From Candidatus Curtissbacteria bacterium (lineage in GTDB: Bacteria > Patescibacteriota > Microgenomatia > Curtissbacterales > GWA2-41-24): a stretch of DNA of 64,000 bases. Positions 1 to 64,000 of the stretch are shown here, in pieces. The position numbers and the translations under genes were made by a program. The notes below the pieces were generated by a model. It did not search any database. It was not told the DNA's origin and saw only the letters and a program-made list of their open reading frames with translations. How positions within the stretch are numbered: position 1 is the stretch's first letter; each line of letters begins with the position of its first letter. Location: assembly GCA_024654445.1 (NCBI GenBank), contig JANLHP010000022.1:15332-79331 (forward strand). Direction: 5' to 3'.

Positions 1-1
1 A

Positions 2-1039
2 ATCTCTACAAAATCCAAATTTAAATCAGGTATTTCTATTAGGATAGAAGGCGTTTCATCTTATCTCAAGTCTCAAGGAATACAAACTGTAATTGTCGAC
101 AAAATAAGGACGCCTAGAAAAGCAGATTATACGTACTTGTTGGTAAGTACCAAAAAAGACTCTATTAGCTACTCCGCGGCTCGTAACATTGAAGACAAAA
201 GTAAGGTGATCGTCGATCTTTACACTCCGCTAATCTTAGAAAAAGAGTTAACCTTTTCAAAATACAAACCTTTTGATTGGGTTAAAAAAAATAGCCAAAA
301 AGACAATATTAAACTAATACTTTCAAAAGGGTCTCATTTTTTCGTTGCAAACAAACGACAAAAGGAATATTGGTTAACTTTTTCCGAACAAGAAAGTTTG
401 AACTTAACCAACAGACAGATCTCAGTTATCCCTACGGGTTATTCACAAAAAAGTATTAAACCCTCACCCCAAAAGAAAATTCTCTGGTTCGGAGGAATTT
501 ACCCTTGGATGAATCCTTATCCTTTAATTGAAGCATTCAAAAAAATAACGGACAGCGATCAAGAGTGGAAGTTAAAAATTCTAGGAGGCTTTCATCCAGA
601 AACTGGTTATCAAAAGATATACAAAGACGTAACTTCAAAATTAAAAACAATCCCTAAAAACCGTCTAGAAATTCTTCCTTGGCTTCCTGCAAAAGACCTT
701 AACAAGAATCTCGCAGATGTTTCTTTCTGTGTTAACCTAGTAAAGGAGTCGAAAGAGGATTTCTACTCGCATCGCGTCAGGCTCCTTACAGTTCTTAACG
801 CTGGAATACCAATATTGACGAATGGTAAAGATACGATAAGTGACCTTGCTGTTGAAAAACTAGCAGGGGAGAAAGTGCATGCTAGAGTCAATGAACTCTA
901 CGAAAAAATGAGTAGTCTAATCAACAATAAGAGACTGGTCAAAAAAATGCGAGACAATGCCCTGAAAGTCCAAAATGATTTTATTAAGGAAAATTTATCA
1001 GATAAAAATTTTAAATCATTTGTCAAAAAAAGTGCCTGA
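2..1039 (+). CDS. GT-B (GT4-like) glycosyltransferase, 5'-truncated at the window edge. The reading frame is open from position 2, and the ORF-track start at 137 is only the first TTG.
   Basis: C-terminal GT4-type motif region (ILWFGGIYPWMNPYPLIEAF...). There is no in-frame stop between position 2 and 137, so the N-terminal domain lies upstream of the window. Confidence 0.5.
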   Translation: MSTKSKFKSGISIRIEGVSSYLKSQGIQTVIVDKIRTPRKADYTYLLVSTKKDSISYSAARNIEDKSKVIVDLYTPLILEKELTFSKYKPFDWVKKNSQKDNIKLILSKGSHFFVANKRQKEYWLTFSEQESLNLTNRQISVIPTGYSQKSIKPSPQKKILWFGGIYPWMNPYPLIEAFKKITDSDQEWKLKILGGFHPETGYQKIYKDVTSKLKTIPKNRLEILPWLPAKDLNKNLADVSFCVNLVKESKEDFYSHRVRLLTVLNAGIPILTNGKDTISDLAVEKLAGEKVHARVNELYEKMSSLINNKRLVKKMRDNALKVQNDFIKENLSDKNFKSFVKKSA

Positions 1040-2621
1040 GGTTTCTAAAGAAAACCTTATTATCTTAACATTCGGGCTTCTAATTGGCTTCGTAGTCTCG
1101 CTCCCCCACATTTTAGGCAGTATTGATAATAAAGGAGCTTATCAGCCCTTTTCCGTCAATTCTGCGGTTTCCTACTCCAAAGAGGAAGCCTATACTTATG
1201 CTGCCCAAGTACAGCACCTTGTCAAAGGTTATTTGATTGGAGACCCATATATATGGGAATACAGAAACGGGCTCTCTCCCTATCTTGGAGAACTAGGTAG
1301 TATTGTTCCTGTATCCATCCTCTCAATACTTTTATCTAGCGTCCCCAAGGGATTTATGGCATCAGACTTTGTCTTTCCGTTTACTCTTTTCTTATTAATC
1401 TCGAAAAATTTAAAAAATTTAGGATTTAATTTAAGTTTCACCCTTTTTGCCGCAAGCGCAGTTCTAGTAATCCCCTTTTTGTCTGTGCTGATACCGAAAA
1501 TCACAAGTTATGGAACTGTTTTAACCGGGATAGAAAATGGGCCGTTGCTCTTTACGAGAACACCTCACCCACAAATATCTGATGTTTACCTTTTTTGCGC
1601 CATCTTCACGTCAATTTGGTTTTTGAAGTCAAAAAATCCCAAAAGAGTAATAATTCTACCAATAATCCTTGGGCTCTCGCTTTACTCTTCTGTCTATGTC
1701 GCATCAACAATTATCTTAGCATCGCTGATCATCGCACCTTTTGCCGCAAAAAACTTGGACAAAAAGCAAATAACAAAAATCTTAATTATTGGGGCGATAG
1801 TTTCGCTGCCTCTGCTTTTAAATTTTTACCTGACACGGGAAATTCTCTCGAAGGAGTTCATTCTACGGTTTTCTCAAGAAAAAAATTTTCTCTTCCCAAT
1901 CCAAATTAGGTACCTTTTAATTGCATTCCTTCTGTATAAATTTAGGCCTCGCGACCCCATCTACAAAGTTTTATTTATATATGTAGTTTGCGCTGCAGTT
2001 CTTATTGATTTTCACCAAATTATTCTCGGAAGAGATTTACAAGGAGACCACTGGATAACAAGAGTTATAGCTCCTTTGGCTACGCTCTCTCTTTTATTAA
2101 TCACCTATACTTTTTTCAAAAAGGCAAATTACCGACTTTGGACTTTGGCTACGCTCTCGATTTTAATTTTTGGCTTTTACGTCCAGAATAACTGGTATCA
2201 GAACAACAAAAGTTATTTAACGCAAGACACCAGAACTGCGTCATTGATAATGCAAATAAACACAATGGGCAACAATTACGTAGTGGGCACTTTGAACACC
2301 AGCCTAGGAGACGAAATTAGAGCAACTACGGGAATCTGGACTTATCTTTCACCCGGGGATAGGTCTTATATAAGTACCGCAGAACAAATCCAGAGAGCTT
2401 GCGACCTTTTAGTTTTACAAAAGGGTACATCAACTCTAGAAGAAGCAAACGAAGCGCTACTATATGAGTTAGGTCTCGAGGCTAAGAATAAAAAAACTGT
2501 GGAAAAAGTGCAAAGAGAATTATCGCAGTGTGCACAAAAAAACAATACAACGCCCTCCTTTAAACTAGACTACTTAATAGTCGAAAGCGAAAATGGAGAG
2601 TACTCCTTAAAAAAGATCTAG
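975..2621 (+). CDS. Polytopic integral membrane protein with a C-terminal soluble domain; putative GT-C-type glycosyltransferase or polymerase. The start is uncertain (ATG at 975 or GTG at 1032).
   Basis: Ten or more predicted hydrophobic helices followed by a roughly 150 aa hydrophilic tail. It sits next to other GT-C-like genes. Confidence 0.4.
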   Translation: MILLRKIYQIKILNHLSKKVPEVSKENLIILTFGLLIGFVVSLPHILGSIDNKGAYQPFSVNSAVSYSKEEAYTYAAQVQHLVKGYLIGDPYIWEYRNGLSPYLGELGSIVPVSILSILLSSVPKGFMASDFVFPFTLFLLISKNLKNLGFNLSFTLFAASAVLVIPFLSVLIPKITSYGTVLTGIENGPLLFTRTPHPQISDVYLFCAIFTSIWFLKSKNPKRVIILPIILGLSLYSSVYVASTIILASLIIAPFAAKNLDKKQITKILIIGAIVSLPLLLNFYLTREILSKEFILRFSQEKNFLFPIQIRYLLIAFLLYKFRPRDPIYKVLFIYVVCAAVLIDFHQIILGRDLQGDHWITRVIAPLATLSLLLITYTFFKKANYRLWTLATLSILIFGFYVQNNWYQNNKSYLTQDTRTASLIMQINTMGNNYVVGTLNTSLGDEIRATTGIWTYLSPGDRSYISTAEQIQRACDLLVLQKGTSTLEEANEALLYELGLEAKNKKTVEKVQRELSQCAQKNNTTPSFKLDYLIVESENGEYSLKKI

Positions 2622-2622
2622 A

Positions 2623-4119
2623 ATGACAAAGATCGTAAAGATTCAACTCATTTTATTCTCAGCGTTATTGATATTATGGAATATTTTTACACCTATTCTA
2701 GAAGGCGCCGATGAATCCGGACATTTTTGTCACGCTGACTATATTGCGCATAAAGGGAAAATTCCTAACATTAAAATCCAAGACGGTTGCTATCTTTGGC
2801 ACCCACCATTCTATTATTCAATGTTGGCACCAATCATAAAAGTGTTTGGCTTGCCAGAGTATCCCCAAAGCCAATTAGAGATGAATCCCAACTTCAACTT
2901 ACTTAGAAAAGGAGAGTATTCTCAGTTTGTACACACTAAGGAAGAATTGATGCTTGGCTGGGGACGCCTCGAATTCTTAGTCCATACTTTAAGATTATTT
3001 TCTGTACTTTGCGCCATTGGCATCTTTTTGATTGCAGTTCAATTATTAAAATTCACCTTGAAAAACGAAAGCCAAAGAACCCTAAGCCTACTCTTTCTTT
3101 TCAACCCCATGTTTATTCATATTTTTACCACGCTTACAAACGTAACCCTATTAAGTTTTATTTCCGCACTTTTTCTTTTTATTGAATTAAAATACTTCAA
3201 AAGCTTAAAACCTGCAAAAATTCACGTCCTTCAAGGCTTTTTACTGGGTATCGGATTTTTAACTAAAATAACCTTCGTTGCAGCCGGAGCGTTCTATTTA
3301 AGTGTTGCTTTGTTAAAATTAAGAAACAGACCTGAAAGCCTTAGAAGAAGTGCAATAGAAATATTAATCTTTATATCGACTTTCATGATCGTCACTGGAT
3401 GGTACTTGGCAAGAGCTCTCACTCTTTATGACACGCCTCTGGAAATTAACGCGCTCACTCAAGCGCAAGGAGGAGACCACCATTTAGATCTTCTAGAAAA
3501 TATTGGCCCTTTAAATTATTGGAATAGTTTTGCCTTAACACTGTTTAGAACTTTTTGGTCTGGGTATGGAGCGCTGACAGTACGCTTTCCTGAAATATTA
3601 AATTTAGTTTTACTTATCAGCGTTATGCTCGTAATAATAGCAGCAATTAAAAAATGGAAAAGAACAAATGCTTACTTCAAATTGTCAGCACTTTACTTAG
3701 CGGTAACTTTCATAACTCTAATCATCGGAAATTTCACACTATCTGCAATGCATGCAAAGGATCTATTCCCCGCGTACTTACCAATCTCTTTCTTATTCGC
3801 TTATGGGGCGAGCAATTTGACAAAAGTATTTAAAAAAAACGGAAAAATGATTTTTTTGGGAATTCCCGTAGCGATCTATTTTTTTGCACAAAACGAAGTT
3901 GTTGGAATTCTAAAATTACTGTTCTTCCAAGAATCTCAAGGGGCTTACTTAAAACCTCTAATTGTTAAGGTGACGACTGTTCTAGCTCTGTATGGTCTTA
4001 TTTATCAAGGGCTAAAAAAATTAAAGATAAATAACAGGTGGCATATCAAAATTACGTTTACTTTATTTGTCGCCAATATTGTAATTCTAGCAATTTCCAC
4101 CTACTTATTTTACAGCTGA
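2623..4119 (+). CDS. Polytopic membrane protein, DUF2142/GT-C-like putative glycosyltransferase.
   Basis: An acidic DE-x-x-H motif in the first extracytoplasmic loop (ADESGHFCHADYIAH) and many TM helices. It is a paralog of the ORF at 58124..59707 (PDEQAHF). Confidence 0.45.
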   Translation: MTKIVKIQLILFSALLILWNIFTPILEGADESGHFCHADYIAHKGKIPNIKIQDGCYLWHPPFYYSMLAPIIKVFGLPEYPQSQLEMNPNFNLLRKGEYSQFVHTKEELMLGWGRLEFLVHTLRLFSVLCAIGIFLIAVQLLKFTLKNESQRTLSLLFLFNPMFIHIFTTLTNVTLLSFISALFLFIELKYFKSLKPAKIHVLQGFLLGIGFLTKITFVAAGAFYLSVALLKLRNRPESLRRSAIEILIFISTFMIVTGWYLARALTLYDTPLEINALTQAQGGDHHLDLLENIGPLNYWNSFALTLFRTFWSGYGALTVRFPEILNLVLLISVMLVIIAAIKKWKRTNAYFKLSALYLAVTFITLIIGNFTLSAMHAKDLFPAYLPISFLFAYGASNLTKVFKKNGKMIFLGIPVAIYFFAQNEVVGILKLLFFQESQGAYLKPLIVKVTTVLALYGLIYQGLKKLKINNRWHIKITFTLFVANIVILAISTYLFYS

Positions 4120-5045
4120 GGTTTTTTAATAATGTATTCAAGTTTCATCGGAAGAATTCCGACTTCAGAAAACGCAGCGCGCAGCAGCTTCTTCGGTAAA
4201 GAAATTAAAACTAGCAGCAGTTGATTTTTAGACCTTTTTTGGTTCCAGTGCTTTTTAATTTGTCCTGACAAGTCACGGTTGGCCTCGACAGACGACCACT
4301 CAATTTCTAGCTTGTTTGCTCTGCACAACCTTTCAATTAGCCTGTTGTTTGTGTAATTAAGCGAGAAAACAAAGTCTTTTACTACGGAGTAGTCTCTTTC
4401 TCTTACCCAATTAACCTTTCTAATATTTAAAAACTTCAACGCAAAAAGTGCCCACAGCGAAAAAACCCTCTTTGGCATTAAAGGAAAGTATGGTAAATGA
4501 TAATGTTGTTCTACAGGGAAAAAATAATTAGGACAACTCAAATATATAAATCCGCCAGGTTTTAATATTCTCGCAAGTTCCTTCAGAGACTTCTCCGGAT
4601 CTTGAACATGCTCCAAGACCTGAGAAAAGACGCATAGATCAACGACCCCACTTTTTAGAGGTATCTTTTCAGCGGTGCCATCAATTACTTTTAACCGCCC
4701 CTTTTTCTTTCGAAGCTTATTGTAATAGTACTTAATAATTTTTCTATCTTTAGTGCTTGGCTCTATCGCAACGACCTCAAATCCAAGCGATACTAAATTC
4801 AAAGAAAATTGCCCATATCCGGCCCCAATGTCTGCAATCAATCCCGGAGTTTTGTTCGTATTAGATAATATGTGCCTAACAGTCCTTGCCGTCAGCTTAA
4901 AGGACTCCGCGAAAAACTTTTCCAAAGACTCGGTCGACCCATTCCAATATTTGTTATTTAATTCAACCCATAGCTTATCTTTGTCTTCGGCCTTCGAATA
5001 CATTAAGTCGACCGGAAGATTTTTGCGTCGAGTATCAGAAGTCAT
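4110..5045 (-). CDS. Class I SAM-dependent methyltransferase.
   Basis: Motif I DIGAGYG, motif post-I VVAIEPS and motif II LKPGGFIYLS, as in the Methyltransf_11/12 family. Confidence 0.8.
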   Translation of the reverse strand: MTSDTRRKNLPVDLMYSKAEDKDKLWVELNNKYWNGSTESLEKFFAESFKLTARTVRHILSNTNKTPGLIADIGAGYGQFSLNLVSLGFEVVAIEPSTKDRKIIKYYYNKLRKKKGRLKVIDGTAEKIPLKSGVVDLCVFSQVLEHVQDPEKSLKELARILKPGGFIYLSCPNYFFPVEQHYHLPYFPLMPKRVFSLWALFALKFLNIRKVNWVRERDYSVVKDFVFSLNYTNNRLIERLCRANKLEIEWSSVEANRDLSGQIKKHWNQKRSKNQLLLVLISLPKKLLRAAFSEVGILPMKLEYIIKKPQL

Positions 5046-5068
5046 ATTTACTTAAATAAATTATTCAT

Positions 5069-5210
5069 GGACTAAAGCCCATGATTAGGCCCGGAATCAC
5101 ATTTAGTTACATAAATATGACGAGGACCGCATGGCACTGTAGGTTTTGACATTCGCTTAAAGAATCACTCTCAGCCTCAACTTGAAAGCTGGGGCTTCTC
5201 GCTCACAATA
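5069..5210 (+). repeat. Intergenic repeat element, copy A (forward). Its 3' part overlaps the C-terminal codons of the ORF 5177..6709.
   Basis: Shares ggactaaag..ttaggcccgga..GACGAGGACCGCAyGGCAyTGTA..ttttgaYATTCGCT..ctcgctcaYaata with copies at 17461, 35631 and 63582. Confidence 0.8.
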
Positions 5211-6709
5211 ACCTTGTTTATAAATTTGTCGATCTCCATAAAAGATTTGATGCCAAAAGCAGAAACATAATGATTCGAAAATTTATTTTGATAAAATCTC
5301 TGCCTTTTTAGTTTATTTTTGTCGTATAAAATCTTTTTAATGCCAACATCAATATCTTCAAGCTGATCAAATTTTATGTTTATCGAGCTCTTACTTTTAA
5401 CAAAAGGATCCCCGAATTTTCCAGACAGAAATGAATTATCGAAGTAGAGTGTTGGCTTATTTTTCAAAATTGCAATCAGACCCGCAGTTGTCGCGCCTGT
5501 TATTACAACGTCACTCTTATTAATAACATTTTCTACCTTACTTGAATTATCCACCTTTACATTTGCGGGAAGTTCCAGATCGTCAAGGTCGTCCCTTAAA
5601 GAATAAGAAGGGTGGTTTCTCAGAATAATTCTAAATCCCGAATCTAATTTTGAAAGCCCTTTAACTAGCTTTTCAATCGATTGTTTATTCGAGTACCTTA
5701 AAAAAAGAGACAAAGTTCCAAAAATAGGTGCCCATAAAACTAAAACGTTTATGATCTTTTTTTCTTTCAAGTTAACATGATTAATGTGTTTCGGCCTTTT
5801 ATAATACGGACAGCCGGCTATATATGCATTTTTAGGGTGGATCATTTTCGCCAGTCTGCCCCATACCAAATAATAATCAGAAAAGTAAAAATCAGATTCA
5901 ATTATTTCCCAGGTCGCTATTCCATGTTGAATTTCAGCAACCTTTATTCCAAATGACTTCGCCATTAAAGCAAAAGCTGAGCCAAATGTATCATTGCTCG
6001 TTGAAGTTAAAATAACTTGAGGTTTCGCTCGTAAATAAAGATAAAAGGCAAAATTTAAAAAAGAAACAATTTCAGGAAACAAAAAAAGCCTTAAATACCA
6101 TAATCTGAGCGTCCAGGGTCGACCGGCAAGAAGTGCATTCTCATTTTCTACCCGCCATCTTCTAAAGACAAAAAAAGATAAGGCTTTCAACCGCTCGCGT
6201 CGTGATTGGTACCTTTGAGTGTTGGTGAGATTTAAAAATGAAATATTGATACTTTTCAGATATTTTTGATCAACCTCTGTTATTTTCCCGACGACTAAAA
6301 CCTTCCTCCTCTTTGAGAGGTACTTAATGAGTGGCAAAAGACCACTTAGGTGCCTGCCGCTAGCCACTATTAAAACCTCAGATGCCACATGTGGCCATTT
6401 AATTTTTGCCCTTGGCGCCACAATCAATTTAAGAAGGTGAGTAAGCTTTGATGCATATTTAAGTGCCTTTCGGCCGGGACTTAAGGAGTAAGCAAACGTT
6501 TGTGGGTATTGTCCCCAAACGTCATCTATAGGCTGCTTTTGTAAAAGCGACGAAAAAAAATGATGCTGAGAGAAAGCCTGAATTTTTTCCAGTGATATGC
6601 CATAAAACTTATAATTATTATTCGGATAATACTTGGAGATCCAGTTTTTCGACAAATCAACTGAATAGTCGTACAAGTTTTTTGACTTATTAAATGAGGA
6701 AGCAATCAC
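5177..6709 (-). CDS. GT-B-like protein with an HP motif; putative CMP-ulosonic-acid (sialyl/Kdo-type) transferase. A TagF-like glycerophosphotransferase is the alternative.
   Basis: It carries an RNHPSY (HP) motif and a GCPYY motif, and is paralogous to 15055..16371 (RPHPW, GTPRFE). It lies between a methyltransferase and the nonulosonate synthase operon. Confidence 0.35.
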   Translation of the reverse strand: MIASSFNKSKNLYDYSVDLSKNWISKYYPNNNYKFYGISLEKIQAFSQHHFFSSLLQKQPIDDVWGQYPQTFAYSLSPGRKALKYASKLTHLLKLIVAPRAKIKWPHVASEVLIVASGRHLSGLLPLIKYLSKRRKVLVVGKITEVDQKYLKSINISFLNLTNTQRYQSRRERLKALSFFVFRRWRVENENALLAGRPWTLRLWYLRLFLFPEIVSFLNFAFYLYLRAKPQVILTSTSNDTFGSAFALMAKSFGIKVAEIQHGIATWEIIESDFYFSDYYLVWGRLAKMIHPKNAYIAGCPYYKRPKHINHVNLKEKKIINVLVLWAPIFGTLSLFLRYSNKQSIEKLVKGLSKLDSGFRIILRNHPSYSLRDDLDDLELPANVKVDNSSKVENVINKSDVVITGATTAGLIAILKNKPTLYFDNSFLSGKFGDPFVKSKSSINIKFDQLEDIDVGIKKILYDKNKLKRQRFYQNKFSNHYVSAFGIKSFMEIDKFINKVIVSEKPQLSS

Positions 6710-8250
6710 TTTTCTATTAGGTCCCAGGAAAGGGGGGTGCCGAGCTCTATATCGTAGAGTGCCCGACTGCCTATAATATCATCCCACTCTCGAGGAGGCA
6801 ATCCATTACTAGGTCTTACCGTTTTAATATTTCTTGAAGAGAATTTCTCACCCTTCTTAATATCCTTAGAGACAAAAATAGAAGGCCTAAACCGCATGTT
6901 ATATTCCTCGGCACTATTTAACGGGCCATATTTAACCTCGCCCTTCGCCCCTTCATTTCTTCTTATCTTTTTCACCATTTGCCCAAATTCTTCTGGCTCT
7001 AATGAAAATCTGGAGTCCGGCCCTCCGCGAGAGCGTTTTGTAATTAAATGCTTTTCAATGATTGAAGCACCCATAGTTGCCGCAATCGTTGGGGCTATGA
7101 TTCCCGCGTTGTTGTCGGAGAAACCGCTAACCACCCCAAACTTCTCCTGAAGGTCACCTATTGTCCTAAGATTCATGCTGGAAAGTAGGGGACTGGCAGA
7201 ATACTGAGTTACGCAATGCAAAAGAGCAATTTCACCAGAACCATATTTTTTTAACGTATCAACTGCAAGCTCAATTTCCCAAAGGGCCGCAAAACCAACA
7301 GACATAATGACGGGTTTTTTAGTTTGAGCAACCTTTCTTATTAAAGGAATGTCTACAACTTCATAAGAGGCGATCTTATAACAGGGAACCTTCAACTTTT
7401 CCAAAAAATCCACAGCGGTCTCGTCAAAGGGAGTTGAAAAAAAAATTAGGCCTAACTCTTCCGCAACTTTTTTGAGCTTAGTGTGCCACTCCCAGGGAGT
7501 ATAGGCAGTCTTATAAAGGTCGTAAAGCGTTTCATTCTTCCAAGCCTCAGGAGTCTTTTTGCCTCTGACAATAAACCATTCCTTATTCGACTTAAGTGTT
7601 ATTGTGTCAGGCGTGTACGTCTGAATCTTCACCGCGTCCGCTCCCGCTTCTGCGGCTGCTTTAATTAACCTTACAGCCTCCTCAAATTTTTGGTTATGAT
7701 TACCCGAAATTTCGGCAACGACAAAACAAGGGAATTGAGAACCAATACTCCTAGTTCCAAGTTTTATAAACGGTTTTTTAATATTTCCATATTTCTTTTT
7801 AAATAAAACCATTTCAATCGCCTTTTCTTTTTCCCTAGACTTCAGGCCCGTGCTCACAAAACCGGCGTCTAAAAAACTCTTTTTCGAGCTAATATTTATG
7901 GGCTTTATATATGCTCTGATTTCACGAAGAGCTGCGGAATTTTCAAAAGCATAATCACATGCTTTCTGAATTAAAACAGGACCGTATCCACGGCCGCGGT
8001 ACTTATTAACCAGAGAGATACTAATTTCGCCAACGTCTCTATTTAAATCAACTCTGACCTGACCGGCAGGAAGGCCGTCAACCTCCGCGACAAATAAGTA
8101 AGTATTTTTATCACCTAACTTACCCATAAACCACTTAGTGTGATCATCAAGCTTAACTGGGCTACTATTAAAGCTGTTTTCCTTGACAGTTGGATCATTC
8201 CTTAAGCTGTAAAAAAAGGCAAGATCAAATTTATTCGCTTTTCGCAGCAT
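6706..8250 (-). CDS. Fusion of a GNAT N-acetyltransferase and a NeuB-family nonulosonic acid synthase (PseH-PseI-like), with a C-terminal SAF domain. The ORF-track start at 8358 is probably too far upstream; the likely start is MLRKANKF.
   Basis: The N-terminus has GNAT motifs (RGRGYG). The middle section FVVAEISGNHNQKFEEA...AGADAVKIQTY is the NeuB/PseI TIM-barrel signature. The C-terminal SAF domain is present. Confidence 0.8.
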   Translation of the reverse strand: MLRKANKFDLAFFYSLRNDPTVKENSFNSSPVKLDDHTKWFMGKLGDKNTYLFVAEVDGLPAGQVRVDLNRDVGEISISLVNKYRGRGYGPVLIQKACDYAFENSAALREIRAYIKPINISSKKSFLDAGFVSTGLKSREKEKAIEMVLFKKKYGNIKKPFIKLGTRSIGSQFPCFVVAEISGNHNQKFEEAVRLIKAAAEAGADAVKIQTYTPDTITLKSNKEWFIVRGKKTPEAWKNETLYDLYKTAYTPWEWHTKLKKVAEELGLIFFSTPFDETAVDFLEKLKVPCYKIASYEVVDIPLIRKVAQTKKPVIMSVGFAALWEIELAVDTLKKYGSGEIALLHCVTQYSASPLLSSMNLRTIGDLQEKFGVVSGFSDNNAGIIAPTIAATMGASIIEKHLITKRSRGGPDSRFSLEPEEFGQMVKKIRRNEGAKGEVKYGPLNSAEEYNMRFRPSIFVSKDIKKGEKFSSRNIKTVRPSNGLPPREWDDIIGSRALYDIELGTPLSWDLIEK

Positions 8251-8260
8251 TAGCTTGCTG

Positions 8261-9388
8261 TCAATTTTTTTCTTCATCCCAAATATTATCTTTTTCCCAC
8301 TTCCCTTTGTTTTTTCTCCATACTCTCGCATCTCGAAATTGGTCAGCAGTTTTATCAAACTCTTTTTCCTTCATTCCGACATATTGCAACCATCGTTTGA
8401 GATCACGAGGTTTGACATGATCATATTTTCTTACCAAATCTATGGCTTTTTTTCTTGTAATATAACCGCTCCTTATATCTTTACATGCATGATCAGTAGC
8501 TCTTCCATAACCAAATTTGACAAACTTTAAATAGTCATGCACACCATTTTCATGCATGTCGTCAAGATTGGAAAATCTACGGTAAGTTCTGTCAAATGGC
8601 TTCTTAGATTGTTGCCAATTGTATAATCTTTGCATCAATTTGTATTGCTTATTTGCGTCCCAGTCAACGTAATTTCCTAAATATATACCTCTAACTTCAG
8701 ATTCCTCGAGTTCTTCTTCGGTCGGATATTTGGCCCAAAGCAAGTCTTGCTCCTTCAAACCTTCTTCACCTACCATATCGTACCAATCAAAGCCCCTTAA
8801 GGCGTGTTCAAACCTATACTTCGCTGTCATCTCGGGAAATTCATCTGCTCTATACATTCCCCCCAGGTCGGTATATCCATGTTCTCCCCAGACGATTAAC
8901 TTAATTTTAAATTTAACCGCAATTTGCACCGGATATGTAAAGATGCCGCAATGAGCATGCCAGTTCATGTCGCCCATCTTCTTGAAACAAATACGGTTCA
9001 GTTTAACCAAAACGTCAACATTAGGTTTGAATATGATGTGATCCACGTTAAACACATGATGCATACGATTCAAGTTATATTCTCCCTCAGGAAGATAATT
9101 ATTTCCGTGGTAAGTGACAAGAAGCGGTTTTAATTTTAATACCTTTGTAACATAGTGAGTTTGAAAGTAACTATCTTTCCCTCCGGAAACGGGAATAATG
9201 CAATCATAATTTGAGCCGTTAGAAACACGAGAGTCTTCTGCTAAACTCTCAAGTAATTTAGCCCTTTTTCTCCAATTAATTTTTTTCCGTGCTTCTGAAA
9301 CTCGGCAACCAGAACAAACTCCGTCATTGTCGAAAGTTAATTTAACAGCAGAGGAAATTGGGTAAACACATTTAGTACAGTACTGCAT
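8261..9388 (-). CDS. N-acetyl sugar amidotransferase (PseA/WbuX/LpsA family, PP-loop ATP pyrophosphatase).
   Basis: PP-loop SGGKDS and an N-terminal CxxC...C zinc-ribbon-like start (MQYCTKCVYP...GVCSGC). It is adjacent to HisH/HisF paralogs. Confidence 0.85.
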   Translation of the reverse strand: MQYCTKCVYPISSAVKLTFDNDGVCSGCRVSEARKKINWRKRAKLLESLAEDSRVSNGSNYDCIIPVSGGKDSYFQTHYVTKVLKLKPLLVTYHGNNYLPEGEYNLNRMHHVFNVDHIIFKPNVDVLVKLNRICFKKMGDMNWHAHCGIFTYPVQIAVKFKIKLIVWGEHGYTDLGGMYRADEFPEMTAKYRFEHALRGFDWYDMVGEEGLKEQDLLWAKYPTEEELEESEVRGIYLGNYVDWDANKQYKLMQRLYNWQQSKKPFDRTYRRFSNLDDMHENGVHDYLKFVKFGYGRATDHACKDIRSGYITRKKAIDLVRKYDHVKPRDLKRWLQYVGMKEKEFDKTADQFRDARVWRKNKGKWEKDNIWDEEKN

Positions 9389-9397
9389 AACTTATGT

Positions 9398-10192
9398 CTA
9401 AAACCTAACGTCCAGCCCAGCATCTACCATGAATTTTTTAGCGTGCCTTGTCGATTGCTCTGTGAAGTGAAAAATATTAGCTGCAGACACAGCACTCGCA
9501 CCGCCAATTTTTATACCGTCTACTAGATTTTGCCAGTTTCCAACGCCCCCGCAAGCAATCACAGGAACGTTAACTTTATTCGTAATTTGTTTTAAAAGAG
9601 GTAGATCATAACCCTTTAGAGTCCCATCTCTATCGATAGAATTCAAGAATATCTCGCCAGCTCCTAGTCTTTCTGCCCTTATCGCCCAAGACTTTGGGTC
9701 CAGACCGGTTGCTTCTGTGCCGTGATTTATAAAAACCTCATATTTATCCTTGCCAATAGTCTTCGCGTCAATAGAAACTACAACCGCTTGACTGCCAAAT
9801 AGCCTAGCCGCTTCGGTAATTAAAGAAGGATTTCTAACAGCCATAGTGTTGATAATAATTTTATCAACACCACTTTTAAATAAAATATGCATATCGTCAA
9901 CAGACTTGATACCTCCGCCCGCCGCCAGGGGAACGAAACAGGTTTTCGCGCACTCTTTTATAATTTCTACAAAATCCTCAAGCATCTTAAAGTTATAGTC
10001 AGTCCTAATCAACTTTTGATATTCCTTTGTTTTACTGATGTCCAAAAAAATTATTTCATCGACGGACCAAGCATTGAAGTATTGAATCGCAACCTTTGGA
10101 TTGCCGACGATCTGGTATTCAGAAAACTTCAGGCTCTTAACAAGCTGCCCATTCTGGAGAAGTAAGCATGGAGCGAGTCTCTTTTTAAGCAT
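9398..10192 (-). CDS. Imidazole glycerol phosphate synthase cyclase-subunit paralog (HisF-like, WbuZ-type).
   Basis: HisF (beta/alpha)8 signatures (LDISKT..., GGGIKS, ACGGVG). No other his genes are present, and it is coupled to the amidotransferase. Confidence 0.85.
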   Translation of the reverse strand: MLKKRLAPCLLLQNGQLVKSLKFSEYQIVGNPKVAIQYFNAWSVDEIIFLDISKTKEYQKLIRTDYNFKMLEDFVEIIKECAKTCFVPLAAGGGIKSVDDMHILFKSGVDKIIINTMAVRNPSLITEAARLFGSQAVVVSIDAKTIGKDKYEVFINHGTEATGLDPKSWAIRAERLGAGEIFLNSIDRDGTLKGYDLPLLKQITNKVNVPVIACGGVGNWQNLVDGIKIGGASAVSAANIFHFTEQSTRHAKKFMVDAGLDVRF

Positions 10193-10802
10193 CCTTAAAA
10201 TTTAGAAAATTTTCAAGAATTCTAAGACCACTTTTTTGACTACGCTCGGGGTGAAATTGGACTCCAAACAAATTATCCACCGCAACAGATGCTGTAAATT
10301 CCTCTCCGTATTCACAAGTTGCTGTCACTACGCCGCTTTCGTCAGGAGCTAAGCAGTAACTATGTATAAAATAAAAAACACTGGGTTTAACATTTTCAAA
10401 AAGAAGAGAGTTATCGGCGGGGTAAACGTCATTCCATCCAATGTGGGGTAGCCTGAAGTGTTTTTTGCTCACGCTCAATTTTCGAGTTTTACCCTTAACC
10501 CAACCCAAACCTTTATGCAATCCACCTTCTTCGCCGACTTCCGCCAGAAGTTGCATGCCTAAACATATACCCAAGAAGGCCTTTTTATTCTTCAGGACCT
10601 GCCCTTCCAATGTTTTTATAAGACCTCTCTCCGCCAGCTTATTCATGCCGTCACTAAAAGTTCCCACCCCGGGTAAAATTATATGAGTCGCTCTGTCAAA
10701 ATCTTTCGATTCCCTTGAAATTTTGCTCTCTGCACCTAAAGCATCCAAAGCGTTTTTTACCGAAGCTACATTCCCCATGTCATAGTCAACAATAATCACC
10801 AT
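10185..10802 (-). CDS. Glutamine amidotransferase HisH paralog (WbuY-type).
   Basis: Class I GATase catalytic triad region (GICLGMQLL, HPE near the C-terminus). Its start overlaps the HisF-like gene by 8 nt. Confidence 0.85.
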   Translation of the reverse strand: MVIIVDYDMGNVASVKNALDALGAESKISRESKDFDRATHIILPGVGTFSDGMNKLAERGLIKTLEGQVLKNKKAFLGICLGMQLLAEVGEEGGLHKGLGWVKGKTRKLSVSKKHFRLPHIGWNDVYPADNSLLFENVKPSVFYFIHSYCLAPDESGVVTATCEYGEEFTASVAVDNLFGVQFHPERSQKSGLRILENFLNFKDA

Positions 10803-11581
10803 TTGCGCAAGACCTTCCAAGACTGCTGTTCGAGTTTTATATTCAACATCGCGAGTTCTTGATTTTGGTCCAAATATCTAAGAACCTTTTTAACATCAAC
10901 AATCGCATTTTCCCTGAAGAAGTTATCATAAATTTTCCTCATTAACAATAAATCTTTTTCCCAGTCAACCGTCAGTCTGTAATTTCGGTAGTAGTTTGGA
11001 TCTAATTTTGGCGTCTTTCCTATAATAAACTCTCGATTTCGGTTAAACCACATATAAGGGGTCACATGTTCTTTCTCGTAGGAAGTTTTAGCGGCCCTAT
11101 AAGCCTTAAAAAGCGCATTAGAAGAAAATACTTCGACATCTAGGCCAATAGGCAAACTCCTTGTTACGTGGTCTGTGGTACTTAAATAATCAACTTTACC
11201 TCTTATAAATTCTCGAATACATACATCAATAATCTGGGGATCAATCAAGGGATTGTCGGCAGTTATCCTTACAATAATCCCGCAATCAAATTTTTTTGCG
11301 GTATTGTAAAATCTTGATAAAACGTTTTTCTTATTGCCACGAAAACATTGCAATTGTTCTTCTTTTGCGAACTTTTCTAGAATATCATTGTCTTTTGATC
11401 TAGGAATTGAAACAATAATATGCTTTATCCTTTTAGAATATTTTAATCTATTACAAATATGCCAAAGTAGAGGCTTTCCGGCTAATTCTGCCAAAATCTT
11501 GCCCGGTAGCCTCTCCGAATCAAATCTCGCTTGAATTATCGCACAAACGCTTTGTATATTATCCGTTCGTCCCCTCACCAT
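10796..11581 (-). CDS. Cytidylyltransferase of the CMP-nonulosonate synthetase type (PseF/SpsF-like).
   Basis: N-terminal AIIQARFDSERLPGKIL nucleotide-binding motif, typical of the acylneuraminate cytidylyltransferase/SpsF family. Confidence 0.7.
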   Translation of the reverse strand: MVRGRTDNIQSVCAIIQARFDSERLPGKILAELAGKPLLWHICNRLKYSKRIKHIIVSIPRSKDNDILEKFAKEEQLQCFRGNKKNVLSRFYNTAKKFDCGIIVRITADNPLIDPQIIDVCIREFIRGKVDYLSTTDHVTRSLPIGLDVEVFSSNALFKAYRAAKTSYEKEHVTPYMWFNRNREFIIGKTPKLDPNYYRNYRLTVDWEKDLLLMRKIYDNFFRENAIVDVKKVLRYLDQNQELAMLNIKLEQQSWKVLRKW

Positions 11582-12372
11582 GAAGTCCAGCCCCCATCAA
11601 CAACGAAATTCTCTCCTGTGATAAAACCGGAAGCATCACTTGAGAGCAGCGCAAACAAGCCTTTCAAGTCCTCGGGATTACCCAACTTATCAAGCATTGT
11701 CTTGCTTTTTAGCCTCTCACCGAATTTCTTGTCCCGAGCCACGTTTTCTTTAGGAAAAGGCCCTGGAGAAATTGAATTTACACGGATACCATACCTACCC
11801 CAGTAAGAAGCCAGATATTTTGTAAGCTGAATAATCCCCGCTTTGGCGATTGTGTACGTCGGTGGAATATTGAAATTATTGTCAGTGTATAGCCTCCAAT
11901 CCGGCGATTGAAGTCCGTACATTGAAGATATATTAATAATTGAACCTTTCGCCTCTCTCTTCATAAGAGGGAAAACAAGCTGGCTGCACCTCAGTGTACT
12001 CCAAAGAACACCGTTTAAACTACTCTCAAATTCGTCATAAGCTAAGTTGGTGGATACCTTTTCCTGATGAATAGCGTTATTTATAAGAATGGCTATGGAC
12101 GGGAGCCCTTTTATTTCATTGGAAAACTTAAGAAAAGAATTGCTGCTTGTAAAATCCAAGTCTTTAACAATAACTCTGGATTCTCCAAATTCCTTGAGCA
12201 ATCCACGAGCGACGGTAGCTCTTTTTTTAGCAGTCTTCTGCGTTGTAGTTACAACAACAGTTGCTCCTAATTCAAGAAGTGTTTCTGTCGCGGCTAAGCC
12301 TAAATGTCCCAAACCACCCGTCACAATCGCTGTCCTATTTTCTAAACTGATTAAGTCCGCCAGGCTTCTCAT
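11575..12372 (-). CDS. Short-chain dehydrogenase/reductase (SDR).
   Basis: TGGLGHLG Rossmann motif, NAIH, and YTIAKAG (YxxxK) active site. Confidence 0.75.
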   Translation of the reverse strand: MRSLADLISLENRTAIVTGGLGHLGLAATETLLELGATVVVTTTQKTAKKRATVARGLLKEFGESRVIVKDLDFTSSNSFLKFSNEIKGLPSIAILINNAIHQEKVSTNLAYDEFESSLNGVLWSTLRCSQLVFPLMKREAKGSIINISSMYGLQSPDWRLYTDNNFNIPPTYTIAKAGIIQLTKYLASYWGRYGIRVNSISPGPFPKENVARDKKFGERLKSKTMLDKLGNPEDLKGLFALLSSDASGFITGENFVVDGGWTSW

Positions 12373-13274
12373 AGCTGCAAGTTCCAACAGGCAGGGTTTG
12401 TGTACTTCTCTTCCAAAATGGGAATGCGTTGTGCAAGTTTATCAAATACTACTTGATCAATGTGAGCCTCAAAAGCAGACACGTCCGTCTCTAACTGTTT
12501 TGGCGAGGTTATCCCTATTACTAAAGGACCAAAGTTCTTGTTTGCAATGAATTGAATAAGTAACTCTTCGCGCGGTACTTTATATGAGTCCAAATATTTA
12601 TAGAACGTGTTCAGCTTACCCTTTACGTCCCCAAAGTATTCCGGTAAATTTTTAGTGCTCATCAGTAGCACTCCTTGAAGAAACACACTCCTTTGAACAA
12701 TGAGCTTACCCTTTTTCTGCAGTAATTTCATTTTGCCTTGGCTTTCAAAGTCCCGACTTAGGATATTATGGGGGATTTGATAAACATCAATCTCATCATA
12801 TTTAAGCGCTCTGTCCACATCTCCTGGATCATATAAGGAGATACCGATATATCTGATTAGACCCCGCTTTTTATAGTCATATAAAATATCCAAAAAAATA
12901 TCAGGATTTGCAAAAAAACCTTCGAAATCGTGGATATAAATAATATCCAAATGCTTTCTGTGAAGTCGACCCAGAGAAGTCTTCAACGAGTCCAAAATTT
13001 CCTTAGAGGAATCTTTAGATTTAAACGCAGTCAGCTTAGTGGCAATTATTACATTTCGTCTTCCAAGAACTTCCCCTATTATTTTTTCACTCCCCCCGTA
13101 GCTACTCGCAGTGTCAAAAAAGTTAATTCCGCGGTCAAGTGCAGCGTTTAGTATACACTTGGTTGTGTTCGTTGAAACTTGGTTCTTATTGGCGATACCG
13201 TATTGTTGTCCAAATTGAGCGCATCCCAAACAAAAGGAAGAAAGCTCTAAATCTTTGTATTTAAATACATTCAT
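12369..13274 (-). CDS. Aldo/keto reductase.
   Basis: AKR TIM-barrel signatures (FFDTASSYGGSE, IGISLYDP). Confidence 0.8.
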   Translation of the reverse strand: MNVFKYKDLELSSFCLGCAQFGQQYGIANKNQVSTNTTKCILNAALDRGINFFDTASSYGGSEKIIGEVLGRRNVIIATKLTAFKSKDSSKEILDSLKTSLGRLHRKHLDIIYIHDFEGFFANPDIFLDILYDYKKRGLIRYIGISLYDPGDVDRALKYDEIDVYQIPHNILSRDFESQGKMKLLQKKGKLIVQRSVFLQGVLLMSTKNLPEYFGDVKGKLNTFYKYLDSYKVPREELLIQFIANKNFGPLVIGITSPKQLETDVSAFEAHIDQVVFDKLAQRIPILEEKYTNPACWNLQL

Positions 13275-13933
13275 GTTAAATCTTTTTTCATAAAATATTT
13301 TATAATTTTACCAATTTCGGATTTAATTTCCTCTGGATTCATTCCTCTTCTGTCTAGTAGAAAAAATTCGTAATCTTTTTTACCCAAATACTTTCGCGCA
13401 TATCTTGCAGATCGCGGGCCGTGGTATGCATGAGTGACAATGGCCAACTTTTTAAAATTTAATTTACCCAACTCTTTAAATTGGTCAAGCGTTGAAATTA
13501 GAGGGACTGGGGGCATATTAGACAACTTTATTACGTTTGAAGAATCAATGTTTTTTGCCAGTTTTCTCATCAAATCATTTTGTGCTTCAGTGCCTGTTAA
13601 AACTAACTTTGGGCCCCGGCTACTAAAACTTGCTAGCTTCTTATAGATCGTAAGCCCGTAAGCTGTTCGTTGTTCTGTGTCTCTTAAATTTGTTTTAAGT
13701 GCCGGATCACCGCTTTCACCCGAAAGTATAGCAACAGCTTCAATTCCAGCATCGATTTTGGGATCAACAGAGTTTCTTACTGATTCGAATTCTTGCTTTA
13801 ATTTATTTTCGACTTCAAGAAAATCCAGGCCTATCAGGCCTCGGATGAATTGAAGAGAAAACATACTTTTGAGCCTGAAAGGCGAATATCGAGGGCTTTT
13901 AGCCCTCGGAAGTTTATCTCGAATATTCACCAA
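13271..13933 (-). CDS. DUF218/YdcF-like protein.
   Basis: LAIVTHAYHGPRSARYARK resembles the conserved DUF218 motif. Confidence 0.4.
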   Translation of the reverse strand: MVNIRDKLPRAKSPRYSPFRLKSMFSLQFIRGLIGLDFLEVENKLKQEFESVRNSVDPKIDAGIEAVAILSGESGDPALKTNLRDTEQRTAYGLTIYKKLASFSSRGPKLVLTGTEAQNDLMRKLAKNIDSSNVIKLSNMPPVPLISTLDQFKELGKLNFKKLAIVTHAYHGPRSARYARKYLGKKDYEFFLLDRRGMNPEEIKSEIGKIIKYFMKKDLT

Positions 13934-15071
13934 TCACATCCTTAAAAGTTTTTATTACATAATCTATTTGTTTTTTTGACAAATCCGGAAAAAGCGGTAA
14001 CGAGATTTCCGATTCATAAACAGATTCGGAAATTGGAAAATCACCTCTTTTAAATCCAAATTTTTTTCGATAATATGGCTGAAGATGGACGGGAATATAA
14101 TGGACCTGAACACCGAGCCCTCGATCCTTCAGCTCGTCAAAAATCCTCTTCCTTGAAACTTTAATCTCGTCCAGCTTTAAAAGCGCAGTAAACAAATGCC
14201 AAACGGCAAAACTAGAATTGTTTTCCTTCGGCACATCAATAGGCAAGTCACTAAATGCTTTCCTATACACATCAACGACCAATCTACGCGCTCCAATGAA
14301 CCTTTCTATCCTCGAGAGTTGTGACACACCAAGGGCGGCTTGAAAATCGGTTAGTCGAAAATTTAAACCAAGTTCCTGCATCTCATAATACCAACCGCCA
14401 ACATTATTTTGTAAATTCTTTCTTGTGATCCCATGGTTTCTAAAAATAAGAAGCTTTTCCCATAACTTTTTGTCGTTTGTGACCGCCATACCTCCTTCAC
14501 CAGTCGTTATTGTTTTAACAGGATGGAAAGAAAAACATGTTATATCAGCAATTGTTCCTATCATCCTCCCTTTATATTTAGAGCCGATCGAGTGAGCCGC
14601 GTCATCAATTGTTACAAGGCCATAATTTTTAGCGATTCTTTTGATTCTATCCCAATCACAGGGATTACCGGCGAAATCAACCGCCAAAATCGCCTTTGTC
14701 TTCTTATTTATCGCCTGCTCAATCCGATCAGCATTAATGTTTAAGGTTGCAAAGTCAATGTCGACGAATTTGGGAATTCCTCCGAACCAGACAAAACAAT
14801 TGCTTGATGCTGCGAATGTGTAAGGTGTGGTTATTACTTCATCGCCCGAACCGATTCCGGAGGCGAAACAACTTGCAACAAGAGCGGATGCGCCGGAATT
14901 AAACGCTACAGCGTATTTTGCTCCGACGTAATTCGCAACCGCATTTTCAAATTCAAGAACCTCGGGTCCTTGGGTAATAAAATCAGATTTTAAAACTCTG
15001 GTCACTGCCTCGATATCTTTCTGGTTAATCGATTGGTGAGAGTAGGGGATCAGCTTAAGCGGTCTTTTCAT
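13914..15071 (-). CDS. DegT/DnrJ/EryC1-family PLP aminotransferase (PseC-like UDP-4-keto-sugar transaminase).
   Basis: SFHPVKTITTGEGGMAVTN contains the PLP Lys and is typical of the sugar aminotransferase class. Confidence 0.85.
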   Translation of the reverse strand: MKRPLKLIPYSHQSINQKDIEAVTRVLKSDFITQGPEVLEFENAVANYVGAKYAVAFNSGASALVASCFASGIGSGDEVITTPYTFAASSNCFVWFGGIPKFVDIDFATLNINADRIEQAINKKTKAILAVDFAGNPCDWDRIKRIAKNYGLVTIDDAAHSIGSKYKGRMIGTIADITCFSFHPVKTITTGEGGMAVTNDKKLWEKLLIFRNHGITRKNLQNNVGGWYYEMQELGLNFRLTDFQAALGVSQLSRIERFIGARRLVVDVYRKAFSDLPIDVPKENNSSFAVWHLFTALLKLDEIKVSRKRIFDELKDRGLGVQVHYIPVHLQPYYRKKFGFKRGDFPISESVYESEISLPLFPDLSKKQIDYVIKTFKDVIGEYSR

Positions 15072-16371
15072 TCTCCTTCTGGATAATTGTCTCGCATAAC
15101 CTTTTCAGATTTAAAGAATAATTCCTTGTATCTTCCGAAAGATAATAGTTGAGATTGCTATATTTACTCTTAGAATTAACCTTTGCATTAGAAATGTTGG
15201 GATTATTAAATATGTACTTCAACTTTTCTATTTTGTCGACAATTATGACATTTGGTAACTGTTCGATTTTCCGGAAATGTTCATAATATTTAAAAGCGTT
15301 TTTCGGCGATGTTAGATGAATTCCATCATCGTAAGTAATAACAAAAACTTTTTTATTAAAAATTAGCCCTTCAATCAGCATTGTAGATAGGGGACATATC
15401 ATAAACTCCATATTAGAAAGAAGCCTTGGATAATAATCCAAGCCCGGGATAATATTGTTCTGCTCCCTTTTGTAATAAGCTCTGGCATCAGTGTCTAAAA
15501 TAACATTTTTAAAATCCCAATCAAAAAATGTATCAAAAGATTTTCGTGGATGTCTCCAAGGATGTGGCCTGTAAACGATCTTAATTTGATCCTCTAAATG
15601 ACTTATTATTCCATCAAGCTCCCTCAAAGTTGAAATCTCGTCAAAAGGAATTGCATTGCCCGAAAAAAGAGCAAAGCGGAATGGGTAAGGAGAAGGTAGC
15701 TTTTCACTCCTTTGCCGAAAATAGCTTTCAAATCTCGGCGTCCCAAGAACAAAGACTCTCTCGCGGTCGACGTTATGAATTCTCATAGTATGTTCGACCG
15801 ACTGTTTTCCCCAAACAGCCAAGTAATCCGGACGTCTTGTAAATATCGTCTTGCTGCAAAGATTGTCCCAATTATCAATTAAAAGGCATACCGGAATTTG
15901 ATACTTTTTTGCAATCCTAATAAACTCAAAAGTGACACCTTCAAATCCGCTTGATGGGATTAAAATTAAGGATGGTTTAGTTTTTTCAATTAACTCTTCC
16001 AATTCTTTATCTTTAGTACCAAGAAAAACGTAAAGTTTAAATAAGTCATAAATAACAGGAAATGAGAGCAGTGAGTATTTAATCTTAAGAAATTTAGGCA
16101 GCCTCATAAAACGGAACTTAAAAGTTAAACTCCTATTTCCGTATCTTCGGGTATTTGTGTTGAATAAGTGAAAATGTAGTCTTGCCTTTTCTTTTGAGTA
16201 AGAGAATTCTAAAACTCTATCCCTTTTAGCCTGAGGAATTTGCTTTCGTGTCAAATCCTTATTTAAAAGAAAAGTGCAGTCGGCTTTAATTTCAGAAAGG
16301 CAATTAGAAGTTATATAGTTTCTATAATACTCGTTCGTATTTATAACAAAGACAATGTTATTTTTAGACAT
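15055..16371 (-). CDS. GT-B-like protein with an HP motif, paralogous to 5177..6709; putative CMP-ulosonate transferase or TagF-like transferase.
   Basis: RPHPWRHP and GTPRFE motifs. It is embedded in the Pse-type operon between the aminotransferase and the 4,6-dehydratase. Confidence 0.35.
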   Translation of the reverse strand: MSKNNIVFVINTNEYYRNYITSNCLSEIKADCTFLLNKDLTRKQIPQAKRDRVLEFSYSKEKARLHFHLFNTNTRRYGNRSLTFKFRFMRLPKFLKIKYSLLSFPVIYDLFKLYVFLGTKDKELEELIEKTKPSLILIPSSGFEGVTFEFIRIAKKYQIPVCLLIDNWDNLCSKTIFTRRPDYLAVWGKQSVEHTMRIHNVDRERVFVLGTPRFESYFRQRSEKLPSPYPFRFALFSGNAIPFDEISTLRELDGIISHLEDQIKIVYRPHPWRHPRKSFDTFFDWDFKNVILDTDARAYYKREQNNIIPGLDYYPRLLSNMEFMICPLSTMLIEGLIFNKKVFVITYDDGIHLTSPKNAFKYYEHFRKIEQLPNVIIVDKIEKLKYIFNNPNISNAKVNSKSKYSNLNYYLSEDTRNYSLNLKRLCETIIQKENEKTA

Positions 16372-16380
16372 AAAACGAAG

Positions 16381-17376
16381 TTAATAACCTGCGCCATCTG
16401 AAGCTATATCAGAAATAAGTGTTTTAATCTTCTCCGCGCTAAGCCATTTGTTATTGTTGTCGCTGCTATACATAAATCCGTCAACTGGCTTCTTTTTAAC
16501 TTTACTGCTACCGGCCCACCAGTCGAATTCCGGTTCAATTAAAAAATAGTTCTTAAATTCCCTTGTATGTCTTGATTCGTCAAAACTAATCAACGCTTCG
16601 TGGAGCTTTTCACCGGGTCTTATTCCAACAATTCTAATTTTAGAATTTGGAGAAATAGCCTTTGCAACTTCAGTAATCCTGACACTTGGAATTTTTGGTA
16701 CGAATATCTCTCCGCCCTTCATTTTTCCAAGTGTATTTATAACCAGCTCAACCCCCTGCTCCAAGGTAATCCAGAATCTTGTCATTCTAATGTCGGTTAT
16801 CGTAATGTGATTATTTTTCGCTTGAGAAATAAAAACAGGAACAACACTACCACGCGAGCCCATTACATTTCCGTACCTTACAACACTAAACTTCGTACTC
16901 TTTTCCCCTCCATAAGAATTCGCTTGAATGAAAATTTTCTCGGCAACCATTTTAGTGGCACCGTATAAGTTTACTGGAGAAACTGCTTTATCTGAAGAAA
17001 TTAAAATAACTTTTGAAACATTTTCATCAAGCGAAGCCTCAATGACATTCTCACTCCCCATAATGTTTGTGTGAATTGCTTCAAAAGGGTTATACTCTAA
17101 AAGAGGCACCTGCTTAAGGGCCGCGGCGTGTATTACATAATCTACGCCAACAATTGCTCGCTTTAATCTTCTTAAGTCCCTTACATCTCCCAATAAAAAT
17201 CTTAACCTTTTGTCTCCCTGATATTTCGCCATAAGTGCGTGTTGCTTAAATTCATCCCTGGAATAAATTCTAATAACACCCTTAAAAGTTTTTTGCGAAA
17301 GTAGATGAGCGATAAATGCTTTTCCAAATGATCCAGTGCCGCCTGTTAGAAGAATTGTTTGTTTTGTTAAATTCAT
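16381..17376 (-). CDS. pseB: UDP-N-acetylglucosamine 4,6-dehydratase (PseB/FlaA1/CapD family).
   Basis: LLTGGTGSFGKAF Rossmann motif and YGATKMVAEK catalytic YxxxK. Length and domain order match PseB/FlaA1. Confidence 0.8.
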   Translation of the reverse strand: MNLTKQTILLTGGTGSFGKAFIAHLLSQKTFKGVIRIYSRDEFKQHALMAKYQGDKRLRFLLGDVRDLRRLKRAIVGVDYVIHAAALKQVPLLEYNPFEAIHTNIMGSENVIEASLDENVSKVILISSDKAVSPVNLYGATKMVAEKIFIQANSYGGEKSTKFSVVRYGNVMGSRGSVVPVFISQAKNNHITITDIRMTRFWITLEQGVELVINTLGKMKGGEIFVPKIPSVRITEVAKAISPNSKIRIVGIRPGEKLHEALISFDESRHTREFKNYFLIEPEFDWWAGSSKVKKKPVDGFMYSSDNNNKWLSAEKIKTLISDIASDGAGY

Positions 17377-17460
17377 GAAGTCAAAAGTCTCCGTATTTTA
17401 TGCGAATTGTTGCCACATTTACAAGGTGATCACATAAAGTACAGCTCAGAAGTTACTTTA

Positions 17461-17701
17461 TTATGAGCGAGAATTCCTCGGCCTTTAAAGCCGAGGATGA
17501 GAGTGAGCGAATATCAAAATATGCACTGCCCTGTGGTCCTTATCAAGTCAGACTCGACTCCAGGCTTAATCGTGGACGAAAATCCGCATGTAGTTTATCG
17601 ACTTACCAGAAGACCACGGCTTCCAGCCGTGGATGAATGGCAGGAGGCGATTCAGACCAAGCGAAGCTTGAATTGAGTTGAAAGAGGACCACGGGCTATG
17701 C
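17461..17701 (-). repeat. Intergenic repeat element, copy B (inverted, 17461-17600), plus an additional forward core-like segment at 17681-17701.
   Basis: The reverse complement of 17461-17600 aligns nearly base-for-base with copy C, including the perfect hairpin CCTCGGCC-TTTAAA-GGCCGAGG. Confidence 0.8.
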
Positions 17702-17711
17702 CTGTGGGAAT

Positions 17712-19394
17712 CTATTTTATCTTTAAAACATCAAAATATGGACCGGGTCTATCCACCAAAAATAGCGGAAAGTTATAAGGCGCGTCAAAGAAAGCTTCAG
17801 GTATTTTGTAATTATAAACAATTTCTCCGGTTGGAGAAAAATGAACAATTAATTCGAAATCAAAACTACTTGAGTTAAATAATAATCGATCATAAGAGCC
17901 AAGATAAGAATCGACTACATATTTGACAGGGTAAACAGACGATGCCCTTTGAAGATCTTCCTCTTTTGATCGTGTTTGAAATTCGTTTATATAAACCACA
18001 TTTCTAACGTTTGGCGGATATGTTTCACCCGTTAACTCCGCCGCCCGCGAGTAGAAACCTGGCCGGAATTCTCTAATTGGGGCTGACGCTCTAGCATTAG
18101 GAACGTGACCAAAATTTCTTCTAATTGTATACGCAATTGGAACTTCACTCCTTATGTTTTTATCAACCCATTCATGGACTTGAGAAAAAGTAGGTGTTTT
18201 TAAAATAAGAATATTCCAGTAAATGGAGTTAAGTGAAGCAAGCAAAAGGAGGATAGAGGCAAATATAACCGATGTAAAATTCAAATGAAGCACACGCGAT
18301 AAAACGAAACCCGAAAAAATAGGTAAAAGGGAAAAACTAATCAAAAAGTATCTAACAAAAGGAGGAAAGACTGTCACCACTAAAAGAAAGTTTAAGAAAA
18401 TAAATAAAAAAAACGGCAAATATTCCCGCCGCCAATTAGTTCTTTTGGTGAAAAATAACATTGCGCTTCCCACGATAATACCGTCGGTTTTAATTAAGTC
18501 TCCAAAAACCTTTTGCACGTTTCCTTCATTTATATAAAACCGCAAAACGTCAAATAAATTGTCCGATGCGTGGGGAAGTTTAATAAGTCCGACATTAGGA
18601 TTTCCCGGGGAAACTATTTTAAAAAAATCTCCACCAACACTCAGAAAATTAAAAACAAGAATTAAAAAAGCCCAAAGTAGCAAAGCTGATAAATTAGTAA
18701 GAATAACTTTTTTCTCAAAAAGATTTCTACTTGAAATTAACCTAAGAAGAATGATCAAAATAATAACCATGCCGCTAATCTGATGAAATCCAAATGAGAT
18801 TGCAGAAAAGATGAAGGCAAAAGTTACATTCTTGAATTCCGAATCATGCTTCTTAATACTTTTATAAGCAAACAACACGGAAAGGAGTGCGAAGAAAATA
18901 GCCGGGGACCAAGCCCTCGCTAAATGAGAAACATGAACTAAATTAAATGAAATCGCAAAAAGCGCGCTTGCCCACAAAGCGGCTTTTTTACTTTCAAAAA
19001 TTTCAACAGTTAGCTTGTAAATAACAAGCACACTTAAAACCCCAAAAAGTGCGGAAATTACGCGAGGAATAAACGTCAGGTAACCTTCTTGCGTTACGAG
19101 TAAAAATTCAAAATCGCGGATGTTGTGTACTTTTCCAGATAAAAACATAACAACAAAGGAAAGAAGAATAAATGGAATTTGCGCGTAAGATCCTAAAGGG
19201 CCGTAGTTGCCAATGCTAAAAATAGATTTTGTGGCAAGCATATTTAACGCGCTCAAATGGTAAATCGCCTCGTCGTTTGACATGTAAAGAATTGGGAATC
19301 CAACCGTAAGGTTATTGAAGCGGAGTAAAAACCCCATCAAAAGTATTAGAAGCAAAAAATATTTAGGAGATATATTTCTTAAGAAACTCATCAA
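17712..19394 (-). CDS. GT-C-fold membrane glycosyltransferase (GT39/GT83, PMT/ArnT-like).
   Basis: An acidic motif in the first loop (YMSNDEAIY), 11-13 TM helices, and a C-terminal periplasmic domain. Confidence 0.6.
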   Translation of the reverse strand: MMSFLRNISPKYFLLLILLMGFLLRFNNLTVGFPILYMSNDEAIYHLSALNMLATKSIFSIGNYGPLGSYAQIPFILLSFVVMFLSGKVHNIRDFEFLLVTQEGYLTFIPRVISALFGVLSVLVIYKLTVEIFESKKAALWASALFAISFNLVHVSHLARAWSPAIFFALLSVLFAYKSIKKHDSEFKNVTFAFIFSAISFGFHQISGMVIILIILLRLISSRNLFEKKVILTNLSALLLWAFLILVFNFLSVGGDFFKIVSPGNPNVGLIKLPHASDNLFDVLRFYINEGNVQKVFGDLIKTDGIIVGSAMLFFTKRTNWRREYLPFFLFIFLNFLLVVTVFPPFVRYFLISFSLLPIFSGFVLSRVLHLNFTSVIFASILLLLASLNSIYWNILILKTPTFSQVHEWVDKNIRSEVPIAYTIRRNFGHVPNARASAPIREFRPGFYSRAAELTGETYPPNVRNVVYINEFQTRSKEEDLQRASSVYPVKYVVDSYLGSYDRLLFNSSSFDFELIVHFSPTGEIVYNYKIPEAFFDAPYNFPLFLVDRPGPYFDVLKIK

Positions 19395-20664
19395 ATTTTA
19401 AAACGACATATTTTAACTGAATCCGATCGATACCGGGATATACACCTATCCAAAAACCAGAATCCATAACGGCATTGCTGTTTGCAAGATCACCTATTAC
19501 TCTGTATTTTATCTTTGAATAAGCAGGATGTTTTAATAAATTGCCGGCAAAAAGACTTCGAGTTTCAATCATATTTGCTTGTAAGAAATTCACAATATCG
19601 AGTCTGGCAAAAGGCGCTTCCTTTCGAACAGTCAGCATAAAACCAAACCAGCAAGGAGCAGACTTTTCCAGCCATTGTGGAAAAACAAAAAACTCCTCGT
19701 ACCTTTTTAACTTTCTATATAGATAATCAAAATTACTTCTTCTTTTTTCTATAAACTTAGGCAGTTTGTCCAATTGAGCTAGACCGATAGCAGCTTGAAT
19801 GTCTGTAGCTTTTAAGTTGTAGCCAATATGAGAATATGTATACTTATGATCGTAGCCATAAGGCAACTTGCCTAACTGAAAGGAAAATCTTCGTCCACAA
19901 CGGTTGTCCTGTCCTGTCCTGCACCAACAGTCACGACCCCATTCACAAAAAGAATTGACAAGAACGTAAAGGTCCGGATTACTAGTGACAACTGCTCCTC
20001 CTTCACCCATTGTAATCTGGTGAGCAGGATAAAAGGAAAAAGTAGCAAGATCTCCAAAGGTCGAAACGTACTTCCCCTTATACTTTGACCCCAACGCATC
20101 GCAACAGTCCTCAATAATCCAAAGATTATTCTTTTTAGCAATAGAGATAACCTTGTCAATATCAAAAGGATTACCAAGCGTATGAGCAATCATAATCGCT
20201 TTAGTTTTTTTCGAAACCGCTTTCTCAATAAGCTCTGGGACAGCATTCCTACTTTGCAAATCGATGTCTACAAAAACTGGAATTGCTCCAAACTGAATGA
20301 TTGGGTTTACTGTTGTTGGAAAAGAGCAAGCAACTGTAATCACCTCGTCGCCCTTCCTGATACGTCTTGCGCCTAGCTTAGGGGAAGTTAGAGCGCTAAA
20401 AGCCGCTAAGTTAGCGCTGGAGCCGCTATTGGTGATAGTTACATATCGAACACCCAAAAATTTCGCAAGCTTTTTAGAAAACTCTTCCGCGAAGTGCCCC
20501 TCAGTCAACCAAAACTCGAGTGATGCCAGAACTGCCTTTTCAATTTCTTTCTCGTCAAAAACCCTGCCCGACACCTTAACTTGGGTTACACCGGGAATGA
20601 AAGCTTTTTTAAAATGAAATTTAGAAAAATAATCAGAAACGAGCGACTCAATTTTCCTTTGCAT
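19363..20664 (-). CDS. rfbH: CDP-6-deoxy-D-xylo-4-hexulose-3-dehydrase (E1, RfbH/DdhC-type PMP/Fe-S enzyme).
   Basis: A DegT fold, but His replaces the PLP Lys (FSFYPAHQITMGEGG), and it carries the C-x1-C-x7-C cluster motif (CWCRTGQDNRC) diagnostic of E1. Confidence 0.8.
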   Translation of the reverse strand: MQRKIESLVSDYFSKFHFKKAFIPGVTQVKVSGRVFDEKEIEKAVLASLEFWLTEGHFAEEFSKKLAKFLGVRYVTITNSGSSANLAAFSALTSPKLGARRIRKGDEVITVACSFPTTVNPIIQFGAIPVFVDIDLQSRNAVPELIEKAVSKKTKAIMIAHTLGNPFDIDKVISIAKKNNLWIIEDCCDALGSKYKGKYVSTFGDLATFSFYPAHQITMGEGGAVVTSNPDLYVLVNSFCEWGRDCWCRTGQDNRCGRRFSFQLGKLPYGYDHKYTYSHIGYNLKATDIQAAIGLAQLDKLPKFIEKRRSNFDYLYRKLKRYEEFFVFPQWLEKSAPCWFGFMLTVRKEAPFARLDIVNFLQANMIETRSLFAGNLLKHPAYSKIKYRVIGDLANSNAVMDSGFWIGVYPGIDRIQLKYVVLKFDEFLKKYIS

Positions 20665-20706
20665 TTTCTTCTTAAGGCCATTATTATAGCAATACTGCTC
20701 TCGTGC

Positions 20707-21651
20707 ATGAAAAAATCCAAAAAGTTAATAAGTATTGTTATTCCACTCTTTAACGAAGAACAAAACGTAAAAGAACTCCACAGACGATTTAAGCAACTAT
20801 TTACCAGAGAAAAAAAGTATGATTTCGAAATCATAGCTGTCGAGCATGGGTCAACAGATTCTACATTTGAAAAACTAAACAAGTTACGTCAAATCGATAA
20901 AAGAGTAAAGATTCTTCAACTCTCCAAAAATTTTGGTAACGCGGATGCGGGAATTGTCGCTGGTCTTCACTTTGCAAACGGTGACGCCGTTGTCATTACA
21001 ACGGCCGATTTACAGGATCCGCCGGAAGTTATTCCAAAATTTCTGAGAAAATGGGAGCAAGGCTATGAGATTGTTTACGGAGTAATTAAACAAAGGGCAG
21101 ATACTAATTTCTCCAGAAAGTTTTTGTCAATTTTATTTTATAAGATACTCAATCTATCCACAGGAAATATATTTCCTGAAAACGTTTCAGACTTCAGATT
21201 GATTGATAAAAAAGTCACCGAAACCGTTAAAGGAATGCCCGAACGAAACAAGTTTTTAAGAGGAATCATAATTTGGACAGGTTTTTCTCAAACTGGAGTT
21301 AATTACGAAAGGGCAACGAGATTCGCGGGGGAGTCAAAAGCCGACTTCCTAACAGTTTTGAAAGTTGCGGCAAACGGAATTTTTTCATTTTCTTACGCAC
21401 CGTTAAAATTGGTTACATTTCTTGGTTTTTGCCTGTCGCTAGTTTCTTTTTTGTTAATCTTGTACCAAATAAGCCTATTTTTAATTGTTGGTAGGGGGCA
21501 GCCCGGCGTCACAACGATAGTCGTTCTGATGGGATTTTTATTCGGGATGCTATTTTTAATATTGGGCGTGATAGGGGAGTACTTATCCAGGATTTATGAC
21601 GAAGTAAAACAGCGTCCGACTTTTATTGTTAGGAAAAAAATCGGTCTTTAA
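20707..21651 (+). CDS. GT2 polyprenyl-phosphate sugar synthase (DPM1/GtrB/ArnC-like) with C-terminal TM helices. The ATG at 20707 is preferred over the track start at 20581.
   Basis: ISIVIPLFNEE, DAD/TADLQD (DXD) and two C-terminal TM segments. It is transcribed divergently from rfbH. Confidence 0.75.
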   Translation: MKKSKKLISIVIPLFNEEQNVKELHRRFKQLFTREKKYDFEIIAVEHGSTDSTFEKLNKLRQIDKRVKILQLSKNFGNADAGIVAGLHFANGDAVVITTADLQDPPEVIPKFLRKWEQGYEIVYGVIKQRADTNFSRKFLSILFYKILNLSTGNIFPENVSDFRLIDKKVTETVKGMPERNKFLRGIIIWTGFSQTGVNYERATRFAGESKADFLTVLKVAANGIFSFSYAPLKLVTFLGFCLSLVSFLLILYQISLFLIVGRGQPGVTTIVVLMGFLFGMLFLILGVIGEYLSRIYDEVKQRPTFIVRKKIGL

Positions 21652-22535
21652 AAATAATCCTTGATCAAATCTTTGTTTTTAATCTTGTCTTTACGCTTAA
21701 AGTACCATTCATACAGCATGTTTATTGCTTCATTAATGTCTGTAAACTTTATATCCCTAAACTCATTTCTGAGTCGCAAATTGGAAGCCGTATATTCGGG
21801 GGATAAGCCAGTCTTACGTACTCTTATTGGAACTTCGCCTTTTGAGATCGAATTAATTTTTTTGGCAACAGTTATCAAGTCTGTACCCTTCCCAGATGTT
21901 ATGTTGTAAGTTTTATATTTGAGTTTAGTTTTCAAAAATAGCTCTAAAATTCTGACTAGATCATCGATATACAGATAGTCCATAATAATATTCTGATTAA
22001 CATCAATCGGCATATTTAAAATACTTTTGCATATAGAATTAGAAATAAACCTAATTCTGTAGTCTTCATATTTCCCGAAAACCCCAAACAATCTCAAATT
22101 CACAAACTTGTTAGAATCTTCTACATACTTTGCGCAAATATATTTGTACAACCCCCAATTACTCGCGGGAACTAGTTTTCCAAAATCGACTTCACCAGCG
22201 CGCCTGATAGGTTTCTCTTTACCGTATTCAATTCCCGAGCCAAAGTAAAAAAAACGTTTAAAATACTTATCCTGTGATGCAAGGTTAAAAAACATCCTGA
22301 GACTATCCAGCGCAAACTCTCTCGAGTCACCAGTCATTCTATTACCGCCAATTATTGCTGTGTGCAAAACCGCATCAAACGGCCCGTATTTAGAAAAATA
22401 TTTATTTACCAACTCGAAATCTAAAAGATTAAGTTGCTTGTGAGAAGGTGAATAGAAATTATATTTGCCACCAAGACCTCCCAAAACATTTTTCCCAATA
22501 AACCCGCTGCCGCCACTCAAAAAAATTTTCCGCAT
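21648..22535 (-). CDS. NAD(P)-dependent epimerase/dehydratase-family reductase (candidate side-chain or 4-keto reductase, YerF-like by context).
   Basis: GGSGFIGKNV Rossmann motif and YxxxK (YKYICAK). Confidence 0.65.
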   Translation of the reverse strand: MRKIFLSGGSGFIGKNVLGGLGGKYNFYSPSHKQLNLLDFELVNKYFSKYGPFDAVLHTAIIGGNRMTGDSREFALDSLRMFFNLASQDKYFKRFFYFGSGIEYGKEKPIRRAGEVDFGKLVPASNWGLYKYICAKYVEDSNKFVNLRLFGVFGKYEDYRIRFISNSICKSILNMPIDVNQNIIMDYLYIDDLVRILELFLKTKLKYKTYNITSGKGTDLITVAKKINSISKGEVPIRVRKTGLSPEYTASNLRLRNEFRDIKFTDINEAINMLYEWYFKRKDKIKNKDLIKDYF

Positions 22536-22546
22536 AACGCTAGTTT

Positions 22547-24331
22547 TTAAACCTTCTTTGAAGAAGACATATTTTGGAGAAGCTCGTCTTTTTCTAAGAA
22601 AGGAAAAAGATCTTCATAAGGTCTTGACACAAAAGAACCGTCTGGCCTTCTTTCAGAAGCGACCCTCGGTATGATTAATTGCCAATGTGGCGACATAACT
22701 TCGCATAAAACAGGATCATCTCCCTCGAGCGCCATTTTTATCTTTTCATCTACTGCAGTAGTCGACGGAATCTTAACAAAACGCAAGCCATAAGCTTGCG
22801 CAATTTTTTCTAAGTCTGGACACAACAAACCACTCTTCGGACTCTCACCCATAAACCTCCCGCCTAAATGCGTTTTTTGCGTATGCCTAATTAAAAGATA
22901 ACCGCCGTTATTTATGACAAATATTTTGATTGGCAATTTATTTTGCTTGACTGTCGCCAGCTCCTGAATATTCATCTGCAAACTACCGTCACCCGTAATG
23001 ATTATGGTTCTCTTGCCGCTACCTATGCATGCTCCAATTCCGGCGGGCCAATAACCCATTGTCGAAATTCCGCCTGTCGTTAAAAATCTTTGACCAGACT
23101 TGATCATCCATGTTTGGGAAGCAACGTGGAAAATAGAACTTGTGTCAACAACTACGACATCCCCACGAGAAGCTAAGTCCGAAAGCTTCTCTGTAAAATA
23201 ATATGAGTTTACCAGCTTTTGTTTTTTGTAACTTGGTAAAACCATAGGATATTTTTTTCGCCACGCCTGACATGTTTTTCGCCACGCCTCGTGTTTTCCA
23301 GGCTCGTTAAATTTGCCAATTTGCAAAAACTCGCTCAAAAATTTCTTGGCATCAGTGTTTACCGTAATGTCTATATCTGCCCCTGGCTTTTCCAGTTCTT
23401 TTTTATCAACATCAACTGAAACTTTAAAAGCATTTCTTCCCCAGTCACCTGCATCGTATCCCACAATGCCGGTATCCAACCTCGCCCCAATAGAAATTAT
23501 AAAATCAGCATTCTGTACCGCAAAATTTGCCGCTCGATCGGCGTAAAGACCTGGCCTCCCAACAAAAAGTGGATTATCGCTTTCGATAAGGTCGATACCC
23601 AACCTTGTGGTTACTACCGGCACACCAAGCTTTTCATATAAAATTCTCAATTCTTCCTCAGCCCCTGCTATTCTGACCCCCTGCCCAACAAGTAAAAGGG
23701 GCCTTTTGCTTTGGCTGAAAACGGAGTAAATCTTTTTAAGCTCAGAGCTTGTGACTTGAGATATCATATTGGTGCTTTGTTCGTATTGCTTGAGTAGTTT
23801 TACAGGTACTTCCATGCGTTGAATGTCGAGAGGAACTTCAATCCAGACAGGCCCTTTTCTTCCTGACGTTGCTGCCAGGTAAGCTTCCTCCAGATTATAT
23901 CTGACATCTGAAGGATCATCTAACGTTTTAAAGTATTTGGTAACGTTCTTAACAATCGGTTCTATATTTATTCCCTGAAGGCCTAATTGTCTAATTTTAG
24001 TTTTTTGCATATAGGAAACATTGGCAAGCGAAGACTGGCCGGAGATGACCATCATTGGTGCAGAATCGACCCAGGCGCCAACAACGCCGTTTAATGCGTT
24101 TATCGCGCCAGGCCCGGCTGTAACCATAGCAACTCCAAGTTTACCGGTAATACGACCGTACGCTTCGGCTGCCATGCCGGCTGCCTGTTCATGATGGACA
24201 AAAATCCCATCAATCTTTTTATTTTTATACACGGCATCATTTAAGAACATAGCCTGACCGCCCGTTATCATAAAAACGTGTTTAACTAGTAAATCTGACA
24301 AGAATTTTACGATATAATCGGCAACCGTCAT
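22547..24331 (-). CDS. Thiamine-diphosphate-dependent enzyme of the acetolactate-synthase large-subunit family (YerE-like candidate).
   Basis: Three-domain ALS architecture with the TPP-binding GDGS...NNGGY motif region (ITGDGSLQMNIQEL...NNGGY). Confidence 0.75.
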   Translation of the reverse strand: MTVADYIVKFLSDLLVKHVFMITGGQAMFLNDAVYKNKKIDGIFVHHEQAAGMAAEAYGRITGKLGVAMVTAGPGAINALNGVVGAWVDSAPMMVISGQSSLANVSYMQKTKIRQLGLQGINIEPIVKNVTKYFKTLDDPSDVRYNLEEAYLAATSGRKGPVWIEVPLDIQRMEVPVKLLKQYEQSTNMISQVTSSELKKIYSVFSQSKRPLLLVGQGVRIAGAEEELRILYEKLGVPVVTTRLGIDLIESDNPLFVGRPGLYADRAANFAVQNADFIISIGARLDTGIVGYDAGDWGRNAFKVSVDVDKKELEKPGADIDITVNTDAKKFLSEFLQIGKFNEPGKHEAWRKTCQAWRKKYPMVLPSYKKQKLVNSYYFTEKLSDLASRGDVVVVDTSSIFHVASQTWMIKSGQRFLTTGGISTMGYWPAGIGACIGSGKRTIIITGDGSLQMNIQELATVKQNKLPIKIFVINNGGYLLIRHTQKTHLGGRFMGESPKSGLLCPDLEKIAQAYGLRFVKIPSTTAVDEKIKMALEGDDPVLCEVMSPHWQLIIPRVASERRPDGSFVSRPYEDLFPFLEKDELLQNMSSSKKV

Positions 24332-24351
24332 TATTTCTTTTTTCGAACCTG

Positions 24352-24384
24352 CTTGCCTCGCTCCGCTTGCGAAGCGGGTCGAGA
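24352..24384. terminator. GC-rich hairpin (CCGCTT-GCGA-AGCGG) in the short gap between the ALS-like and DmpG-like genes; a possible attenuator or terminator.
   Basis: Perfect 6-bp stem flanked by A/T runs. Both flanking genes are on the minus strand. Confidence 0.25.
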
Positions 24385-24398
24385 AAAAACGAACTTTT

Positions 24399-25469
24399 TC
24401 AAATTAGTGCCTCGATCAAATCTATTTGTTTTTTCAATACCCTTTTTTGCTTAAGAAGCATTGCGACCTCAATAATGATATCTTCTTGCCCCGCAACTAC
24501 CTTACGTTTTCCAAGCTCAATTAGTATATCCCTTGGGTCAACCCCAAACCTTTCAGCTACCCTTTTTGCGTGTGGCGCAAAGCCCGAAAAAACCCCAGCT
24601 AAGCCGCTTGTTAGGGAAATCGAACTAATTATTTGAGGCTTTTTCATAATTTTTGCAATTATGTCCTCGCTGTTGTCCATTAACTTATAAAGGTCGAGAT
24701 CTATGGGATAACCCATTTTGAAAAGCACTGCAACCAAGACTTCCAATTGACAGTTTCCTGCTCCGGCGCCGAGTCCCCGCGAACATGTATCAAGAATTTT
24801 AGCGCCAGCTAGAAGAGCCGTCACGGTATTCCATACAGCAAGTGAAAGATTATTGTGTGCATGAAATCCGACGTCTATTTTAAGACCGCTAGCTAAAGTT
24901 TTTACCTTCTCGCTAACGTCGCCCGGCAGATAAGCCCCCGCCGAATCCATAAGCAAAACGCCAGATGCACCATACTCCTGCATCAAAAGGGCTTGCGCAA
25001 GGAGTTCTTTGGCGCTGATCATGTGCGACATCATTAAAACTCCATAAACAGTAATTCCACGTCCACAGATGTATTCAATATGTTGCCTCGTAACTGTAGC
25101 TTCCGTGCAGTGGCAGGCAACCATCATTACGTCAACTCCAACAGAAATGGCAGGTTCAACATTTTCCTTGATCGTTCCAAACCCTGGTATCAAAAAAGCG
25201 CCGAGTTTTGTATTTTTGAGTTGCTTGCGTGCGACCCTTAACATTTCATTATCCGAAAGAAGCGAGATACCCAACTGAAGACTCGAGGCGCCCAAACCGT
25301 TTCCGTGGCCAACCATCAAAATTGGTATTTTTGCGTCTTCCGCACCTTTTGAATAATTCGAAATGTCTTCTGCCGTAAACTGGTGAGAAACAGCATGCGA
25401 ACCATCTCTTAGTGTTGAATCTACAATAATCGGGCTAAGTTTCTTTTTGTCAGATCTTGCGTTTGGCAT
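24399..25469 (-). CDS. 4-hydroxy-2-oxovalerate aldolase-like class II pyruvate aldolase (DmpG/BphI family).
   Basis: N-terminal DSTLRDGSHA, HxH metal site (GFHAHNN), and the C-terminal communication domain typical of DmpG. Confidence 0.85.
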   Translation of the reverse strand: MPNARSDKKKLSPIIVDSTLRDGSHAVSHQFTAEDISNYSKGAEDAKIPILMVGHGNGLGASSLQLGISLLSDNEMLRVARKQLKNTKLGAFLIPGFGTIKENVEPAISVGVDVMMVACHCTEATVTRQHIEYICGRGITVYGVLMMSHMISAKELLAQALLMQEYGASGVLLMDSAGAYLPGDVSEKVKTLASGLKIDVGFHAHNNLSLAVWNTVTALLAGAKILDTCSRGLGAGAGNCQLEVLVAVLFKMGYPIDLDLYKLMDNSEDIIAKIMKKPQIISSISLTSGLAGVFSGFAPHAKRVAERFGVDPRDILIELGKRKVVAGQEDIIIEVAMLLKQKRVLKKQIDLIEALI

Positions 25470-26316
25470 ATTCTTCGGCGACTAAAACAGCAGCGCTGTT
25501 TATAATATCCAAATTACCCGCATAAGTTGGTAAAAAATCTCCTCTCCCTAAAACCTCGTTCATAAACGTAAGACGGCCATTTTCAGTTACTGGCTTCATC
25601 GTTAGTTTGTATCCGGGTACGTACTTCCTTATTTCGAAAATAAATTTATTAAGTTCTTTCTCGATTAATTTTATTTTCGGTTTTGCGACTTTTGCAAAAA
25701 TCGTGTTATGCATCACAATCGGCGGCTCGGAAGGGTTAAGGATAATAATCGCTTTCGCGCCTTTAACATGTGTAAATTTTTGGATCGCGTCGCTTGTCGT
25801 TTGCGTATATTCATCAATATTATTTCTAGTGCCAATTCCAGCGGATCTTGACGCAATACTGGCAACAATTTCTACATATTCAATTTCCGGATGTATCTTC
25901 ATTAGGGCGGTAACCAATGGGGTAGTAGCTTGTCCTCCACACGTGACCATATTTACGTTTTTTTCCCTCAGACCTTCTTCTAAATTTAAAATCGGAATAC
26001 ACATTTTGCCTACCCTTGAAGGTGTCATATCGATCGTGAATTTACCGAGCTTTGCAAGAATTGGTGCGTGAACTTTATGTGCCTCCGCGCTTGTTGCATC
26101 AAAAACTATCTCACAAAAGTCAGGATTTTTAACAATCGAGTTAATCGAGTCGTAAGAAGTATTAACTCCCATCGCCTTTGCTCTCTTTATTCCTTCGGAC
26201 ATCATATTGTGTCCGGCAAAAATCCCACAATCCAAAAGTTTGGACCTCCTAATCTTCATTAAAAGATCTGATCCGATGTTTCCTGTACCAATTATTCCGA
26301 CCTTAATCCGCTTACT
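25450..26316 (-). CDS. Acetaldehyde dehydrogenase (acylating), DmpF/MhpF family.
   Basis: VGIIGTGNIGSDL NAD-binding motif and catalytic Cys region (MVTCGGQAT). Its start overlaps the DmpG-like gene, as in dmpFG operons. Confidence 0.85.
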   Translation of the reverse strand, partial: SKRIKVGIIGTGNIGSDLLMKIRRSKLLDCGIFAGHNMMSEGIKRAKAMGVNTSYDSINSIVKNPDFCEIVFDATSAEAHKVHAPILAKLGKFTIDMTPSRVGKMCIPILNLEEGLREKNVNMVTCGGQATTPLVTALMKIHPEIEYVEIVASIASRSAGIGTRNNIDEYTQTTSDAIQKFTHVKGAKAIIILNPSEPPIVMHNTIFAKVAKPKIKLIEKELNKFIFEIRKYVPGYKLTMKPVTENGRLTFMNEVLGRGDFLPTYAGNLDIINSAAVLVAEEYAKRKI

Positions 26317-26365
26317 CATCGACTTTGTAAAACTCGGGAAAACTATTGTACACCTCAAAAGGAAA

Positions 26366-27322
26366 CTAATGAAGATCGAAATACTCTCGATACCATGTTA
26401 ATATGTCTCCCATTGAAGTTTTAAAGTTGTGATTTGGCTTCCAGCCAAAAGCTTTTCTTATTTTATTAAAATTTACAGATTGGGTCGGTATTTCGTTTAC
26501 AGCGGTAGAAAGAATCCTATATTTGATTTTCTCACCAAGAATGTTTTCGACACGCTTTACAACGTCAATAACAGAAAGGTTTTCAAGGGAAGAAACATTA
26601 AAAGCTTCTCCTTGTACCTTTGATATATTGTTCGCAAGAGTCAATGTGGCGTCAACAACGTCTTTTACGTAAACATAGTCACGAATATACTTTCCATTGC
26701 TTCTTATTTTTAACTCTTTATTTTTAACAACAGACTCCATTATTCCCGGAATTAGTCTGTTGAAATTTAAATCACCCTCGCCGTAGACATTCCCAAAACG
26801 CGTGACAACAACCGGCAAGTTGTAAGTTTTAAAATAAGACCTTGCAATTAAATCTGCTGAGGACTTAGACACTTCATAAGGATGATCGCCCGAGATGGGA
26901 TTTTTCTCACTTACCCTCGGCAGCTTGCCGTATGCCTTGTCTGTTGACGTAAACAAGACGCCCTCCACCTTTCCATACAGCCTGCAAGACTCAAGAACAT
27001 TTGTGGTACCAACAACATTCGAAATAACAGTTTGCCGGGGGTTATGAAAGGCGGCATCAACTGTAGTTACGGCAGCAAGATGAAAAACCAAATCGATTTC
27101 ATTTTTGGTGATGACGGAATTTATATGATCAAAATTCCCAATATCACAATATTCAAAAACTACTTTCTCGTCAAGCTTTTGTTGAAGGAAATAAGATTTT
27201 GGGTGTATCAGCAAATCTGTTACAAAAACATTGCACCCCAGATTCACCAACCGTTCTACTAAATGTCCTCCGTAAAAACCGCAGCCTCCGGTGACTAATA
27301 CATTTTTCCCCCTTAGCGCCAT
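26366..27322 (-). CDS. rfbG: CDP-glucose 4,6-dehydratase (RfbG/DdhB-like SDR).
   Basis: VLVTGGCGFYGGHL Rossmann motif and YEVSKSSAD catalytic motif. It is adjacent to rfbF. Confidence 0.7.
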   Translation of the reverse strand: MALRGKNVLVTGGCGFYGGHLVERLVNLGCNVFVTDLLIHPKSYFLQQKLDEKVVFEYCDIGNFDHINSVITKNEIDLVFHLAAVTTVDAAFHNPRQTVISNVVGTTNVLESCRLYGKVEGVLFTSTDKAYGKLPRVSEKNPISGDHPYEVSKSSADLIARSYFKTYNLPVVVTRFGNVYGEGDLNFNRLIPGIMESVVKNKELKIRSNGKYIRDYVYVKDVVDATLTLANNISKVQGEAFNVSSLENLSVIDVVKRVENILGEKIKYRILSTAVNEIPTQSVNFNKIRKAFGWKPNHNFKTSMGDILTWYREYFDLH

Positions 27323-28083
27323 ATTTTCCAGGCAGGATTTTCCCTCCACATCTCGTTTAAATCGTTCATGTCCTGGTAAGTATCCATCGCGTGGAAAAAT
27401 CCGCGATGCTCATACAAAGCTAATTGTCTCTTACTAACAAGTGGCTCAAAAACTTCTTCAATCATCGAATCTGGTTTTATGTAGTTGAACACACCCTTTT
27501 TAAAAACCATAAACCCTCCGTTGATCAATTGTCTTATCTTGGCCTTTTTCTCAAAATCGCTAACTAGGCCGTCTCCGTTGGCATCCAGACCTCCATATTT
27601 GAGTTGCGGATAAACACCAGTCACGGTCCCAAGTGTTTTTTTACGCATATGAAATTTAACTAAATCGCGGATGTTGATGTCGGAAAGCCCGTCACCATAA
27701 GTCACCATAAAATAATTCCCATCTATATAATTCTTAACTCTTCTTAACCTCTCACCTGTCTTCGATTCAAGGCCAGTGTCGACAAAGGTAATATTCATTT
27801 TCTCCAGCAAACCGTTCTTGTGCTTTACCTTATGCGTTGAAGTATTTATCGTGAAGTCGTTATCGTAGTATTTCTTATTTATAAAATAATCTTTTACTAA
27901 GTTACCTTTGTATCCCAGGGCAATGATAAAATCATTAAACCCCCAGTGTGAGTACATTTTCAAAATGTGCCAGAGAATTGGCCTTCCGCCGACTTCGACC
28001 ATAGGCTTTGGTTTAAATTCTGTTTCCTCTTTTAACCTGTAACCTATGCCTCCGCAAAGAATAACCGTTTTAATTTTTGCCAT
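27313..28083 (-). CDS. rfbF: Glucose-1-phosphate cytidylyltransferase.
   Basis: ILCGGIGYRLKEETEFKPKPMVEVGGRPILWHI is the classic RfbF N-terminal signature. Confidence 0.9.
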   Translation of the reverse strand: MAKIKTVILCGGIGYRLKEETEFKPKPMVEVGGRPILWHILKMYSHWGFNDFIIALGYKGNLVKDYFINKKYYDNDFTINTSTHKVKHKNGLLEKMNITFVDTGLESKTGERLRRVKNYIDGNYFMVTYGDGLSDINIRDLVKFHMRKKTLGTVTGVYPQLKYGGLDANGDGLVSDFEKKAKIRQLINGGFMVFKKGVFNYIKPDSMIEEVFEPLVSKRQLALYEHRGFFHAMDTYQDMNDLNEMWRENPAWKIWR

Positions 28084-30007
28084 TCTTGTCTAAAACTTTT
28101 TTAACTAATTTCGCTATCGAGCCAGAATCTAATTGGTGGTGTTTCAAAACATCCAAATTTTGGCCGCACACGGGAACTTCTTTCAAGCCAAGTGAAATTA
28201 ACTTTTCAGGCCGCACCTTAAGTTTTAAAATCGCAGAAGCAATCATGTCCCCCTGACCCATTTTCAAATAGTGATTATCTATTGTAAAAATTACCGGGAA
28301 TTTTGCAACAACCTTTTTCAGCCAGTTGCTATCAATCTCATTTAGCCAGGGTAAATTATACACGCCAACAGACAAATTTTGAGCAACAACGCTACGGGCA
28401 GCTTTATATGCTTCACTAAGCATCACAGGACCATAAGAAATAATAGCGACATCGTGGCCCTTCAAAATCTCAACTCCACGACCTTTTTGGAGATGATAAT
28501 TTGCACGTAGACTGTAAGGAATTTGACAAGGGACGCTGACGAGCCTTATATAGGTGCTTCCGCTATTTTTTTCGACCGCCCACCTTATGGCGATTCGAGC
28601 CTCTTGCTCACACGAAGGTTCAATGATTGTAAGATTAGGTATGCTTCCGAGAGTTGAAATATCTCTCACACTTTGATGGGAGTGACCGGGACCACCGGGA
28701 ACAAGACCAGCAAGCGACCCAACATAAATAATTTTTGTATTTTCCGTCGCATTGTTGTAAATTTGCTCATTCGGTCTTGTAGATAAAAAACAAGCAAAAG
28801 AGTGAACAACGGGCAACTTCCCTGACAACGCAAGTCCTCCGGCCATAGAAGCCATATGTTGTTCCGCGATTCCGCACTCAATATACCTTTGCGGGAATTT
28901 ATTTTTAAACGGTATAAGTCCGGTGTCTAAAACCAGATCCGCGTCCATGGCTATGATGTTTTTATTTCTTCTTGAAATTTTTACAAGTTCATCCCCATAC
29001 GCTGTAACTAACCTTTGTGGTTTTTCAAAAACAGTTCTTACGGGCAGATCTGTTGTGTCAAATTTAATTGCCTTCAGCCCAAATTTCTCCAGTTTCAAAT
29101 TTATTCTTTTTGCGATTTCCTTTTGCGCACTCAAATAAATTTCAATAGCAGGCGCCCCGCTGTGAAATTTGTAATATCCGTCTTCTCCCACCTTTTCCAT
29201 AAACGAAACACCCTTGCCTTTTACCGTATCGGCAATTAGGATTTGTGGTTTATTCTTGACCTTTGCAAATTTATCAAACACTCTCTTAAGCTGGCCAAAA
29301 TCATGACCGCTGCATCTTTCAACTTCCCAACCAAACGCTTTTAATTTACCTTCTAGGTCTCCAAGATCACTAACGTCTCTAACCCAGGTATCGGATTGGA
29401 TTTTATTGTGGTCGACAATTACCGTGATCTCATTAAATTTTCCGTTTACGGCAGGTTGAAGCGATTCCCAAAAAGCGCCTTCTTGCAATTCTCCATCGCC
29501 ACACATAACGTAAACCTTCCCGGATTTACCGTCCATTCTCCTTGCCTTCACCATTCCCATCGCTTTCGAAACACCCATCCCCAAAGAACCAGTATTTGCA
29601 GCAATATAAGGCGTATTCACATCTGGATGACCTGGAAGGCCATCAACCTCCCTTAATTTATGGATAAAATTAAAAGAAATTCGTTCACTGCCAATCAATA
29701 TACTGTATAGAGCAGGAACGTCGTGACCTTTCGAGGAAAAATAAATATCAAAATTGTTCCTCTGCCATTCGTTTGGAAACTTAAGTTGATGAAGCCACAA
29801 CCAAGTTGCTATATCTATTGAGCTAAAACTGGTTCCGACGTGCCCAGATCCAGCTCTCTCTATCATATAAAGAGTATTTATTCTAAAAATATCAGAAAGT
29901 ATCTGGCAAAAATGTTTGGGATTTTTTACTCGCGATTTTATTCGCTTAATTTCACCTATTGGAGTATATGATAATTTTCTATTATATTTCGAATCCTTTT
30001 TTGGCAT
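28070..30007 (-). CDS. Transketolase-like TPP enzyme (N- and C-terminal halves fused).
   Basis: N-terminal TPP-binding domain (GSGHVGTSFS, GDGELQEG) plus a Pyr domain and the transketolase C-terminal domain. Confidence 0.8.
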   Translation of the reverse strand: MPKKDSKYNRKLSYTPIGEIKRIKSRVKNPKHFCQILSDIFRINTLYMIERAGSGHVGTSFSSIDIATWLWLHQLKFPNEWQRNNFDIYFSSKGHDVPALYSILIGSERISFNFIHKLREVDGLPGHPDVNTPYIAANTGSLGMGVSKAMGMVKARRMDGKSGKVYVMCGDGELQEGAFWESLQPAVNGKFNEITVIVDHNKIQSDTWVRDVSDLGDLEGKLKAFGWEVERCSGHDFGQLKRVFDKFAKVKNKPQILIADTVKGKGVSFMEKVGEDGYYKFHSGAPAIEIYLSAQKEIAKRINLKLEKFGLKAIKFDTTDLPVRTVFEKPQRLVTAYGDELVKISRRNKNIIAMDADLVLDTGLIPFKNKFPQRYIECGIAEQHMASMAGGLALSGKLPVVHSFACFLSTRPNEQIYNNATENTKIIYVGSLAGLVPGGPGHSHQSVRDISTLGSIPNLTIIEPSCEQEARIAIRWAVEKNSGSTYIRLVSVPCQIPYSLRANYHLQKGRGVEILKGHDVAIISYGPVMLSEAYKAARSVVAQNLSVGVYNLPWLNEIDSNWLKKVVAKFPVIFTIDNHYLKMGQGDMIASAILKLKVRPEKLISLGLKEVPVCGQNLDVLKHHQLDSGSIAKLVKKVLDKNGKN

Positions 30008-30745
30008 TTACAAGTTATTTTTTAAAACTAGCTCTGCGAGCTGAAAATCAATTTCATTATCTATATCAACAGAACTGTTCTCATCAAGCATCACAAACCT
30101 TATGCGTTTACCAGTTAACAATTTATCTTTCATTAAAGTTTCGTATCTTACGGCAATAACGTCTACATGGGCAAACGCCTGCGGCAAGAGTTGTCTGGCA
30201 ATATTAGAAGGCTCATTAAAACCTGTTAATTCTTTCGGCACAAAAGGTTTTAATTCCACGCCGTCAACACGCCAGAGCTTGTAAGGATGTTTAGGGGCAG
30301 TTTTAATAGTTCTTGCGGAAGTTGCTTTTTTGTCATTTAACAAAAGCTCGATACATGCGTCAATAGAGTCTGTCCTACAAAGTGGAGCAGTAGGGGGGAG
30401 ACGCAAAATAATATTAGGGATCCAACCCTCATTTTTTTCAAGCCATCGAACCGCATGAGTAAGATAGGTAATATCATCCGCCCGATCGCCGGCGTACTTC
30501 TTCGGTCTTAAAAATGGGACCTCGGCCCCATAATTTTTCCCAATTTTTGCGTACTTATGACTATCAGTAGAAAGTACCAAGCGTGTAATATACTTTGATC
30601 TTTTAGCGGCCTCAATAATCCAAGCCATAAGCGGTTTTCCCAAAAGTGGTTTAATGTTTTTATTCGGAATACTTCTCGACCCGCTTCTGGCGCCGACAAC
30701 TCCAAGCACTTTTAAATTTTTGCCTTTAGATATTTTCTGGGTCAT
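30008..30745 (-). CDS. CMP-ulosonic acid synthetase (acylneuraminate cytidylyltransferase/KdsB family).
   Basis: GVVGARSGSRSIPNKNIKPLLGKPLMAW P-loop-like motif of NeuA/KdsB. Confidence 0.8.
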   Translation of the reverse strand: MTQKISKGKNLKVLGVVGARSGSRSIPNKNIKPLLGKPLMAWIIEAAKRSKYITRLVLSTDSHKYAKIGKNYGAEVPFLRPKKYAGDRADDITYLTHAVRWLEKNEGWIPNIILRLPPTAPLCRTDSIDACIELLLNDKKATSARTIKTAPKHPYKLWRVDGVELKPFVPKELTGFNEPSNIARQLLPQAFAHVDVIAVRYETLMKDKLLTGKRIRFVMLDENSSVDIDNEIDFQLAELVLKNNL

Positions 30746-32189
30746 GTTTTATATAAACAGTTTTCCATTCCGAATAAACATCCAGTGCCTCCGTTCCAGG
30801 TTCCCGGAACCCATTGCCGGAATTTTTAAATCCGCCAAAAGGCATGTGAGGCTCGCTACCATGAGTTGGCCCATTTATCGAAATAACACCCGCTTGTATT
30901 TCGCTTCTGAAAACTTCAGCACGATCAATGCTTTTAGTGTGAATTGCAGCAGTCAAACCATAAACTGAATTGTTTGCAAGCTTTAGGGCCTCTGCAAAAT
31001 CTTTCACCCTAAAAAGAATGGTGATGGGCCCAAAAAGCTCGTCTTGCGAAATACTAGCTCTCTCATTCGCGTTTTCAATAATCGTTGGCACCATATAATA
31101 CCCATTTTTATGACTGGAATCGACAAGTCGTAATCCTCCGCATAAAACTCTTACGCCTTCACTTCTAGCCTTCTCTACGGCAAGCAGCATTTGTTCTAGC
31201 TGTCCGCTATTTATAACAGGGCCTAAATCATCACTATCAGAGTTCCCTAATTTCAAATTCTTAGTTTTTACAACCAACATCTTCTTAAACTTTTCATAAA
31301 CATTGTCAAAAACAATAATCCTGCTTCCGGAGGCACACCTTTGGCCTGCATTCGAAAAAGCGGAAAGAACAGCAGCATCGCAGGCTGCGTCAAGGTCAGC
31401 GTCATCGCAAACTACAAAAGGATTTTTTCCTCCAAGCTCAAGACAAACCTTTGCAAGTCTTTCTCCAGCAGTACTTTGAATATACTTTCCGACAGGAACA
31501 GAACCTGTAAAACTTACAAGGTCGACTCGGCTATCCTCAACTAAAGCTACACCGGCTTCCTCACCAAATCCCAGTATTACATTGAAAATACCTAATGGTA
31601 ACCCCGCCTCTTTTAGCACCCTTGCAAACCAAATAGCGGTATATGGGGTATCTTCCGATGGTTTCATAACAGCGGCATTTCCACACAGAAGAGCGGGGTA
31701 AGCCTTCCATGCGACATTAGCAATGGGGGTGTTGGCGGCAACTATGAGGGCGCAAACCCCAATAGGGGAACGTACTGTCATCGCGAAACGATTTAAGACC
31801 GCGCTTGTTGTAGTCCTCCCGTAAAATCTTCGCCCCTCACCGCTTATAAAAAAACCAAGCTCAACTGCAGCCAATACTTCCCCCAAAGCATCTTTCAAAG
31901 ATTTGCCTGTTTCAACAGACACGATCTGCGCAATCTCTTTTCTCCTCTGACCCATAATTACAGTCGCGTTTCTTAAAATTAATGATCTTTCGACAACTGA
32001 AATTTTTCTCCAACCATCAAGTGCCTTTGATGCTACAGTAATAGCCTTATCAACATCCTGACCATTTCCTCTTGCAACATCCGCAATAACTCTTCCAGAA
32101 TCTGGGTTTATCTTTGAAAAAAAACGTTCTGAAGCAGAAGTAATTTCCTTATTACCTACAAAGTGAAAGATTTTCTTGGGATAAACCAT
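30726..32189 (-). CDS. NAD(P)+-dependent aldehyde dehydrogenase.
   Basis: ALDH signatures (LELGGKNP, FSNAGQRCASGSR with catalytic Cys, and the EELFGPI glutamate site). Confidence 0.85.
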   Translation of the reverse strand: MVYPKKIFHFVGNKEITSASERFFSKINPDSGRVIADVARGNGQDVDKAITVASKALDGWRKISVVERSLILRNATVIMGQRRKEIAQIVSVETGKSLKDALGEVLAAVELGFFISGEGRRFYGRTTTSAVLNRFAMTVRSPIGVCALIVAANTPIANVAWKAYPALLCGNAAVMKPSEDTPYTAIWFARVLKEAGLPLGIFNVILGFGEEAGVALVEDSRVDLVSFTGSVPVGKYIQSTAGERLAKVCLELGGKNPFVVCDDADLDAACDAAVLSAFSNAGQRCASGSRIIVFDNVYEKFKKMLVVKTKNLKLGNSDSDDLGPVINSGQLEQMLLAVEKARSEGVRVLCGGLRLVDSSHKNGYYMVPTIIENANERASISQDELFGPITILFRVKDFAEALKLANNSVYGLTAAIHTKSIDRAEVFRSEIQAGVISINGPTHGSEPHMPFGGFKNSGNGFREPGTEALDVYSEWKTVYIKHDPENI

Positions 32190-32202
32190 ACTTTAAAAAA
32201 GA

Positions 32203-33018
32203 CTATAAAGCGGTAAAGCCACCATCAACTTTAATATTTTCTCCTGTGATGTAACGAGATGCGTCAGAGGCCATAAAAACTAATGGGCCTGCGATATCTT
32301 CACTTCGAGCCATGCGACGCAAGGGAACCCGAGCGTTAAATTTTTTAACAAAACGTCTGTCTTGATTATTGAAAACCCCACCTGGAGAAATCACATTTAC
32401 CCTGACGTTATATTTGCCCCACATCACAGCAACATATTTTGTCAAATTCAAAAGAGCCGCCTTAGAGGGGCCATACATAGGTGGTTTCAAAAATGGAGGA
32501 TCCACATCTATATGATCATAAAAATGTGGATCAGGGGAAACCGAAGCGTACAGCGAACCAACATTAATTATTGATCCTTTTTTTGCCCTCGCCATTTCGC
32601 TTCCAAAAACTTGAATCATTAAAAAAGCGCCGAGGACATTAACTGTCAATATTTTTTCACCTATCTCGTATGGTATATCTTCAAATTTGTATCCCTCCTG
32701 AACTTTCGTCGGAGGTTGGTCAATTCCTGCGTTATTAACAAGAATTAAAGGAAGACCGAACTTTGTCTTGCAATCTAAAAATGCTTTTTCAACTTGTTTT
32801 CTGTTTAAAACGTCTGCCCTTAAAAGACCTAACTTATTGCCATATTCTTCCTGTAGGAGCGAAAAAGTTTTTGGAATCACCGCATATTTCTGATCCACAC
32901 CAACAACTGTTGCCCCAGCTTCCAGAAGGGCCCTCGACCAAACAGGCCCCAAAAGCCCAAGGGCCCCAGTAACAACGGCCACTTTCCCTTCCAGATTAAA
33001 AAGATTAAGAACTGCCAT
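32203..33018 (-). CDS. Short-chain dehydrogenase/reductase (SDR).
   Basis: VVTGALGLLG, NNAG, and YGPSKAA (YxxxK). Confidence 0.8.
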   Translation of the reverse strand: MAVLNLFNLEGKVAVVTGALGLLGPVWSRALLEAGATVVGVDQKYAVIPKTFSLLQEEYGNKLGLLRADVLNRKQVEKAFLDCKTKFGLPLILVNNAGIDQPPTKVQEGYKFEDIPYEIGEKILTVNVLGAFLMIQVFGSEMARAKKGSIINVGSLYASVSPDPHFYDHIDVDPPFLKPPMYGPSKAALLNLTKYVAVMWGKYNVRVNVISPGGVFNNQDRRFVKKFNARVPLRRMARSEDIAGPLVFMASDASRYITGENIKVDGGFTAL

Positions 33019-33511
33019 TTTTAGAAGTGACTATCAAATCGCATATTTCCCTAACCGCACCCAAACCCCCGGCTTTTTGCGTGATGTAAAGAGAAACAGC
33101 CTTTACTTCTTCGTATGCGTCTGAGACGCTAATTGGAAGTCCAACTGCAGTCATACACTCCAGATCATTAATATCATTTCCGACATAAGCAGTATTTTTG
33201 TGTTCTATGTTTAACCTTTTCAATAATTGTTCGAGAGCTAATCTTTTTTCATCTACACCGGTCAAGCATGGTATCTTTAGCTTTCTGCACCTCAACCTAA
33301 CTACAGGATTTTTCTCTTTTGAAATAACCCAGGACAATATCCCTGCCTTGCGTAGCTTAGAAAGGCCGATTCCGTCGCATCTATTACACCTAACCGCCTC
33401 GCTGCCGTCTTCAAATACCCAAACAGTGTTGTCTGTAAAAACGCCATCAAAATCGAAAACTACAAGTTTGACTTCCCGGGCCCTTACACCAACAAGCTGT
33501 CGTTTAGACAT
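33005..33511 (-). CDS. HAD-IIIA KdsC-type phosphatase (ulosonate-phosphate phosphatase).
   Basis: LVVFDFDGVFTDN motif I and GND motif IV. The size (168 aa) is typical of KdsC/Kdn-9-P phosphatases. Confidence 0.85.
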   Translation of the reverse strand: MSKRQLVGVRAREVKLVVFDFDGVFTDNTVWVFEDGSEAVRCNRCDGIGLSKLRKAGILSWVISKEKNPVVRLRCRKLKIPCLTGVDEKRLALEQLLKRLNIEHKNTAYVGNDINDLECMTAVGLPISVSDAYEEVKAVSLYITQKAGGLGAVREICDLIVTSKNGSS

Positions 33512-34571
33512 ACTCGAGCGTAAGTTCTTGATCAGGTCTCAAATTTACTTTCAATACTTTTCCGTAAAATTCTTCGGCGAGGTAAGGCGGAATACCTGTT
33601 CCAGGGGATTTAAATGCAAGATCGTCCTGTTTTATTTTCTGTCCCGCCAAGAGTTTTCGTGCGGCAACGACACTTTTACCCATTTTTTGCTTGCCCCCTT
33701 CCTCTTCTTCATACGCCTTCTTTATCCCGTCACCTAAAGCCTCTCTAACTCTTTTCAGATCCCTGACCAATTTTTTCATGCCAACGGGTTCCAAAGAAAA
33801 AGCATGATCTGTTCCCCTCATCGATCTGTCAAGCGTGAAATGCTTTTCAATAATTCTCGCTCCCATCGTATAAGCGACGGGGTCAACAGAAATACCATTA
33901 AAATGGTTTGAAAAACCAATAACGATATCTGGGAATTCTCTCCGGTAAGTTTCTATAACTTTTAGGTTCAATAAGTGAGCCGGAGCGGGGTAAACAGCAG
34001 TGCAATGTAGAATTGCTAGTTTTTTATTGTATTTGACAATTGTCTCGTAAGCCCGTCTGACGTCATCAAGTGTGCCCGTTCCCGTACTGACAATCATAGG
34101 TTTTTTAAACTTGGCGACGTATGAAAGTAGGGGAGTATTTGTAATATCGCCTGAAGCTATCTTAAAGCAGTCGACGTCGATGTCTTCGAGAAAGTCAGCG
34201 CTTTTGTGGTCGAATGCCGTCGCGAAAAAAATTAGTCCAAGTTTTTTTGCATGTCTTTTTAAATGGAGATACTGACGTTTACCGAACTCTAGTGCCTGTC
34301 TGTGTAAACCATAAGTCGGACCGAAGGCATTTTCGCTATTATAAGGGGAGTTAAAAAATTTTTGAGTGTATAAAAATCTATTATTTCTCTTTTGAAGTTT
34401 TACCGCATCGACCCCACAGAATTTCGCCATCTCGAACATTCTTTCACAAGTTTCGATGTCTCCTTGATGGTTATTCCCAATTTCTGCAACAACAAAACAA
34501 TCCGAGCCGTCCGAAATTAATCTATCGCCGATCTGTAGTTTTCTGTTTGAGGTTACTGAAGCTTTCGGCAT
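33504..34571 (-). CDS. neuB: NeuB-family (sialic acid/Kdn-9-P-type) synthase with a C-terminal SAF domain.
   Basis: FVVAEIGNNHQGD...GVDAVKLQK TIM-barrel signature plus a SAF antifreeze-like C-terminus. Confidence 0.85.
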   Translation of the reverse strand: MPKASVTSNRKLQIGDRLISDGSDCFVVAEIGNNHQGDIETCERMFEMAKFCGVDAVKLQKRNNRFLYTQKFFNSPYNSENAFGPTYGLHRQALEFGKRQYLHLKRHAKKLGLIFFATAFDHKSADFLEDIDVDCFKIASGDITNTPLLSYVAKFKKPMIVSTGTGTLDDVRRAYETIVKYNKKLAILHCTAVYPAPAHLLNLKVIETYRREFPDIVIGFSNHFNGISVDPVAYTMGARIIEKHFTLDRSMRGTDHAFSLEPVGMKKLVRDLKRVREALGDGIKKAYEEEEGGKQKMGKSVVAARKLLAGQKIKQDDLAFKSPGTGIPPYLAEEFYGKVLKVNLRPDQELTLEYV

Positions 34572-34718
34572 TGAAGTATGAAGTTGTAAACTTTACTTAC
34601 AATAGTACAGAGGCAATTAAAATGCAATATGGCAACTTTATTTAGTCTGTTGATCCTAACAAAAATACAAAAAAGTAATTAAAATTAGTAAATTTGCAAA
34701 AAATAAGTTTTGAAGAAA

Positions 34719-35630
34719 TTAACTAAAATCCCCATCCCAGCGTAAAATAGGCATTTTCGTTCCGAGGTTTTTCTTTATCATAACTACCCTGATTGGGAAC
34801 AATAGAACCCTTAAAAGAGGACTTCTTTCGACACTCGATCTAAACATTCTAAATCTTGACTTTAAATAGTTTTTAATCCGAAATGTATAATAAAACTTAG
34901 CCGAACAATATTGTTTCATCAGTTCATAAGAATCACGCTCTGCAAATTTTGAATTCTTAATTATTGTGCTGTTCGCCTTTACTTTATGCACAAAAAGGTT
35001 AACCCTGCAAAATCTAACTTTCCCTCCTCTCTCTAAGGATTGGAGGGCGTAAGCGACGTCAGAACTTACTCTTGATGGATATAAGCCGATTAAGGGGATG
35101 GAACTTCGCCTCGTTATAAACCCAACTCCGCATGCACCATAATTGAAAAAGTCCTCGTAATTTTTGCCGTATTCAATACCCGGAGGAACATAAACTTGTC
35201 TTATGTTTCTGCCGATCATTTTTGATCCACCGCAGATTAATAGATCGATATCCTTATTTTTTCCCAGAACCTTAATGGCTTTTTCCATCGCCTCCGGATA
35301 AATAATATCGTCGTCGCTTATATTTTTGATATATTTTCCTCTCGCTAGCATGATCCCCTTGTTGAAGGCATGTGTAGGGCTTATATCAGGTTCGGAAATA
35401 TACACATTTACAAGTTTTCTGTATTTTTTCATAAATGCAGCAGGATCAATTTTAGACAAGCTATCAACAACTATTAACTCATCTGATGAGTTCAAAAGCC
35501 CCTCGATATTTTTAAGTATTGCCTCGATCGATTTTCCTCTATTTTTAATTGTCAAAATATAGGAGATTCTTTTTTTTGAGTAGGAATCAAAACTTGGGCG
35601 CCCTTGCATCAGTGGAAATAAACTACACAC
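34719..35630 (-). CDS. GT2-family glycosyltransferase (GTG start).
   Basis: ISYILTIKNRG and SDDDIIYPE (DXD) GT-A motifs. Confidence 0.65.
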   Translation of the reverse strand: MCSLFPLMQGRPSFDSYSKKRISYILTIKNRGKSIEAILKNIEGLLNSSDELIVVDSLSKIDPAAFMKKYRKLVNVYISEPDISPTHAFNKGIMLARGKYIKNISDDDIIYPEAMEKAIKVLGKNKDIDLLICGGSKMIGRNIRQVYVPPGIEYGKNYEDFFNYGACGVGFITRRSSIPLIGLYPSRVSSDVAYALQSLERGGKVRFCRVNLFVHKVKANSTIIKNSKFAERDSYELMKQYCSAKFYYTFRIKNYLKSRFRMFRSSVERSPLLRVLLFPIRVVMIKKNLGTKMPILRWDGDFS

Positions 35631-35763
35631 GGACTAAAGTCCGTGGTTAGGCCCGGAGTCGAGTCTGACTCGACGAGGACCGCACGGCATTGTATATTTT
35701 GATATTCGCTCATAGATTCACCCTCGTCCGGGTTTAAAAGCCGAGGTTTTCTTGCTCATAATA
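35631..35763 (+). repeat. Intergenic repeat element, copy C (forward). It lies in the divergent region between the GT2 gene and gmhA, directly abutting the GTG start of the GT2 gene.
   Basis: Contains GACGAGGACCGCACGGCATTGTATATTTTGATATTCGCT and the ggactaaagtcc and gtcgag..ctcgac hairpins. Confidence 0.8.
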
Positions 35764-35789
35764 ATATCAGATCTTACTAGAAATTAAAA

Positions 35790-36395
35790 TTGATTTATGC
35801 AAAAATAGACTTCCTGTCCTCGCTAATGTCCGACCCAGATTTTTTTCATGACATAATCTCAGATCACGTTAAGGTTGTTCTCGAACTGCCAACAGAAGAG
35901 ATTAACGATTTAGCAGCCGACATTCAAGAAACTCTTAGGCGAGGCGGCAAAGTAATTTTCTTTGGTAATGGCGGTTCGGCTACTCAAGCTGCCCATTGGG
36001 CAGAGGAATTTGTCGGAAGATTTGTTAAAAAAAGAAAACCTCTCGCTTGCTTGGCACTTGGAACAAGCTCCGCCAACTTAACAGGAATCGCTAATGATTT
36101 CGGGTTCGATGAGGTATTCGCAAGAGAGTTGGAAGTTTTAGGAAACAAAAAAGACCTAGCAATAGGCGTATCAACATCTGGAAACTCGCCAAATATTTTA
36201 AACGGATTGCAAACTGCTAAGAAAAAGGGAATAAAATCCTGGATATTAACAGGCAAAAGTAAAAACAAAGCAAAAAAATTAGCAGACAAATCTCTTTCGG
36301 TCGCCTCGGACAAAACGGCAAGAATTCAAGAAATTCATGCTCTTGTAATCCACATGGTTTGCGAAAAGATTGACGAAAAAGTAAAAGCAAATTAA
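35790..36395 (+). CDS. gmhA: Sedoheptulose-7-phosphate isomerase (SIS domain).
   Basis: KVIFFGNGGSATQAAHWAEEF and STSGNS SIS motifs. Length is about 200 aa. Confidence 0.85.
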   Translation: MIYAKIDFLSSLMSDPDFFHDIISDHVKVVLELPTEEINDLAADIQETLRRGGKVIFFGNGGSATQAAHWAEEFVGRFVKKRKPLACLALGTSSANLTGIANDFGFDEVFARELEVLGNKKDLAIGVSTSGNSPNILNGLQTAKKKGIKSWILTGKSKNKAKKLADKSLSVASDKTARIQEIHALVIHMVCEKIDEKVKAN

Positions 36396-37699
36396 AGCAG
36401 CATCGAAACAGCTCTGTACAGATTTCTCGTCACAACTGTATCTTCCGGCACAGCGTATCGCCCGTCAGATAATCCGTAACCGGTTTCCACTGCAATGAAC
36501 TTCAAGCCTGCTCTCTTTGCGCACTCTGCATCCACAGTCGAATCTCCGATAAAATAGCTCGAATTAAGATCAATATTAAAATCTCTTACAGCCTGTCTTA
36601 TCATCCCAATTTTAGGCTTTCTGCAACTGCAGTTTATTTTCAGTTCTGCCAACTCCCGATAAAAACCTTTTTCCGGATGATGCGGGCAGTAATAAATGGC
36701 ATCCACTTTTATCCCTTCTCGTCCAAGTTCCGTCTCCATTTTTTTATGGATTCTATCTAGCTCTTCCACTCTGATAAAACCTTTTGCGATAGCTGGCTGA
36801 TTAGTGATTACTATCGCTAAAAAATCCGATTTATTAATCTTTTTAATAGCCTGAGCCGTAAATGGGTATAATTTAAAACTGGAAAACCTCACATTATGAG
36901 TCCCATCATGCTCATTTATTGTTCCGTCTCTGTCTAAAAAAATTGCTTTTCTTTTGTTTTTCAAATTTAATCTAGTGATCTTTCCAGAAGAATAGTCCGC
37001 TCTTACCCTTTTAAGCCTTGCGATAGTACCCACATCTTTAAGGTACTCAGGAGTGTTGTAGGCGAAGATCTTACCGCCACTCTTTAATACTGCCTCAAAT
37101 ATATCTTTTTCAAGATCAGATTTCTCCTTCTTCTTAATATATTTAAAGATCTCTGGCGAAAAGATGAAAATACCGGCATTAGTTAAGTTTTTAAACAACA
37201 GGCTTTTCGGATGAACTTTGTCCTTTCTTACCAGAAAAGAAATTACTTGATTGTTGGTGTCAGTCTCGACTAAATCAGAATCAAATGGGTGATCGTTCGG
37301 ATGGACGACAATTGTCGCGACAGAACCTTTATGGGCTTTATGGAATTTAGTCAGGCGATAAAGATCGATATCAAGCATTACATCGCCGGAAAATAAAACA
37401 AAATCATCTTTAACAAGCAATTCGAGTTGTTTCATAGCCCCAGCCGTACCCAGTGGTACCGCTTCTGTTAAATGGTGAATCCTTAACCCCCACCTTTCAC
37501 CGTCTTCGAAGTAATCTTCAATTTGGTCTCCTAAATGGCCTGAAAGAATCCAGAGGTTTTTTACCCCAGATCTTTTTAATAGAAAAATTTGATGCTCAAG
37601 AAGAGGTTTGTTACCAATTTTAATAAGAGGTTTAGGTGTATTGGATGTTAGCCTCCCTAACCTTTCACCCTTACCCCCTGCAAGTATTACAGCATCCAT
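36392..37699 (-). CDS. Bifunctional D-glycero-alpha-D-manno-heptose-1-phosphate nucleotidyltransferase (HddC-like) fused to HAD D,D-heptose-1,7-bisphosphate phosphatase (GmhB-like).
   Basis: N-terminus AVILAGGKGERLG...KPLI (NTP_transferase). C-terminus AIFLDRDGTIN and the CSCRKP zinc motif of GmhB. Confidence 0.8.
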   Translation of the reverse strand: MDAVILAGGKGERLGRLTSNTPKPLIKIGNKPLLEHQIFLLKRSGVKNLWILSGHLGDQIEDYFEDGERWGLRIHHLTEAVPLGTAGAMKQLELLVKDDFVLFSGDVMLDIDLYRLTKFHKAHKGSVATIVVHPNDHPFDSDLVETDTNNQVISFLVRKDKVHPKSLLFKNLTNAGIFIFSPEIFKYIKKKEKSDLEKDIFEAVLKSGGKIFAYNTPEYLKDVGTIARLKRVRADYSSGKITRLNLKNKRKAIFLDRDGTINEHDGTHNVRFSSFKLYPFTAQAIKKINKSDFLAIVITNQPAIAKGFIRVEELDRIHKKMETELGREGIKVDAIYYCPHHPEKGFYRELAELKINCSCRKPKIGMIRQAVRDFNIDLNSSYFIGDSTVDAECAKRAGLKFIAVETGYGLSDGRYAVPEDTVVTRNLYRAVSMLL

Positions 37700-37701
37700 G
37701 T

Positions 37702-38700
37702 TTAAAAATCATTCGGCATCTTGTAGATTATTTGACTACCATTGCTCTCGAATTTAAATGGCACAAATAGTAGCCTCTTAAGTTTTGCCCTTACCTTTTC
37801 CTGCTCTTCAGGCTTTACAAAAAGAAGCATAAAGCCACCCCCCCCCGCTCCTAACAGTTTGCCTCCCAAAGCTCCGGCTTCTTTTGCACTCAGATAAAGG
37901 TCGTCGATAACTTTATTAGAAATTTTAGTCGTTAGGCTCCTCTTAATTGCCCACGATTCATCAAGAAGCCGACCAAAGTCCTCAATTGGCGCTTTTGTGC
38001 TAACCAATATTTTTTGAGCATCATCAACAAGTCGAAGCATTTTTTTAAGCTCTCTTTTTTTCTTCGATGTTGCCTTAATCTGGCTTTTGGCTACATCGGA
38101 AGCATTCCTGGAAAACCCGGTAAAAAAAAGCATCAAGTGGTCAAGAAGTAAATTTTGTCTACCCTGGTTCATCATAATTGGAGTCACCTTTATTGTGGGA
38201 CCAGCAGAAAATTCAATTCTGTTCAAACCTCCAAAAGCTGCGATTGTTTGATCTTGAGAACCGACGTTTTCTTTTATCAATTTTTGCTCAACATATATAG
38301 CATCCTGCGCAAGTTGAAGTTTATCCACCATTTTTCCTTCGAGGCCATAGAGAGAATTCAAAAAACCAACCGTAAAAGAAGAGCTTGACCCCAATCCGGA
38401 CATTGCTGGAAGGTCCGCATTGTGTTGCATTTCCAGCCCCGACTCATGGCCTACAAACTTTAGGCACTCGCGAACCGAAGGATGATTTATTTGACTAATA
38501 TTCCTTTTATGCTCCTGTTTTGTATACCTAATTCTATAGTTGTATTTGAAAAAAGGCGGCAAGTGACGGCATGTAACGTAACAATATTTATTAATCGAAG
38601 CGGCAATAACAGCACCGCCGCCATTTTTTTCATACCACGCCGGATAATCAGTACCACCGCCGAAAAATGAAATCCTAAAAGGAGTTCTTGAAATTACCAT
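37702..38700 (-). CDS. hddA: GHMP sugar kinase (D-glycero-alpha-D-manno-heptose-7-phosphate kinase HddA-like).
   Basis: ISRTPFRISFFGGGTDYP N-terminus and the GHMP motif PAMSGLGSSSS. Confidence 0.8.
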   Translation of the reverse strand: MVISRTPFRISFFGGGTDYPAWYEKNGGGAVIAASINKYCYVTCRHLPPFFKYNYRIRYTKQEHKRNISQINHPSVRECLKFVGHESGLEMQHNADLPAMSGLGSSSSFTVGFLNSLYGLEGKMVDKLQLAQDAIYVEQKLIKENVGSQDQTIAAFGGLNRIEFSAGPTIKVTPIMMNQGRQNLLLDHLMLFFTGFSRNASDVAKSQIKATSKKKRELKKMLRLVDDAQKILVSTKAPIEDFGRLLDESWAIKRSLTTKISNKVIDDLYLSAKEAGALGGKLLGAGGGGFMLLFVKPEEQEKVRAKLKRLLFVPFKFESNGSQIIYKMPNDF

Positions 38701-39661
38701 TTTGCTTGTACCATTCTACAGTCTTCTGCAACCCTTCCCTCAAAGTAGTATTTGATTTAAAGCCTACCAGCCTCCTCGCAAGGGAAACATCAATCAGTCT
38801 CTTTTTTATCATCGTCGGTTTAGTTTTATCAAAAACAATCTTGGCGTCATCAAAATTTTCAACTTCTATTAGAATTTTCAAAACATCCCTAACGCTCACC
38901 GGAATACCCGTGCCGATATTGAGCGGCTTAAACTTTTTAAGTTTCGTGACTACGAGCATTACTCCTTCGATAAAATCGTCAACATACATTAAGTCCTTCA
39001 CATCTCGTCCGTCACCCCAAACTTCGATCGGATTATGCCTCTCGATAACCTTTCTCACAAGAGCCGGGACTACATGCGACGTTTCCCAAGCAAAGTCGTC
39101 ATAAGGACCATAAAGATTTGCGGGTCTGACAACAACAACATTCATCGGATCCTTTATTTTAGTTGCGTAAATCTCGCAAAGAATCTCACTATATCTCTTC
39201 ATCCAGGCAACCGGAAAATATTTGAAAAAAGGCTCTCCGTTCATCATTTCACTTTCGCGAACTGGGTGATTAGTTACAGGGTAAACGGTATTACTGCTTA
39301 TAAAAAGAAACTTCTTGGCTTTTGCTTCATAAGCGGCTTCGAGCATTAGGGAGTTCATTATGATATTCCCGGTAACATGAACAAGTGGGGTCTTTTCGAT
39401 AACCGCGGCACCCGACGTGTTTGCAGCACACATAAAAACATAATCAGCCCCACGAACTATCTTTCTGCAAAAATCCCCTTTTGTTAAATCGCCTCTTACA
39501 TAATCGATTTTAGAATTAATTATTTGTGGAGATTTTTTATGAACCGTAGCTTTAATCGTTGCTCCTTCACTCAATAACCTATTGATCAAATTTGATCCTA
39601 CAAAGCCAGCTCCGCCAGCAATGACAACTCTTTTATTTTTAAACAATCCTGCCCTCCTCAT
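38675..39661 (-). CDS. NAD(P)-dependent epimerase/reductase of the GDP-L-fucose-synthase type (candidate GDP-4-keto-heptose reductase). The start is trimmed to MRRAGLF.
   Basis: VVIAGGAGFVGSNL Rossmann motif and YPVTNHP...YxxxK-like site. It is paralogous to 41223..42242. Confidence 0.65.
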   Translation of the reverse strand: MRRAGLFKNKRVVIAGGAGFVGSNLINRLLSEGATIKATVHKKSPQIINSKIDYVRGDLTKGDFCRKIVRGADYVFMCAANTSGAAVIEKTPLVHVTGNIIMNSLMLEAAYEAKAKKFLFISSNTVYPVTNHPVRESEMMNGEPFFKYFPVAWMKRYSEILCEIYATKIKDPMNVVVVRPANLYGPYDDFAWETSHVVPALVRKVIERHNPIEVWGDGRDVKDLMYVDDFIEGVMLVVTKLKKFKPLNIGTGIPVSVRDVLKILIEVENFDDAKIVFDKTKPTMIKKRLIDVSLARRLVGFKSNTTLREGLQKTVEWYKQNGNFKNSF

Positions 39662-40205
39662 CTCTCCTGGAAATAATGGGGTTTTTGACAGGCCACCAAA
39701 TATTATATTTAGGATCATTCCATTTTATTGTGAACTGATTTTTTGGGTCGTAGTAAGAAGATTGTTTATAGTGATAAATGTCGTAAGTTGAAAGAACTAG
39801 ATGGCCATTGCCATATAGAGGGGGAATTAAAATTTGAACCCTATTTTTATCGGAAAGTGTAAAGCCTTCCCATTTGCCGAAGTCTTTTGAGTTTTTGTTA
39901 CAGTTAACAACTACAATGTAGAATTTTCCATAAAGACACGAGATCAACTTCCAAGTACGACGATCGCCATGAATCCCTTTCAATACCCCTCGAGATCCAG
40001 TCGAAATATCATCCTCCACAAACTTCAACTTTGAAGCATCTTTTTCGTAGATAGTTCCTTTTAAGTTTTTTTTAATTTCACGAATATACAAATTCTCGTT
40101 GAACAACTCTACATACTCTCCACGAAAATCTTCAAAGGGGTCAAGGTTAAAGAGCAAAAGTCCCTCAAGTTTCGTTTTTAAAATCTTCATTTTCGTAAAA
40201 TTCAA
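39639..40205 (-). CDS. RmlC-like cupin sugar-nucleotide 3,5-epimerase (GDP-heptose epimerase candidate).
   Basis: dTDP-4-dehydrorhamnose 3,5-epimerase fold motifs (FEDFRGEY, GVLKGIHGD). Length is 188 aa. Confidence 0.75.
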   Translation of the reverse strand: MNFTKMKILKTKLEGLLLFNLDPFEDFRGEYVELFNENLYIREIKKNLKGTIYEKDASKLKFVEDDISTGSRGVLKGIHGDRRTWKLISCLYGKFYIVVVNCNKNSKDFGKWEGFTLSDKNRVQILIPPLYGNGHLVLSTYDIYHYKQSSYYDPKNQFTIKWNDPKYNIWWPVKNPIISRRDEEGRIV

Positions 40206-40212
40206 TTTCGAA

Positions 40213-41223
40213 TTATATCAGCTCTCGCTTCGCTCGCCTGATGTAATCTCTCGCTTCGCTCGGAATTATACTACTTAAAATATCCTTAATGGTCCTGTTA
40301 GTCTCGGACTTCTTTTTTTGATTATCTGCTACTTTTACTAAGAATTCTCCCGTGTCTTTATCACCAACAAGCTTTAAACGTCTGGCGGTTTGAAGAACTT
40401 CAATTGAACAGTCAATCAAACCAAAAATCTCCATGAACGACGCAAGCTTTAAAAGTCTTACCTCGTTCCAGAATTTGCTTCTCGAGTTTTTGGCTTTTAG
40501 AATTTCACCAACAGCGTCTCTGAAATAGAGAACATGAGCCGAGATTACTTGCCCACTATCTTGAATGCCTGGTGATTTAAATATTGATTTTCTGCCCAAT
40601 CTAATCGGTGAAAGATCAAAAAGCTCAAATCCTAGGTTCCTCAGAAATACATCAAGATCGCTAAATAAAGGTTGCGACTCGAGGGTTCTTGAAAAAGCAA
40701 TTTCTGCAGAAACACCCAGCACATTTTTTGAAAGCGTTTCTACTGCACCTTTTAAAGCAAAAAGCTCTCCACCCTCTATGTCCAATTTAATAAAATCTAC
40801 ATAGGGAACCTCGTTATCTTTTGCAAATGTGTCAAGAGTTGTAGTTTGCACTTCGATGACCTTTTTAACCCTGAGATTCACTTCGTCCGGGAATCTTTGC
40901 AAAAAAAATGACCTGGCTTTTAGAAATGAGGAGGATGGTAAATTTTTTGTAACGTAAAATTTCTTCTTTTGTGCAGTCTCCCATAAAGCGTAAGGGAAGT
41001 AAGTAGTTTTATTGTCGGAGTATTTATTTAAACGTAAGCATTCCGCCCTGTCAGGGTCAAAGCCGATTATCTCTATATAAGGCTTATAAGCCTCCCAAAA
41101 ATATTCACGTCCGCCCCTTGCCCCAACGTCTACCAAGCGAACCGGTTCATCTTTCAGGATCTTTTTCCTCAGTAAGTATTGAACCAAAAGGGGATTTGAA
41201 TTAATTTTTTCGAATGAACTCAT
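40213..41223 (-). CDS. FkbM-family SAM-dependent methyltransferase (sugar O-methyltransferase candidate).
   Basis: VDVGARGG...IGFDPD and LDIEGGE motifs of the FkbM domain. Confidence 0.7.
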   Translation of the reverse strand: MSSFEKINSNPLLVQYLLRKKILKDEPVRLVDVGARGGREYFWEAYKPYIEIIGFDPDRAECLRLNKYSDNKTTYFPYALWETAQKKKFYVTKNLPSSSFLKARSFFLQRFPDEVNLRVKKVIEVQTTTLDTFAKDNEVPYVDFIKLDIEGGELFALKGAVETLSKNVLGVSAEIAFSRTLESQPLFSDLDVFLRNLGFELFDLSPIRLGRKSIFKSPGIQDSGQVISAHVLYFRDAVGEILKAKNSRSKFWNEVRLLKLASFMEIFGLIDCSIEVLQTARRLKLVGDKDTGEFLVKVADNQKKKSETNRTIKDILSSIIPSEARDYIRRAKRELI

Positions 41224-42242
41224 TAATTAGATTTAAAGTAATTTTTTCTCTTCAAAAACTCTTCCGTGTTTTTCAAATACCAGTTCCATGTTTCCTTAAG
41301 CCCCTCATTAAGTGTCGTAGTGGGATTGTAGTGAATTATTTCTCTTGCAAGGGAAATGTCCATAACTCGTTTTGGAAAACCTGCCGGTTTAGAAGAATCA
41401 AATCGAAAGTTAAAATCAACAACGGTTCGCATGGTCGCAACTAGTTTTTTAATTGTTACTCCTTTACCACTGCCCAAATTTACAAAGCCTCCTTTTGTAC
41501 CAAAGTGAAGCGCTAAAATTACACCTTCGGCGACGTCTCGACTATAAGCAAAATCGCGTATAGCACTTCCGTCACCCCAAACAACAACAGGATCTTCTCC
41601 ATTGTGAATCCTGCTCATGAGGGAAGGGATAACCATTGCGTTCTCCGGGTCAAAGTTATCTCCCGGTCCGTAAACATTGCAAGGCCTGACAACGGCAAAG
41701 CTATCTAGGCCATACTGAGTTTTATAAGCTTTTATTTGTAATTCAGCCATTCGTTTTGCCCATCCCGGATACATGTCCATAGGGGGACCCTCGAATTCTT
41801 CACTTTCATTTTTTTCTTTAAAAACCGACGCGCTTGAATACGCCCCAATAGAACTTGTATACACAACCTTCTTAACACCATTAACTCTACAGGCTTCAAG
41901 AATATTAGTATTCATCATAAGAAGCGGTACGAAAAAACTTGCTGGCTTCGACTTTGTTACTTCGATTGATCCCTTAATCCCGGCAAGGTGAAAGGCAAAA
42001 TCTACTCTCTTTGCTATTTTTTTACAAAATTCAAAACTACTTAAATCTCCGTAAATATGGCGAGCATGTTTATTCACATTAATTTTATCGAGAGAAACAA
42101 TATTCACTTGAGCGCCTGCTCCAACTAAAATATCGACAACTTGTCTGCCTATTAGTCCCGTACCCCCGGTAACCAAGACCCTCCTGTTCCTAAAATTATT
42201 TAATACTTTTTTTTCTAACATGTTGCCCTTCTGTCCTCTCAA
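41223..42242 (-). CDS. NAD(P)-dependent epimerase/reductase of the GDP-L-fucose-synthase type, paralog of 38675..39661.
   Basis: VLVTGGTGLIGRQV and YTSSIGAY motifs, and a C-terminal substrate-binding domain. Confidence 0.65.
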   Translation of the reverse strand: MRGQKGNMLEKKVLNNFRNRRVLVTGGTGLIGRQVVDILVGAGAQVNIVSLDKINVNKHARHIYGDLSSFEFCKKIAKRVDFAFHLAGIKGSIEVTKSKPASFFVPLLMMNTNILEACRVNGVKKVVYTSSIGAYSSASVFKEKNESEEFEGPPMDMYPGWAKRMAELQIKAYKTQYGLDSFAVVRPCNVYGPGDNFDPENAMVIPSLMSRIHNGEDPVVVWGDGSAIRDFAYSRDVAEGVILALHFGTKGGFVNLGSGKGVTIKKLVATMRTVVDFNFRFDSSKPAGFPKRVMDISLAREIIHYNPTTTLNEGLKETWNWYLKNTEEFLKRKNYFKSN

Positions 42243-42263
42243 AAATGCGTGGGAAAATTACCT

Positions 42264-43037
42264 TTATTCAAATACAAAATACGAAGTTCTCGATGTAATG
42301 GGAAGCCTTCTTAATTTAATGTTGTTAAGGCCCAGTACTTCTTTTAGTGCGAGCGTTTCTCCCGGGGAATCATGATCATTAAGTTCGTCAAACGCCACTA
42401 CGCTTCCTTTTACAAGGTGGGGTAAAATTGCCTGCAGACAGTTTTTTGTTGGTTCATATATGTCGAAATCAAAATAGGCGAGCGCGACTATCGTCTCCGG
42501 ACGCTCTTTGAGATATTTAACTGTTTCGACCGAAGCATCTCCTTTTCGTAGCTCATATTTTTTAATATGTGAAAGAGGATTAGAGCCTTCTTGAAATTTC
42601 ATTACCCTGTCAAGATAGTCTTCATAGTTTTTAGTAACAGAAATATTGCCGGCAGTCATCAAGTCCGACCGTCCATCTTTCCTCGATATTCTTGGAAATC
42701 CGCTAAACGTATCAAAACCAACAATCAATTTGTGTCTATTAAAGGGTTCGTAAATTCCTCGCAGTGCTGAAAATATCGCCATATTGTGTCCCCACCTAGT
42801 GCCAAAATCCATAACCACTCCCTGCAGGTCAATTATCTGACGGTACAAAAAATCCATAAAAAGAATTCTGGACAAATCTTTAGAATTTAAAAATAATCCT
42901 AGATTTGAAAAAATTTGATCGTCCGGAATAGGGGAGCTCTTAAAGAGGTCGACAGCCCCCTCGTAGTTAACCGCCTCCTCGCCGCTTAAGTATCTTTTAA
43001 TTCCGACTTTCCCACTCATTCTGTAAATTTTTCGCAT
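42264..43037 (-). CDS. TylF/MycF-family SAM-dependent O-methyltransferase.
   Basis: GVVMDFGTRWGHN and FDTFSGFP motifs characteristic of the macrocin-O-methyltransferase family. Confidence 0.7.
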   Translation of the reverse strand: MRKIYRMSGKVGIKRYLSGEEAVNYEGAVDLFKSSPIPDDQIFSNLGLFLNSKDLSRILFMDFLYRQIIDLQGVVMDFGTRWGHNMAIFSALRGIYEPFNRHKLIVGFDTFSGFPRISRKDGRSDLMTAGNISVTKNYEDYLDRVMKFQEGSNPLSHIKKYELRKGDASVETVKYLKERPETIVALAYFDFDIYEPTKNCLQAILPHLVKGSVVAFDELNDHDSPGETLALKEVLGLNNIKLRRLPITSRTSYFVFE

Positions 43038-43062
43038 TATATCAAAGAGAGTAAAAAGAGAG

Positions 43063-44172
43063 TTAAATATATTCCCTTACATGCGCCGGTATTGGCCTTT
43101 TTCCCTCATACGCAATTACCCAGGCCCAATAACGTATCCTTCCACTAATCAAATCAAAATCATATTTATTCGAACCTTTGGCACGTACCAGCCTTACTGG
43201 TTTCAACAAACCTCCTTCTTTGATGACATCAGCAAGTTCCTTTGGGCTCGGATTAAAGTTGAGTTTATTCTCGAGGGCTTCATCAATAGTTTGGTAAACC
43301 CGACTATCCCGTTCACCATGCGCAGACACCCTTATCTTTTCAACCGGAACGCTCAGAAGCTTAGCAAAAAATGCTTTATCTATTTTGTCGTATTCACTTT
43401 TAGTCATTACAAACGAAGCAGCAAGAGAATTTTCGATAAGGTGACTTTCATTAAGCGTCATTGGTACTCCTGTGACGTAGCGATTTTTTGTTAACCAATT
43501 AAGAATTATTTGGGACCCGGATTTTCCGTATTTAATCGCCAACCCTTCAATTAATTCTTTCTGAAGAGGGCTCATAGAGCCAATTCGTCCCTGGTCCAAA
43601 GGACTAAAAGCAACAAGCTGCAAATTATTTTGTTGGCAATAATCGAAGACCCCGTTATATTCGACGGATCTCTCGAAAATATTATATTCCGATTGGATCG
43701 AAGCGAGCTTGATTTTTCCGAGTAACTTGCTTGCTCTTTGAAGCTCAGTTTGCGAGAAGTTACCAACACCAATATATCTTACCTTCCCGTCACCAACTAA
43801 ATCGGAAAGCGCCCTAAAGGTCTCCTCAAAAGATACAGAATAGTTCGGCCAGTGAACCTGATATAAGTCAATATAGTCTGTACTAAGCCTCTCAAGGCTC
43901 GCGTTGCAAGCCGCAATTACAGAGCCATAAGAACTGTGTTCTGGAGAAAATTTAGTACCAACAATTACGTGAGCTCTATTTTTTTTAATTGCGGCTCCAA
44001 CAAGCTTTTCGGCAAGTCCGTCTCCATAGCTCTCTGCCGTATCGATAAAAGTCATTCCAAGTGAAACCCCTTTCTGGAGTAAATAGATAAATTTCTTTTG
44101 GGAAACTTTACTAAAATCAAAACCCGTTCCTTGTCCAATTGGGGGAAGTTTTAAAAAACTACTCTTTTGCAT
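43063..44172 (-). CDS. Aldo/keto reductase fused to a C-terminal ParB/sulfiredoxin-like (ParBc) domain. The start is trimmed to MQKSSFLKL.
   Basis: An AKR barrel (FIDTAESYGDG...) followed by GLLKPVRLVRAKGSNKYDFDLISGRIRYWAWVIAYEGKRPIPAHV, which matches the ParB N-domain GxRR box. Confidence 0.65.
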   Translation of the reverse strand: MQKSSFLKLPPIGQGTGFDFSKVSQKKFIYLLQKGVSLGMTFIDTAESYGDGLAEKLVGAAIKKNRAHVIVGTKFSPEHSSYGSVIAACNASLERLSTDYIDLYQVHWPNYSVSFEETFRALSDLVGDGKVRYIGVGNFSQTELQRASKLLGKIKLASIQSEYNIFERSVEYNGVFDYCQQNNLQLVAFSPLDQGRIGSMSPLQKELIEGLAIKYGKSGSQIILNWLTKNRYVTGVPMTLNESHLIENSLAASFVMTKSEYDKIDKAFFAKLLSVPVEKIRVSAHGERDSRVYQTIDEALENKLNFNPSPKELADVIKEGGLLKPVRLVRAKGSNKYDFDLISGRIRYWAWVIAYEGKRPIPAHVREYI

Positions 44173-45094
44173 ATCTAGAAATTTCCTTGGTGAGGCTTCG
44201 GTTGTCAAGACCGTTTTGTAAAAGCAGCCATTCTCGGCTACCGAAAACGGAAAATTGTTTGTCTGCAACTGCTAGTTTGTTCAAAGTTATTTTATTTTTT
44301 GCTTGTGAAATTATGTCAGCAACTATAGTTCCTAAACCGCCGATTTCCGAGTTCTCTTCAATAGTTATTAATTTTGAGGATTTTTTTAAAATGTCAGCAA
44401 GCTCCATACTTACTGGTTTAAGTCTGAAAACATCGATAAGGCCAACATCTATGCCGCGAGTTACCAATTCCTCGCAGACTTCAAAAGCCCTCGACGTCAT
44501 ATAACCTGTGCTTATAACATTTACACTCCTGAGCCCTCTTAAAATACTAAAACCATTTTTGAAATCTCTACTGTTTTTATAAAAATTCGGAAAGCATCCT
44601 TTGTCGAGTCTTATATACGAAGGCCCATTCATTTTATATGAACTTTGAACACTAAATGCCGCCGTTTTATTATCACAAGGATTATAAATAGTAATTTCCG
44701 GAAGTATCCTCATCGCTCCAATATCCATAACTCCGTGGTGCGTTGGTCCGTCAAAGCTGAATGAAAAACCTGCGCCGACGCCAATAATGGTAACGGGCAA
44801 ATTCATACTACAGACGCTGAACTTTATCTGCTCGAAGCACCTCAGCGTAACGTATGAGCAAATACCGTAGCAAAAAACCTTTTTCCCGGAAGCAGCAAGC
44901 CCCGCCGAAACGTCAATCATATTTTGTTCAGCAACACCGATATTAATAAATTGCTCGGGGAAGTCTTTTTTGAATTTTCTTAAAACGAATGCGTCCAAAT
45001 CATCCGATATAAACAGAACGTTCTTGTCTCTTTTACCCAGATTGTATATTTCTTCAAAAAAAGCGTCACGGATGTCAACTTTAGAAACCTTCAC
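44159..45094 (-). CDS. Transketolase C-terminal subunit (Pyr plus C-terminal domains).
   Basis: Split-transketolase C-terminal section motifs (NIGVAEQNM, EDGPTHHG-like FDGPTHHG). Confidence 0.85.
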   Translation of the reverse strand: MKVSKVDIRDAFFEEIYNLGKRDKNVLFISDDLDAFVLRKFKKDFPEQFINIGVAEQNMIDVSAGLAASGKKVFCYGICSYVTLRCFEQIKFSVCSMNLPVTIIGVGAGFSFSFDGPTHHGVMDIGAMRILPEITIYNPCDNKTAAFSVQSSYKMNGPSYIRLDKGCFPNFYKNSRDFKNGFSILRGLRSVNVISTGYMTSRAFEVCEELVTRGIDVGLIDVFRLKPVSMELADILKKSSKLITIEENSEIGGLGTIVADIISQAKNKITLNKLAVADKQFSVFGSREWLLLQNGLDNRSLTKEISRYAKE

Positions 45095-45095
45095 A

Positions 45096-45965
45096 TCATC
45101 CCTCTATAATTTCTTTTCTCGCCGCCCTTAGCTCTTCTTCGGAAAGCGCCGCGTTATGCCACCTTAAATTATTTTCCATAAACGAAACACCCTTACCCTT
45201 TATTGTGTTAGCGATAACAACTACCGGCTTTTTAGAAAGTTCAATCTTGCCAAATGTGCCCAGAATCTCACCAAAATCGTGACCGTTAATTTCAAAAATA
45301 TTCCACCCAAAGCTCATCATTTTCTCCTTAAAGTTTTTATACAGTCCTTCGTCATCGATGACATCAGTTACCATTAATCTGTTTCTGTCTATAATTACGA
45401 CTAAATTATTGAGTTTGTAATCACTTGCGAAAATAACCGATTCCCAAATAGAACCCTCGAAAGGCTCAGAATCGCCGATAATAGTATATGCTCTGTAATT
45501 TTCCCCGTTTTTTTTAGCAGCGAGAGCAATGCCGGCAGCAACCCCAACCGAATGACCAATTGAACCCGTGTTAAAATCCACCCCGTTTATCCATGTTTCC
45601 AGCTGACCTCCAAGTCCACCATTTTCGCCGTAAGAGCTATACATCTCTTTTGAAATTATTCCTAAATCTAAAAAGATTGCGTAAAGAGCGGTACAGGCAT
45701 GTCCCTTACTTAAGATAAACCGATCCCTATTTTCCCAGTTCAAATTATTCGTTTTATAACGTAAAATTTTTCCGTAATACAAAGCCACCAGTAATTCGAC
45801 GCAAGAATAAGTTCCTCCAAGATGAGCCTTACCGCTTTTCGCGGCCGCGTTTAAAACCTCGAGTCGTACCCACCTTGATTTATCTTTAAGATCGGCTTTT
45901 AGGCCCGCAGTCGAAGACGAGGACCGCAAGCCCCGCTTCTTCGCAGAAAGGCTTTGCTTCTTCAT
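45096..45965 (-). CDS. Transketolase N-terminal subunit (TPP-binding).
   Basis: GHxG...GDSE...ESV TPP-binding motif (TIIGDSEPFEGSIWES). Confidence 0.85.
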   Translation of the reverse strand: MKKQSLSAKKRGLRSSSSTAGLKADLKDKSRWVRLEVLNAAAKSGKAHLGGTYSCVELLVALYYGKILRYKTNNLNWENRDRFILSKGHACTALYAIFLDLGIISKEMYSSYGENGGLGGQLETWINGVDFNTGSIGHSVGVAAGIALAAKKNGENYRAYTIIGDSEPFEGSIWESVIFASDYKLNNLVVIIDRNRLMVTDVIDDEGLYKNFKEKMMSFGWNIFEINGHDFGEILGTFGKIELSKKPVVVIANTIKGKGVSFMENNLRWHNAALSEEELRAARKEIIEG

Positions 45966-47683
45966 ATTTGCATGTCATTTGGACTAATAGGCTCGATAAG
46001 CTTTTGCTTACTGTCGCAAACTACTTCGACAAAAATTGGGTTGTCGTCAGCCATGATTTTTTTAAGTTTTTCACTAATATCCTGCCACCTGTCGATGATT
46101 TCATAGTTCAGGTCAAAAGCCTCGGCAACTCGCCTTAAATTTAAAACCGCTATCCCCGTTTTATCATCCGAGCCGATACGCCTCCCTTCAAAAAAAGTAT
46201 CCTGCCATCTCCTCATAGAAACATAGCCGCCATTATTGATTACAAAGACCTTTACATTAAGTCCATAATAAGAAATTGTCTTCAATTCCTGAATATTGAG
46301 CTCAAGTGAACCATCTCCCGTCACCGCAAGAATTTGAGAATTCTTATCTTCGACACTCGCGCCGATTGCCAAAGGAATACTAAGCCCCATGGCCCCAAAA
46401 GTGCCGGATGTTATTTCTCTTTGGCCGCTATTAAATTGCCACACCTGACCGCCTATGTAATAATTCGACCCTGAATCTGTCACCATAACGTGGTTTTTAT
46501 TGGCCATCTGATCCAATTTGTACATGAAGTAATAAAGATCAATTGGATTCCTTTTCATACTCTTGTCAACTGCCGGATATTTAGCTTTCAGTTCCTGACA
46601 ACTTTTGAGCCAAGCTCGTCTCTCAACTGAAATTTTCCTTGGAAGTTTTAGGTAAAGGTGCTCGATAAAATCTTTGACATCGTAGTTCAAAGAAATATCA
46701 ATTTTGACACCAGGTTTTTTCAGTTCATCGCCCTCTATGTCAACGACTGCTATTTTTGCGCGCCTGTCAAAGCAATCCAAGTTAGGACCGACAAAAGGAA
46801 TTGCGAGTCTGCTTCCAAGAACAAAAACAAAATCGGCCTGTTTCATAACTTGATTGGAAAAACGATTTCCCCTAATCCCCGCGAGCCCCATATTGTGCTC
46901 ATCACTATAAGGAAGAATATCTATACCCAGCCTGGAAAAAGCAACAGGCGCACCGCAGGAGTCGACAAGTTTTTTAAAAGATCCAATTGCTTTTCCTTGT
47001 CTAATTCCGTGTCCGGCGACAATTAGAGGCCTCTTTGATTTGCCAAACATCGTCAGTACTCTTGAAACATCTCTTTGGAGATTCCTGTTTAAATTGTTCT
47101 TGGGCACCTTAAAACCCTTAAGGCTGAGGGGGTCAACAAGGGCACTCTGGACATCGTGGGGAATGTCGAGCCAAACCGGGCCGGGTCTTCCACTTGTTGC
47201 CAAATAAAGCGCTTTTTCTAAATGATATCTGATTGAAGTTGGGTTTGTGATTATTTGTGCGTATTTTGTCATAGGTTTTACAACCGGGATAATATTAATT
47301 TCTGCCGTACCGAAACTCCTCAAGCTCTTAAGGTTAACCTTATGAGTTGTGTGTCTTAATTCCACTTGTCCTGAAATCACTAAAACAGGAGCAGCGTCTA
47401 CCCAAGCTTCTGCAAGACCGGGAATTGCGTTCGTTGCTCCCGGCCCCGCTGTTAGGCAAACCACGCCTGGGGACTGTTTTAACCTCGCATACGCTTCGGC
47501 CATCATCGGAGATGCTGCCTCATTTCGTACGCAATAGTAATTAATTTTTTTCTCCTTTGCTATCGCATCGTTCAAATACATAGCGCCGTAACCGGTCAAG
47601 AGAAAAATGTCTCTCATCCGGTTCTTGACTAAAAATTGCACGACATAATCGGCAACTCTAATTTTTTTGGGAGAATGCTTCAC
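45962..47683 (-). CDS. Thiamine-diphosphate-dependent enzyme of the acetolactate-synthase family (second copy).
   Basis: ALS three-domain layout with the TPP motif VTGDGSLELNIQEL...NNGGY. Confidence 0.8.
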   Translation of the reverse strand: MKHSPKKIRVADYVVQFLVKNRMRDIFLLTGYGAMYLNDAIAKEKKINYYCVRNEAASPMMAEAYARLKQSPGVVCLTAGPGATNAIPGLAEAWVDAAPVLVISGQVELRHTTHKVNLKSLRSFGTAEINIIPVVKPMTKYAQIITNPTSIRYHLEKALYLATSGRPGPVWLDIPHDVQSALVDPLSLKGFKVPKNNLNRNLQRDVSRVLTMFGKSKRPLIVAGHGIRQGKAIGSFKKLVDSCGAPVAFSRLGIDILPYSDEHNMGLAGIRGNRFSNQVMKQADFVFVLGSRLAIPFVGPNLDCFDRRAKIAVVDIEGDELKKPGVKIDISLNYDVKDFIEHLYLKLPRKISVERRAWLKSCQELKAKYPAVDKSMKRNPIDLYYFMYKLDQMANKNHVMVTDSGSNYYIGGQVWQFNSGQREITSGTFGAMGLSIPLAIGASVEDKNSQILAVTGDGSLELNIQELKTISYYGLNVKVFVINNGGYVSMRRWQDTFFEGRRIGSDDKTGIAVLNLRRVAEAFDLNYEIIDRWQDISEKLKKIMADDNPIFVEVVCDSKQKLIEPISPNDMQI

Positions 47684-48726
47684 TAGAAAGGTCCCCTAAA
47701 CTTATTTTCGTAAGTGAAAAACTCTTCGCCTTTCAGGTTAGTGGATTTAAGTCCTAATTTCTCCTCAACCGACCGTACTATCACCTCGGCATTTGGATAA
47801 AAAAGATTTTCCAAAGGTCTCGTGCACGGTGCCGGCGCGAAAGCGAACCCGAGGCGTTTTACTGGAGATTTTAAACTTGAAAAACTTTTTTCAGAAATGA
47901 TTGCCGCCACCTCGGCGCTAAAACCACAAAAAGTCCAGTCATAGTCAGCAACAATTACATGTCCTGTTTTTTCGACCGATTTTAGAATCGTCTCGCTGTC
48001 AAAAGGATAAATCGACCGGGCGTCTACTACTTCTGCACTAATTCCTCGCTTCTTCAAAATATTTGCGGCGTGGATTGCCTCCACATTCATATAAGATGTA
48101 GCAACAATCGTGATGTCACCTCCGCGCCTCAACACATTCGCTTTACCAAGCGGAACTAGCTTATTTTCATCGTCAACTTTATCCACAACGTCATAAAGCA
48201 TGCGATGCTCAAGAACGATAACCGGATTTTCGTCTCTTATTGCAGAGATCAAAAGCCCTTTCGCGTCATGGGGAGTAGTTGGCATCACAACTTTAAGTCC
48301 CGGTAAATGGGCAAAATATGATTGAAGGCTTTTACTGTGTTGATAAGCCTGACCCCACCCTTTTCCGATAATCGCCCTGATAACAAGCGGCACCTTAAGC
48401 TTACCCCCGGAACCGTAATGGAAACTCGACACCATATTTGCAAGCTGGTTCATTGCAAGCAGCAAAAAATCAACCCTTATGTGGACATTTATAGGTTTAA
48501 GTCCTGACACTGCTGCGCCTAGCCCAAAACCCACAAGGGAATCTTCACAAAGAGGAGTGCTAAAAACCCTATCGCCGAATTCCTCTTTCAGTCCAATCGT
48601 TGAACCGAAAATGCCTTTAAAGTCAGCAACATCTATTCCGTAAATAAAAACGTTTTTATCGCGCTTCATTTCTTCCTGAAGCCCTTCCCTTATTGCATCT
48701 CTATAACTGATTCTTCTACTTTTCAT
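47683..48726 (-). CDS. 2-oxoacid dehydrogenase E1 component beta-subunit homolog (transketolase-like Pyr and C-terminal domains). The start is trimmed to MKSRRISY.
   Basis: YRDAIREGLQEEM N-terminus typical of E1-beta, and a C-terminal TKC domain. Confidence 0.8.
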   Translation of the reverse strand: MKSRRISYRDAIREGLQEEMKRDKNVFIYGIDVADFKGIFGSTIGLKEEFGDRVFSTPLCEDSLVGFGLGAAVSGLKPINVHIRVDFLLLAMNQLANMVSSFHYGSGGKLKVPLVIRAIIGKGWGQAYQHSKSLQSYFAHLPGLKVVMPTTPHDAKGLLISAIRDENPVIVLEHRMLYDVVDKVDDENKLVPLGKANVLRRGGDITIVATSYMNVEAIHAANILKKRGISAEVVDARSIYPFDSETILKSVEKTGHVIVADYDWTFCGFSAEVAAIISEKSFSSLKSPVKRLGFAFAPAPCTRPLENLFYPNAEVIVRSVEEKLGLKSTNLKGEEFFTYENKFRGPF

Positions 48727-49684
48727 GAAATACGTTTTTATAAAGTTCCGCAGGATTAGGGAAAGCTGAATTCCTGGCTTTTTTAAAGGATCTTTCGACC
48801 GCAAGATCAATGTCCTTGCAAATTTTATCCAGTTCCCCCTTGCCGACCCCCAGCTTTTTGAGTTTTGACGCCAGAATTTTTAAAGGATCGACTTTAAGCC
48901 ATTTCTGGTACTCCTCTTGTGATCTGTAACCGGCACTAAAATCTTCGTGGGTACCTACATGTTCCAGATATCTATAGTACTTTAGGTAAATAAATGCTGG
49001 GGTCTGTTTTGCAAAAATTGCATTTTTAGCACGGCTTGCAAGATTAAAGACGACTTCAGCGTCCGTCGAAGTGGAAGAAAAAACGGAACAGTTAAACCTT
49101 GAAACAATAGCCGAAATCGATTTATATCCATGTCTAAGCGCGGGTGGCGTATGAACGGCAAAACCATTGTCTTCGCAAACAAAGAGAACAGGAAGCTTAA
49201 AAAGGCTTGCCATATTTAAACTCTCCCAAAAACTACCTTCATCTATTGCCCCATCCCCAAAAAAAACGGCGCTTACGCCTCTTGTTCCTTTCTTTTTCAG
49301 CGCATAAGCTGACCCAACCGCAACAGGAATAGTGCTTGCAACAACCGCAGAAGTTGCAACCAAACCCCGATCCGGATCAGACAGATGCATCGAACCACCT
49401 TTACCGCGAACAACCCCGCTCTCCCGCCCAAACATTTCAGAAAAAAACCTAAAAGTATCTCCGCTTCTTGCCAGATAAAGGCCATGACTTCTATAAGTTC
49501 CAAAAAGAAGATCAAGGCCGGATAGGGCGCTGGCTACCCCAGAAACAATTGCCTCTTCACCCATAGACATGTGCATGGGTGTTTTCATTTCATTACTATC
49601 GTAGACTTCTATAATTTTTTCCTCAGCTCTTCTGATAAGATAGGCTTTTTCGAAGAGTTTAAGGTTTAAATTTTTGCGAGTCAT
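48716..49684 (-). CDS. 2-oxoacid (pyruvate) dehydrogenase E1 component alpha-subunit homolog (TPP-binding).
   Basis: GDGAIDEGSFWESLNMA TPP motif and the YRSHG... E1-alpha motifs. Confidence 0.8.
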   Translation of the reverse strand: MTRKNLNLKLFEKAYLIRRAEEKIIEVYDSNEMKTPMHMSMGEEAIVSGVASALSGLDLLFGTYRSHGLYLARSGDTFRFFSEMFGRESGVVRGKGGSMHLSDPDRGLVATSAVVASTIPVAVGSAYALKKKGTRGVSAVFFGDGAIDEGSFWESLNMASLFKLPVLFVCEDNGFAVHTPPALRHGYKSISAIVSRFNCSVFSSTSTDAEVVFNLASRAKNAIFAKQTPAFIYLKYYRYLEHVGTHEDFSAGYRSQEEYQKWLKVDPLKILASKLKKLGVGKGELDKICKDIDLAVERSFKKARNSAFPNPAELYKNVFHEK

Positions 49685-50674
49685 TTATCTTGCATAGTAA
49701 TCTCTCCAGTAATCGAGCATATCAAGAAGCGTTTTTTCAAAGGGAATTTCAGCCTTCCAACCGGTTTCGCGACTAAACTTACCAACAGCAGGAATTTGAA
49801 GTGTGACATCAGAAGGCCTCAACCTTTTTTTGTCAACTATGATTTTTATATCATCTCGCGTCGACATTTTTATTAGCTTATTTAACATCTGCCCAATAGT
49901 CATCGTTTCAACTCCGCCAATATTATAAACTTCGCCTGCTCTACACCTGGTAACCAAAAGCCAGTAAGCGCGAACAGCATCCCTCACGTCCATAAAAGTT
50001 CTGACGCTTTTTAAATTTCCGACATACACAGTTGGCTTTTGTTTGCCAGCCTCGATGGCTGCAACTTGCTTTGCGAAATTCGAGGGCGCAAAAACTTCAC
50101 CCCTTCTTGGACCCTCGTGTGTAAACATGCGTGTTCTTATCGCCCTAATTTTCCAAGACGACCAATACTGAAAACCCAACATGTCCTCTGCAACTTTAGA
50201 AACCGCGTAAGGCGATGCCGGCCTAAAAGGATTAGTTTCGACAATAGGTATTTCGCTTTTCAAAACCTGTCCGTAAACTTCGGAAGAGCTGCAAACATGA
50301 ATAATTGGGTCATAACCCTTTTCATCTTTTAGCTGTTTAACATTCTCCAAAAGATTGCCCGTTCCAATAACATTCGCTTCAAGCGTCCCAATTGGAGCGA
50401 TAAAACTAAAATCTACATAAGATTGCGCGGCAAGATGAAAAATAACGTCGGGCTTATGTTTTAAAAGTACACCGCGAGTGGAAAAGGGATCAACCAAATC
50501 GCCGTATTCTAAAATTACACGATCCAAAACGTGCTTTATGTTATCTTTTGGAGATCTCCACCTGACGAATCCGACAACTTCAACTCCCGGCTGGTTCTCT
50601 AGAATATAATCCACCATATGACTTCCCACAAATCCGGTTATACCCGTAATTAATACTTTTTTGATTTGTCCCAT
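49685..50674 (-). CDS. GDP-mannose 4,6-dehydratase family enzyme (Gmd/Rmd/GDP-heptose dehydratase type).
   Basis: ITGITGFVGSH, SSSEVYG, and SPYAVSK...THEGPRRGE motifs of the GMD family. Confidence 0.75.
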   Translation of the reverse strand: MGQIKKVLITGITGFVGSHMVDYILENQPGVEVVGFVRWRSPKDNIKHVLDRVILEYGDLVDPFSTRGVLLKHKPDVIFHLAAQSYVDFSFIAPIGTLEANVIGTGNLLENVKQLKDEKGYDPIIHVCSSSEVYGQVLKSEIPIVETNPFRPASPYAVSKVAEDMLGFQYWSSWKIRAIRTRMFTHEGPRRGEVFAPSNFAKQVAAIEAGKQKPTVYVGNLKSVRTFMDVRDAVRAYWLLVTRCRAGEVYNIGGVETMTIGQMLNKLIKMSTRDDIKIIVDKKRLRPSDVTLQIPAVGKFSRETGWKAEIPFEKTLLDMLDYWRDYYAR

Positions 50675-50747
50675 TGTCTAAAGATTTGAAAGGCAGAAAG
50701 TGATCTTGCTAACATTAGTTTTAAAAACTAAATATATACCCATTTTG

Positions 50748-52031
50748 TTAATCATTCAATGAATGTCTCTGCCATTTAAGCATGGGCCTTACGACGCCAG
50801 GATAAAATCCTGTTGAGTGTCCGCGAACCGAGTTTCCTTCAGTCGGATCAACTACATCAAAAACAACCGCGTCAGGAACATCGACCTCTCGCGTCTTGCC
50901 ACTCTCCTCATCAACGACAGTAACCCTAGCAGAAAAAACTCCTTCAGATAAAAAATTTCCCGGAATCACACATCTACTTTTATATTTTCCACTTTTTTTC
51001 ATTCTGATTTTCCTGTCTATATCCTCAGCAGAATTAAAAATGGTTAGGCCTTCACTATTTATAATTTGTAAATTGCATCCGACCCAGCGGTCCCCATTCG
51101 CAGAAAAGCTCTGCTTATTTTTCAAAACCTCAAATTCGACTTCTACGGTTATAGGTTTTCGTATATCAAAAGTATTAGACAAGCGATTATGCTTATCCAA
51201 GGCTTTGACGTTGATAAGCCGCACAACATTATTCGCAAACATACGGCTCGCAACCCTTTTTTTAAGTGAAGCATTGCTCCTTGTTTCTTCCAAATACCTC
51301 GAGACTATTTTTTCAGCGTTGCCGTCTGCAACAATTTTTCCGTCTTTTAAATAGATAACGCGCCGACAGATATTTATAACTGCAGGCAGATTATGAGAAA
51401 CAAAAAGGACAGTTCTGCCCTGCTTACTTACATCCTGCATTTTCCCCAGACTTTTCGATTGAAACGCTGCATCACCCACCGAAAGAACCTCATCGACAAT
51501 AAGTATTTCGGGTTCCAAATGAGCAGCCACAGCAAAAGCCAGCCTTGTATACATTCCAGAAGAATAATGTTTAACCGGCAGATCTAAAAATTTCTCCATC
51601 TCGGCAAAAGAAACAATCTCGTCAAATTTAGACTTTATTTCCAATCGAGTCATGCCCAAAATGGAACCATTTAAAAAAATATTCTCTCGTCCTGTCAGCT
51701 CCGGATGAAATCCGGTCCCAACTTCAAGCAAACTCGCAGTACGCCCCCTGAGTGTAATTTTTCCTTTTGTGGGAGGAGTAATCTGAGAAAGAATCTTCAG
51801 TAGCGTGCTTTTGCCGGCGCCATTTTTACCGATAATACCGACAACTTCGCCAGCGCCAACGTTGAAAGAAACGTTCTTTAGAGGCCAGAACTCATCTTCT
51901 CTTTTTGAACTAAAAACAGATAAAGGGTTTTTGGCAATTTGAGCAATCGAGTCACGAAGTGAATAATATTGTTGTCTTTCCGCAACCCTATATTTTTTAG
52001 AAACCGATTTAACTTCGATAATCGAACTCAT
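50748..52031 (-). CDS. wzt: ABC transporter ATP-binding protein of polysaccharide exporters (Wzt-like) with a C-terminal glycan-binding extension.
   Basis: Walker A GKNGAGKST, signature YSSGM, Walker B LIVDE, and a roughly 180 aa C-terminal beta-rich domain. Confidence 0.85.
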   Translation of the reverse strand: MSSIIEVKSVSKKYRVAERQQYYSLRDSIAQIAKNPLSVFSSKREDEFWPLKNVSFNVGAGEVVGIIGKNGAGKSTLLKILSQITPPTKGKITLRGRTASLLEVGTGFHPELTGRENIFLNGSILGMTRLEIKSKFDEIVSFAEMEKFLDLPVKHYSSGMYTRLAFAVAAHLEPEILIVDEVLSVGDAAFQSKSLGKMQDVSKQGRTVLFVSHNLPAVINICRRVIYLKDGKIVADGNAEKIVSRYLEETRSNASLKKRVASRMFANNVVRLINVKALDKHNRLSNTFDIRKPITVEVEFEVLKNKQSFSANGDRWVGCNLQIINSEGLTIFNSAEDIDRKIRMKKSGKYKSRCVIPGNFLSEGVFSARVTVVDEESGKTREVDVPDAVVFDVVDPTEGNSVRGHSTGFYPGVVRPMLKWQRHSLND

Positions 52032-52894
52032 GCAATATCGGCAAAGAATCTTTCTGTCACCCTAAAATAAGTGAGACCAATAACAAACACGATTAACGAA
52101 AAAACTGAGGATATAAAAAGCACGCCCAAGTCTACCCTGCCTGATCCGGAAAGGACTATCCTCATGGTCTCAATTACACCAGTCATTGGGTTGAAGGCTA
52201 AAATAGGTCTAAAAGAATCCCTTACAACCGCAGAGGGATAAATAACGGGAGTCAAAAAAAGCATAGATTGAATAAAAAAAGGCAAAATGTATCTAACGTC
52301 CCTGTACCTCACATTAAATGAAGCAAGAAAAAGGCCAATTCCGGAAGAAGTCAAAAAAATAATCAGAATTACAATTGGCAAATAAATAAAAATGGTAGGC
52401 GAAGGAACGAACCCAAAATAAAAAGTAACAATCAAAACAACCAAAAACGCAATCGCAAAATCAACAAACGAGGTAATGATTGCTGAAATTGGAAGTATTT
52501 CCCTCGGAAAATAAACCTTCTTTATTATATTGACATTTTCGACCATCGAATTACTCGCTGCAGTTACACTTGCGGAAAAAAATATCCAAAATACAAGACC
52601 AATAAATACAAATAATTCATAAGGCAAATTTCCGGAAGGAATATTGGCAAGCCTGCCAAAAAAAATAGTAAATATTCCTGTCGTTGCCAGGGGTTGGAAA
52701 ATAACCCAAATTATTCCAAGGAAAGTCTGCTTATAGCGTACTTTGATGTCTCTCCAGGAAAGAATAAAAAAAAGTTCTCTATATCGCCACAATTCTTTTA
52801 AACTTACCAAATGCCATTTTTGTTTTGGTGCAATTGTAAGCTCATAATTTTTCATTGTCGGTGTTAGCCTTCTTGTTATTGTGCTCTTAACCAT
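52028..52894 (-). CDS. wzm: ABC-2 type polysaccharide export permease (Wzm-like).
   Basis: Six TM helices and the WRDIKVRYKQTFLGIIW N-terminal signature of Wzm/KpsM. It overlaps wzt by 4 nt. Confidence 0.85.
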   Translation of the reverse strand: MVKSTITRRLTPTMKNYELTIAPKQKWHLVSLKELWRYRELFFILSWRDIKVRYKQTFLGIIWVIFQPLATTGIFTIFFGRLANIPSGNLPYELFVFIGLVFWIFFSASVTAASNSMVENVNIIKKVYFPREILPISAIITSFVDFAIAFLVVLIVTFYFGFVPSPTIFIYLPIVILIIFLTSSGIGLFLASFNVRYRDVRYILPFFIQSMLFLTPVIYPSAVVRDSFRPILAFNPMTGVIETMRIVLSGSGRVDLGVLFISSVFSLIVFVIGLTYFRVTERFFADIA

Positions 52895-53823
52895 TCAACA
52901 TATTTTGTAAGGCCCGCAGTAAACTGAACTTTTGGCTCCCACCCCAAAAGTTTTTTAGCTTTTACAATATTTGCCCATGTATTTTCAACATCACCGTTTT
53001 GCATAGGCATATTTTTAATAACAGCTTTTAAAGAAAGCAACTTTTCTAAAGTTTCAATAAACTCATTTAATGAAACCGGGTTACTGTTTCCCAAATTTAT
53101 GATCTCAAAATCCAAGTCAGTTTCGAGAGTTTTTACTATGCCGTCAATAATATCATCAATGTACGTATAATCTCGACTGCTATCTCCCTCGCCAAACTTT
53201 ATAATGGGTTTGTCTTCAAGTATGGCGTTAGTAAAAAGTGAAGGCGCCATGTCAACTCTACCCTTCGGACCATAGACCGTAAAAAATCGCAAAATTACAA
53301 TTTTAAGGCCGAAATTTTTATGAAAGCTCCTAGCAAAAAACTCTGCAGCTCTCTTAGAAGCTCCGTATGGAGAAACAATATTTTCGCAAAGATCATCTTC
53401 GGTGAACGGAATTTGCTTGCTGTTTCCATAAACGGAAGAAGAAGAGCCGAATATAAACTGCTTCACGTTCATGTCGCTAGCTGCCTTTAGAAGATTTGTT
53501 GTTCCCAAAACATTCACTTGTGAATACAGAAGCGGGTCCTCTATTGAAGGACGAACACCGGCCCTCGCCGCCAAATGGATAATCTTGTCAAATTTTTCGA
53601 CTTTAAATATCTCAGTAAGCTTTTTAAAGTCCAATATGTCAGCGCGAAACAATTTAAAATTTTTAGAACCAAGAACGTGATCAAGATTCCTCTCTTTAAT
53701 TTGTGGGTCGTAATAATTATTAAAGTTGTCAATTCCAACTACAGCATGTCCATCGCCAAGGAGTCTCTCAACAAGAGTCGAACCGACAAAACCTGCACAA
53801 CCTGTTACTAATATTTTGTGCAT
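52876..53823 (-). CDS. NAD-dependent nucleotide-sugar epimerase (UDP-glucuronate 4-epimerase-like).
   Basis: ILVTGCAGFVGS and YGASKRAAE catalytic motif. Confidence 0.65.
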   Translation of the reverse strand: MHKILVTGCAGFVGSTLVERLLGDGHAVVGIDNFNNYYDPQIKERNLDHVLGSKNFKLFRADILDFKKLTEIFKVEKFDKIIHLAARAGVRPSIEDPLLYSQVNVLGTTNLLKAASDMNVKQFIFGSSSSVYGNSKQIPFTEDDLCENIVSPYGASKRAAEFFARSFHKNFGLKIVILRFFTVYGPKGRVDMAPSLFTNAILEDKPIIKFGEGDSSRDYTYIDDIIDGIVKTLETDLDFEIINLGNSNPVSLNEFIETLEKLLSLKAVIKNMPMQNGDVENTWANIVKAKKLLGWEPKVQFTAGLTKYVEWLRAQ

Positions 53824-53825
53824 AT

Positions 53826-54782
53826 TTACGAAGTTGATCTGAAGTATTCGATGGTTTTCTGAAGACCTTCCTCAAGCGGTATTTTTGGTTGCCACCCGAG
53901 GTCTCTTTTCGCTTTGTTCGTATTAGGCTTCCTGATAAGAGGGTCATCTTCAGGTAAAGGCTCGGAAAAAATAATTTCGCTGGAGCTATTAGTAAGCGCC
54001 TTTATCATTTGCGCAAACTGTAAAATTGTTTTTTCGTCGTCATTACCAAGATTATATATCTCTCCACTACTGCCTTCTTCCATTGCGGCAATTTGTCCCT
54101 CTATTTGATCGTCAACGTAACAAAAAGATCTCGTCTGTTTTCCGTCGCCATATATAGTAATTCGTTCCCCAGAAAGTGCCTGATTTATAAAATTAACAAC
54201 CGCTCTCCCTTCGCTTGGATTCATCCTTGGGCCATAAGTATTAAAAATTCTGGTGATTCGCCCATCAAGTCCTTTCTTTCTCACAAAAGCGGAAACAATT
54301 GTCTCCCCAAATCTTTTTGCCTCATCGTAAACCGATCTTGGGCCAATCGTTGAAACATTTCCCCTGTAATCCTCACCCTGAGGAGACCTTTCCGGGTCGC
54401 CATACACCTCGCTCGTCGAGGCAAAACTTAATTTAGCGCCATGACGAGCGGCAAGCTCACACATATTCCAAGTTCCCGTTGTGTTTACGAGCATCGTTTC
54501 AAAAGGATGAGCCAAATAAGAAAATGGCGAGTTGGAATTTGGATCAGCCGGGGAAGCGAGGTGGTAAATCTTATTAAATTTAAATTTACGATTCGAAAAA
54601 GGTTTTATTACATCATGGTTTATGAAAGTAAAGTTCTTATCGTTAAGAAGATGCGCAATATTCTTTTGAGAACCTGTTATCAAATTGTCAACGCAAACAA
54701 CTTCGCTTCCCTCACCAAGCAATTTTTCAGAAAGGTGACTTCCTAAAAATCCAGCCCCACCAGTTACAAGCACCGTCTCCAT
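53826..54782 (-). CDS. UDP-glucuronate decarboxylase (UXS/ArnA-C-terminal-domain type; UDP-xylose or UDP-4-keto-pentose synthase).
   Basis: VLVTGGAGFLGSHL...VVCVDNLITGSQKNIAHLLNDKNFTFINHDV closely matches the UXS consensus. Confidence 0.85.
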   Translation of the reverse strand: METVLVTGGAGFLGSHLSEKLLGEGSEVVCVDNLITGSQKNIAHLLNDKNFTFINHDVIKPFSNRKFKFNKIYHLASPADPNSNSPFSYLAHPFETMLVNTTGTWNMCELAARHGAKLSFASTSEVYGDPERSPQGEDYRGNVSTIGPRSVYDEAKRFGETIVSAFVRKKGLDGRITRIFNTYGPRMNPSEGRAVVNFINQALSGERITIYGDGKQTRSFCYVDDQIEGQIAAMEEGSSGEIYNLGNDDEKTILQFAQMIKALTNSSSEIIFSEPLPEDDPLIRKPNTNKAKRDLGWQPKIPLEEGLQKTIEYFRSTS

Positions 54783-54817
54783 GTAATCATATTTTAACAG
54801 GATGAATTAACTTTTTA

Positions 54818-55954
54818 CTAAACAACTTTTTCAAGAACTGCGGCAATGTAATCCATTTCAGACTTTTTAAGTTTGGGATACATTGGAAGCCTTATCAATG
54901 TTGCCGCGATCTCTTCCGTCACTGGCAAGTCTCCCGCTTTATATCCCATCTTCCTACCCATCACAGAAGTATGAAGTGGTAAATAATGGAAAGAGGCTTC
55001 AATTCCATACGACCTAAGAGATTTTATAACTCGAGCCCTTGCTAGCCTTGGAACGCGAATTGCGAAAATATGCCAATCACACTCAAGATTCTCATCCCTG
55101 AACGGAAGAATCAGTTTAGACGATAATGGTTCCAACTTTTTTAAAAAGTACTCTGCATTCTTTCTTCTCATTTCAGTAATTGTGTCTAATTTTTTGATTT
55201 GTTCAAGCGCAATCGCGCTCAGGATATCGGAAAGAACAAGACTTCTGCCAACACTTACCCAGGAATATTTTTTCTTCTCCCCCCTCATAAACGAAGATCT
55301 ATCCGTCCCTTTTTCTCTTATAATTTCCGCCATTCTGTGAAGCTTCAAATCGCCCGTTACAAAAATACCCCCTTCGCCGCTCGCCGCGTTTTTTGTTCCA
55401 TGAAAAGAATAACAACCCACTTTACCTATCGTTCCTAAAAATTTACCATTATATTTTGATCCGAGCGCATGAGCAGCATCTTCCACAACATACAAATTAT
55501 GTTTTTTTGCGATTTGGTTAATTTTGTCCATGTCGCACGCGAGCCCCGCGTAGTGGACTACCATAATTGCTTTAGTCTTTTTTGTAATAAGTTTTTCAAT
55601 TTCTAGTGGGTTAATATTGTAAGTATTTATATCGATGTCACAAAAAACCGGTTTTGCTCCCGCAAGCAAAACAGCGTTAGCACAAGAAGAAAATGTAAAA
55701 CTTGGCAAAATGACTTCATCTCCACTCTTCAGTAAGCAAGCACACGCAAGCTCTAGCGCTGCTGTTCCAGAGTTTGTGGGGAGGACAAACTTTATACCAA
55801 ATTTATCAGAAATAGTTTTAGCCAGAACCTCGCCAAAAGAAAGGTCGCCAACGCCGGTGCCACTTCTCATCGCGGAAATTGCGGCTCTTTCTTCCTCTCT
55901 TCCCCAAAATGGCTTGTGAAGGGGAATGGTATAAGGAGTTGGCGTTAAATTCAT
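54818..55954 (-). CDS. DegT-family PLP aminotransferase (ArnB-like UDP-4-keto-pentose transaminase). The start is trimmed to MNLTPTPY.
   Basis: SFHGTKNAASGEGG PLP-Lys motif. The trimmed start overlaps the ArnC-like gene by 4 nt. Confidence 0.85.
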   Translation of the reverse strand: MNLTPTPYTIPLHKPFWGREEERAAISAMRSGTGVGDLSFGEVLAKTISDKFGIKFVLPTNSGTAALELACACLLKSGDEVILPSFTFSSCANAVLLAGAKPVFCDIDINTYNINPLEIEKLITKKTKAIMVVHYAGLACDMDKINQIAKKHNLYVVEDAAHALGSKYNGKFLGTIGKVGCYSFHGTKNAASGEGGIFVTGDLKLHRMAEIIREKGTDRSSFMRGEKKKYSWVSVGRSLVLSDILSAIALEQIKKLDTITEMRRKNAEYFLKKLEPLSSKLILPFRDENLECDWHIFAIRVPRLARARVIKSLRSYGIEASFHYLPLHTSVMGRKMGYKAGDLPVTEEIAATLIRLPMYPKLKKSEMDYIAAVLEKVV

Positions 55955-56670
55955 CTCAAATCTTGGGAGAATTTTTGCCTGAATTGAACAAGTTTTCTCA
56001 TATACTCGATTGAATCGGGAATTAATCTCACCGTCGATTTCTTGTCTGGTCTTTTTATAAACAGGACCGGAATCTCCGTTATTTTCAGATTTGCAACCAG
56101 TGCCCTTGCGCAAATTTCGGTATCAAAAAACCAACCATGGTCGCGAGTTTTTGAAAGAACGGGCAAAATTTTCTTCCTATTAAAAAATTTGTATCCCGCC
56201 TCTGTATCCTTAAACGGAAGGCTGATTATTTTAGAAACTAGTGCGCAGTATGATTTCGACGCCACAACTCTCATTACACTTCCAGAGCTTATTTCGTAAT
56301 AGCGAGTGGCAATCGCCATATCACTCCCATTTTCAATTTCTTCAATAAACAGAGGAATATAACTTGGGGAAATTTCACAGTCAACGTCAATAAAGCCACA
56401 TATAGTCCCATCTGCAGCCTTTATTCCATCGCTAACAGACTTACCTCTGCCTTGATTTTTCTTGTGATATATCGCTTTAAAGTTTTTATCAGACGCGACA
56501 AATTTTTCAATAGACCTTTTTGTTTCGTCGACGCTTTTGTCTTCGACAAAAATAATTTCCCAGTTGATTTTTAACAATTTAAGGACCAAAAAGATTGACT
56601 GGACGCTTTCTTCAAAAGTAGGGCCTTCGTTATAGCAGGCAAGAATTAAAGAGAAGTCAACTTTTACCAT
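55951..56670 (-). CDS. GT2 polyprenyl-phosphate aminosugar transferase-like (ArnC/DPM1-like catalytic domain with no C-terminal TM helices).
   Basis: FSLILACYNEG, FVEDKSVD and IDVDCE motifs of the GT-A fold. Confidence 0.7.
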   Translation of the reverse strand: MVKVDFSLILACYNEGPTFEESVQSIFLVLKLLKINWEIIFVEDKSVDETKRSIEKFVASDKNFKAIYHKKNQGRGKSVSDGIKAADGTICGFIDVDCEISPSYIPLFIEEIENGSDMAIATRYYEISSGSVMRVVASKSYCALVSKIISLPFKDTEAGYKFFNRKKILPVLSKTRDHGWFFDTEICARALVANLKITEIPVLFIKRPDKKSTVRLIPDSIEYMRKLVQFRQKFSQDLR

Positions 56671-56688
56671 ATCAACTGATCTTGTATT

Positions 56689-58089
56689 CTAAGGTAATTC
56701 GGGGCAGTTCTCAAATTCAACAAAACAGTACTTATAATTTTTTTCCCTGAACCAGAAATCTATTGCCTTTCCGGTACCTAAAGAAATGTACTGATCCTGT
56801 GAAGATGCATTATTCGCACCATCAAAAATTAACATAGAACCACTTGGTAAATTTTTGTCTTTTACATTTTTAATCGCTTCTTTTGCGACGATACTTCTTG
56901 CAATAACCCAGCTGTTTTTCATCGCAAGTGTTTGTCCATAAGTTGCAATAATCAAAAATAAAAGAGCAAGAGAAACTAAGTGAGATGACTTCAGTTTTTG
57001 AACAGCAAAGCCGATAATCCCGCTCAACCCAAATGCGCTGATTACCATGTAATGCGCACCCAGGTGACTCGGTATCAAAACAAACGGGAAAAGGCCAACA
57101 ACTGTTATAAAACAAAGAAATATAAATGTTCGTAAGTCGTCTTTGTTTCTAAACCCCCGAATATATATAAGGCAAATCACAAAAAGGTATGAAATAAGAG
57201 CAAGCGAAAAAAGACTCTTCCCTTGGCCTTCAACAAAACCGAGTATCCTTAACAGATAAAATCTAAAAGTGAAAATTGTCCTTTGCGAAATCTCGAGGAC
57301 GTAAACATTCAAAGTATCGGGGGGAGTAAAAAATAAAAGCTTTACTCCCGAAAAGAGAACAGTCAACGCAAAAAGTGCTGATAAAAAAGAAAAGTCACTC
57401 TTTATTCCGAGCGAAAAATTCCGGCTTTTAAGCCGGGGATGAAGCGAATCTTTGAGCGAGGAAGAGAGAACCACGGCCGAAAGAACGTGGGAATCTATCC
57501 TTTTAAGAAAAACAGAAGTCGCGACAAATATTAAAATACCAACAACTATCGCTTCCGTTGCAAGCAATGAAAGAAAATAAAATAAAAATGCCCCAAGCTT
57601 TCTTTTTATAATAAAAAGATAAAGGCTAAGAGAAAAGAACAGAAATCCAATATTCACCGCTCCTCCGGAAATCCAGAATAGGGAAGTGAAGTGCAAGGGG
57701 TGAGTAGCGTAAACAACAGACGCGAAAAAACCAGAAATATTATTTTTGAAAAGTTTTCCAAAAACCAAAAAAACCATAAATGCGCAAAGAGTGTGAATGA
57801 GAAGAATTACTACGTGGTAAGCAGGGTAAAATTTCCCAAAAAGATTACCTGTTATAAGAAAAAACAAGTTATGTATAGGTCGCCAGTGAGTAACTTCTGG
57901 AGGACCGAATACATTTTGTAAATCCACCAAAAAGGAATTTTGAGAAAAATTATTTATTAAAATAAAATCATCTTGAGCGAAGAAATTAAAAAGAGATCTA
58001 AACCATACTACGACAATAACTAAAGTTAAAATCAAAAAAACAACCGAGTTTTTACTCACAGTTTTAATTCTATCATCGAAGAATGGCAA
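56689..58089 (-). CDS. GT-C-fold membrane glycosyltransferase (ArnT/PMT-like).
   Basis: An acidic first-loop motif (FAQDDFIL) and more than 10 TM helices. It sits downstream of the ArnB/ArnC-like genes. Confidence 0.6.
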   Translation of the reverse strand: MPFFDDRIKTVSKNSVVFLILTLVIVVVWFRSLFNFFAQDDFILINNFSQNSFLVDLQNVFGPPEVTHWRPIHNLFFLITGNLFGKFYPAYHVVILLIHTLCAFMVFLVFGKLFKNNISGFFASVVYATHPLHFTSLFWISGGAVNIGFLFFSLSLYLFIIKRKLGAFLFYFLSLLATEAIVVGILIFVATSVFLKRIDSHVLSAVVLSSSLKDSLHPRLKSRNFSLGIKSDFSFLSALFALTVLFSGVKLLFFTPPDTLNVYVLEISQRTIFTFRFYLLRILGFVEGQGKSLFSLALISYLFVICLIYIRGFRNKDDLRTFIFLCFITVVGLFPFVLIPSHLGAHYMVISAFGLSGIIGFAVQKLKSSHLVSLALLFLIIATYGQTLAMKNSWVIARSIVAKEAIKNVKDKNLPSGSMLIFDGANNASSQDQYISLGTGKAIDFWFREKNYKYCFVEFENCPELP

Positions 58090-58123
58090 AAATATGAATT
58101 CTGCCTGATATAATCAAGTTTAA

Positions 58124-59707
58124 GTGAATGGACTCCTTAAACTACTTATCGCGGCTGCTCTTTTAAACTCTTTGTCGTGGATTATTTTAACTCCCGTTTG
58201 GCAATACCCGGATGAACAAGCGCATTTTTCTCAAGTACAGGATATGGCGGAAATTGGATATGTACCAACAAGCCTAAACACGTCCCAAGAAGTTTCCCTC
58301 TCTGAACAAATACTTGAAACCGAAAGAAACAACCTTGGAAACAACAAATTCACGTATCACCCGGAATATAAAATTAATTATGGCAACGGTTGGTATGGCC
58401 CCAGAGAACGGGAGCTTGCGCAATTACAAGAGTCAGAGCGCACAAACTTTGTAAAAAATGAAGCAACTCAAAACCCTCCTTTTTACTACACGCTCGCATC
58501 TATTTTTTATAACATCTTTGACGGTGGCAGTATCCTCAATCGCGTGTACGCGGTAAGGTTTATGTCTGCATTACTTTTTGTCGCAAATATTTATGTCGCG
58601 GCAAAAATTGGAAACATTGTCTTCCCTAAAGAGAAAATTTTAGCTTTCACAATTCCCACGCTTGTTGCTTTCAAGCCAATGCTTGTCCATGCGTCAACCG
58701 GAGTACTTCCCGACACGCTCACGAATCTCCTATTCAGCGCAGTACTGCTCGTTTGTTTAAAGATCATGACAGTTGGATTAAAAACAAAGTTCCTCCTTAT
58801 AGGGATTGTGCTCATAACAGCAGGAGTTTTTACTAGGCAGCAATTTCTTCTCGCAGTTCCAATTTTGGCAATAAGCGCCGCATTTAGCGTTTGGAAAAAG
58901 AAGAAGGTTCTTTCCTTGACAATCGCCTCAATTCTAATTATTGCAATTTGCCTTCTTGAAGCAGGTTACAGGTTTGCGTCAACCCCTTTTATTTCTTATT
59001 TTCGAATCCCGGAATTAAGTCTTATCAAAGTAGAATCTCTCGCAAGCGAATCAATTATCGATTATTTGAAATGGTCAATAAGGCAAACCATAGCTCAAAC
59101 TCTGCCTTGGTATTGGGGAGTCTACAAATGGCTGTCTTTAACAGTGCCGCATTTAAATTATCAAATTATAAATAGAATCATAATAGTCTCAGTCGTAGGA
59201 GTACTTCTAAGGTATTTCTTAGCCTTCCGTAACCGAAAATTTACCCAACAAGACGTATTGTTGACGTTTTTGATTATCGCAAGCCTTGTTTACTTTGCCC
59301 TCTTTTTAGTCTGGGATTACTTTTTCGTTCAAACTCACAATTTCCCATTTGGTTTTCAGGGAAGATATTTTTTTCCGCTCGTAGTTGCACATATAACGAT
59401 TCTATTGCTTGGGCTTATGGAAATTGCCCGATTAATTTTAAAAGACAGGGCGTGGCTTTTGGCACCTTTACTTGTCGCGGCGATGATTATTTTTAATTGG
59501 GTTTCTCTGTTTACCGTTGCTTCCTCATACTACGGCACATCAAATCTTAACCTTTTTATAGATCAGGCCAGTCAGTACAAACCCGAAATCGTAAAGGGTA
59601 ATGCAATCCTTCTTATACTGCTGCTATCAATTGTGTCCCAAATAATCCTCGTTTTAAATTTTTCTAAATTTACTCTCAAGCATCCTAAATGGCAAACAGA
59701 AAGGTAA
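58124..59707 (+). CDS. DUF2142/GT-C-like polytopic membrane protein (GTG start).
   Basis: YPDEQAHF motif near the N-terminus and many TM helices. It is a paralog of 2623..4119. Confidence 0.45.
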   Translation: MNGLLKLLIAAALLNSLSWIILTPVWQYPDEQAHFSQVQDMAEIGYVPTSLNTSQEVSLSEQILETERNNLGNNKFTYHPEYKINYGNGWYGPRERELAQLQESERTNFVKNEATQNPPFYYTLASIFYNIFDGGSILNRVYAVRFMSALLFVANIYVAAKIGNIVFPKEKILAFTIPTLVAFKPMLVHASTGVLPDTLTNLLFSAVLLVCLKIMTVGLKTKFLLIGIVLITAGVFTRQQFLLAVPILAISAAFSVWKKKKVLSLTIASILIIAICLLEAGYRFASTPFISYFRIPELSLIKVESLASESIIDYLKWSIRQTIAQTLPWYWGVYKWLSLTVPHLNYQIINRIIIVSVVGVLLRYFLAFRNRKFTQQDVLLTFLIIASLVYFALFLVWDYFFVQTHNFPFGFQGRYFFPLVVAHITILLLGLMEIARLILKDRAWLLAPLLVAAMIIFNWVSLFTVASSYYGTSNLNLFIDQASQYKPEIVKGNAILLILLLSIVSQIILVLNFSKFTLKHPKWQTER

Positions 59708-60849
59708 CCCTCGACGTTAAAAGAAATTTAGCAGTCATACTGCTTTTAGTTTTCGCAACTGCCCAATTCATTTTAATCCTGCGCCACAAAAATCCATACG
59801 TTTCAGACAGTTATTTTTATAAGCATACATACTATCAACTTAAAGGTTTAAGCTACGACGAGGCCCAAGCAAAAATCATTAGCGAAGTAGACCTGATAGC
59901 AGCGGACGAAATTACCAGAAATTTTTTTCAAAACAAGGAAACTTACGCTAATTCGTATTCATTTTTCCAAAAAAGACCCTTTTACCCTCTTACCGCGTAT
60001 TTGGCAAGCCTATTTAATCTCAACGATTATTTATCTTTTCAAATACCCGTATTTACCGCTTATATCTTAAGCGTTATTCTTGTGTTCCGCCTGTCAAAAG
60101 AAGGACTGGGCTACTTTTTTGCTATCATTTCAACTGCACTTTTTGTTTCTTTCTATCCGTTTCTTGACAGTTCAACTTATTTTTTAACAGACACAATCGG
60201 TTTTGCCTTTTGGTTAAGCCAGATATTCACGATTTACAATTACATCAAAAGTAAAAAGAGCAAATGGCTTATATTCTTCTTTATCTCTCTCTCAATCTCC
60301 CTCTTAAACAGAGAGCAAAGCGTTCTCATGGCGCCACTACTTATGAGCGCTTTAGTCCTTCAAAAACTCCTCTTACTAAAAGGCGCGAGTCAAATTAAAA
60401 AATTGCTCTTTGTTTCCTTCATCCCAATAATCTTATTCATCACTGTCTCCTTTATGTTAAAACTCCCAAATATATACGACACCATCAGCTACACTCAAAA
60501 TAATTACGGCTTGCGTTCAAACAAATTTACAGCGGAAGAAACTTTTAGGTATATGGCAAACGCGATTAAGATATCACATTATGTTTTTATAAGAGACATC
60601 GTCAGTCACCACTGGTGGTTACTCTTGTCCGCGCTGGCAGCAGTTAGTGCTTTGAGGTCTTTGGTAAAAGGGAAAAGAAATAATTTGGACATCCTTATTG
60701 TAAGCTCGGCCCTAGCTTCGTATCTGGCTATTTTTATCTATCCCGTTTTAAGTTACAGATATTTCTTGCCAATAGTTTTCGCTGTTTCATACTTCAGCGT
60801 AAAAATACTCCGAGATTATAATAAGGAAGTTATGTCAAAAAACAAATGA
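59689..60849 (+). CDS. Polytopic membrane protein of unknown function (polymerase, ligase or GT-C-like).
   Basis: Ten or more hydrophobic helices. It lies in an operon with a GT-C and an acetyltransferase. Confidence 0.35.
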   Translation: MANRKVTLDVKRNLAVILLLVFATAQFILILRHKNPYVSDSYFYKHTYYQLKGLSYDEAQAKIISEVDLIAADEITRNFFQNKETYANSYSFFQKRPFYPLTAYLASLFNLNDYLSFQIPVFTAYILSVILVFRLSKEGLGYFFAIISTALFVSFYPFLDSSTYFLTDTIGFAFWLSQIFTIYNYIKSKKSKWLIFFFISLSISLLNREQSVLMAPLLMSALVLQKLLLLKGASQIKKLLFVSFIPIILFITVSFMLKLPNIYDTISYTQNNYGLRSNKFTAEETFRYMANAIKISHYVFIRDIVSHHWWLLLSALAAVSALRSLVKGKRNNLDILIVSSALASYLAIFIYPVLSYRYFLPIVFAVSYFSVKILRDYNKEVMSKNK

Positions 60850-61385
60850 AAGCCAGGGAAGAGCTAGGCACTAAAAAAATTCTAGAGTTTGCGTTTTTTT
60901 CCTTTCTCCAACTGATTTATTGCCTCCTGTTTTTACCGCCTTTAAAAAAGATTTCCCTGGAGCTTTTGGGCGCCCGAATAGGGCAGGGGACAGTCATCAT
61001 GAATGCCAAATTTTTCAACTTGCACCACAATGGACTTAAAGGGTTCAAAACGGGAAGAGATTGTTTTATTGCCGATGATGTCCTTATCGATCTTTACGAC
61101 AACGTAACTCTCGAAGACCAAGTAACTCTGGCACAAAGAGTAACTGTGCTTACACATCTAAATGTGGGGTACAAAGATCATCCGCTTCAAAAGTATTTCC
61201 CGAAAAGATCAGAACCTGTAGTCTTTAAAAACGGTTGTGTAGTTGGCGCAAGTTCAACAATTCTCAGTGGCGTGACAATTGGAGAAAAATCCTTTGTTGC
61301 TGCCGCAAGCCTTGTAACAGAAAATGTGCCACCAAATACATTAGTTGGCGGAGTACCCGCGAAAATAATTAGGAAAATTAAATGA
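60846..61385 (+). CDS. Hexapeptide-repeat (left-handed beta-helix) acetyltransferase, sugar O-acetyltransferase type.
   Basis: Tandem hexapeptide repeats near the C-terminus (GCVVGASSTILSGVTIGEKSFVAAASLV). Confidence 0.8.
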   Translation: MKAREELGTKKILEFAFFSFLQLIYCLLFLPPLKKISLELLGARIGQGTVIMNAKFFNLHHNGLKGFKTGRDCFIADDVLIDLYDNVTLEDQVTLAQRVTVLTHLNVGYKDHPLQKYFPKRSEPVVFKNGCVVGASSTILSGVTIGEKSFVAAASLVTENVPPNTLVGGVPAKIIRKIK

Positions 61386-61945
61386 TGATTCCATTCTATG
61401 AATCATTAAGGCCACTCATCCTGCCTTTAAGTCAGATAGACAGCCTTCTGCCAAAGCAAGGAACAATCGTTGAGCTTGGATGTGGTCAAGCAGTAATTGC
61501 AATCTATCTGGCAAAAAACAAAAAAAGAAAAGTAATTGGAGTCGACCAAGACACTTCGAGGCTTCCAAAAAATTCCACAAAAAATCTAAAGTTTATAAAT
61601 GCCGATATCAGAACTTACAAATTGGAAAAAGCGGACGGGGTAGTAATATCAGATGTCCTTCATCATATCAGTTCAAAAGACCAAGAAAAAATCCTCCAAA
61701 ACATTGCAAATTCTTTAAGAAAGGGCAAGATATTGATTATAAAAGAGATCGACACGGAAGAGAAAGTTAGAAGCAAGTTATCACGTCTCTGGGATTTTAT
61801 CCTTTACCCTAGGGACCACATCGACTACTGGAGCTCGAGCGCCCTTAAGTCTCAGCTTGAGCGGTTAGGCTTCAGGGTTGAAATAAAAAGAACTATAAGA
61901 CCGTTTCCGGCGTCAACCACCCTATTTATTTGTATAAAAATGTAA
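61382..61945 (+). CDS. Class I SAM-dependent methyltransferase.
   Basis: TIVELGCGQAV motif I and the acidic post-I VIGVDQD. Confidence 0.75.
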   Translation: MMIPFYESLRPLILPLSQIDSLLPKQGTIVELGCGQAVIAIYLAKNKKRKVIGVDQDTSRLPKNSTKNLKFINADIRTYKLEKADGVVISDVLHHISSKDQEKILQNIANSLRKGKILIIKEIDTEEKVRSKLSRLWDFILYPRDHIDYWSSSALKSQLERLGFRVEIKRTIRPFPASTTLFICIKM

Positions 61946-61982
61946 TTTTTCCTAATAAATATGTGAGAAACTCATTTTTCAT

Positions 61983-63581
61983 ATGTACAAAAATTTAATC
62001 CGACATTGGCCACTATTGCTGATTGTAATTCTGGCATTTGTCTTAAGAGTTGTAAATCTAGAAAAACTTTTTTACTTCACATACGATGAATCTATACCTG
62101 CCTTCGTCGGAAGGAGACTGATTCTCACAAACCACATACCACTTATCGGGGGAGTAACACCCTTTGGATTCCACCTTGGACCATACTTTTACTGGCTCTT
62201 GGCACTGCTCTTATATATTGGCAAGTTAAATCCAATCGTGTGGGGAATTGCGGGGGCTCTTTTAGGAAGCGCCACAACTTTTATGGCGTATGTTGCGGGA
62301 CAAAAGTTCCTGAACAAAAAAGCCGGCGTAACGGCTGCCGTGTTTTGGGCATTTTCTTTTCTTGCGAATCTGTACGACAGACACTTTTGGGCTTTGTCTT
62401 GGGGTCCAATTATTTCACTGATCGTGTTGTTTTCTCTTCATGGAATAATCAAAGGAAATTCAAGATTTGTTTATCCACTCGCTGTCTCTGTCGCTTTTGG
62501 TATCCACGCCGACCCTTCCAACCTCGTATTTGTATTGCTCGTTGGGCTGGTGTGGGCAATCTACAAGTTGCCAATTACAAGACACACGCTTCTTGCCACG
62601 AGCTTAATTATTTTCTCATTCCTTCCCCTTGTCGCTTTCGACCTTAGACATGATTTTGCAAATACTCGACCTATGATTTCTCATTTCAAAAACTTTTCAA
62701 ACCGGCAGCCAGATCAAAAAACACTTTCACAAAGAGCGACTGACAACGCTATCATATTTCCCGCGGCCTTCGCGAGACTCGTTTATACTCTTGGAGACAA
62801 CGAAGTCTCTAAACAATACTCATACTGTGGAAATTACGTCGCCGAAAAAACAAGAATTATTCCAGTGTATTTGATACTACTGGCATCATCCCTCCTTACC
62901 GGCTTTGCGCTTTGGGGATTCAACCAAAAAACCAAAAACCCCGCCATCTTTATATCAGCCCTTCTTCTCGTAGTTTATTTTCTTGGCATCCAACTTTATG
63001 GAACCCTTGCAAAAGCGGATATTTTTGAACATTACATTTCAGGGACTTTCGCGATTTTTCTTTTAATTTTGGCAAAGGTTGTAAGCAAATTACCAAGAAA
63101 GCTTTGGCTCGTCGTACTGGCAATCTTTGTTGGCGCTAATCTCTACAAGCTGTTAATTGCCACCAACTCGCATGGGCTAACACAAAAGAGAGAGGCAATA
63201 GAATATGTTAATTCCAGAGTAGGGGACGCGCCTTTCTCCCTAGAATCAGTTTCTACGTGCTGGAAATACAATGGCTACAGATACCTGTTTACAGTTTTTG
63301 GCAAAGAACCCGTCAAAAGTTACGTCGACCCAAATTTCGCTTACCTTTATGGAACGACGACAGTTTGGGAAACCCACCCCGGCACGGTAATCGCTTTTGT
63401 TACTCACGACTTTTCTGAGGAGACCGAAGAGTTTTATAAAAGATATGCGCTTTTAAAATCCCACGAGGTGAGTTCGGGAATCTTCGGTAATATAGAAGTT
63501 ATAATGATGGATAACCAGATAAAATGGTTCGATGACATTAACACTAGTGTTAAACCGCCTTCTTTTGAACAACAGCGCTAA
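61983..63581 (+). CDS. GT-C-fold membrane glycosyltransferase (GT39/GT83-like).
   Basis: First-loop YDESIPAFVGRR acidic motif, more than 11 TM helices, and a C-terminal soluble domain. Confidence 0.6.
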   Translation: MYKNLIRHWPLLLIVILAFVLRVVNLEKLFYFTYDESIPAFVGRRLILTNHIPLIGGVTPFGFHLGPYFYWLLALLLYIGKLNPIVWGIAGALLGSATTFMAYVAGQKFLNKKAGVTAAVFWAFSFLANLYDRHFWALSWGPIISLIVLFSLHGIIKGNSRFVYPLAVSVAFGIHADPSNLVFVLLVGLVWAIYKLPITRHTLLATSLIIFSFLPLVAFDLRHDFANTRPMISHFKNFSNRQPDQKTLSQRATDNAIIFPAAFARLVYTLGDNEVSKQYSYCGNYVAEKTRIIPVYLILLASSLLTGFALWGFNQKTKNPAIFISALLLVVYFLGIQLYGTLAKADIFEHYISGTFAIFLLILAKVVSKLPRKLWLVVLAIFVGANLYKLLIATNSHGLTQKREAIEYVNSRVGDAPFSLESVSTCWKYNGYRYLFTVFGKEPVKSYVDPNFAYLYGTTTVWETHPGTVIAFVTHDFSEETEEFYKRYALLKSHEVSSGIFGNIEVIMMDNQIKWFDDINTSVKPPSFEQQR

Positions 63582-63672
63582 GACCGCATGCCACGGCCCT
63601 GAGTAATCGAAGGGGCTCTATATTAGGCCCGCAGTGTTTTGACGAGGACCGCAAGCTTTGCTTATACTCAAC
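63582..63672 (+). repeat. Intergenic repeat element, copy D (forward, shortened), upstream of the Wzx-like gene. Internally it forms a sigma70-like TTGACG-17nt-TTATAC arrangement.
   Basis: ttaggcccg...ttttGACGAGGACCGCAagc core, plus a second degenerate gaccgcatgccacggcc half-copy. Confidence 0.6.
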
Positions 63673-63679
63673 GAAGTAA

Positions 63680-64000
63680 ATGCTGACAAAGTTTAAAAAC
63701 CTTCTTTTCACAAAAACCGGCAAAGATACAGGCATAGTGTTAGCAGGAACAGTAATAAATGTTATCGCCGGAGGTTTATTCTTTGTGATTGCCCCTAGAC
63801 TCCTTGGCCCGGGAGATTTCGGAATATTTTCAACTGTAGTCGGAACTTGCTTGCTCGCAGTTTCAATTTCAAGCTTTGGAATAGACACCGGCATATTAAA
63901 ATTTGCTACCCGAACATCACCGAATGCGCCTTTCATCTTATCCGTTGCTCTGAAATCATATTTAGTTATCGGAGCGACAGTCGCGATCGTCGGGGTGTCT
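63680..64000 (+). CDS. Polysaccharide biosynthesis protein/flippase (Wzx/MOP family), 3'-truncated at the window edge.
   Basis: The N-terminus MLTKFKNLLFTKTGKDTGIVLAGTVINVIAGGLFFVIAPRLLGPGDFGIF is typical of MOP-flippase TM1-TM2. The reading frame is open to the window end. Confidence 0.5.
   Translation, partial: MLTKFKNLLFTKTGKDTGIVLAGTVINVIAGGLFFVIAPRLLGPGDFGIFSTVVGTCLLAVSISSFGIDTGILKFATRTSPNAPFILSVALKSYLVIGATVAIVGVS

What the first reader, a model, noticed from the sequence alone, without database searches (positions are those of the whole stretch)
43063..50674. Second branched-sugar module: Gmd-family dehydratase with PDH-E1 alpha/beta homologs, a split transketolase and a second ALS-like enzyme
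An operon upstream of wzm/wzt carries a GDP-mannose 4,6-dehydratase-family enzyme, pyruvate dehydrogenase E1 alpha and E1 beta homologs, an acetolactate-synthase-like enzyme, split transketolase N and C subunits, and an AKR-ParB-like fusion. E1 alpha/beta homologs without E2/E3 partners inside deoxysugar clusters are known to install two-carbon branches (AviB1/AviB2 for eurekanate in avilamycin; AlmDI/DII for aldgarose). The co-occurrence of three different TPP C-C bond-forming systems in one operon, after a 4-keto-6-deoxy (or heptose) intermediate, points to an unusually elaborate branched or higher-carbon sugar.
Basis: partly seen in the sequence, partly recalled or inferred. Interest (0 to 1): 0.8.

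Follow-up and report, generated by a model that had tools for sequence, protein, structure and literature searches.

The report
GDP-heptose sugar-branching operon, three thiamine enzymes
A candidate-phylum bacterium carries a conserved, uncharacterised operon that most likely adds extra carbon branches to a seven-carbon nucleotide sugar, using three different thiamine-dependent enzymes, to build an unusual cell-surface sugar.

Summary
Seven co-directional, tightly packed minus-strand genes at 43063-50674 encode an SDR dehydratase, an E1 alpha/beta pair, an ALS-like enzyme, a split transketolase and an AKR with a C-terminal ParB/Srx-fold domain.

Corrections:
- The dehydratase is closest to the solved GDP-D-glycero-D-manno-heptose 4,6-dehydratase, not Gmd.
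- The ALS-like enzyme is YerE/JanthE-like, a ketone-accepting carboligase.
- The module lies downstream of wzm/wzt in transcription.
- It continues to 35790 with a CalS11-like O-methyltransferase, two GDP-fucose-synthase-like SDRs, an RmlC-like epimerase, FkbM and the GDP-heptose genes.

No E2/E3 gene occurs in the 64 kb window, and none recurs among the neighbour genes of about 80 related loci.

The cassette dehydratase-E1a-E1b-...-SDR-RmlC-SDR-HddA-HddC recurs across many phyla (CPR, Omnitrophota, Planctomycetota, Chloroflexota, Proteobacteria, archaea). The unit (YerE-like)-TK-AKR/ParB-methyltransferase is an optional, portable sub-module.

The cassette transketolases carry natural substitutions at positions that engineering uses to switch transketolase to non-phosphorylated acceptors and non-hydroxylated donors.

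Best reading: ThDP-dependent C-branching or extension of GDP-6-deoxy-4-keto-heptose for a Wzm/Wzt-exported glycan. The chemistry class is known. The substrate, the combination, the distribution and the AKR-ParB fusion appear undescribed. No biochemistry was done.

The parts
52028..52894 (-). Wzm, the ABC-2 permease of a polysaccharide exporter. It is transcribed just before the module.
   Evidence: ABC2_membrane 3e-22. Wzm/Wzt homologues precede the cassette in about 10-15 related loci.
50748..52031 (-). Wzt, the ATPase, with a weak C-terminal Wzt_C-like domain.
   Evidence: ABC_tran 5e-24; Wzt_C 20.6 bits, below its cutoff.
49685..50674 (-). NDP-heptose 4,6-dehydratase homologue (extended SDR). 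It would make the keto-sugar acceptor.
   Evidence: Best solved relative is 7US5, GDP-D-glycero-D-manno-heptose 4,6-dehydratase: 295 bits, E 4e-87, against about 129 bits for GMD. Below the NCBIfam cutoffs for gmd and rmlB. The SSSE...YAVSK motif is visible in the translation. Homologues of 50-75% identity are adjacent to E1a in 50 of 56 loci.
48716..49684 (-). E1 alpha-type ThDP subunit (alpha-KADH2 type).
   Evidence: E1_dh 3e-50. Only 126 bits to BCKDH/PDH E1a structures. PDH_E1_alph_y scores 242 bits against a cutoff of 394. The family signature YYRYLEHV is invariant in 32 homologues. 100% identical to MCR4324879.1.
47683..48726 (-). E1 beta-type subunit. The probable start is Met at 48726; the longest ORF runs to 48810.
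   Evidence: Transket_pyr + Transketolase_C. 236 bits to G. stearothermophilus PDH E1b, with the active-site His in the QHSKS motif kept. PRK09212 scores 313.8 bits against a cutoff of 321.
45962..47683 (-). YerE/JanthE-like ThDP carboligase (the 'second ALS-like' enzyme).
   Evidence: TPP_enzyme N/M/C. Best solved relative is JanthE, 8RPH, at 322 bits against 232 for plant AHAS (PMC12188165). The acolac_lg model scores 342 bits against a cutoff of 538. It lies directly upstream of TKN in every locus that has it.
45096..45965 (-). Split transketolase, N-terminal (PP-domain) subunit.
   Evidence: Transketolase_N 2e-29. 174 bits to the C. hydrogenoformans split TK N chain, 6YAK. The His of the 'GHP' motif is replaced by Gln. 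All 10 TKNs that sit next to a YerE-like gene have Gln or Glu there, while 24 of 27 others keep His.
44159..45094 (-). Split transketolase, C-terminal (Pyr + C domain) subunit.
   Evidence: Transket_pyr + Transketolase_C. 158 bits to 6YAJ. THAG is replaced by VGAG (His to Gly) and GRS by DKG (Arg to Lys). Both changes are near-universal among 32 cassette TKCs; one retains Arg.
43063..44172 (-). Aldo-keto reductase fused to a C-terminal ParB/Srx-fold domain. The domain spans about 43066-43389.
42264..43037 (-). CalS11-family nucleotide-sugar O-methyltransferase. It has no Pfam hit above threshold.
   Evidence: 213 bits, E 5e-62 to CalS11, a TDP-rhamnose 3'-O-methyltransferase. Present in 19 of 28 TK-containing loci and 2 of 28 TK-free loci.
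41223..42242 (-). GDP-fucose-synthase-like extended SDR; candidate C4 reductase or epimerase-reductase.
   Evidence: Epimerase 5e-49; GDPFucSynFcl 166 bits against a cutoff of 500. About 121 bits to GFS structures. Homologues of about 70% identity occur in 43 of 56 loci.
40213..41223 (-). FkbM-family methyltransferase.
   Evidence: Methyltransf_21 2e-18. Same position in the syntenic locus L084.
39639..40205 (-). RmlC-like cupin 3,5-epimerase.
   Evidence: dTDP_sugar_isom 1e-38. The rmlC model scores 123 bits against a cutoff of 156. Present in 35 of 56 loci.
38675..39718 (-). Second GFS/GME-like extended SDR.
   Evidence: Epimerase 5e-44. 117 bits to GFS and 114 bits to GDP-mannose 3,5-epimerase. 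Present in 44 of 56 loci.
37702..38700 (-). GHMP kinase; HddA-like heptose-7-phosphate kinase.
   Evidence: GHMP_kinases_N/C. The best NCBIfam model is HddA at 129 bits, well below its cutoff of 600.
36392..37699 (-). Fusion of a sugar-1-phosphate nucleotidylyltransferase (HddC/ManC-like) with a GmhB-like HAD phosphatase.
   Evidence: NTP_transferase + HAD. GmhB scores 149 bits against a cutoff of 178. The N-terminal part scores 143 bits to Man-1-P guanylyltransferase and 89 bits to HddC.
35790..36395 (+). GmhA-like sedoheptulose-7-phosphate isomerase, transcribed divergently.
   Evidence: SIS_2 1.5e-19. The gmhA model scores 171 bits against a cutoff of 209. Same place and orientation in L084.

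Best explanation
The block is the tailoring core of a dedicated nucleotide-heptose pathway. The pathway makes a C-branched and/or carbon-extended 6-deoxyheptose for a glycan exported by Wzm/Wzt.

Proposed steps, with their basis:
1. GmhA, the HddA-like kinase and the GmhB/HddC fusion convert sedoheptulose-7-phosphate to GDP-D-glycero-D-manno-heptose. This rests on homology below curated cutoffs.
2. The dehydratase at 49685-50674 makes GDP-6-deoxy-4-keto-heptose. This rests on strong homology to a characterised, solved enzyme.
3. The E1 alpha/beta heterotetramer works without E2/E3. It decarboxylates pyruvate and adds the hydroxyethyl-ThDP carbanion to a sugar carbonyl, giving an acetyl branch on a tertiary alcohol. 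This is inferred by analogy with the alpha-KADH2 enzymes AviB1/B2, Pau11/12, AlmDI/DII and KbDH.
4. The portable sub-module YerE-like enzyme, split transketolase, AKR-ParB/Srx and CalS11-like methyltransferase performs a further acyloin-type C-C coupling, an NAD(P)H reduction of the new ketone and an O-methylation. The acceptor may be the acetyl ketone just created (sequential build-up of one side chain), which I slightly favour. It may instead be the same 4-keto sugar, giving a parallel product.
5. The transketolase does not use sugar phosphates. Its phosphate-binding His and Arg are replaced, and its donor-hydroxyl-binding His is Gln.
6. The ParB/Srx domain probably holds the nucleotide handle of the substrate. 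This is inferred from the fold only.
7. The RmlC-like epimerase, the two GFS-like SDRs and FkbM set the ring stereochemistry and add methyl groups.

The regiochemistry, the order of steps and the donor substrates are not determined.
For: Anatomy:
- Seven abutting genes with strong family matches.
- The dehydratase is closest to the GDP-heptose 4,6-dehydratase 7US5, and the heptose-activation genes are in the same operon.

No E2/E3:
- None in 64 kb, and gaps between ORFs are about 340 nt or less.
- None among the neighbour families found in two or more related loci.

Conservation:
- A genome scan returned 170 relatives, of which 80 loci were kept. They come from CPR, Omnitrophota, Planctomycetota, Chloroflexota, Proteobacteria, Acidobacteriota and archaea, plus the isolates Heliobacterium mobile and Magnetococcales bacterium HHB-1 and a Desulfatirhabdium butyrativorans MAG.
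- In 56 well-flanked loci: E1b 56, dehydratase 50, GFS-like SDRs 43-44, RmlC 35, a heptose-activation gene 39, TK 28.
- A 14-gene syntenic copy at 50-75% identity exists on an unrelated 345-kb contig, L084.

Sub-module logic:
- The CalS11-like methyltransferase is in 19 of 28 TK-containing loci and 2 of 28 TK-free loci.
- The YerE-like gene is always immediately 5' of TKN.
- E1-free loci carry two TK pairs (L086, L090). One locus has the YerE-like/TK/AKR-ParB/methyltransferase unit without the dehydratase, E1 or heptose genes (L088).

Transketolase active site:
- His to Gly and Arg to Lys in TKC, in 31 of 32 cassette TKCs.
- The 'GHP' His becomes Gln or Glu in 10 of 10 TKNs next to a YerE-like gene, and Ile in 3 TK pairs, two of them in the E1-free loci L086 and L090 and one in L076, which also has E1.
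- These are the positions engineered in G. stearothermophilus transketolase: H102L for pyruvate donors, H462I/R521H for non-phosphorylated aldoses (PMC11997939).

Precedent:
- Alpha-KADH2, YerE-like and split-TK enzymes are the three ThDP superfamilies known or proposed to add acyl groups to keto sugars (PMC12247030; PMC4753412).
- JanthE is the closest solved relative of the ALS-like protein.

Tailoring enzymes: CalS11 homology and the ParB/Srx fold.
Against: - No enzyme activity, product or glycan structure is known for any member of this cassette. All functions are assigned by homology and gene context.
- The heptose-activation genes and the E1 subunits score below the NCBIfam curated cutoffs.
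- If the branch is placed on C4, the roles of the two conserved GFS-like, putative C4-reductase SDRs are hard to explain. Canonical transketolase acceptors are aldehydes, not ketones. Both points could mean the carbonyl attacked is elsewhere.
- I could not obtain AviB1, KbDH or other actinomycete alpha-KADH2 sequences, so I could not test whether this E1 clade groups with them.
- The rest of the genome (the contig is 97.9 kb; the window is 64 kb) was not available to exclude E2/E3 elsewhere.
- The mapping of the transketolase substitutions to E. coli and G. stearothermophilus residue numbers rests on motif equivalence, not on a direct alignment to those proteins.
Confidence: 0.58

Rival explanations
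1. Parallel products. The three ThDP enzymes do not act on one molecule. Each adds its own acyl group to the same GDP-4-keto-6-deoxyheptose, so the operon supplies two or three different branched sugars to the polymer.
For: - E1-only cassettes (28 of 56 loci) and TK-only cassettes (L086, L090) both exist, so each system can work alone.
- The window encodes many glycosyltransferases and several other sugar pathways.
Against: - In the window the module has only one extra ketoreductase (AKR-ParB) for three acyl-forming enzymes.
- The short-chain SDR that accompanies E1-only cassettes (11 of 28) is less frequent when TK is present (7 of 28) and is absent here.
- The YerE-like gene is never found apart from the TK, which suggests coupled rather than independent steps.
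Confidence: 0.2
2. Chain extension rather than branching. An SDR oxidises a side-chain hydroxyl of the heptose (for example C7) to an aldehyde. The transketolase, and possibly E1, then extends the chain by two carbons at that aldehyde. This would give a linear nonose or higher sugar that is then reduced by the AKR and O-methylated.
For: - Aldehydes are the canonical transketolase acceptors. Engineered TK variants extend non-phosphorylated aldoses by C2, with substitutions at the same positions that are altered here (PMC11997939).
- Two conserved GFS-like SDRs lack an obvious role if C4 becomes a tertiary alcohol.
Against: - No dedicated primary-alcohol oxidase is evident.
- The dehydratase that creates a 4-keto group is the gene most tightly linked to E1ab (50 of 56 loci).
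- Every characterised or proposed sugar-pathway relative of E1ab and YerE attacks a ring ketone (PMC12247030).
Confidence: 0.12
3. Donor synthesis. One or two of the ThDP enzymes build an unusual 2-oxo acid or acyloin off the sugar. Only one enzyme then couples this preformed side chain to the keto sugar, as the aldolase ErwI/ErwJ does for ErwE in erwiniose synthesis.
For: - Precedent for preformed functionalised donors exists (PMC9306805).
- The strict adjacency of the YerE-like gene and TKN, and the co-varying His to Gln change, suggest that one enzyme feeds the other.
- Locus L078 adds DmpF/DmpG to the cassette.
Against: - E1ab alone, with the dehydratase and no other ThDP enzyme, is the commonest arrangement.
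- The AKR carries a nucleotide-binding-type domain, and the methyltransferase is of a nucleotide-sugar type (CalS11). Both argue that the later steps occur on the nucleotide sugar.
Confidence: 0.07
4. Housekeeping or catabolic genes sitting in a glycan cluster by chance. On this reading E1ab is part of a pyruvate or acetoin dehydrogenase, and the split transketolase is the pentose-phosphate enzyme, for example supplying sedoheptulose-7-phosphate for heptose synthesis.
For: - Sources annotate homologues as pyruvate or acetoin dehydrogenase E1.
- Split transketolases are genuine pentose-phosphate enzymes in some bacteria (6YAJ).
- Sedoheptulose-7-phosphate is the pathway's precursor.
Against: - No E2/E3 in the window, and none recurrent in about 80 related loci.
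- The same gene order recurs across unrelated phyla, including large genomes that should have their own PDH and TK.
- E1a is only 126 bits from solved E1a proteins and is below the equivalog cutoff.
- The TK lacks two phosphate-binding residues and co-occurs with the AKR-ParB and the methyltransferase. It is duplicated in E1-free loci.
Confidence: 0.03

Closest known systems
Alpha-KADH2-type sugar-branching E1 alpha/beta pairs of actinomycete antibiotic pathways: AviB1/AviB2 (avilamycin eurekanate), Pau11/Pau12 (paulomycose), AlmDI/DII (aldgarose), KbDH-alpha/beta (kibdelomycin)
   Same: - A two-subunit E1-type ThDP enzyme with no E2/E3 partner.
- Encoded next to an NDP-sugar 4,6-dehydratase in a deoxysugar cluster.
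- Followed by a ketoreductase (PMC4753412; PMC12247030).
   Different: - The precursor here is a GDP-heptose rather than a TDP-hexose or pentose.
- The product goes to a Wzm/Wzt-exported cell-surface glycan, not an antibiotic.
- The hosts are CPR, Omnitrophota, Planctomycetota, archaea and others, not actinomycetes.
- The pair co-occurs with two further ThDP carboligase systems.
- The sequence relationship to AviB1 or KbDH could not be tested.
YerE-like carboligases: YerE (yersiniose), ErwE (erwiniose), MMAR_2332 (caryophyllose), JanthE
   Same: - Three-domain decarboxylase-family ThDP enzyme.
- Closer to JanthE (322 bits) than to any acetohydroxyacid synthase (232 bits).
- Encoded in a surface-glycan cluster.
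   Different: - The known members act on CDP-3,6-dideoxy-4-keto-glucose (PMC9306805). This one sits in a GDP-heptose operon.
- It is strictly coupled to a split transketolase.
- It has the canonical GDG ThDP motif, not JanthE's CDG (PMC12188165).
Split-gene transketolases proposed to transfer a hydroxyacetyl group to a keto sugar in miharamycin and amipurimycin biosynthesis
   Same: Separate N and C subunits, encoded inside a sugar-tailoring cluster rather than with pentose-phosphate genes (PMC12247030).
   Different: - That role is still unproven, and the 13 predicted examples are all from Streptomycetes.
- Here the TK is in cell-envelope glycan loci of many phyla.
- It always travels with an AKR-ParB/Srx fusion and usually with a CalS11-like methyltransferase.
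- It shows defined active-site substitutions.
Campylobacter jejuni GDP-heptose modification pathways (C4,6-dehydratase, C3/C5 epimerases, C4 reductases)
   Same: The same enzyme set is present: GmhA, HddA, GmhB and HddC types, a 4,6-dehydratase (7US5 homologue), an RmlC-like epimerase and GFS-like reductases (PMC10680097).
   Different: The 20 enzymes catalogued for C. jejuni include no ThDP enzyme. Here C-C bond-forming enzymes are inserted directly after the dehydratase.
ParB/Srx-fold nucleotide-binding proteins: KorB, PadC, sulfiredoxin and the serine kinases SerK/SbnI
   Different: - It is fused to an aldo-keto reductase in a sugar pathway.
- It is below the Pfam ParB_N threshold.
- It forms a very small family of its own, with 374 representatives among 1.84 billion.
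- Its ligand and role are unknown.

Membership tests
Pyruvate/acetoin/2-oxoacid dehydrogenase complex E1 (heterotetrameric) | E1 alpha (E1_dh) and E1 beta (Transket_pyr + Transketolase_C) subunits with a ThDP/Mg motif and active-site histidines. | tested here: met
   Pfam domains are present. GDG...N, YRYLEH and QHSKS are visible in the alignments to solved E1s.
Pyruvate/acetoin/2-oxoacid dehydrogenase complex E1 (heterotetrameric) | Scores above the curated equivalog cutoffs for PDH E1 alpha and beta. | tested here: not met
   Alpha scores 242 bits against a cutoff of 394. Beta scores 313.8 against 321.
Pyruvate/acetoin/2-oxoacid dehydrogenase complex E1 (heterotetrameric) | Encoded with E2 (lipoyl acyltransferase) and E3 partners. 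| tested here: not met
   - No such family among any ORF of the 64-kb window.
- None among the recurrent neighbour families of 80 related loci.
- The rest of the genome was not available.
Alpha-KADH2 sugar-branching enzymes (AviB1/B2, AlmDI/DII, KbDH) | An E1ab pair without E2/E3, adjacent to NDP-sugar 4,6-dehydratase and ketoreductase genes in a glycan or deoxysugar cluster. | tested here: met
   True in the window. Dehydratase adjacency holds in 50 of 56 loci.
Alpha-KADH2 sugar-branching enzymes (AviB1/B2, AlmDI/DII, KbDH) | Phylogenetic grouping with characterised members. | not testable with these tools
   No AviB1, Pau11, AlmDI or KbDH sequence could be retrieved, and Krug et al. 2024 is not held.
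Alpha-KADH2 sugar-branching enzymes (AviB1/B2, AlmDI/DII, KbDH) | Pyruvate-dependent acetyl transfer to a keto sugar. | not testable with these tools
   This requires an enzyme assay.
YerE-like ketone-accepting carboligases | Decarboxylase-family three-domain ThDP enzyme, closer to characterised YerE-like enzymes than to AHAS/ALS. | tested here: met
   JanthE (8RPH) 322 bits against the best AHAS at 232 bits. Below the ALS equivalog cutoff, 342 against 538.
YerE-like ketone-accepting carboligases | Acts on an NDP-4-keto sugar. | not testable with these tools
   Only the gene context supports this.
Transketolase (pentose-phosphate enzyme) | PP, Pyr and C domains with a ThDP/Mg motif and the catalytic DG(P)TH His. 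| tested here: met
Transketolase (pentose-phosphate enzyme) | Conserved residues that bind the substrate phosphate (E. coli His461 and Arg520 equivalents) and the donor C1 hydroxyl (His100 equivalent). | tested here: not met
   - His to Gly and Arg to Lys in TKC, in 31 of 32 cassette homologues.
- His to Gln in TKN.
- The residue equivalence is by motif.
GDP-D-glycero-D-manno-heptose 4,6-dehydratase | Extended SDR with a Ser/Thr-x-Glu and YxxxK catalytic set, and closest similarity to the characterised enzyme. | tested here: met
   7US5 at 295 bits, E 4e-87, more than twice the Gmd score. SSSE and YAVSK are in the translation.
GDP-D-glycero-D-manno-heptose 4,6-dehydratase | Co-encoded GDP-heptose supply (GmhA, HddA, GmhB, HddC). 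| tested here: inconclusive
   All four are present as the best-matching models, but all score below the curated cutoffs: 171/209, 129/600, 149/178 and 89/300.
CalS11-type nucleotide-sugar O-methyltransferase | Full-length sequence similarity to CalS11. | tested here: met
   213 bits, E 5e-62, covering residues 19-253 of 257.
ParB/Srx fold | Pfam ParB_N above the gathering threshold. | tested here: not met
   21.8 bits against a cutoff of 26.3; 4 of 40 homologues hit at E of 0.01 or better.
ParB/Srx fold | Three-dimensional fold match. | tested here: met

The most novel reading that the evidence does not exclude
The operon is an iterative 'umpolung assembly line' on a nucleotide sugar. After 4,6-dehydration of GDP-heptose, E1ab, the YerE-like enzyme and a naturally re-tooled transketolase each add an acyl anion equivalent in turn. 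Each uses the ketone created by the previous step as its acceptor. This would build a multi-carbon, multiply branched side chain, giving a C11 or larger sugar that has never been described. The side chain is then reduced by an AKR whose private ParB/Srx domain clamps the GDP handle or phosphorylates the product, and it is capped by O-methylation. This would be the first natural transketolase shown to use a non-phosphorylated nucleotide-sugar acceptor. It would also be a widespread envelope sugar of CPR bacteria, Omnitrophota, Planctomycetota and some archaea.
Probability: 0.2. Interest if true: 0.85.

Novelty: new variant of a known kind. Interest (0 to 1): 0.62.

Why it matters
- ThDP-dependent branching of keto sugars is known from a handful of antibiotic pathways and a few O-antigens. 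The transketolase version has never been shown in vitro.
- This cassette would extend that chemistry to GDP-heptoses. It would place it in the cell envelopes of a very broad range of mostly uncultivated lineages, including small-genome CPR bacteria that devote tens of kilobases to it.
- It offers ready-made natural enzymes for making chiral tertiary alcohols: E1ab, YerE-like enzymes, and transketolases carrying the same substitutions that engineers introduced.
- It also defines a small new ParB/Srx-fold domain family fused to an aldo-keto reductase.
- Carriers exist in isolate genomes (Heliobacterium mobile DSM 6151 and Magnetococcales bacterium HHB-1; the Desulfatirhabdium butyrativorans locus comes from a MAG), and the substrate GDP-D-glycero-D-manno-heptose can be made enzymatically. 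The hypothesis is therefore directly testable.

Tried and rejected
- **Exact-sequence look-ups** of the window's E1a, dehydratase and P0001 found no contig on record. The source was identified through the homology search and the cluster look-up instead.
- **Coxiella O-antigen lead.** I recalled E1-like genes in its heptose region. The phase-variation paper contains no mention of transketolase, pyruvate dehydrogenase, acetoin or thiamine, so I dropped the lead.
- **Literature searches** linking heptose to E1, transketolase or ThDP branching found nothing relevant. Krug et al. 2024 and the amipurimycin paper are not held. I therefore cannot say whether that bioinformatic survey already lists this cassette.
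- **Promoter and terminator scan** of 35000-54000 gave counts close to the shuffled expectation and is uninformative.
- **Plasmid search** for close E1a relatives found only matches of 39% identity or less. The best are Azospirillum plasmid loci where E1ab sits with an SDR and a DegT aminotransferase in an LPS-like cluster. This is a more distant analogue, not the same cassette.
- **Housekeeping PDH or TK** was considered and rejected on context and active-site grounds (see the rival explanations).
- **Lipoyl-E2 dependence** cannot be inferred from the active-site histidines of E1. Both are conserved, and they would be needed for carboligation as well, so this test is uninformative.

Full report
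**What is there**

The window is one very long minus-strand glycan-biosynthesis cluster, running from roughly 58089 to 4110. The finding's coordinates hold seven abutting genes. Their Pfam and NCBIfam assignments are:
- 49685-50674: extended-SDR dehydratase.
- 48716-49684: E1 alpha.
- 47683-48810: E1 beta, probably starting at 48726.
- 45962-47683: three-domain ThDP enzyme of the ALS type.
- 45096-45965: transketolase N subunit.
- 44159-45094: transketolase C subunit.
- 43063-44268: aldo-keto reductase with about 100 extra C-terminal residues. The real start is at 44172, since the 369-aa form is identical to NCBI protein MCR4324874.1.

The source is a Candidatus Curtissbacteria MAG, which belongs to the Patescibacteria/Microgenomates, on a contig of 97,899 bp.

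wzm (52028-52894) and wzt (50748-52031) are on the same strand. The module is thus transcribed after them, not before.

**Refining the parts**

- The dehydratase is not a Gmd equivalog (160 bits against a cutoff of 415). Its best solved relative by far is the C. jejuni GDP-D-glycero-D-manno-heptose 4,6-dehydratase 7US5, at 295 bits against about 129 for Gmd.
- The ALS-like protein is closest to JanthE (8RPH, 322 bits, against 232 for plant AHAS). JanthE is a YerE-like enzyme that couples 2-oxo acids to ketones (PMC12188165).
- The next gene downstream, 42264-43037, has no Pfam hit above threshold. It is a clear CalS11 homologue; CalS11 is a TDP-rhamnose 3'-O-methyltransferase (213 bits).
- After it come:
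  - a GDP-fucose-synthase-like SDR;
  - an FkbM methyltransferase;
  - an RmlC-like epimerase;
  - a second GFS/GME-like SDR;
  - a GHMP kinase whose best model is HddA;
  - an HddC/ManC-like nucleotidyltransferase fused to GmhB;
  - a divergent GmhA.
- The heptose-activation genes all match the right models best, but all score below the curated cutoffs.
- A profile of this domain finds only 374 cluster representatives among 1.84 billion. Most full-length hits (about 350-385 aa) carry it at the C-terminus, consistent with the AKR fusion; about 140-146 aa proteins also occur, and other short hits may be gene fragments.

**E2/E3**

None of the roughly 59 ORFs of 120 aa or more in the window belongs to a lipoyl, 2-oxoacid acyltransferase or dihydrolipoamide dehydrogenase family. 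Gaps between genes are too short, at about 340 nt or less, to hide further genes.

E1 alpha is only distantly related to solved E1 alphas (126 bits). Both subunits fall below the PDH equivalog cutoffs. Both active-site histidines are retained. That does not discriminate between the two roles.

**Comparative genomics**

E1 alpha has thousands of relatives at 55-66% identity. A scan of one genome per species returned 170 relatives. The 80 loci kept come from Levy-, Davies-, Saccharibacteria and other CPR groups, Omnitrophota, Planctomycetota, Dehalococcoidia, Proteobacteria, Acidobacteriota, Elusimicrobia, Nanoarchaeota and Thermoplasmata. They also include the isolates Heliobacterium mobile DSM 6151 and Magnetococcales bacterium HHB-1, and a Desulfatirhabdium butyrativorans MAG.

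I labelled the ORFs of these loci by BLASTP against the window's proteins. This reveals a canonical order:

dehydratase - E1a - E1b - [YerE-like] - [TKN - TKC] - [AKR-ParB - CalS11-like] - GFS-like SDR - RmlC - SDR - HddA - HddC/GmhB - GmhA.

Among the 56 loci with adequate flanks:

| Gene | Loci (of 56) |
|---|---|
| E1b | 56 |
| Dehydratase | 50 |
| GFS-like SDRs | 43 and 44 |
| RmlC-like | 35 |
| Any heptose-activation gene | 39 |
| Transketolase | 28 |
| YerE-like | 8 |

The CalS11-like gene is in 19 of 28 TK-containing loci and 2 of 28 TK-free loci. A short-chain SDR is more common in TK-free loci (11 against 7).

Neighbour ORFs with no counterpart in the window fall into these recurrent groups:
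- B12-radical-SAM enzymes, in 33 loci.
- An unannotated family of about 313 or 145 aa, in 33 loci.
- A NUDIX hydrolase immediately upstream of E1a, in 19 loci.
- Glycosyltransferases, methyltransferases, flippases and TPR proteins.

No E2/E3 family appears among the families found in two or more loci.

**Variants that inform the mechanism**

- L084, a 345-kb metagenomic contig, reproduces the window's 14-gene order, including the YerE-like gene and FkbM, at 50-75% identity.
- L086/L087 and L090 lack E1ab but carry two split-TK pairs. L086 also has two AKR-ParB genes.
- L088 has NUDIX, YerE-like, TKN, TKC, AKR-ParB and CalS11-like genes with no dehydratase, E1 or heptose genes nearby.

The TK-AKR/ParB-methyltransferase unit is therefore portable, and E1ab can be replaced by a TK pair. 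The YerE-like gene always lies immediately 5' of TKN: 7 of 7 earlier loci, plus the window, L084 and L088.

**Transketolase active site**

I aligned the subunits to the C. hydrogenoformans split TK. The window's TKC has VGAG where the reference has THAG (His to Gly), and DKG where it has GRS (Arg to Lys). The DGPTH catalytic motif is kept. Both changes are near-universal among 32 cassette TKCs; one retains Arg.

In TKN the His of the GHP motif is Gln. Across 37 TKNs:
- It is Gln or Glu in 10 of 10 TKNs that sit next to a YerE-like gene.
- It is His in 24 of 27 others.
- It is Ile in three pairs: L086 pair 1 and L090 pair 2, which are in the E1-free loci, and L076, which also has E1.

By motif equivalence, these are the positions engineered in G. 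stearothermophilus TK. H102L is needed for pyruvate and aliphatic 2-oxo acid donors. S385D/H462I/R521H is used for non-phosphorylated aldoses (PMC11997939). The equivalence rests on my own knowledge of TK numbering; I did not make a direct alignment to that enzyme.

This argues that the cassette TKs do not use sugar phosphates. It also suggests that the Ile-type and Gln-type enzymes use non-hydroxylated donors. That would explain why a TK pair can stand in for E1ab.

**Mechanism**

- Shown by strong homology: a nucleotide-heptose 4,6-dehydratase creates a 4-keto-6-deoxy sugar.
- Inferred by analogy and context: E1ab, with no E2/E3, adds a C2 unit from pyruvate to a sugar carbonyl. This is what is proposed for AviB1/B2 and Pau11/12, supported by knockouts and feeding for the aldgamycin enzyme, and shown on sugar analogues for KbDH (PMC4753412; PMC12247030).
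- Inferred: the YerE-like/TK/AKR-ParB/methyltransferase unit performs a further acyloin coupling, a ketoreduction and an O-methylation.
- Inferred from fold only: the ParB/Srx domain binds the nucleotide handle.

Whether the couplings are sequential on one side chain or parallel on the same keto sugar is open. I slightly favour sequential. The window has one dedicated ketoreductase for three acyl-forming enzymes, the short SDR tends to disappear when TK is present, and the YerE-like gene never occurs without TK. Chain extension at an aldehyde remains a real alternative. It would give a role to the two conserved GFS-like SDRs.

**Comparison with what is known, and novelty**

The 2025 review lists the decarboxylase/YerE-like, alpha-KADH2 and transketolase superfamilies as the only ones known or proposed to use ketone acceptors. 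It states that alpha-KADH2 and TK examples come mainly from antibiotic pathways. It reports that the 13 predicted TKs are all split-gene enzymes of Streptomycetes and that none has been characterised. The 20 enzymes catalogued for C. jejuni GDP-heptose tailoring include no ThDP enzyme. No held paper combines heptose with ThDP-dependent branching.

The chemistry class is therefore known. The features that appear undescribed are:
- the GDP-heptose substrate;
- the combination of all three systems in one operon;
- the AKR-ParB/Srx fusion;
- the natural TK substitutions;
- the wide distribution in envelope-glycan loci of uncultivated phyla.

One caveat applies: the primary bioinformatic survey (Krug et al. 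2024) could not be read.

I rate this a new variant of a known kind, with an interest of about 0.6.

Noticed in passing
window 19363-28083 (minus strand): The 'first' branched-sugar module looks like an erwiniose-type pathway. It contains:
- a YerE-like enzyme (22547-24331, 38% identical to the second one);
- 4-hydroxy-2-oxovalerate aldolase (24399-25469, 390 bits against a cutoff of 286);
- acetylating acetaldehyde dehydrogenase (25450-26358, 374 against 282);
- a CDP-glucose-type dehydratase (26366-27349);
- glucose-1-phosphate cytidylyltransferase (27313-28083, 277 against 300);
- RfbH, the 3-dehydrase (19363-20664, 677 against 423).

This matches ErwE + ErwI + ErwJ acting on CDP-3,6-dideoxy-4-keto-glucose (PMC9306805).
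   Followed up: partly
window 28070-34571 (minus strand): A full-length, unsplit transketolase-like protein (28070-30007, 645 aa, 32% identical to the split TKN). It sits next to a CMP-sugar-type cytidylyltransferase, an aldehyde dehydrogenase, a short SDR, a KdsC-like HAD and a NeuB homologue. This is a fifth ThDP enzyme in the cluster, possibly in an ulosonic-acid pathway.
   Followed up: no
window 6706-17376 (minus strand): A pseudaminic/legionaminic-acid-like set: a PseB-like dehydratase (16381-17376), a DegT aminotransferase (13914-15071), a GNAT-NeuB fusion (6706-8358), a CMP-transferase (10796-11581), a HisH/HisF-like amidotransferase pair (9398-10820), and another AKR and an SDR.
   Followed up: no
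window 56689-58089, 15055-16371, 8261-9388, 5177-6709, 2623-4119, 61983-63581: Six long ORFs (375-532 aa) inside or beside the cluster have no Pfam match, even at E of 5 or better. They may be polymerases, ligases or novel glycosyltransferases.
   Followed up: partly
related loci, e.g. L043:14930-16381, L086:14582-17230: B12-binding radical-SAM enzymes occur in 33 of about 80 related loci, often two per locus and sometimes fused to glycosyltransferase domains. They are absent from the window. This suggests additional C-methylation of the same sugar in other lineages.
   Followed up: partly
related loci, e.g. L072:9396-9998, L090:1435-2085, L088:5837-6382: A NUDIX hydrolase lies immediately upstream of E1a, or of TKN, in 19 loci. 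It is reminiscent of the GDP-sugar hydrolases found in GDP-sugar operons. It is absent from the window.
   Followed up: no
related loci, e.g. L008:13803-14741 (312 aa): A recurrent unannotated family of about 313 aa, with a related form of about 145 aa, is present in 33 loci between TKC and the AKR. It has no significant Pfam hit. Proteins of about 140-146 aa with the ParB/Srx-like domain also exist. I did not check whether the two sets coincide.
   Followed up: partly
L086/L087 and L090 (JGI metagenome contigs): These are E1-free versions of the cassette with two split-TK pairs. One pair has Ile at the GHP-His position. One TKC is about 634-657 aa, about twice the usual length; the added part was not examined beyond a faint methyltransferase hit in L090.
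   Followed up: partly
L038 (Candidatus Saganbacteria MAG): Two E1 alpha/beta pairs lie in one glycan locus, one 56/61% and one 37/42% identical to the window's pair.
   Followed up: no
L091 = Azospirillum lipoferum 4B plasmid AZO_p6, 33485-58402: A cultured bacterium carries a more distant E1a/E1b pair (39/44% identity). The pair sits between an NAD(P)-oxidoreductase and a DegT aminotransferase in an LPS-like locus that also holds a WavE family protein, glycosyltransferases and a 423-aa HAD-IIIA fusion. It may be a branched amino-sugar pathway.
   Followed up: partly
window 50748-52031: Wzt has a C-terminal extension with a sub-threshold Wzt_C match (20.6 bits against a cutoff of 30.4). In other systems this domain recognises a chain-terminating cap. 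The methylated branched heptose could be such a cap; this is speculation.
   Followed up: no

Follow-up and report, generated by a model that had tools for sequence, protein, structure and literature searches.

An aldo-keto reductase fused to a ParB/sulfiredoxin-fold domain in a conserved nucleotide-sugar cassette, with a tentative role in binding the nucleotide handle

The window, a 64,000-nucleotide stretch of a Candidatus Curtissbacteria contig, encodes a two-domain enzyme in which an aldo-keto reductase (AKR) barrel (residues 1–267) is followed by a minimal ParB/sulfiredoxin (Srx)-fold domain (residues ∼272–369). The fusion is real, it occurs across many phyla, and as far as we found it is undescribed: a literature search returned no published account of an AKR-ParB/Srx fusion or of the gene cassette that carries it (PMC3482391 mentions both ParB and aldo-keto reductase, as unrelated toxin domains). 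Our tentative reading, to which we give a probability of roughly 0.4, is that the added domain acts as a non-hydrolysing binder of the nucleotide handle for an NDP-sugar keto-reductase. The coding sequence occupies positions 43063..44172 of the minus strand (369 aa plus stop), exactly where the preliminary description had placed it. Its start and stop were read directly as ATG at 44172 and TAA at 43063–43065, and the start of the gene and the stop of the transketolase-C gene upstream of it share 14 nt. A longer version starting at TTG 44268 appears unlikely, because homologues begin at the same site as ATG 44172. The product is 100% identical to an NCBI protein annotated as aldo/keto reductase from a Candidatus Curtissbacteria MAG. 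A frameshift or read-through into a separate gene was rejected on the continuous frame and on an end point common to all homologues.

The barrel (43372..44172, minus strand) was identified as an AKR (α/β)8 fold by Pfam, the AF2 model, Foldseek, and a PDB sequence search. Pfam Aldo_ket_red (PF00248) covered residues 15–267 (E 2.8e-56, profile positions 5–289 of 291) with a score of 191 bits against a cut-off of 24. The best structural match was Tm1743 (PDB 5dan; E 9e-25, TM 0.87 on the target), and the sequence search of the PDB retrieved 2,5-diketogluconate-reductase-like AKRs (E 2.7e-43). Four codons within 43852..44043 encode D44 (44041–44043), Y49 (44026–44028), K74 (43951–43953), and H107 (43852–43854), which correspond to the Asp-Tyr-Lys-His catalytic tetrad of the AKR superfamily; all four were invariant in 36/36 full-length homologues. 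By these measures, residues 1–267 form an AKR barrel of the NAD(P)H type whose catalytic residues are all in place.

The tail domain (residues 272–369; 43066..43359, minus strand) has the characteristic α/β fold of the ParB N-terminal domain and of sulfiredoxin. Pfam ParB_N (PF02195) matched residues 311–367 with E 0.0019, and the score, 18.6 bits when the full protein is searched and 22.1 bits when the domain is taken alone, lies below the gathering threshold of 26.3 bits; NCBIfam gave weak PRTRC-ParB and Noc matches over the same residues. When homologous C-terminal domains were compared individually, 17 of 29 matched ParB_N (best E 1.3e-5), each other family was matched by at most two of the 29, and a profile of the domain retrieved only ParB/Spo0J/Noc chains from the PDB (E 0.09–1). 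The ParB_N match is thus judged to exceed chance, since so many homologues share it and the profile found nothing else. The sub-threshold Pfam score of the target and the modest PDB E-values speak for a fortuitous resemblance, an explanation that was refuted by fold comparison, which gave ParB/Srx-fold matches such as sulfiredoxin, and to which we attach a negligible probability. The preliminary description had proposed a complete AKR barrel fused to a ParB-N/Srx-like module and had suggested a Pfam search of the tail; the search gave a match, though one below the cut-off, and the assignment held up through Pfam, the homologous domains, and the fold comparison. The strings that it quoted (GLLKPVRLVR, FDLISGRIRYWAW, and IPAHV) are present as given.

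Two of the three nucleotide-binding motifs of the ParB fold have equivalents in the tail. The Box I (C-motif) equivalent, as defined in PMC12704722, consists of a helix (P310–E319) and the loop GGLLKP (residues 320–325; 43198..43245, minus strand), and this region (residues 310–325) aligns with ParB DLSNSIREKGVLQP and LSNSIREKGVLQP and with Spo0J ELADSIREKGLLQP. The loop has the form GxxLKP in the fusion family; P308, P310, and P325 are the same in every aligned homologue, and for K324 conservation is 90% or higher. The Box II (P-motif) equivalent is G344-R-I-R347 with the start of the following helix, Y-W-A-W (348–351; 43120..43143, minus strand, with the motif at 43143). Aligned with the GERRxRA of ParB, the box retains just its Gly and second Arg, so that the arginine box anticipated by the preliminary description is there in the form GxxR (G344-R345-I346-R347) and not as GERR. 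A check for conserved arginines, which it had also proposed, found R345 and R347 invariant in 36 sequences, together with G344, W349, and W351. Of the 256 family sequences in which [YFHW]W[AGSC]W could be recognised, ∼90% begin GxxR with Gly and end it with Arg or Lys; some paralogues carry EHIR, EVKK, or QIKK instead, and in divergent paralogues the last motif position is still basic. Box III (ENxQR) is absent: the protein stops at residue 369, five residues past the strand that precedes Box III, and the ParB_N match runs out at profile position 79 of 95. Neither a helix-turn-helix nor a C-terminal dimerisation domain was found in the 369-aa protein.

The GxxR and Box I equivalents appear compatible with nucleotide binding, and a hydrolytic ParB-type CTPase cycle is not expected because Box III is missing. 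This pattern bears on several alternatives to a substrate-handle function. The domain might bind free CTP, ATP, or GTP and control the reductase or its oligomeric state by nucleotide-dependent self-association, by analogy with N-engagement in ParB and the CTP-bound PadC dimer, so as to tie glycan-precursor flux to nucleotide supply. The preliminary description had raised both a switch of this type and recognition of the nucleotide moiety of an NDP-sugar. We think such a switch unlikely: Box III, which makes the phosphate/magnesium contacts in canonical ParB (PMC12704722), is absent, and for that reason the switch would be without the canonical hydrolytic reset; moreover, its one-to-one coupling with a single AKR clade and a single pathway resembles a catalytic accessory more than a general regulator. 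A structural or docking role with no nucleotide ligand, in which the domain is a lid, a stabiliser, or a surface on which a pathway partner docks (for example the transketolase or the CalS11-like methyltransferase) and the conserved Arg and Trp residues serve the interface, would fit W349 and W351, large hydrophobic and invariant residues of the helix past GxxR, as well as the confident rigid packing described below (pTM 0.90), and the loss of the motif Gly and first Arg in some paralogues. It also agrees with the finding that most ParB-fold proteins assayed in vitro (17 of 28 purified) bound no NTP (PMC12704722), and a methyltransferase gene almost always lies immediately 3' of the fusion gene. 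Structure alone, however, hardly explains why the GxxR arginine position is basic almost throughout the family, or why the Box I loop with its final K-P has been preserved, and we rate this role as rather improbable. Far less credible still is a second catalytic activity, an ATP-dependent phosphotransferase like Srx, SerK, or SbnI acting on a sugar or an intermediate. When the Srx segment FGGCHR is aligned to SGRIRY, its Arg corresponds to R347 and its catalytic Cys to R345, so the Srx Cys position is occupied by an invariant Arg. In addition, the second domain of SerK/SbnI is absent (chains of 241–254 residues versus about 98 here), Box III and the metal ligands are missing, and a GHMP kinase dedicated to the pathway is already encoded in the cassette.

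The AF2 model of the full-length protein reached pLDDT 92.8 and pTM 0.90. A barrel of 267 residues could not by itself account for so high a pTM in a chain of 369 residues, and the barrel and the ParB/Srx domain are therefore predicted to pack rigidly; the linker is about five residues and leaves the barrel from helix α8. A Foldseek search of the PDB with the full-length model returned AKR barrels only (∼265–300 aligned columns), and the architecture is therefore absent among solved structures. In AKR structures, α8 and the β8-H2 'IPK...EN' segment flank the NADPH site at its adenosine end. The tether to α8 thus raises the option of a cofactor-side helper, in which the domain would bind NAD(P)H at its ADP or 2'-phospho-ADP end, or form a cap over that end, and so tighten or re-specify cofactor binding by the barrel. 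By mapping of the homologue alignment to AKR1B1 residues, the classical 2'-phosphate-binding Arg is replaced by an invariant His (H244) in the fusion family and the motif Lys by Met238 in the target, which would favor such a helper, as does the binding of adenine nucleotides by Srx and SerK. The argument is, however, one of topology, and AKR barrels bind NADPH without such a domain (the Foldseek matches are NADP complexes of ∼275 residues); we consider it quite improbable.

Co-evolution across the domain interface was uninterpretable, the signals being indel or alignment-shift artefacts. Mean-field DCA of 261 full-length family sequences (Meff about 210) gave, with gaps included, correlated indels as top couplings (loops 16–22, 174, 203, and 334–336) and, with gap-rich columns removed, blocks beside indels; inter-domain pairs (residues 167–195 with 274, 290–297, and 357) were weak and gap-adjacent.

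The preliminary description had called the fusion unexpected, which overstates the case: it belongs to a large conserved family and is not confined to the present genome. We obtained 289 representative protein clusters at E≤1e-10 and found the fusion in 48 species genomes from more than 12 phyla. An exhaustive search of 1.84 billion representatives yielded 373 matches; among the best 150 of these, proteins of ∼350–385 aa have the domain at residues ∼260–375, and almost all of the shorter proteins examined are C-terminal fragments that still carry an AKR tail. A search for a stand-alone domain among the short matches turned up such fragments or very short stubs, with one exception, P0121, which has an unrelated N-terminus and looks chimeric. 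Among the matches examined, then, the domain subfamily appears to have turned up only fused to AKR. The tail was more conserved than the barrel in 49/49 loci (51% versus 42% mean identity to the target), which points to strong constraint on it.

The fusion gene belongs, as a constant member, to a cassette that has spread horizontally. Directly upstream is a split transketolase-like pair assigned by Pfam (44159..45965; N half 45096–45965, C half 44159–45094), present in 43 of the 51 compared loci, and farther upstream lie genes with Pfam and NCBIfam assignments for an AHAS/YerE-like TPP enzyme (45962–47683), E1 β-like (47683–48810) and E1 α-like (48716–49684) proteins, and a Gmd/RmlB-like 4,6-dehydratase SDR (49685–50674), all on the minus strand; the order across 45962..50674 is conserved in other phyla. 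Downstream by 25 nt is a minus-strand gene (42264..43037) for a 257-aa CalS11-like NDP-sugar O-methyltransferase, which gave zero Pfam or NCBIfam matches and was recognised through PDB 4gf5/3tos (E 5e-62), the TDP-rhamnose 3'-O-methyltransferase CalS11, which acts on the NDP-sugar itself; it comes after the fusion gene in most compared loci (55–72% identity). Beyond it, Pfam and NCBIfam identified two GDP-fucose-synthase-like SDRs (41223–42242 and 38675–39718), an FkbM methyltransferase (40213–41223), an RmlC-like epimerase (39639–40205), an HddA-like GHMP kinase (37702–38700), and a guanylyltransferase-GmhB fusion (36392–37699), all on the minus strand, and GmhA (35790–36395) on the plus strand; co-occurrence of this part (35790..42242) was compared over the 51 loci. 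The cassette keeps its gene order in CPR bacteria, Chloroflexota, Planctomycetota, Nitrospirales, Proteobacteria, Omnitrophota, and Heliobacterium, and across the compared loci the fusion appears always to sit in this one type of nucleotide-sugar cassette.

The gene content (GmhA, the HddA-like kinase, and the GmhB-guanylyltransferase) suggests that the cassette probably makes a GDP-heptose-type nucleotide sugar. GmhA, HddA, GmhB, and an HddC-type guanylyltransferase were the best NCBIfam matches, and as every score fell below the equivalog cut-off, both the nucleotide (GDP) and the sugar (heptose) are probable rather than proven. The sugar would probably then be remodelled by the 4,6-dehydratase, a 3,5-epimerase, reductases, one or more NDP-sugar O-methyltransferases, and up to three thiamine-diphosphate C-C enzymes, although the transketolase could merely supply sedoheptulose-7-phosphate. 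These assignments agree with the sugar-pathway setting that had been noted earlier. The same description had seen no ParA, centromere, or plasmid context, and here too the evidence concurs: a scan for a deviant Walker-A ParA motif, GERRxRA, and ENxQR found none in any window ORF of at least 100 codons. A partition, plasmid, or defence context was rejected on the lack of a ParA motif in the window and on the glycan genes that surround the fusion.

In the nucleotide-handle reading, the substrate of the AKR barrel would be an intermediate derived from heptose and linked to a nucleotide, with a carbonyl to be reduced. The neighbouring transketolase-, E1-, or AHAS-like enzymes would leave a ketol/acyloin carbonyl, and this would be the likeliest target, because the closest solved AKRs are of the 2,5-diketogluconate-reductase-like type, which reduces HOCH2-C(=O)- groups. 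The ParB/Srx domain would hold the substrate by its nucleotide diphosphate, probably GDP, and offer the sugar either to the barrel of its own chain or, in a dimer, to that of the partner chain; R347, R345, K324, and R327 may hold the phosphates, and the base or sugar may stack on the invariant Y293, W349, and W351. The CalS11-like next gene supports a nucleotide-sugar substrate, since CalS11 works on the NDP-sugar itself. In TIM-barrel topology, helix α8 ends away from the catalytic face, and delivery of the handle in cis is therefore not guaranteed. AKRs of the EryBII/TylCII type act on NDP-sugars with no extra domain, so the tail is not required for NDP-sugar reduction as such. Also weighing against this reading are the paralogues that carry EHIR, EVKK, or QIKK in place of GxxR and the 17 of 28 purified ParB-fold proteins for which NTP binding was not seen (PMC12704722). 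The more specific proposal, that the domain is a dedicated GDP-/NDP-sugar receptor turning a generic AKR barrel into a nucleotide-sugar keto-reductase, we hold to be possible but doubtful.

If that more specific proposal is true, this would be the first ParB-CTPase fold to serve as a substrate-handle binding module in carbohydrate biosynthesis, and the fusion would mark a conserved multi-phylum pathway to a chain-extended or branched, methylated heptose. The ParB-CTPase/Srx fold is being re-evaluated as a general NTP-binding module, and this family would carry it into redox enzymology and the synthesis of glycan precursors. About 290 representative clusters are annotated just as 'aldo/keto reductase', an illustration that Pfam-threshold surveys miss whole fusion families. 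The fusion is also a clean marker for a cassette in which a GDP-heptose-type pathway is combined with thiamine-dependent C-C enzymes of three kinds and with several methyltransferases. Because the family also occurs in Heliobacterium mobile DSM 6151, which is in culture, the question can be addressed by experiment.

Among the known systems closest to the fusion are PadC of M. xanthus (PDB 6ryk) and the KorB N-domain (PDB 8qa8). Both are CTP binders in DNA segregation or repression and have no enzymatic partner domain; a DNA-binding domain is absent from the fusion protein. Fusions of the ParB-CTPase fold to enzymes are frequent, and the fold can bind ATP, CTP, or GTP (PMC12704722, Kaljevic et al., PNAS 2025), with a specificity not predictable from sequence; a ParB-fold-acetyltransferase fusion bound GTP specifically, a ParB-fold-SAM-methyltransferase fusion bound ATP, and an R-to-A change in the GxxR motif abolished NTP binding in the proteins tested (PMC12704722). 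Our protein resembles those fusions in its ∼100-residue ParB/Srx fold, Box I, Box II GxxR, enzyme partner, and lack of ParA/parS, and it shares the absent or divergent Box III common in 'orphan' members (PMC12704722). It differs in that the partner is an aldo-keto reductase in a nucleotide-sugar cassette and the domain is C-terminal and predicted to be rigidly packed. We found no AKR-ParB fusion in that survey; its Fig. 4 used PF02195, the threshold of which our domain misses, and the family may therefore have escaped it. In comparison with a canonical ParB CTPase, the fusion protein is without Box III, HTH, dimerisation domain, ParA, and parS. Sulfiredoxin (PDB 6ky4 and 1yzs) is alike in being a stand-alone core of equal size with no Box III (26% identity over 77 aligned residues) but differs in its catalytic Cys, replaced here by invariant R345, and in its peroxiredoxin context, which the fusion gene lacks. 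The free serine kinases SerK (5x0b) and SbnI (5ujd) have an extra C-terminal domain and kinase chemistry, neither of which shows in the fusion protein. The short bacterial AKRs of the 2,5-diketogluconate-reductase type (Tm1743, DkgA/DkgB, and YvgN) are alike in the barrel, with 33–34% identity to Tm1743, the tetrad kept, and an NADP-type cofactor motif; whereas those enzymes stop just past helix α8 at ∼275 residues, the fusion family adds the ∼100-residue ParB/Srx domain and, unlike them, is confined to one glycan cassette.

The fusion gene (43063-44172, minus strand) is a 369-codon open reading frame that runs from an ATG at 44172 to a TAA stop. Its ATG and the TAG of the upstream gene overlap by 14 nt, and the ATG of the next gene lies 25 nt past its TAA. 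A longer TTG-initiated frame (to 44268) was disfavored because 35 homologs begin at the position of the ATG version. An NCBI entry from a Candidatus Curtissbacteria MAG, named just "aldo/keto reductase," has the same protein sequence in full. Its AKR barrel (residues 1-267) is complete, as the preliminary description had claimed; Pfam Aldo_ket_red matched residues 15-267 over nearly the whole model (profile positions 5-289 of 291, E 2.8e-56), and D44, Y49, K74, and H107, the established AKR catalytic tetrad, were invariant in 36 homologs. The closest solved proteins were short 2,5-diketogluconate-reductase-like AKRs, of which Tm1743 (PDB 5dan) matched the barrel in sequence at E 2.7e-43 and in structure with a TM of 0.87 on the target. 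With these relatives, the near-complete Pfam match, and the invariant tetrad, the barrel has the look of a functional reductase. In the solved relatives the chain ends at ~275 residues, directly past helix alpha8, whereas the fusion protein continues for ~100 residues more. In the cofactor motif IPKxxxxxHxxEN, H244 (43441-43443) is invariant in the AKR-ParB/Srx family and presumably occupies the position of the classical 2′-phosphate-binding Arg, and the motif Lys is replaced in the target by M238 (43459-43461). Both substitutions suggest that the cofactor preference of the family may be unlike that of standard NADPH-specific AKRs. The tail (residues ~272-369) might help to bind NAD(P)H at its adenosine end, a role in keeping with its tether to alpha8 and with the His that stands in for the Arg, but one that we regard as quite improbable.

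Family-level evidence for a ParB/Srx tail was much stronger than the single-sequence match. For the target, Pfam ParB_N matched residues 311-367 marginally (E 0.0019, 18.6 bits versus a 26.3-bit cut-off), and the NCBIfam PRTRC-ParB and Noc models gave comparably weak matches. When 29 isolated tails were scanned singly, 17 matched ParB_N (best E 1.3e-5) and no other Pfam family was matched by more than two. A tail profile searched against the PDB returned seven sequences, each a ParB, Spo0J, or Noc protein, with the motifs in register. Structure comparison ruled out a chance resemblance, to which we assign a negligible probability. The fold assignment is secure, and the proposed fusion of a ParB-N/Srx domain to an AKR is confirmed; the profile searches, considered with the structure, do not point to the fortuitous similarity raised as a caution in the preliminary description. 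The predicted full-length model (pLDDT 92.8, pTM 0.90) shows an intact AKR and a minimal ParB/Srx domain held together rigidly, since a pTM of 0.90 exceeds what the barrel alone could contribute. That the tail is a structural or docking domain without a ligand is unlikely.

The tail is the best conserved portion of the protein, outconserving the barrel in all 49 loci comparable for both (mean identity to the target of 51% versus 42%). Its consensus is ...VYQTxEEALENKLGFxPSPxxLAxxIxxGxxLKPVRL...YDYDLIxGRIRYWAWVIA...PIPAYIR, with Y293, A299, N302, P308, P310, P325, G344, R345, R347, W349, W351, and A354 invariant. A [YFHW]W[AGSC]W motif was recognizable in 256 of 267 family sequences, and the four residues before it had Gly first and Arg/Lys last in ~90% of the 256. 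As Kaljevic et al. 2025 (PMC12704722) define the motifs, Box I (C motif) is present as helix P310-E319 followed by the loop GGLLKP, a segment that aligns with LSNSIREKGVLQP of Caulobacter ParB, and the P motif (Box II), a GxxR, occurs as G344-R-I-R347; in characterized ParB-fold members, these two boxes contact the base and phosphates. The GxRR-like box noted earlier therefore stands as a GxxR but keeps just the Gly and second Arg of the ParB motif GERRxRA, of which the Glu is replaced by an invariant Arg, the first Arg by Ile or Val, and the third Arg by the invariant W349. Box III (ENxQR) is absent and indeed impossible, because the chain ends in IPAHVREYI, five residues past the preceding strand; the Pfam ParB_N alignment ends at profile position 79 of 95. 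Neither an HTH nor a dimerization domain is present in the fusion protein, and a tail that acts as a free-NTP switch or dimerization module appears rather unlikely.

The fusion is real and widespread, and its tail is without annotation. In a search of 5.8 billion proteins with the fusion protein as query, the 120 best matches were full-length (~98% coverage, 43-53% identity) and carried PF00248 as their sole annotation. When a profile of the tail alone was run exhaustively against 1.84 billion cluster representatives, 373 matched at E<=1e-3, 289 of them at E<=1e-10. Of the 150 best matches, proteins of ~350-385 amino acids have the domain at residues ~260-375, and the shorter proteins read were nearly all C-terminal fragments with the AKR tail still attached; this ParB/Srx subfamily therefore seems confined to AKR fusions. 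Scanning for GRIRYWAW in one genome per species yielded 48 loci, distributed over Saccharibacteria, Falkow-, Levy-, and Nealsonbacteria, Microgenomates, Chloroflexota/Dehalococcoidia, Planctomycetota, Nitrospirales (many), Alpha-, Gamma-, and Deltaproteobacteria, Omnitrophota, and Latescibacterota. The cultured Heliobacterium mobile DSM 6151 is among them.

The fusion gene lies within a single long minus-strand operon, in a nucleotide-sugar cassette (35790-50674, mostly minus) whose gene order is kept across more than 12 phyla. In transcription order, the operon encodes a Gmd/RmlB-like 4,6-dehydratase, E1 alpha-like and E1 beta-like subunits, an AHAS/YerE-like TPP enzyme, a split transketolase, the fusion protein, a CalS11-like protein, a GDP-fucose-synthase-like SDR, an FkbM methyltransferase, an RmlC-like epimerase, a second GDP-fucose-synthase-like SDR, an HddA-like GHMP kinase, and a guanylyltransferase-GmhB fusion; GmhA is transcribed divergently. 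The CalS11-like protein (42264-43037, minus strand; 257 amino acids) had no Pfam or NCBIfam match, and its resemblance to PDB 4gf5 (CalS11, a TDP-rhamnose 3′-O-methyltransferase; E 5e-62) unmistakably marks it, at the sequence level, as a putative NDP-sugar O-methyltransferase. With 55-72% identity to counterparts across other phyla, it is better conserved than any other cassette gene. By tblastn of window proteins against 51 loci, it was the most frequent partner, found in 48 loci, ahead of one SDR (46 loci), the transketolase halves (43), RmlC (40), the dehydratase (37), and E1 alpha/beta (33-35); genes of the AHAS-like and FkbM types are optional members. One Dehalococcoidia MAG, as well as two metagenome contigs, has the gene order of the window. 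These comparisons show that the fusion protein belongs to one nucleotide-sugar cassette alone. None of the window ORFs of at least 100 codons contained a ParA deviant Walker A, GERRxRA, or ENxQR motif, which bears out the reported lack of partition context. Wzm/Wzt-type ABC exporter genes (50748-52894, minus strand) lie directly upstream of the cassette, and the C terminus of Wzt weakly matches a carbohydrate-binding domain, suggesting that the product is destined for a surface polysaccharide that this CPR bacterium exports through an ABC transporter.

Some cassettes elsewhere are variants with further genes. The Heliobacterium mobile locus (L039) has a B12-binding radical SAM enzyme (6139-8019), an extra SDR, and a second AKR-ParB/Srx paralog (8034-9149); the Dehalococcoidia MAG (L001) has a transketolase C half fused to a class-I SAM methyltransferase-like region (8047-9966), recognized by sequence motif only. 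Second paralogs occur in about one-third of the loci (also L011, L020, L023, L041, L044, and L045). All retain the basic residue preceding Y-W/L-A-W; in some, the GxxR is degenerate (EHIR, EVKK, QIKK, or EYKK) but neither the Y-W/L-A-W helix nor the PSP-helix-KP segment is lost, which suggests subfunctionalization. Within the window, a second sugar sub-cluster (24399-34571, minus strand) encodes a NeuB-like synthase, a CMP-type cytidylyltransferase, an aldehyde dehydrogenase, an SDR, an unsplit transketolase-like protein (645 amino acids), an NTP transferase, an epimerase/dehydratase, and a DmpF/DmpG-like acetaldehyde dehydrogenase and aldolase pair, unusual for a glycan locus.

The cassette combines a probable GDP-heptose-type pathway (GmhA, HddA-like kinase, and GmhB-guanylyltransferase) and the 4,6-dehydratase, RmlC, and two GDP-fucose-synthase-like SDRs with TPP-dependent C-C enzymes of three kinds (E1 alpha/beta, AHAS/YerE-like, and split transketolase) and several methyltransferases. 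Our guess for its sugar product is a chain-extended or branched methylated heptose. We propose, at a probability of roughly 40%, that an intermediate derived from GDP-heptose has one of its carbonyls reduced by the barrel while the tail grips the nucleotide diphosphate handle, which it would not hydrolyze because Box III is absent. A ketol or acyloin created by the neighboring thiamine enzymes would be a chemically coherent candidate carbonyl; the closest AKRs act on HOCH2-C(=O)- groups.

Canonical ParB has Box III, an HTH, ParA, and parS; none of these was found for the fusion protein, which is not a canonical ParB. Nor is it a sulfiredoxin, because the catalytic Cys position is occupied by Arg, and an Srx/SerK-like phosphotransferase activity is very improbable. 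Our literature search turned up no other published description of the fusion or its cassette, and the AKR fusion was not found in the text or the searched supplements of the 2025 survey of ParB-CTPase-fold proteins outside partition systems (PMC12704722). Its Fig. 4 identifies the fold as PF02195, under whose threshold the tail scores, which may explain this silence. The role of the tail is testable, and a cultured host exists. In its working, the fusion protein may be likened to the enzyme-fused "orphan" ParB-CTPase-fold proteins of that survey, in which the GxxR arginine is required for NTP binding, Box III is often absent, and the ligand can be ATP, CTP, or GTP, as in the surveyed GTP-specific ParB-fold acetyltransferase fusion (PMC12704722).

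Follow-up and report, generated by a model that had tools for sequence, protein, structure and literature searches.

In REP elements and at the ends of IS200/IS605 insertion sequences, a hairpin carries a guide tetranucleotide on the 5' side of its foot, and Y1 transposases process both as single-strand DNA at the replication fork (PMC6006769; PMC5027513). The insertion of IS200/IS605 elements takes place 3' of a tetra- or pentanucleotide of fixed sequence, and it is the lagging-strand template that determines their orientation (PMC6006769; PMC5027513). Among other small repeats, Rickettsia palindromic elements (RPE) colonize genes in frame, and promoters are found in Correia elements (PMC10969869).

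Here, we describe a repeat family found in a window of 64,000 nt from a Candidatus Curtissbacteria bacterium (GCA_024654445.1, JANLHP010000022.1:15332-79331), one copy of which, copy D, lies in the 98-nt spacer directly 5' of a Wzx-like flippase gene. A first-pass annotation had read this copy as a near-consensus sigma70 promoter and had suggested that the family can donate promoter function to whichever module lies downstream. Our analyses make it fairly likely that the spacer is almost wholly mobile-repeat DNA, that the -10 beside it is native and the promoter a hybrid, and that the family is a selfish element and not a promoter module. Literature searches gave no earlier account of such a repeat in bacteria of the candidate phyla radiation (CPR).

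Structure of the Repeat Element

The element is 45-60 nt long and consists of TTAGGCCCGCAG, a hairpin (Pa), the core GACGAGGACCGCA, a second hairpin (Pb) and TTA. Copies printed with their flanks read TTAGGCCCGCAG, Pa, GAGGACCGCA, Pb (commonest AAGC-NNN-GCTT) and A(T), and an alternative 3' tail, TGGCACTGTATA, defines variant 2. The tetranucleotide CGCA stands 0-1 nt before both hairpins and also in an extra TCGCAGAAA module, as part of the conserved tag (A/G)GGNCCGCA that precedes the hairpin of each unit. Such TCGCAGAAA-hairpin modules, extra or solitary, were found at 45941-45959 and 51098-51116 of the window and in L002 and L029. The hairpins co-vary. In Pa, 61 cells were altered on both sides, against 20 ± 4 in shuffles, and 79.7% of cells were paired, against 24-42% when the partner was slid; the stems of Pb are unrelated across copies yet always complementary (AAGC/GCTT, AAGGAA/TTCCTT, AAACAAGGTTTA/TAAACCTTGTTT).

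Terminal inverted repeats are absent, the ends TTAGGCCCGCAG and ..AAGCTTTGCTTA not being inverted copies of each other, and TTA is fixed at both junctions of the element. A target duplication of TA/TTA fits the flippase site, while the filled/empty comparison in LepA gave no clean duplication, and a duplicated TA/TTA cannot be distinguished from a fixed target plus the element end. In eight of 39 family copies in L001-L064 and the window, at least 6 of 8 positions of the upstream flank agreed with the 3' strand of Pb, where 0.6 such copies were expected and 1000 shuffles gave three at most; either flanking duplications of considerable and variable length or a fold-back step in insertion may lie behind this.

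Rfam searches of the window and nine loci gave no match at the gathering score, and only chance-level matches at E ≤ 10 in the regions of copies D and C; a tRNA/tmRNA scan of the window found none. Several known classes were considered and rejected: hammerhead, twister and HDV-type ribozymes (core motifs absent, no Rfam match), an integron attC site (GTTRRRY not consistently present), a sigma54 promoter in the TGGCAC tail (TTGC missing at the right spacing) and a classical MITE (no terminal inverted repeats; duplication possible at the copy D site, ambiguous at LepA).

Comparison With Described Elements

Like REP/REPIN elements (RAYT, TnpA-REP) and IS200/IS605 (PATE-type) ends, the family joins variable hairpins to a conserved tag 0-1 nt 5' of them, lacks terminal inverted repeats, occurs in many copies per genome, has a fixed TTA at both junctions and shows a strong orientation bias relative to strand asymmetry. 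It departs from REPs in its tag, which is CGCA here and GTAG/GTGG there, and from REP/REPIN in that its two hairpins stand in direct and not in inverted order. Moreover, REPs are extragenic by definition and species-specific, whereas 27 of 70 copies of this family are intragenic and in frame and the core is identical across phylum-level CPR lineages, and its hairpin sequences vary far more than those of known TnpA substrates. In comparison with IS608, the standard skew polarity would place the strand with CGCA 5' of the hairpins on the leading-strand template, which would be the opposite arrangement, although the strand disparity of Microgenomates is itself atypical (PMC7143001).

The likeness to RPE, as these are described, lies in the presence of in-frame palindromic repeats in unrelated housekeeping genes and also between genes, with inserts apparently tolerated as extra peptide loops, continuous Pfam domains, and presence or absence among LepA homologs. 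In contrast to RPE, the present element is three times smaller (~45-60 nt versus ~100-150 nt), resides in CPR hosts, and has a modular tagged-hairpin build that is used in both orientations. With Correia elements (CREE) and promoter-bearing MITEs, it shares a small repeat just 5' of a gene that can contribute a promoter hexamer, here the -35 of copy D. Correia elements, however, carry whole promoters as part of their consensus, are bounded by terminal inverted repeats and prefer sites upstream of genes, whereas this family has no inverted termini, no consensus promoter (4 of 70 copies) and no orientation preference. We class the repeat as a new family of selfish elements, small and built of tagged hairpins, with a REP-like build and an RPE-like colonization of genes in frame.

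Copies Within the Window

Four intact copies of the core GACGAGGACCGCA occur in the window, all on the + strand, which has a negative GC skew throughout, and a fifth, diverged copy lies on the - strand. Copy A (5054-5211, +; core 5085-5131), of a long form, is intergenic between two minus-strand genes and contains the stop codon of ORF 5177-6709. Copy B (17458-17598; core 17532-17569, 11.5 bits), also of the long form and with a diverged core, is the sole minus-strand copy. Copy C (35616-35764, +; core 35647-35684, 52.7 bits) is a third long form and is matched by covariance model R1. Copy X (45899-45959, +), likewise recognized by model R1, comprises a short core (45899-45928), Pb and the extra TCGCAGAAA-hairpin module at 45941-45959, and is antisense within the first ~22 codons of the transketolase-N ORF 45096-45965 (-). 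Together with the extra module it encodes, in antisense, the first ~22 residues (MKKQSLSAKKRGLRSSSSTAGLK) of this subunit; the true start may lie downstream, since the Pfam domain begins only at residue 33. The solitary single module TCGCAGAAA-AGCTCTGCTT (51098-51116, +) is antisense within ORF 50748-52031 (-).

The long form, represented by copies A, B and C and by L010, L020, L023, L040 and L061, is a conserved non-coding element of 150-260 nt in which the short core is embedded. Its flanks are unrelated between genomes, it has no Rfam match, and it is bounded by ATAAAC..hairpin on one side and by ..TTCTGCTAAGCGATTATAAA on the other, the latter reading TTCTCGCTCATAATAA in the window copies. 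In L010, the long form carries the variant-1 tail at the same internal site where the others have variant 2.

CGCA-tagged hairpins beyond the family were marginally enriched in the window, with 15 on the + strand versus 8 on the - strand. Possible solitary units within genes include AGACCCGCAG-hairpin, AGGGCCGCA-hairpin and CACCGCA-AGAATTtgaGAATTCT-TAT; the sites of such units or of weak model matches (6.5-7.9 bits) are 5483, 7288 and 46325 (+), 50189-50226 (-) and 52908-52946 (+).

Distribution Across Genomes and Insertion Within Genes

The family was scanned in one genome per species with the pattern TTAGGCCCG-N(6-36)-GACGAGGACCGCA (22-base core). A total of 64 loci were recovered, nearly all of them from Candidatus Curtissbacteria bins, where a single genome has as many as 8-9 exact-core copies; orthologous copies among them are not independent, so that the family counts are somewhat inflated. 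The remaining loci are labeled WWE3, Blackburnbacteria and Saccharimonadales, and viral contigs gave no match to the pattern.

Long ORFs contain 27 of the 70 exact-core copies, 13 in sense and 14 in antisense. All of these preserve the frame and none introduces a stop, and the core is perfectly conserved at the nucleotide level in three reading frames and two orientations. Among the host genes are those for LepA (two genomes, same site), CysS, ArgS, NrdR, endonuclease III, TsaD, NAD kinase and Fpg, as well as for GT2, GT4 and GT-C-like enzymes, a ligase resembling MurC and a protein resembling dCTP deaminase. A single Pfam domain continues through the insert in CysS (domain 45-354, insert 166-175), Fpg (5-151, insert 93-106), Mur_ligase_M (592-732, insert 638-647) and the DALR domain of ArgS (524-657, insert 607-620). 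Most of the nearest LepA homologs in the protein database (71-79% identical) are without the insert, which is therefore polymorphic; the empty site reads NYTLNANLYTLNLID and the filled one NYTLDANS[LGPQSSLDSTRTASFA]YTLNLID. If the insert is translated, a junction peptide ..YSTLLGPQSEGRGPHGIVYTF.. is expected.

Several further observations concern these hosts. The LepA loop before (Y)xLNLIDTPGH holds other, unrelated insertions in CPR relatives (P0001, P0005, P0013 and P0015), one of which, LRQSQGDAEQSRSITV, resembles the segment lrqaqgntersrsitv of the TsaD of L041; judged from sequence, this likeness suggests that there are more families of in-frame repeats. In L081 (1780-1805), an in-frame TAA (..TNLKDL*RVKVGDT..) replaces the codon of lepA that specifies Ser in relatives, and the gene is called as two ORFs, which could reflect a sequencing error, a pseudogene or recoding. 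In L019 (1350-1500) and L056 (2620-2770), the element lies between duplicated GT2 N-termini (MQDTHLSVIIPA, element, new start MKLSVIIPAYNEEP); the 3' strand of Pb is here the coding sequence TCCCTGCT, and the 5' strand (AGCAGGGA) resembles a ribosome-binding site. In L053 (2423-2543), 10 nt separate a copy from a tRNA gene that lies on the other strand.

Orientation and Mobility

Intergenic copies showed no bias toward the next gene, 19 being co-oriented with it and 24 opposed. In contrast, the sense strand of the copy lay on the locally C-rich strand in 55 of 64 cases (p = 3.5e-9), and this bias was common to the intergenic copies (34:5) and, within genes, to those in antisense (11:2) and in sense (10:2). 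Because all three classes share it, orientation is set at the DNA level and not by transcription, and it is probably fixed by strand composition and replication; an unusual whole-chromosome strand disparity has been described for Microgenomates genomes (PMC7143001). Insertion in frame within genes, in both orientations, together with the predominance of the C-rich strand, is the behavior of an element that is selfish at the level of DNA.

The modular units, each made of a variable co-varying hairpin and a conserved tag, insert between genes and in frame within genes, and we propose that the element is most likely moved in trans by a single-strand DNA enzyme of the HUH/Y1 type, as REPs and IS200/IS605 ends are. 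No recurrent neighboring transposase emerged from all-against-all clustering of 735 flanking ORFs (450 kb of flanks), and Pfam matched none of the ten ORFs that adjoin copies A, B, C and X of the window to a transposase. The flanking-ORF clusters and the neighbors of the window copies comprised housekeeping and glycosyltransferase families only.

The Spacer Upstream of the Flippase Gene

The 5' part of the flippase gene (63680-64000, +; Pfam Polysacc_synt) begins with an ATG whose position is conserved in orthologs and which cannot be extended upstream because an in-frame TAA directly precedes it. The preceding gene, a membrane-protein ORF of 532 aa (61983-63581), ends in the TAA at 63579-63581 (+), as given by ORF analysis. 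Its last ~15 codons (63534-63581), encoding DINTSVKPPSFEQQR*, form a C-terminal extension that is missing in orthologs and begins after WFD, where the orthologs stop; this extension is probably derived from the decayed 5' half of an older repeat copy.

The 3' half of an older, diverged copy with a variant-2 tail (D1, 63582-63622, +), which aligns with the 3' half of the L014 copy, follows directly and reads GACCGCA-TGCCA-[hairpin 63595-63617 GGCCCTGAGTAATCGAAGGGGCT]-CTATA. It is succeeded by an intact short copy of variant 1 (D2, 63623-63664, +; 42 nt), delimited by model R1 and the family alignment, in the order TTAGGCCCGCAG, vestigial Pa (GTGTTTTGAC), GAGGACCGCA, Pb (AAGC-TTT-GCTT, 63653-63663) and A. 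Model R1 matched 63623-63653 with 42.6 bits (E = 1.3e-8), so copy D is a true member of the family, as had been claimed, although 3 of 8 pairs of its Pa are broken. A weak terminator-like hairpin of 5 pairs, GGGCT-ctatatta-GGCCC followed by GCAGTGTTTT (63613-63630, +), spans the D1/D2 junction. The motif CCTGAG-N(3-6)-TCGAAGG, present at 63597-63615, recurs as an inner motif of many Pa hairpins and also stands alone in the flanks of L009, L059 and L063; it may be a separate nested mini-repeat.

The hexamers of the first-pass annotation lie exactly where it had placed them: TTGACG at 63639-63644, a 17-nt spacer (aggaccgcaagctttgc) and TTATAC at 63662-63667, ending 12 nt 5' of the ATG at 63680. 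A consensus scan favored TTGACG-18-TATACT instead (TATACT 63663-63668, 11 nt 5' of the ATG), which matches 10 of 12 positions; with either -10, the near-consensus sigma70-type hexamers stand at a distance within the range of 16-18 nt. In the -35-like TTGACG (5/6, + strand), GACG belongs to the invariant core, in agreement with the earlier derivation from the repeat, and TT comes from the loop of the vestigial Pa. The hexamer arises because Pa has shrunk to GT-GTTTT-GAC; since L034 also has a minimal hairpin, GTC-TTT-GAC, the TTGACG of copy D may mark a subtype and not an adaptation. In the -10-like TATACT (5/6, + strand), TA is the D2 end or a target duplication and TACT is native.

The scan thus recovered a 10/12 pair at the claimed site, but the density of matches was that of chance. 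Between 60000 and 64000, 11 pairs reached at least 9/12, against 7.3 ± 2.9 in shuffles; in the whole window, 22 pairs on both strands reached at least 10/12, against 15.6 ± 3.9 per strand in shuffles, 18 of these 22 lay inside coding sequence, and none reached 11/12. The hexamer match by itself is not above chance. What lifts this pair above it is its position in the spacer, as the sole match of at least 10/12 in the window that lies wholly within a spacer just 5' of a same-strand start, together with the conservation of its -10 in orthologs.

Orthologs of the Flippase Locus

From metagenomes, 16 relatives of the upstream gene were collected; the flippase gene follows it in nine loci (the window and L004 included). 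TATACT occurs 7-16 nt 5' of the flippase start in all nine, mostly as the block TATACTCAAC, which in the window occupies 63663-63672 and has no second occurrence there. Six of the nine loci are free of the repeat (L067, L071/L077, L072, L078, L069/L070 and L073), and in L069/L070 the TATACT box falls within the end of the coding sequence of the upstream gene. In L004, whose upstream protein is just 56% identical to that of the window, the insertion point of the window is occupied by an intact variant-1 copy, and in L066 a degenerate variant-2 copy ends exactly at TA|TACT. Comparing the filled site of L004 with the empty site of L067 gives AAAAATTG-TTA[GGCCC...GCTTTGC-TTA]TACT. From this comparison and from the presence of TATACT in repeat-free orthologs, we conclude that the -10 is native to the locus and that the element went in at its 5' edge. 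The -35 region, by contrast, is different in every ortholog (2-5 of 6 positions matching), without conservation; the TTGACG of the window ranks best, followed by TGGACG (L004), TTGATT (L067) and TTTACC (L066). The claim that copy D supplies the promoter-like boxes therefore stands for the -35, which comes from the repeat, and fails for the -10.

A promoter directly 5' of the flippase gene, giving an mRNA that is leaderless or has a leader of ~4 nt, is plausible on this sequence evidence because of the conserved -10, its distance to the start, the lack of any Shine-Dalgarno-like sequence in the 7-16 nt between TATACT and the start, and the like spacing at two other starts of the window. These have a -10-like box 8-9 nt upstream, TATAAT-9-GTG at 58124 (58095-58123) and TAAAAT-8-ATG for 53826-54782 (-) (54783-54800), and leaderless starts may be common in this organism. 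In the sequence of events that we propose, the element would have landed at TA/TTA on the 5' edge of a pre-existing -10, TATACT(CAAC), which would serve the flippase gene in this lineage with or without the repeat. Insertion would regenerate the -10 as TTA|TACT and displace the old upstream DNA, and with the reduction of Pa to GT-GTTTT-GAC the invariant GACG would come to be read as TTGACG 17-18 nt 5' of the -10. The likely outcome would be a hybrid sigma70-type promoter, composed of the native -10 and a repeat-derived -35, that would initiate ~4 nt before the ATG or at the ATG itself.

Discussion

The flippase gene could be expressed by read-through alone, because five tightly packed same-strand genes (58124-63581, overlapping or at most 37 nt apart) precede it; TATACTCAAC would then be conserved as a regulator site, a translation-initiation context or a site of RNA processing, and the repeat would be a neutral passenger. 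The chance density of the hexamer match and the unconserved -35 fit this account, but the conserved block holds the two most critical -10 positions (A2 and T6), lies at a leaderless or short-leader distance from the start in all nine loci with no Shine-Dalgarno-like sequence after it, and is spaced from the start as are the -10 boxes of other first genes in the window, and we regard read-through alone as unlikely. The opposite view, and that of the first-pass annotation for the family at large, makes the repeat a portable sigma70 promoter in the manner of Correia elements, which gives both boxes to any downstream gene. Promoters carried by MITEs have been described (PMC10969869), a 9/12 match is reached by ortholog L004, window copy C and L047 at the position where copy D reaches 10/12, and the element ends in TTA|TA or TGTATA, so that TATnnn often follows. 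Yet the family hexamer at this position is AGGACG in 33 of 70 copies, a match of 3/6, and TTGACG in two only, copy D and the copy of L034, the latter antisense inside a gene; the promoter scan criteria were passed there by just 4 of 70 copies. Besides the 27 copies inside genes, half of them antisense, and the 19 versus 24 intergenic orientations, copies A and X of the window run into or against genes of the minus strand, and the -10 exists without the repeat. A general donation of promoter function is thus not supported by the family, and a portable promoter is very improbable.

Nor do functions of the transcript account well for the family. A terminator or attenuator, an RNase target or a structured regulatory RNA would explain why the hairpins co-vary and why a hairpin with a T-run lies at 63613-63630, and REP and Correia-type repeats can alter mRNA stability or termination (PMC10969869; PMC6006769). 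However, that stem has only 5 pairs around an 8-nt loop, and folding of the copy D region was not better than that of shuffles (z = +0.43), with no z below -1.84 among the five window copies (-1.84 to +0.32 for A, B, C and X). Rfam gave no match, copies lie in both orientations within essential genes, where a terminator would be lethal, and orientation follows strand composition and not transcription; an RNA-level role is accordingly rated even lower, as highly improbable. It is hardly credible at all that the in-gene copies escape translation as tiny introns or by ribosomal bypassing, as an RNA- or translation-level device. The nucleotide-perfect core in three frames and two orientations and the duplicated gene starts around the element in L019 and L056 speak for removal, whereas the preserved frame without stops would be needless if the copies were removed, antisense copies are as frequent as sense ones, and no ribozyme or intron match was found in Rfam. 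A selfish DNA element that landed beside a native -10 remains our preferred reading.

The analysis separates a locus-specific promoter signal, with a conserved -10 and a leaderless-type placement, from the repeat that landed beside it, and cautions against calling every repeat copy of this glycosylation cluster a regulatory module. A wider reading, which we offer as a tentative possibility, is that CPR bacteria harbor an undescribed and still-active population of ~20-60 nt CGCA-tagged hairpin modules that copy through single-strand DNA, home to TTA and remodel proteins and promoters. The LepA loop, the edge of the flippase -10 and the same internal site of a 260-nt element are each known with both variant 1 and variant 2. 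If the wider reading is true, copying would be coupled to the unusual one-strand asymmetry of Microgenomates, the same TTA sites would be homed to repeatedly, essential proteins and promoters would be remodeled routinely, and the flippase promoter would be one case of a copy co-opted as a -35. Within genes, LepA, aminoacyl-tRNA synthetases, repair enzymes and glycosyltransferases gain 10-20 residues from the element. An abundant, cross-lineage element that lengthens proteins in this way is therefore relevant to gene calling, to the alignment of protein families and to any inference of "CPR-specific insertions", and its strong strand bias offers a handle on the replication of CPR genomes.
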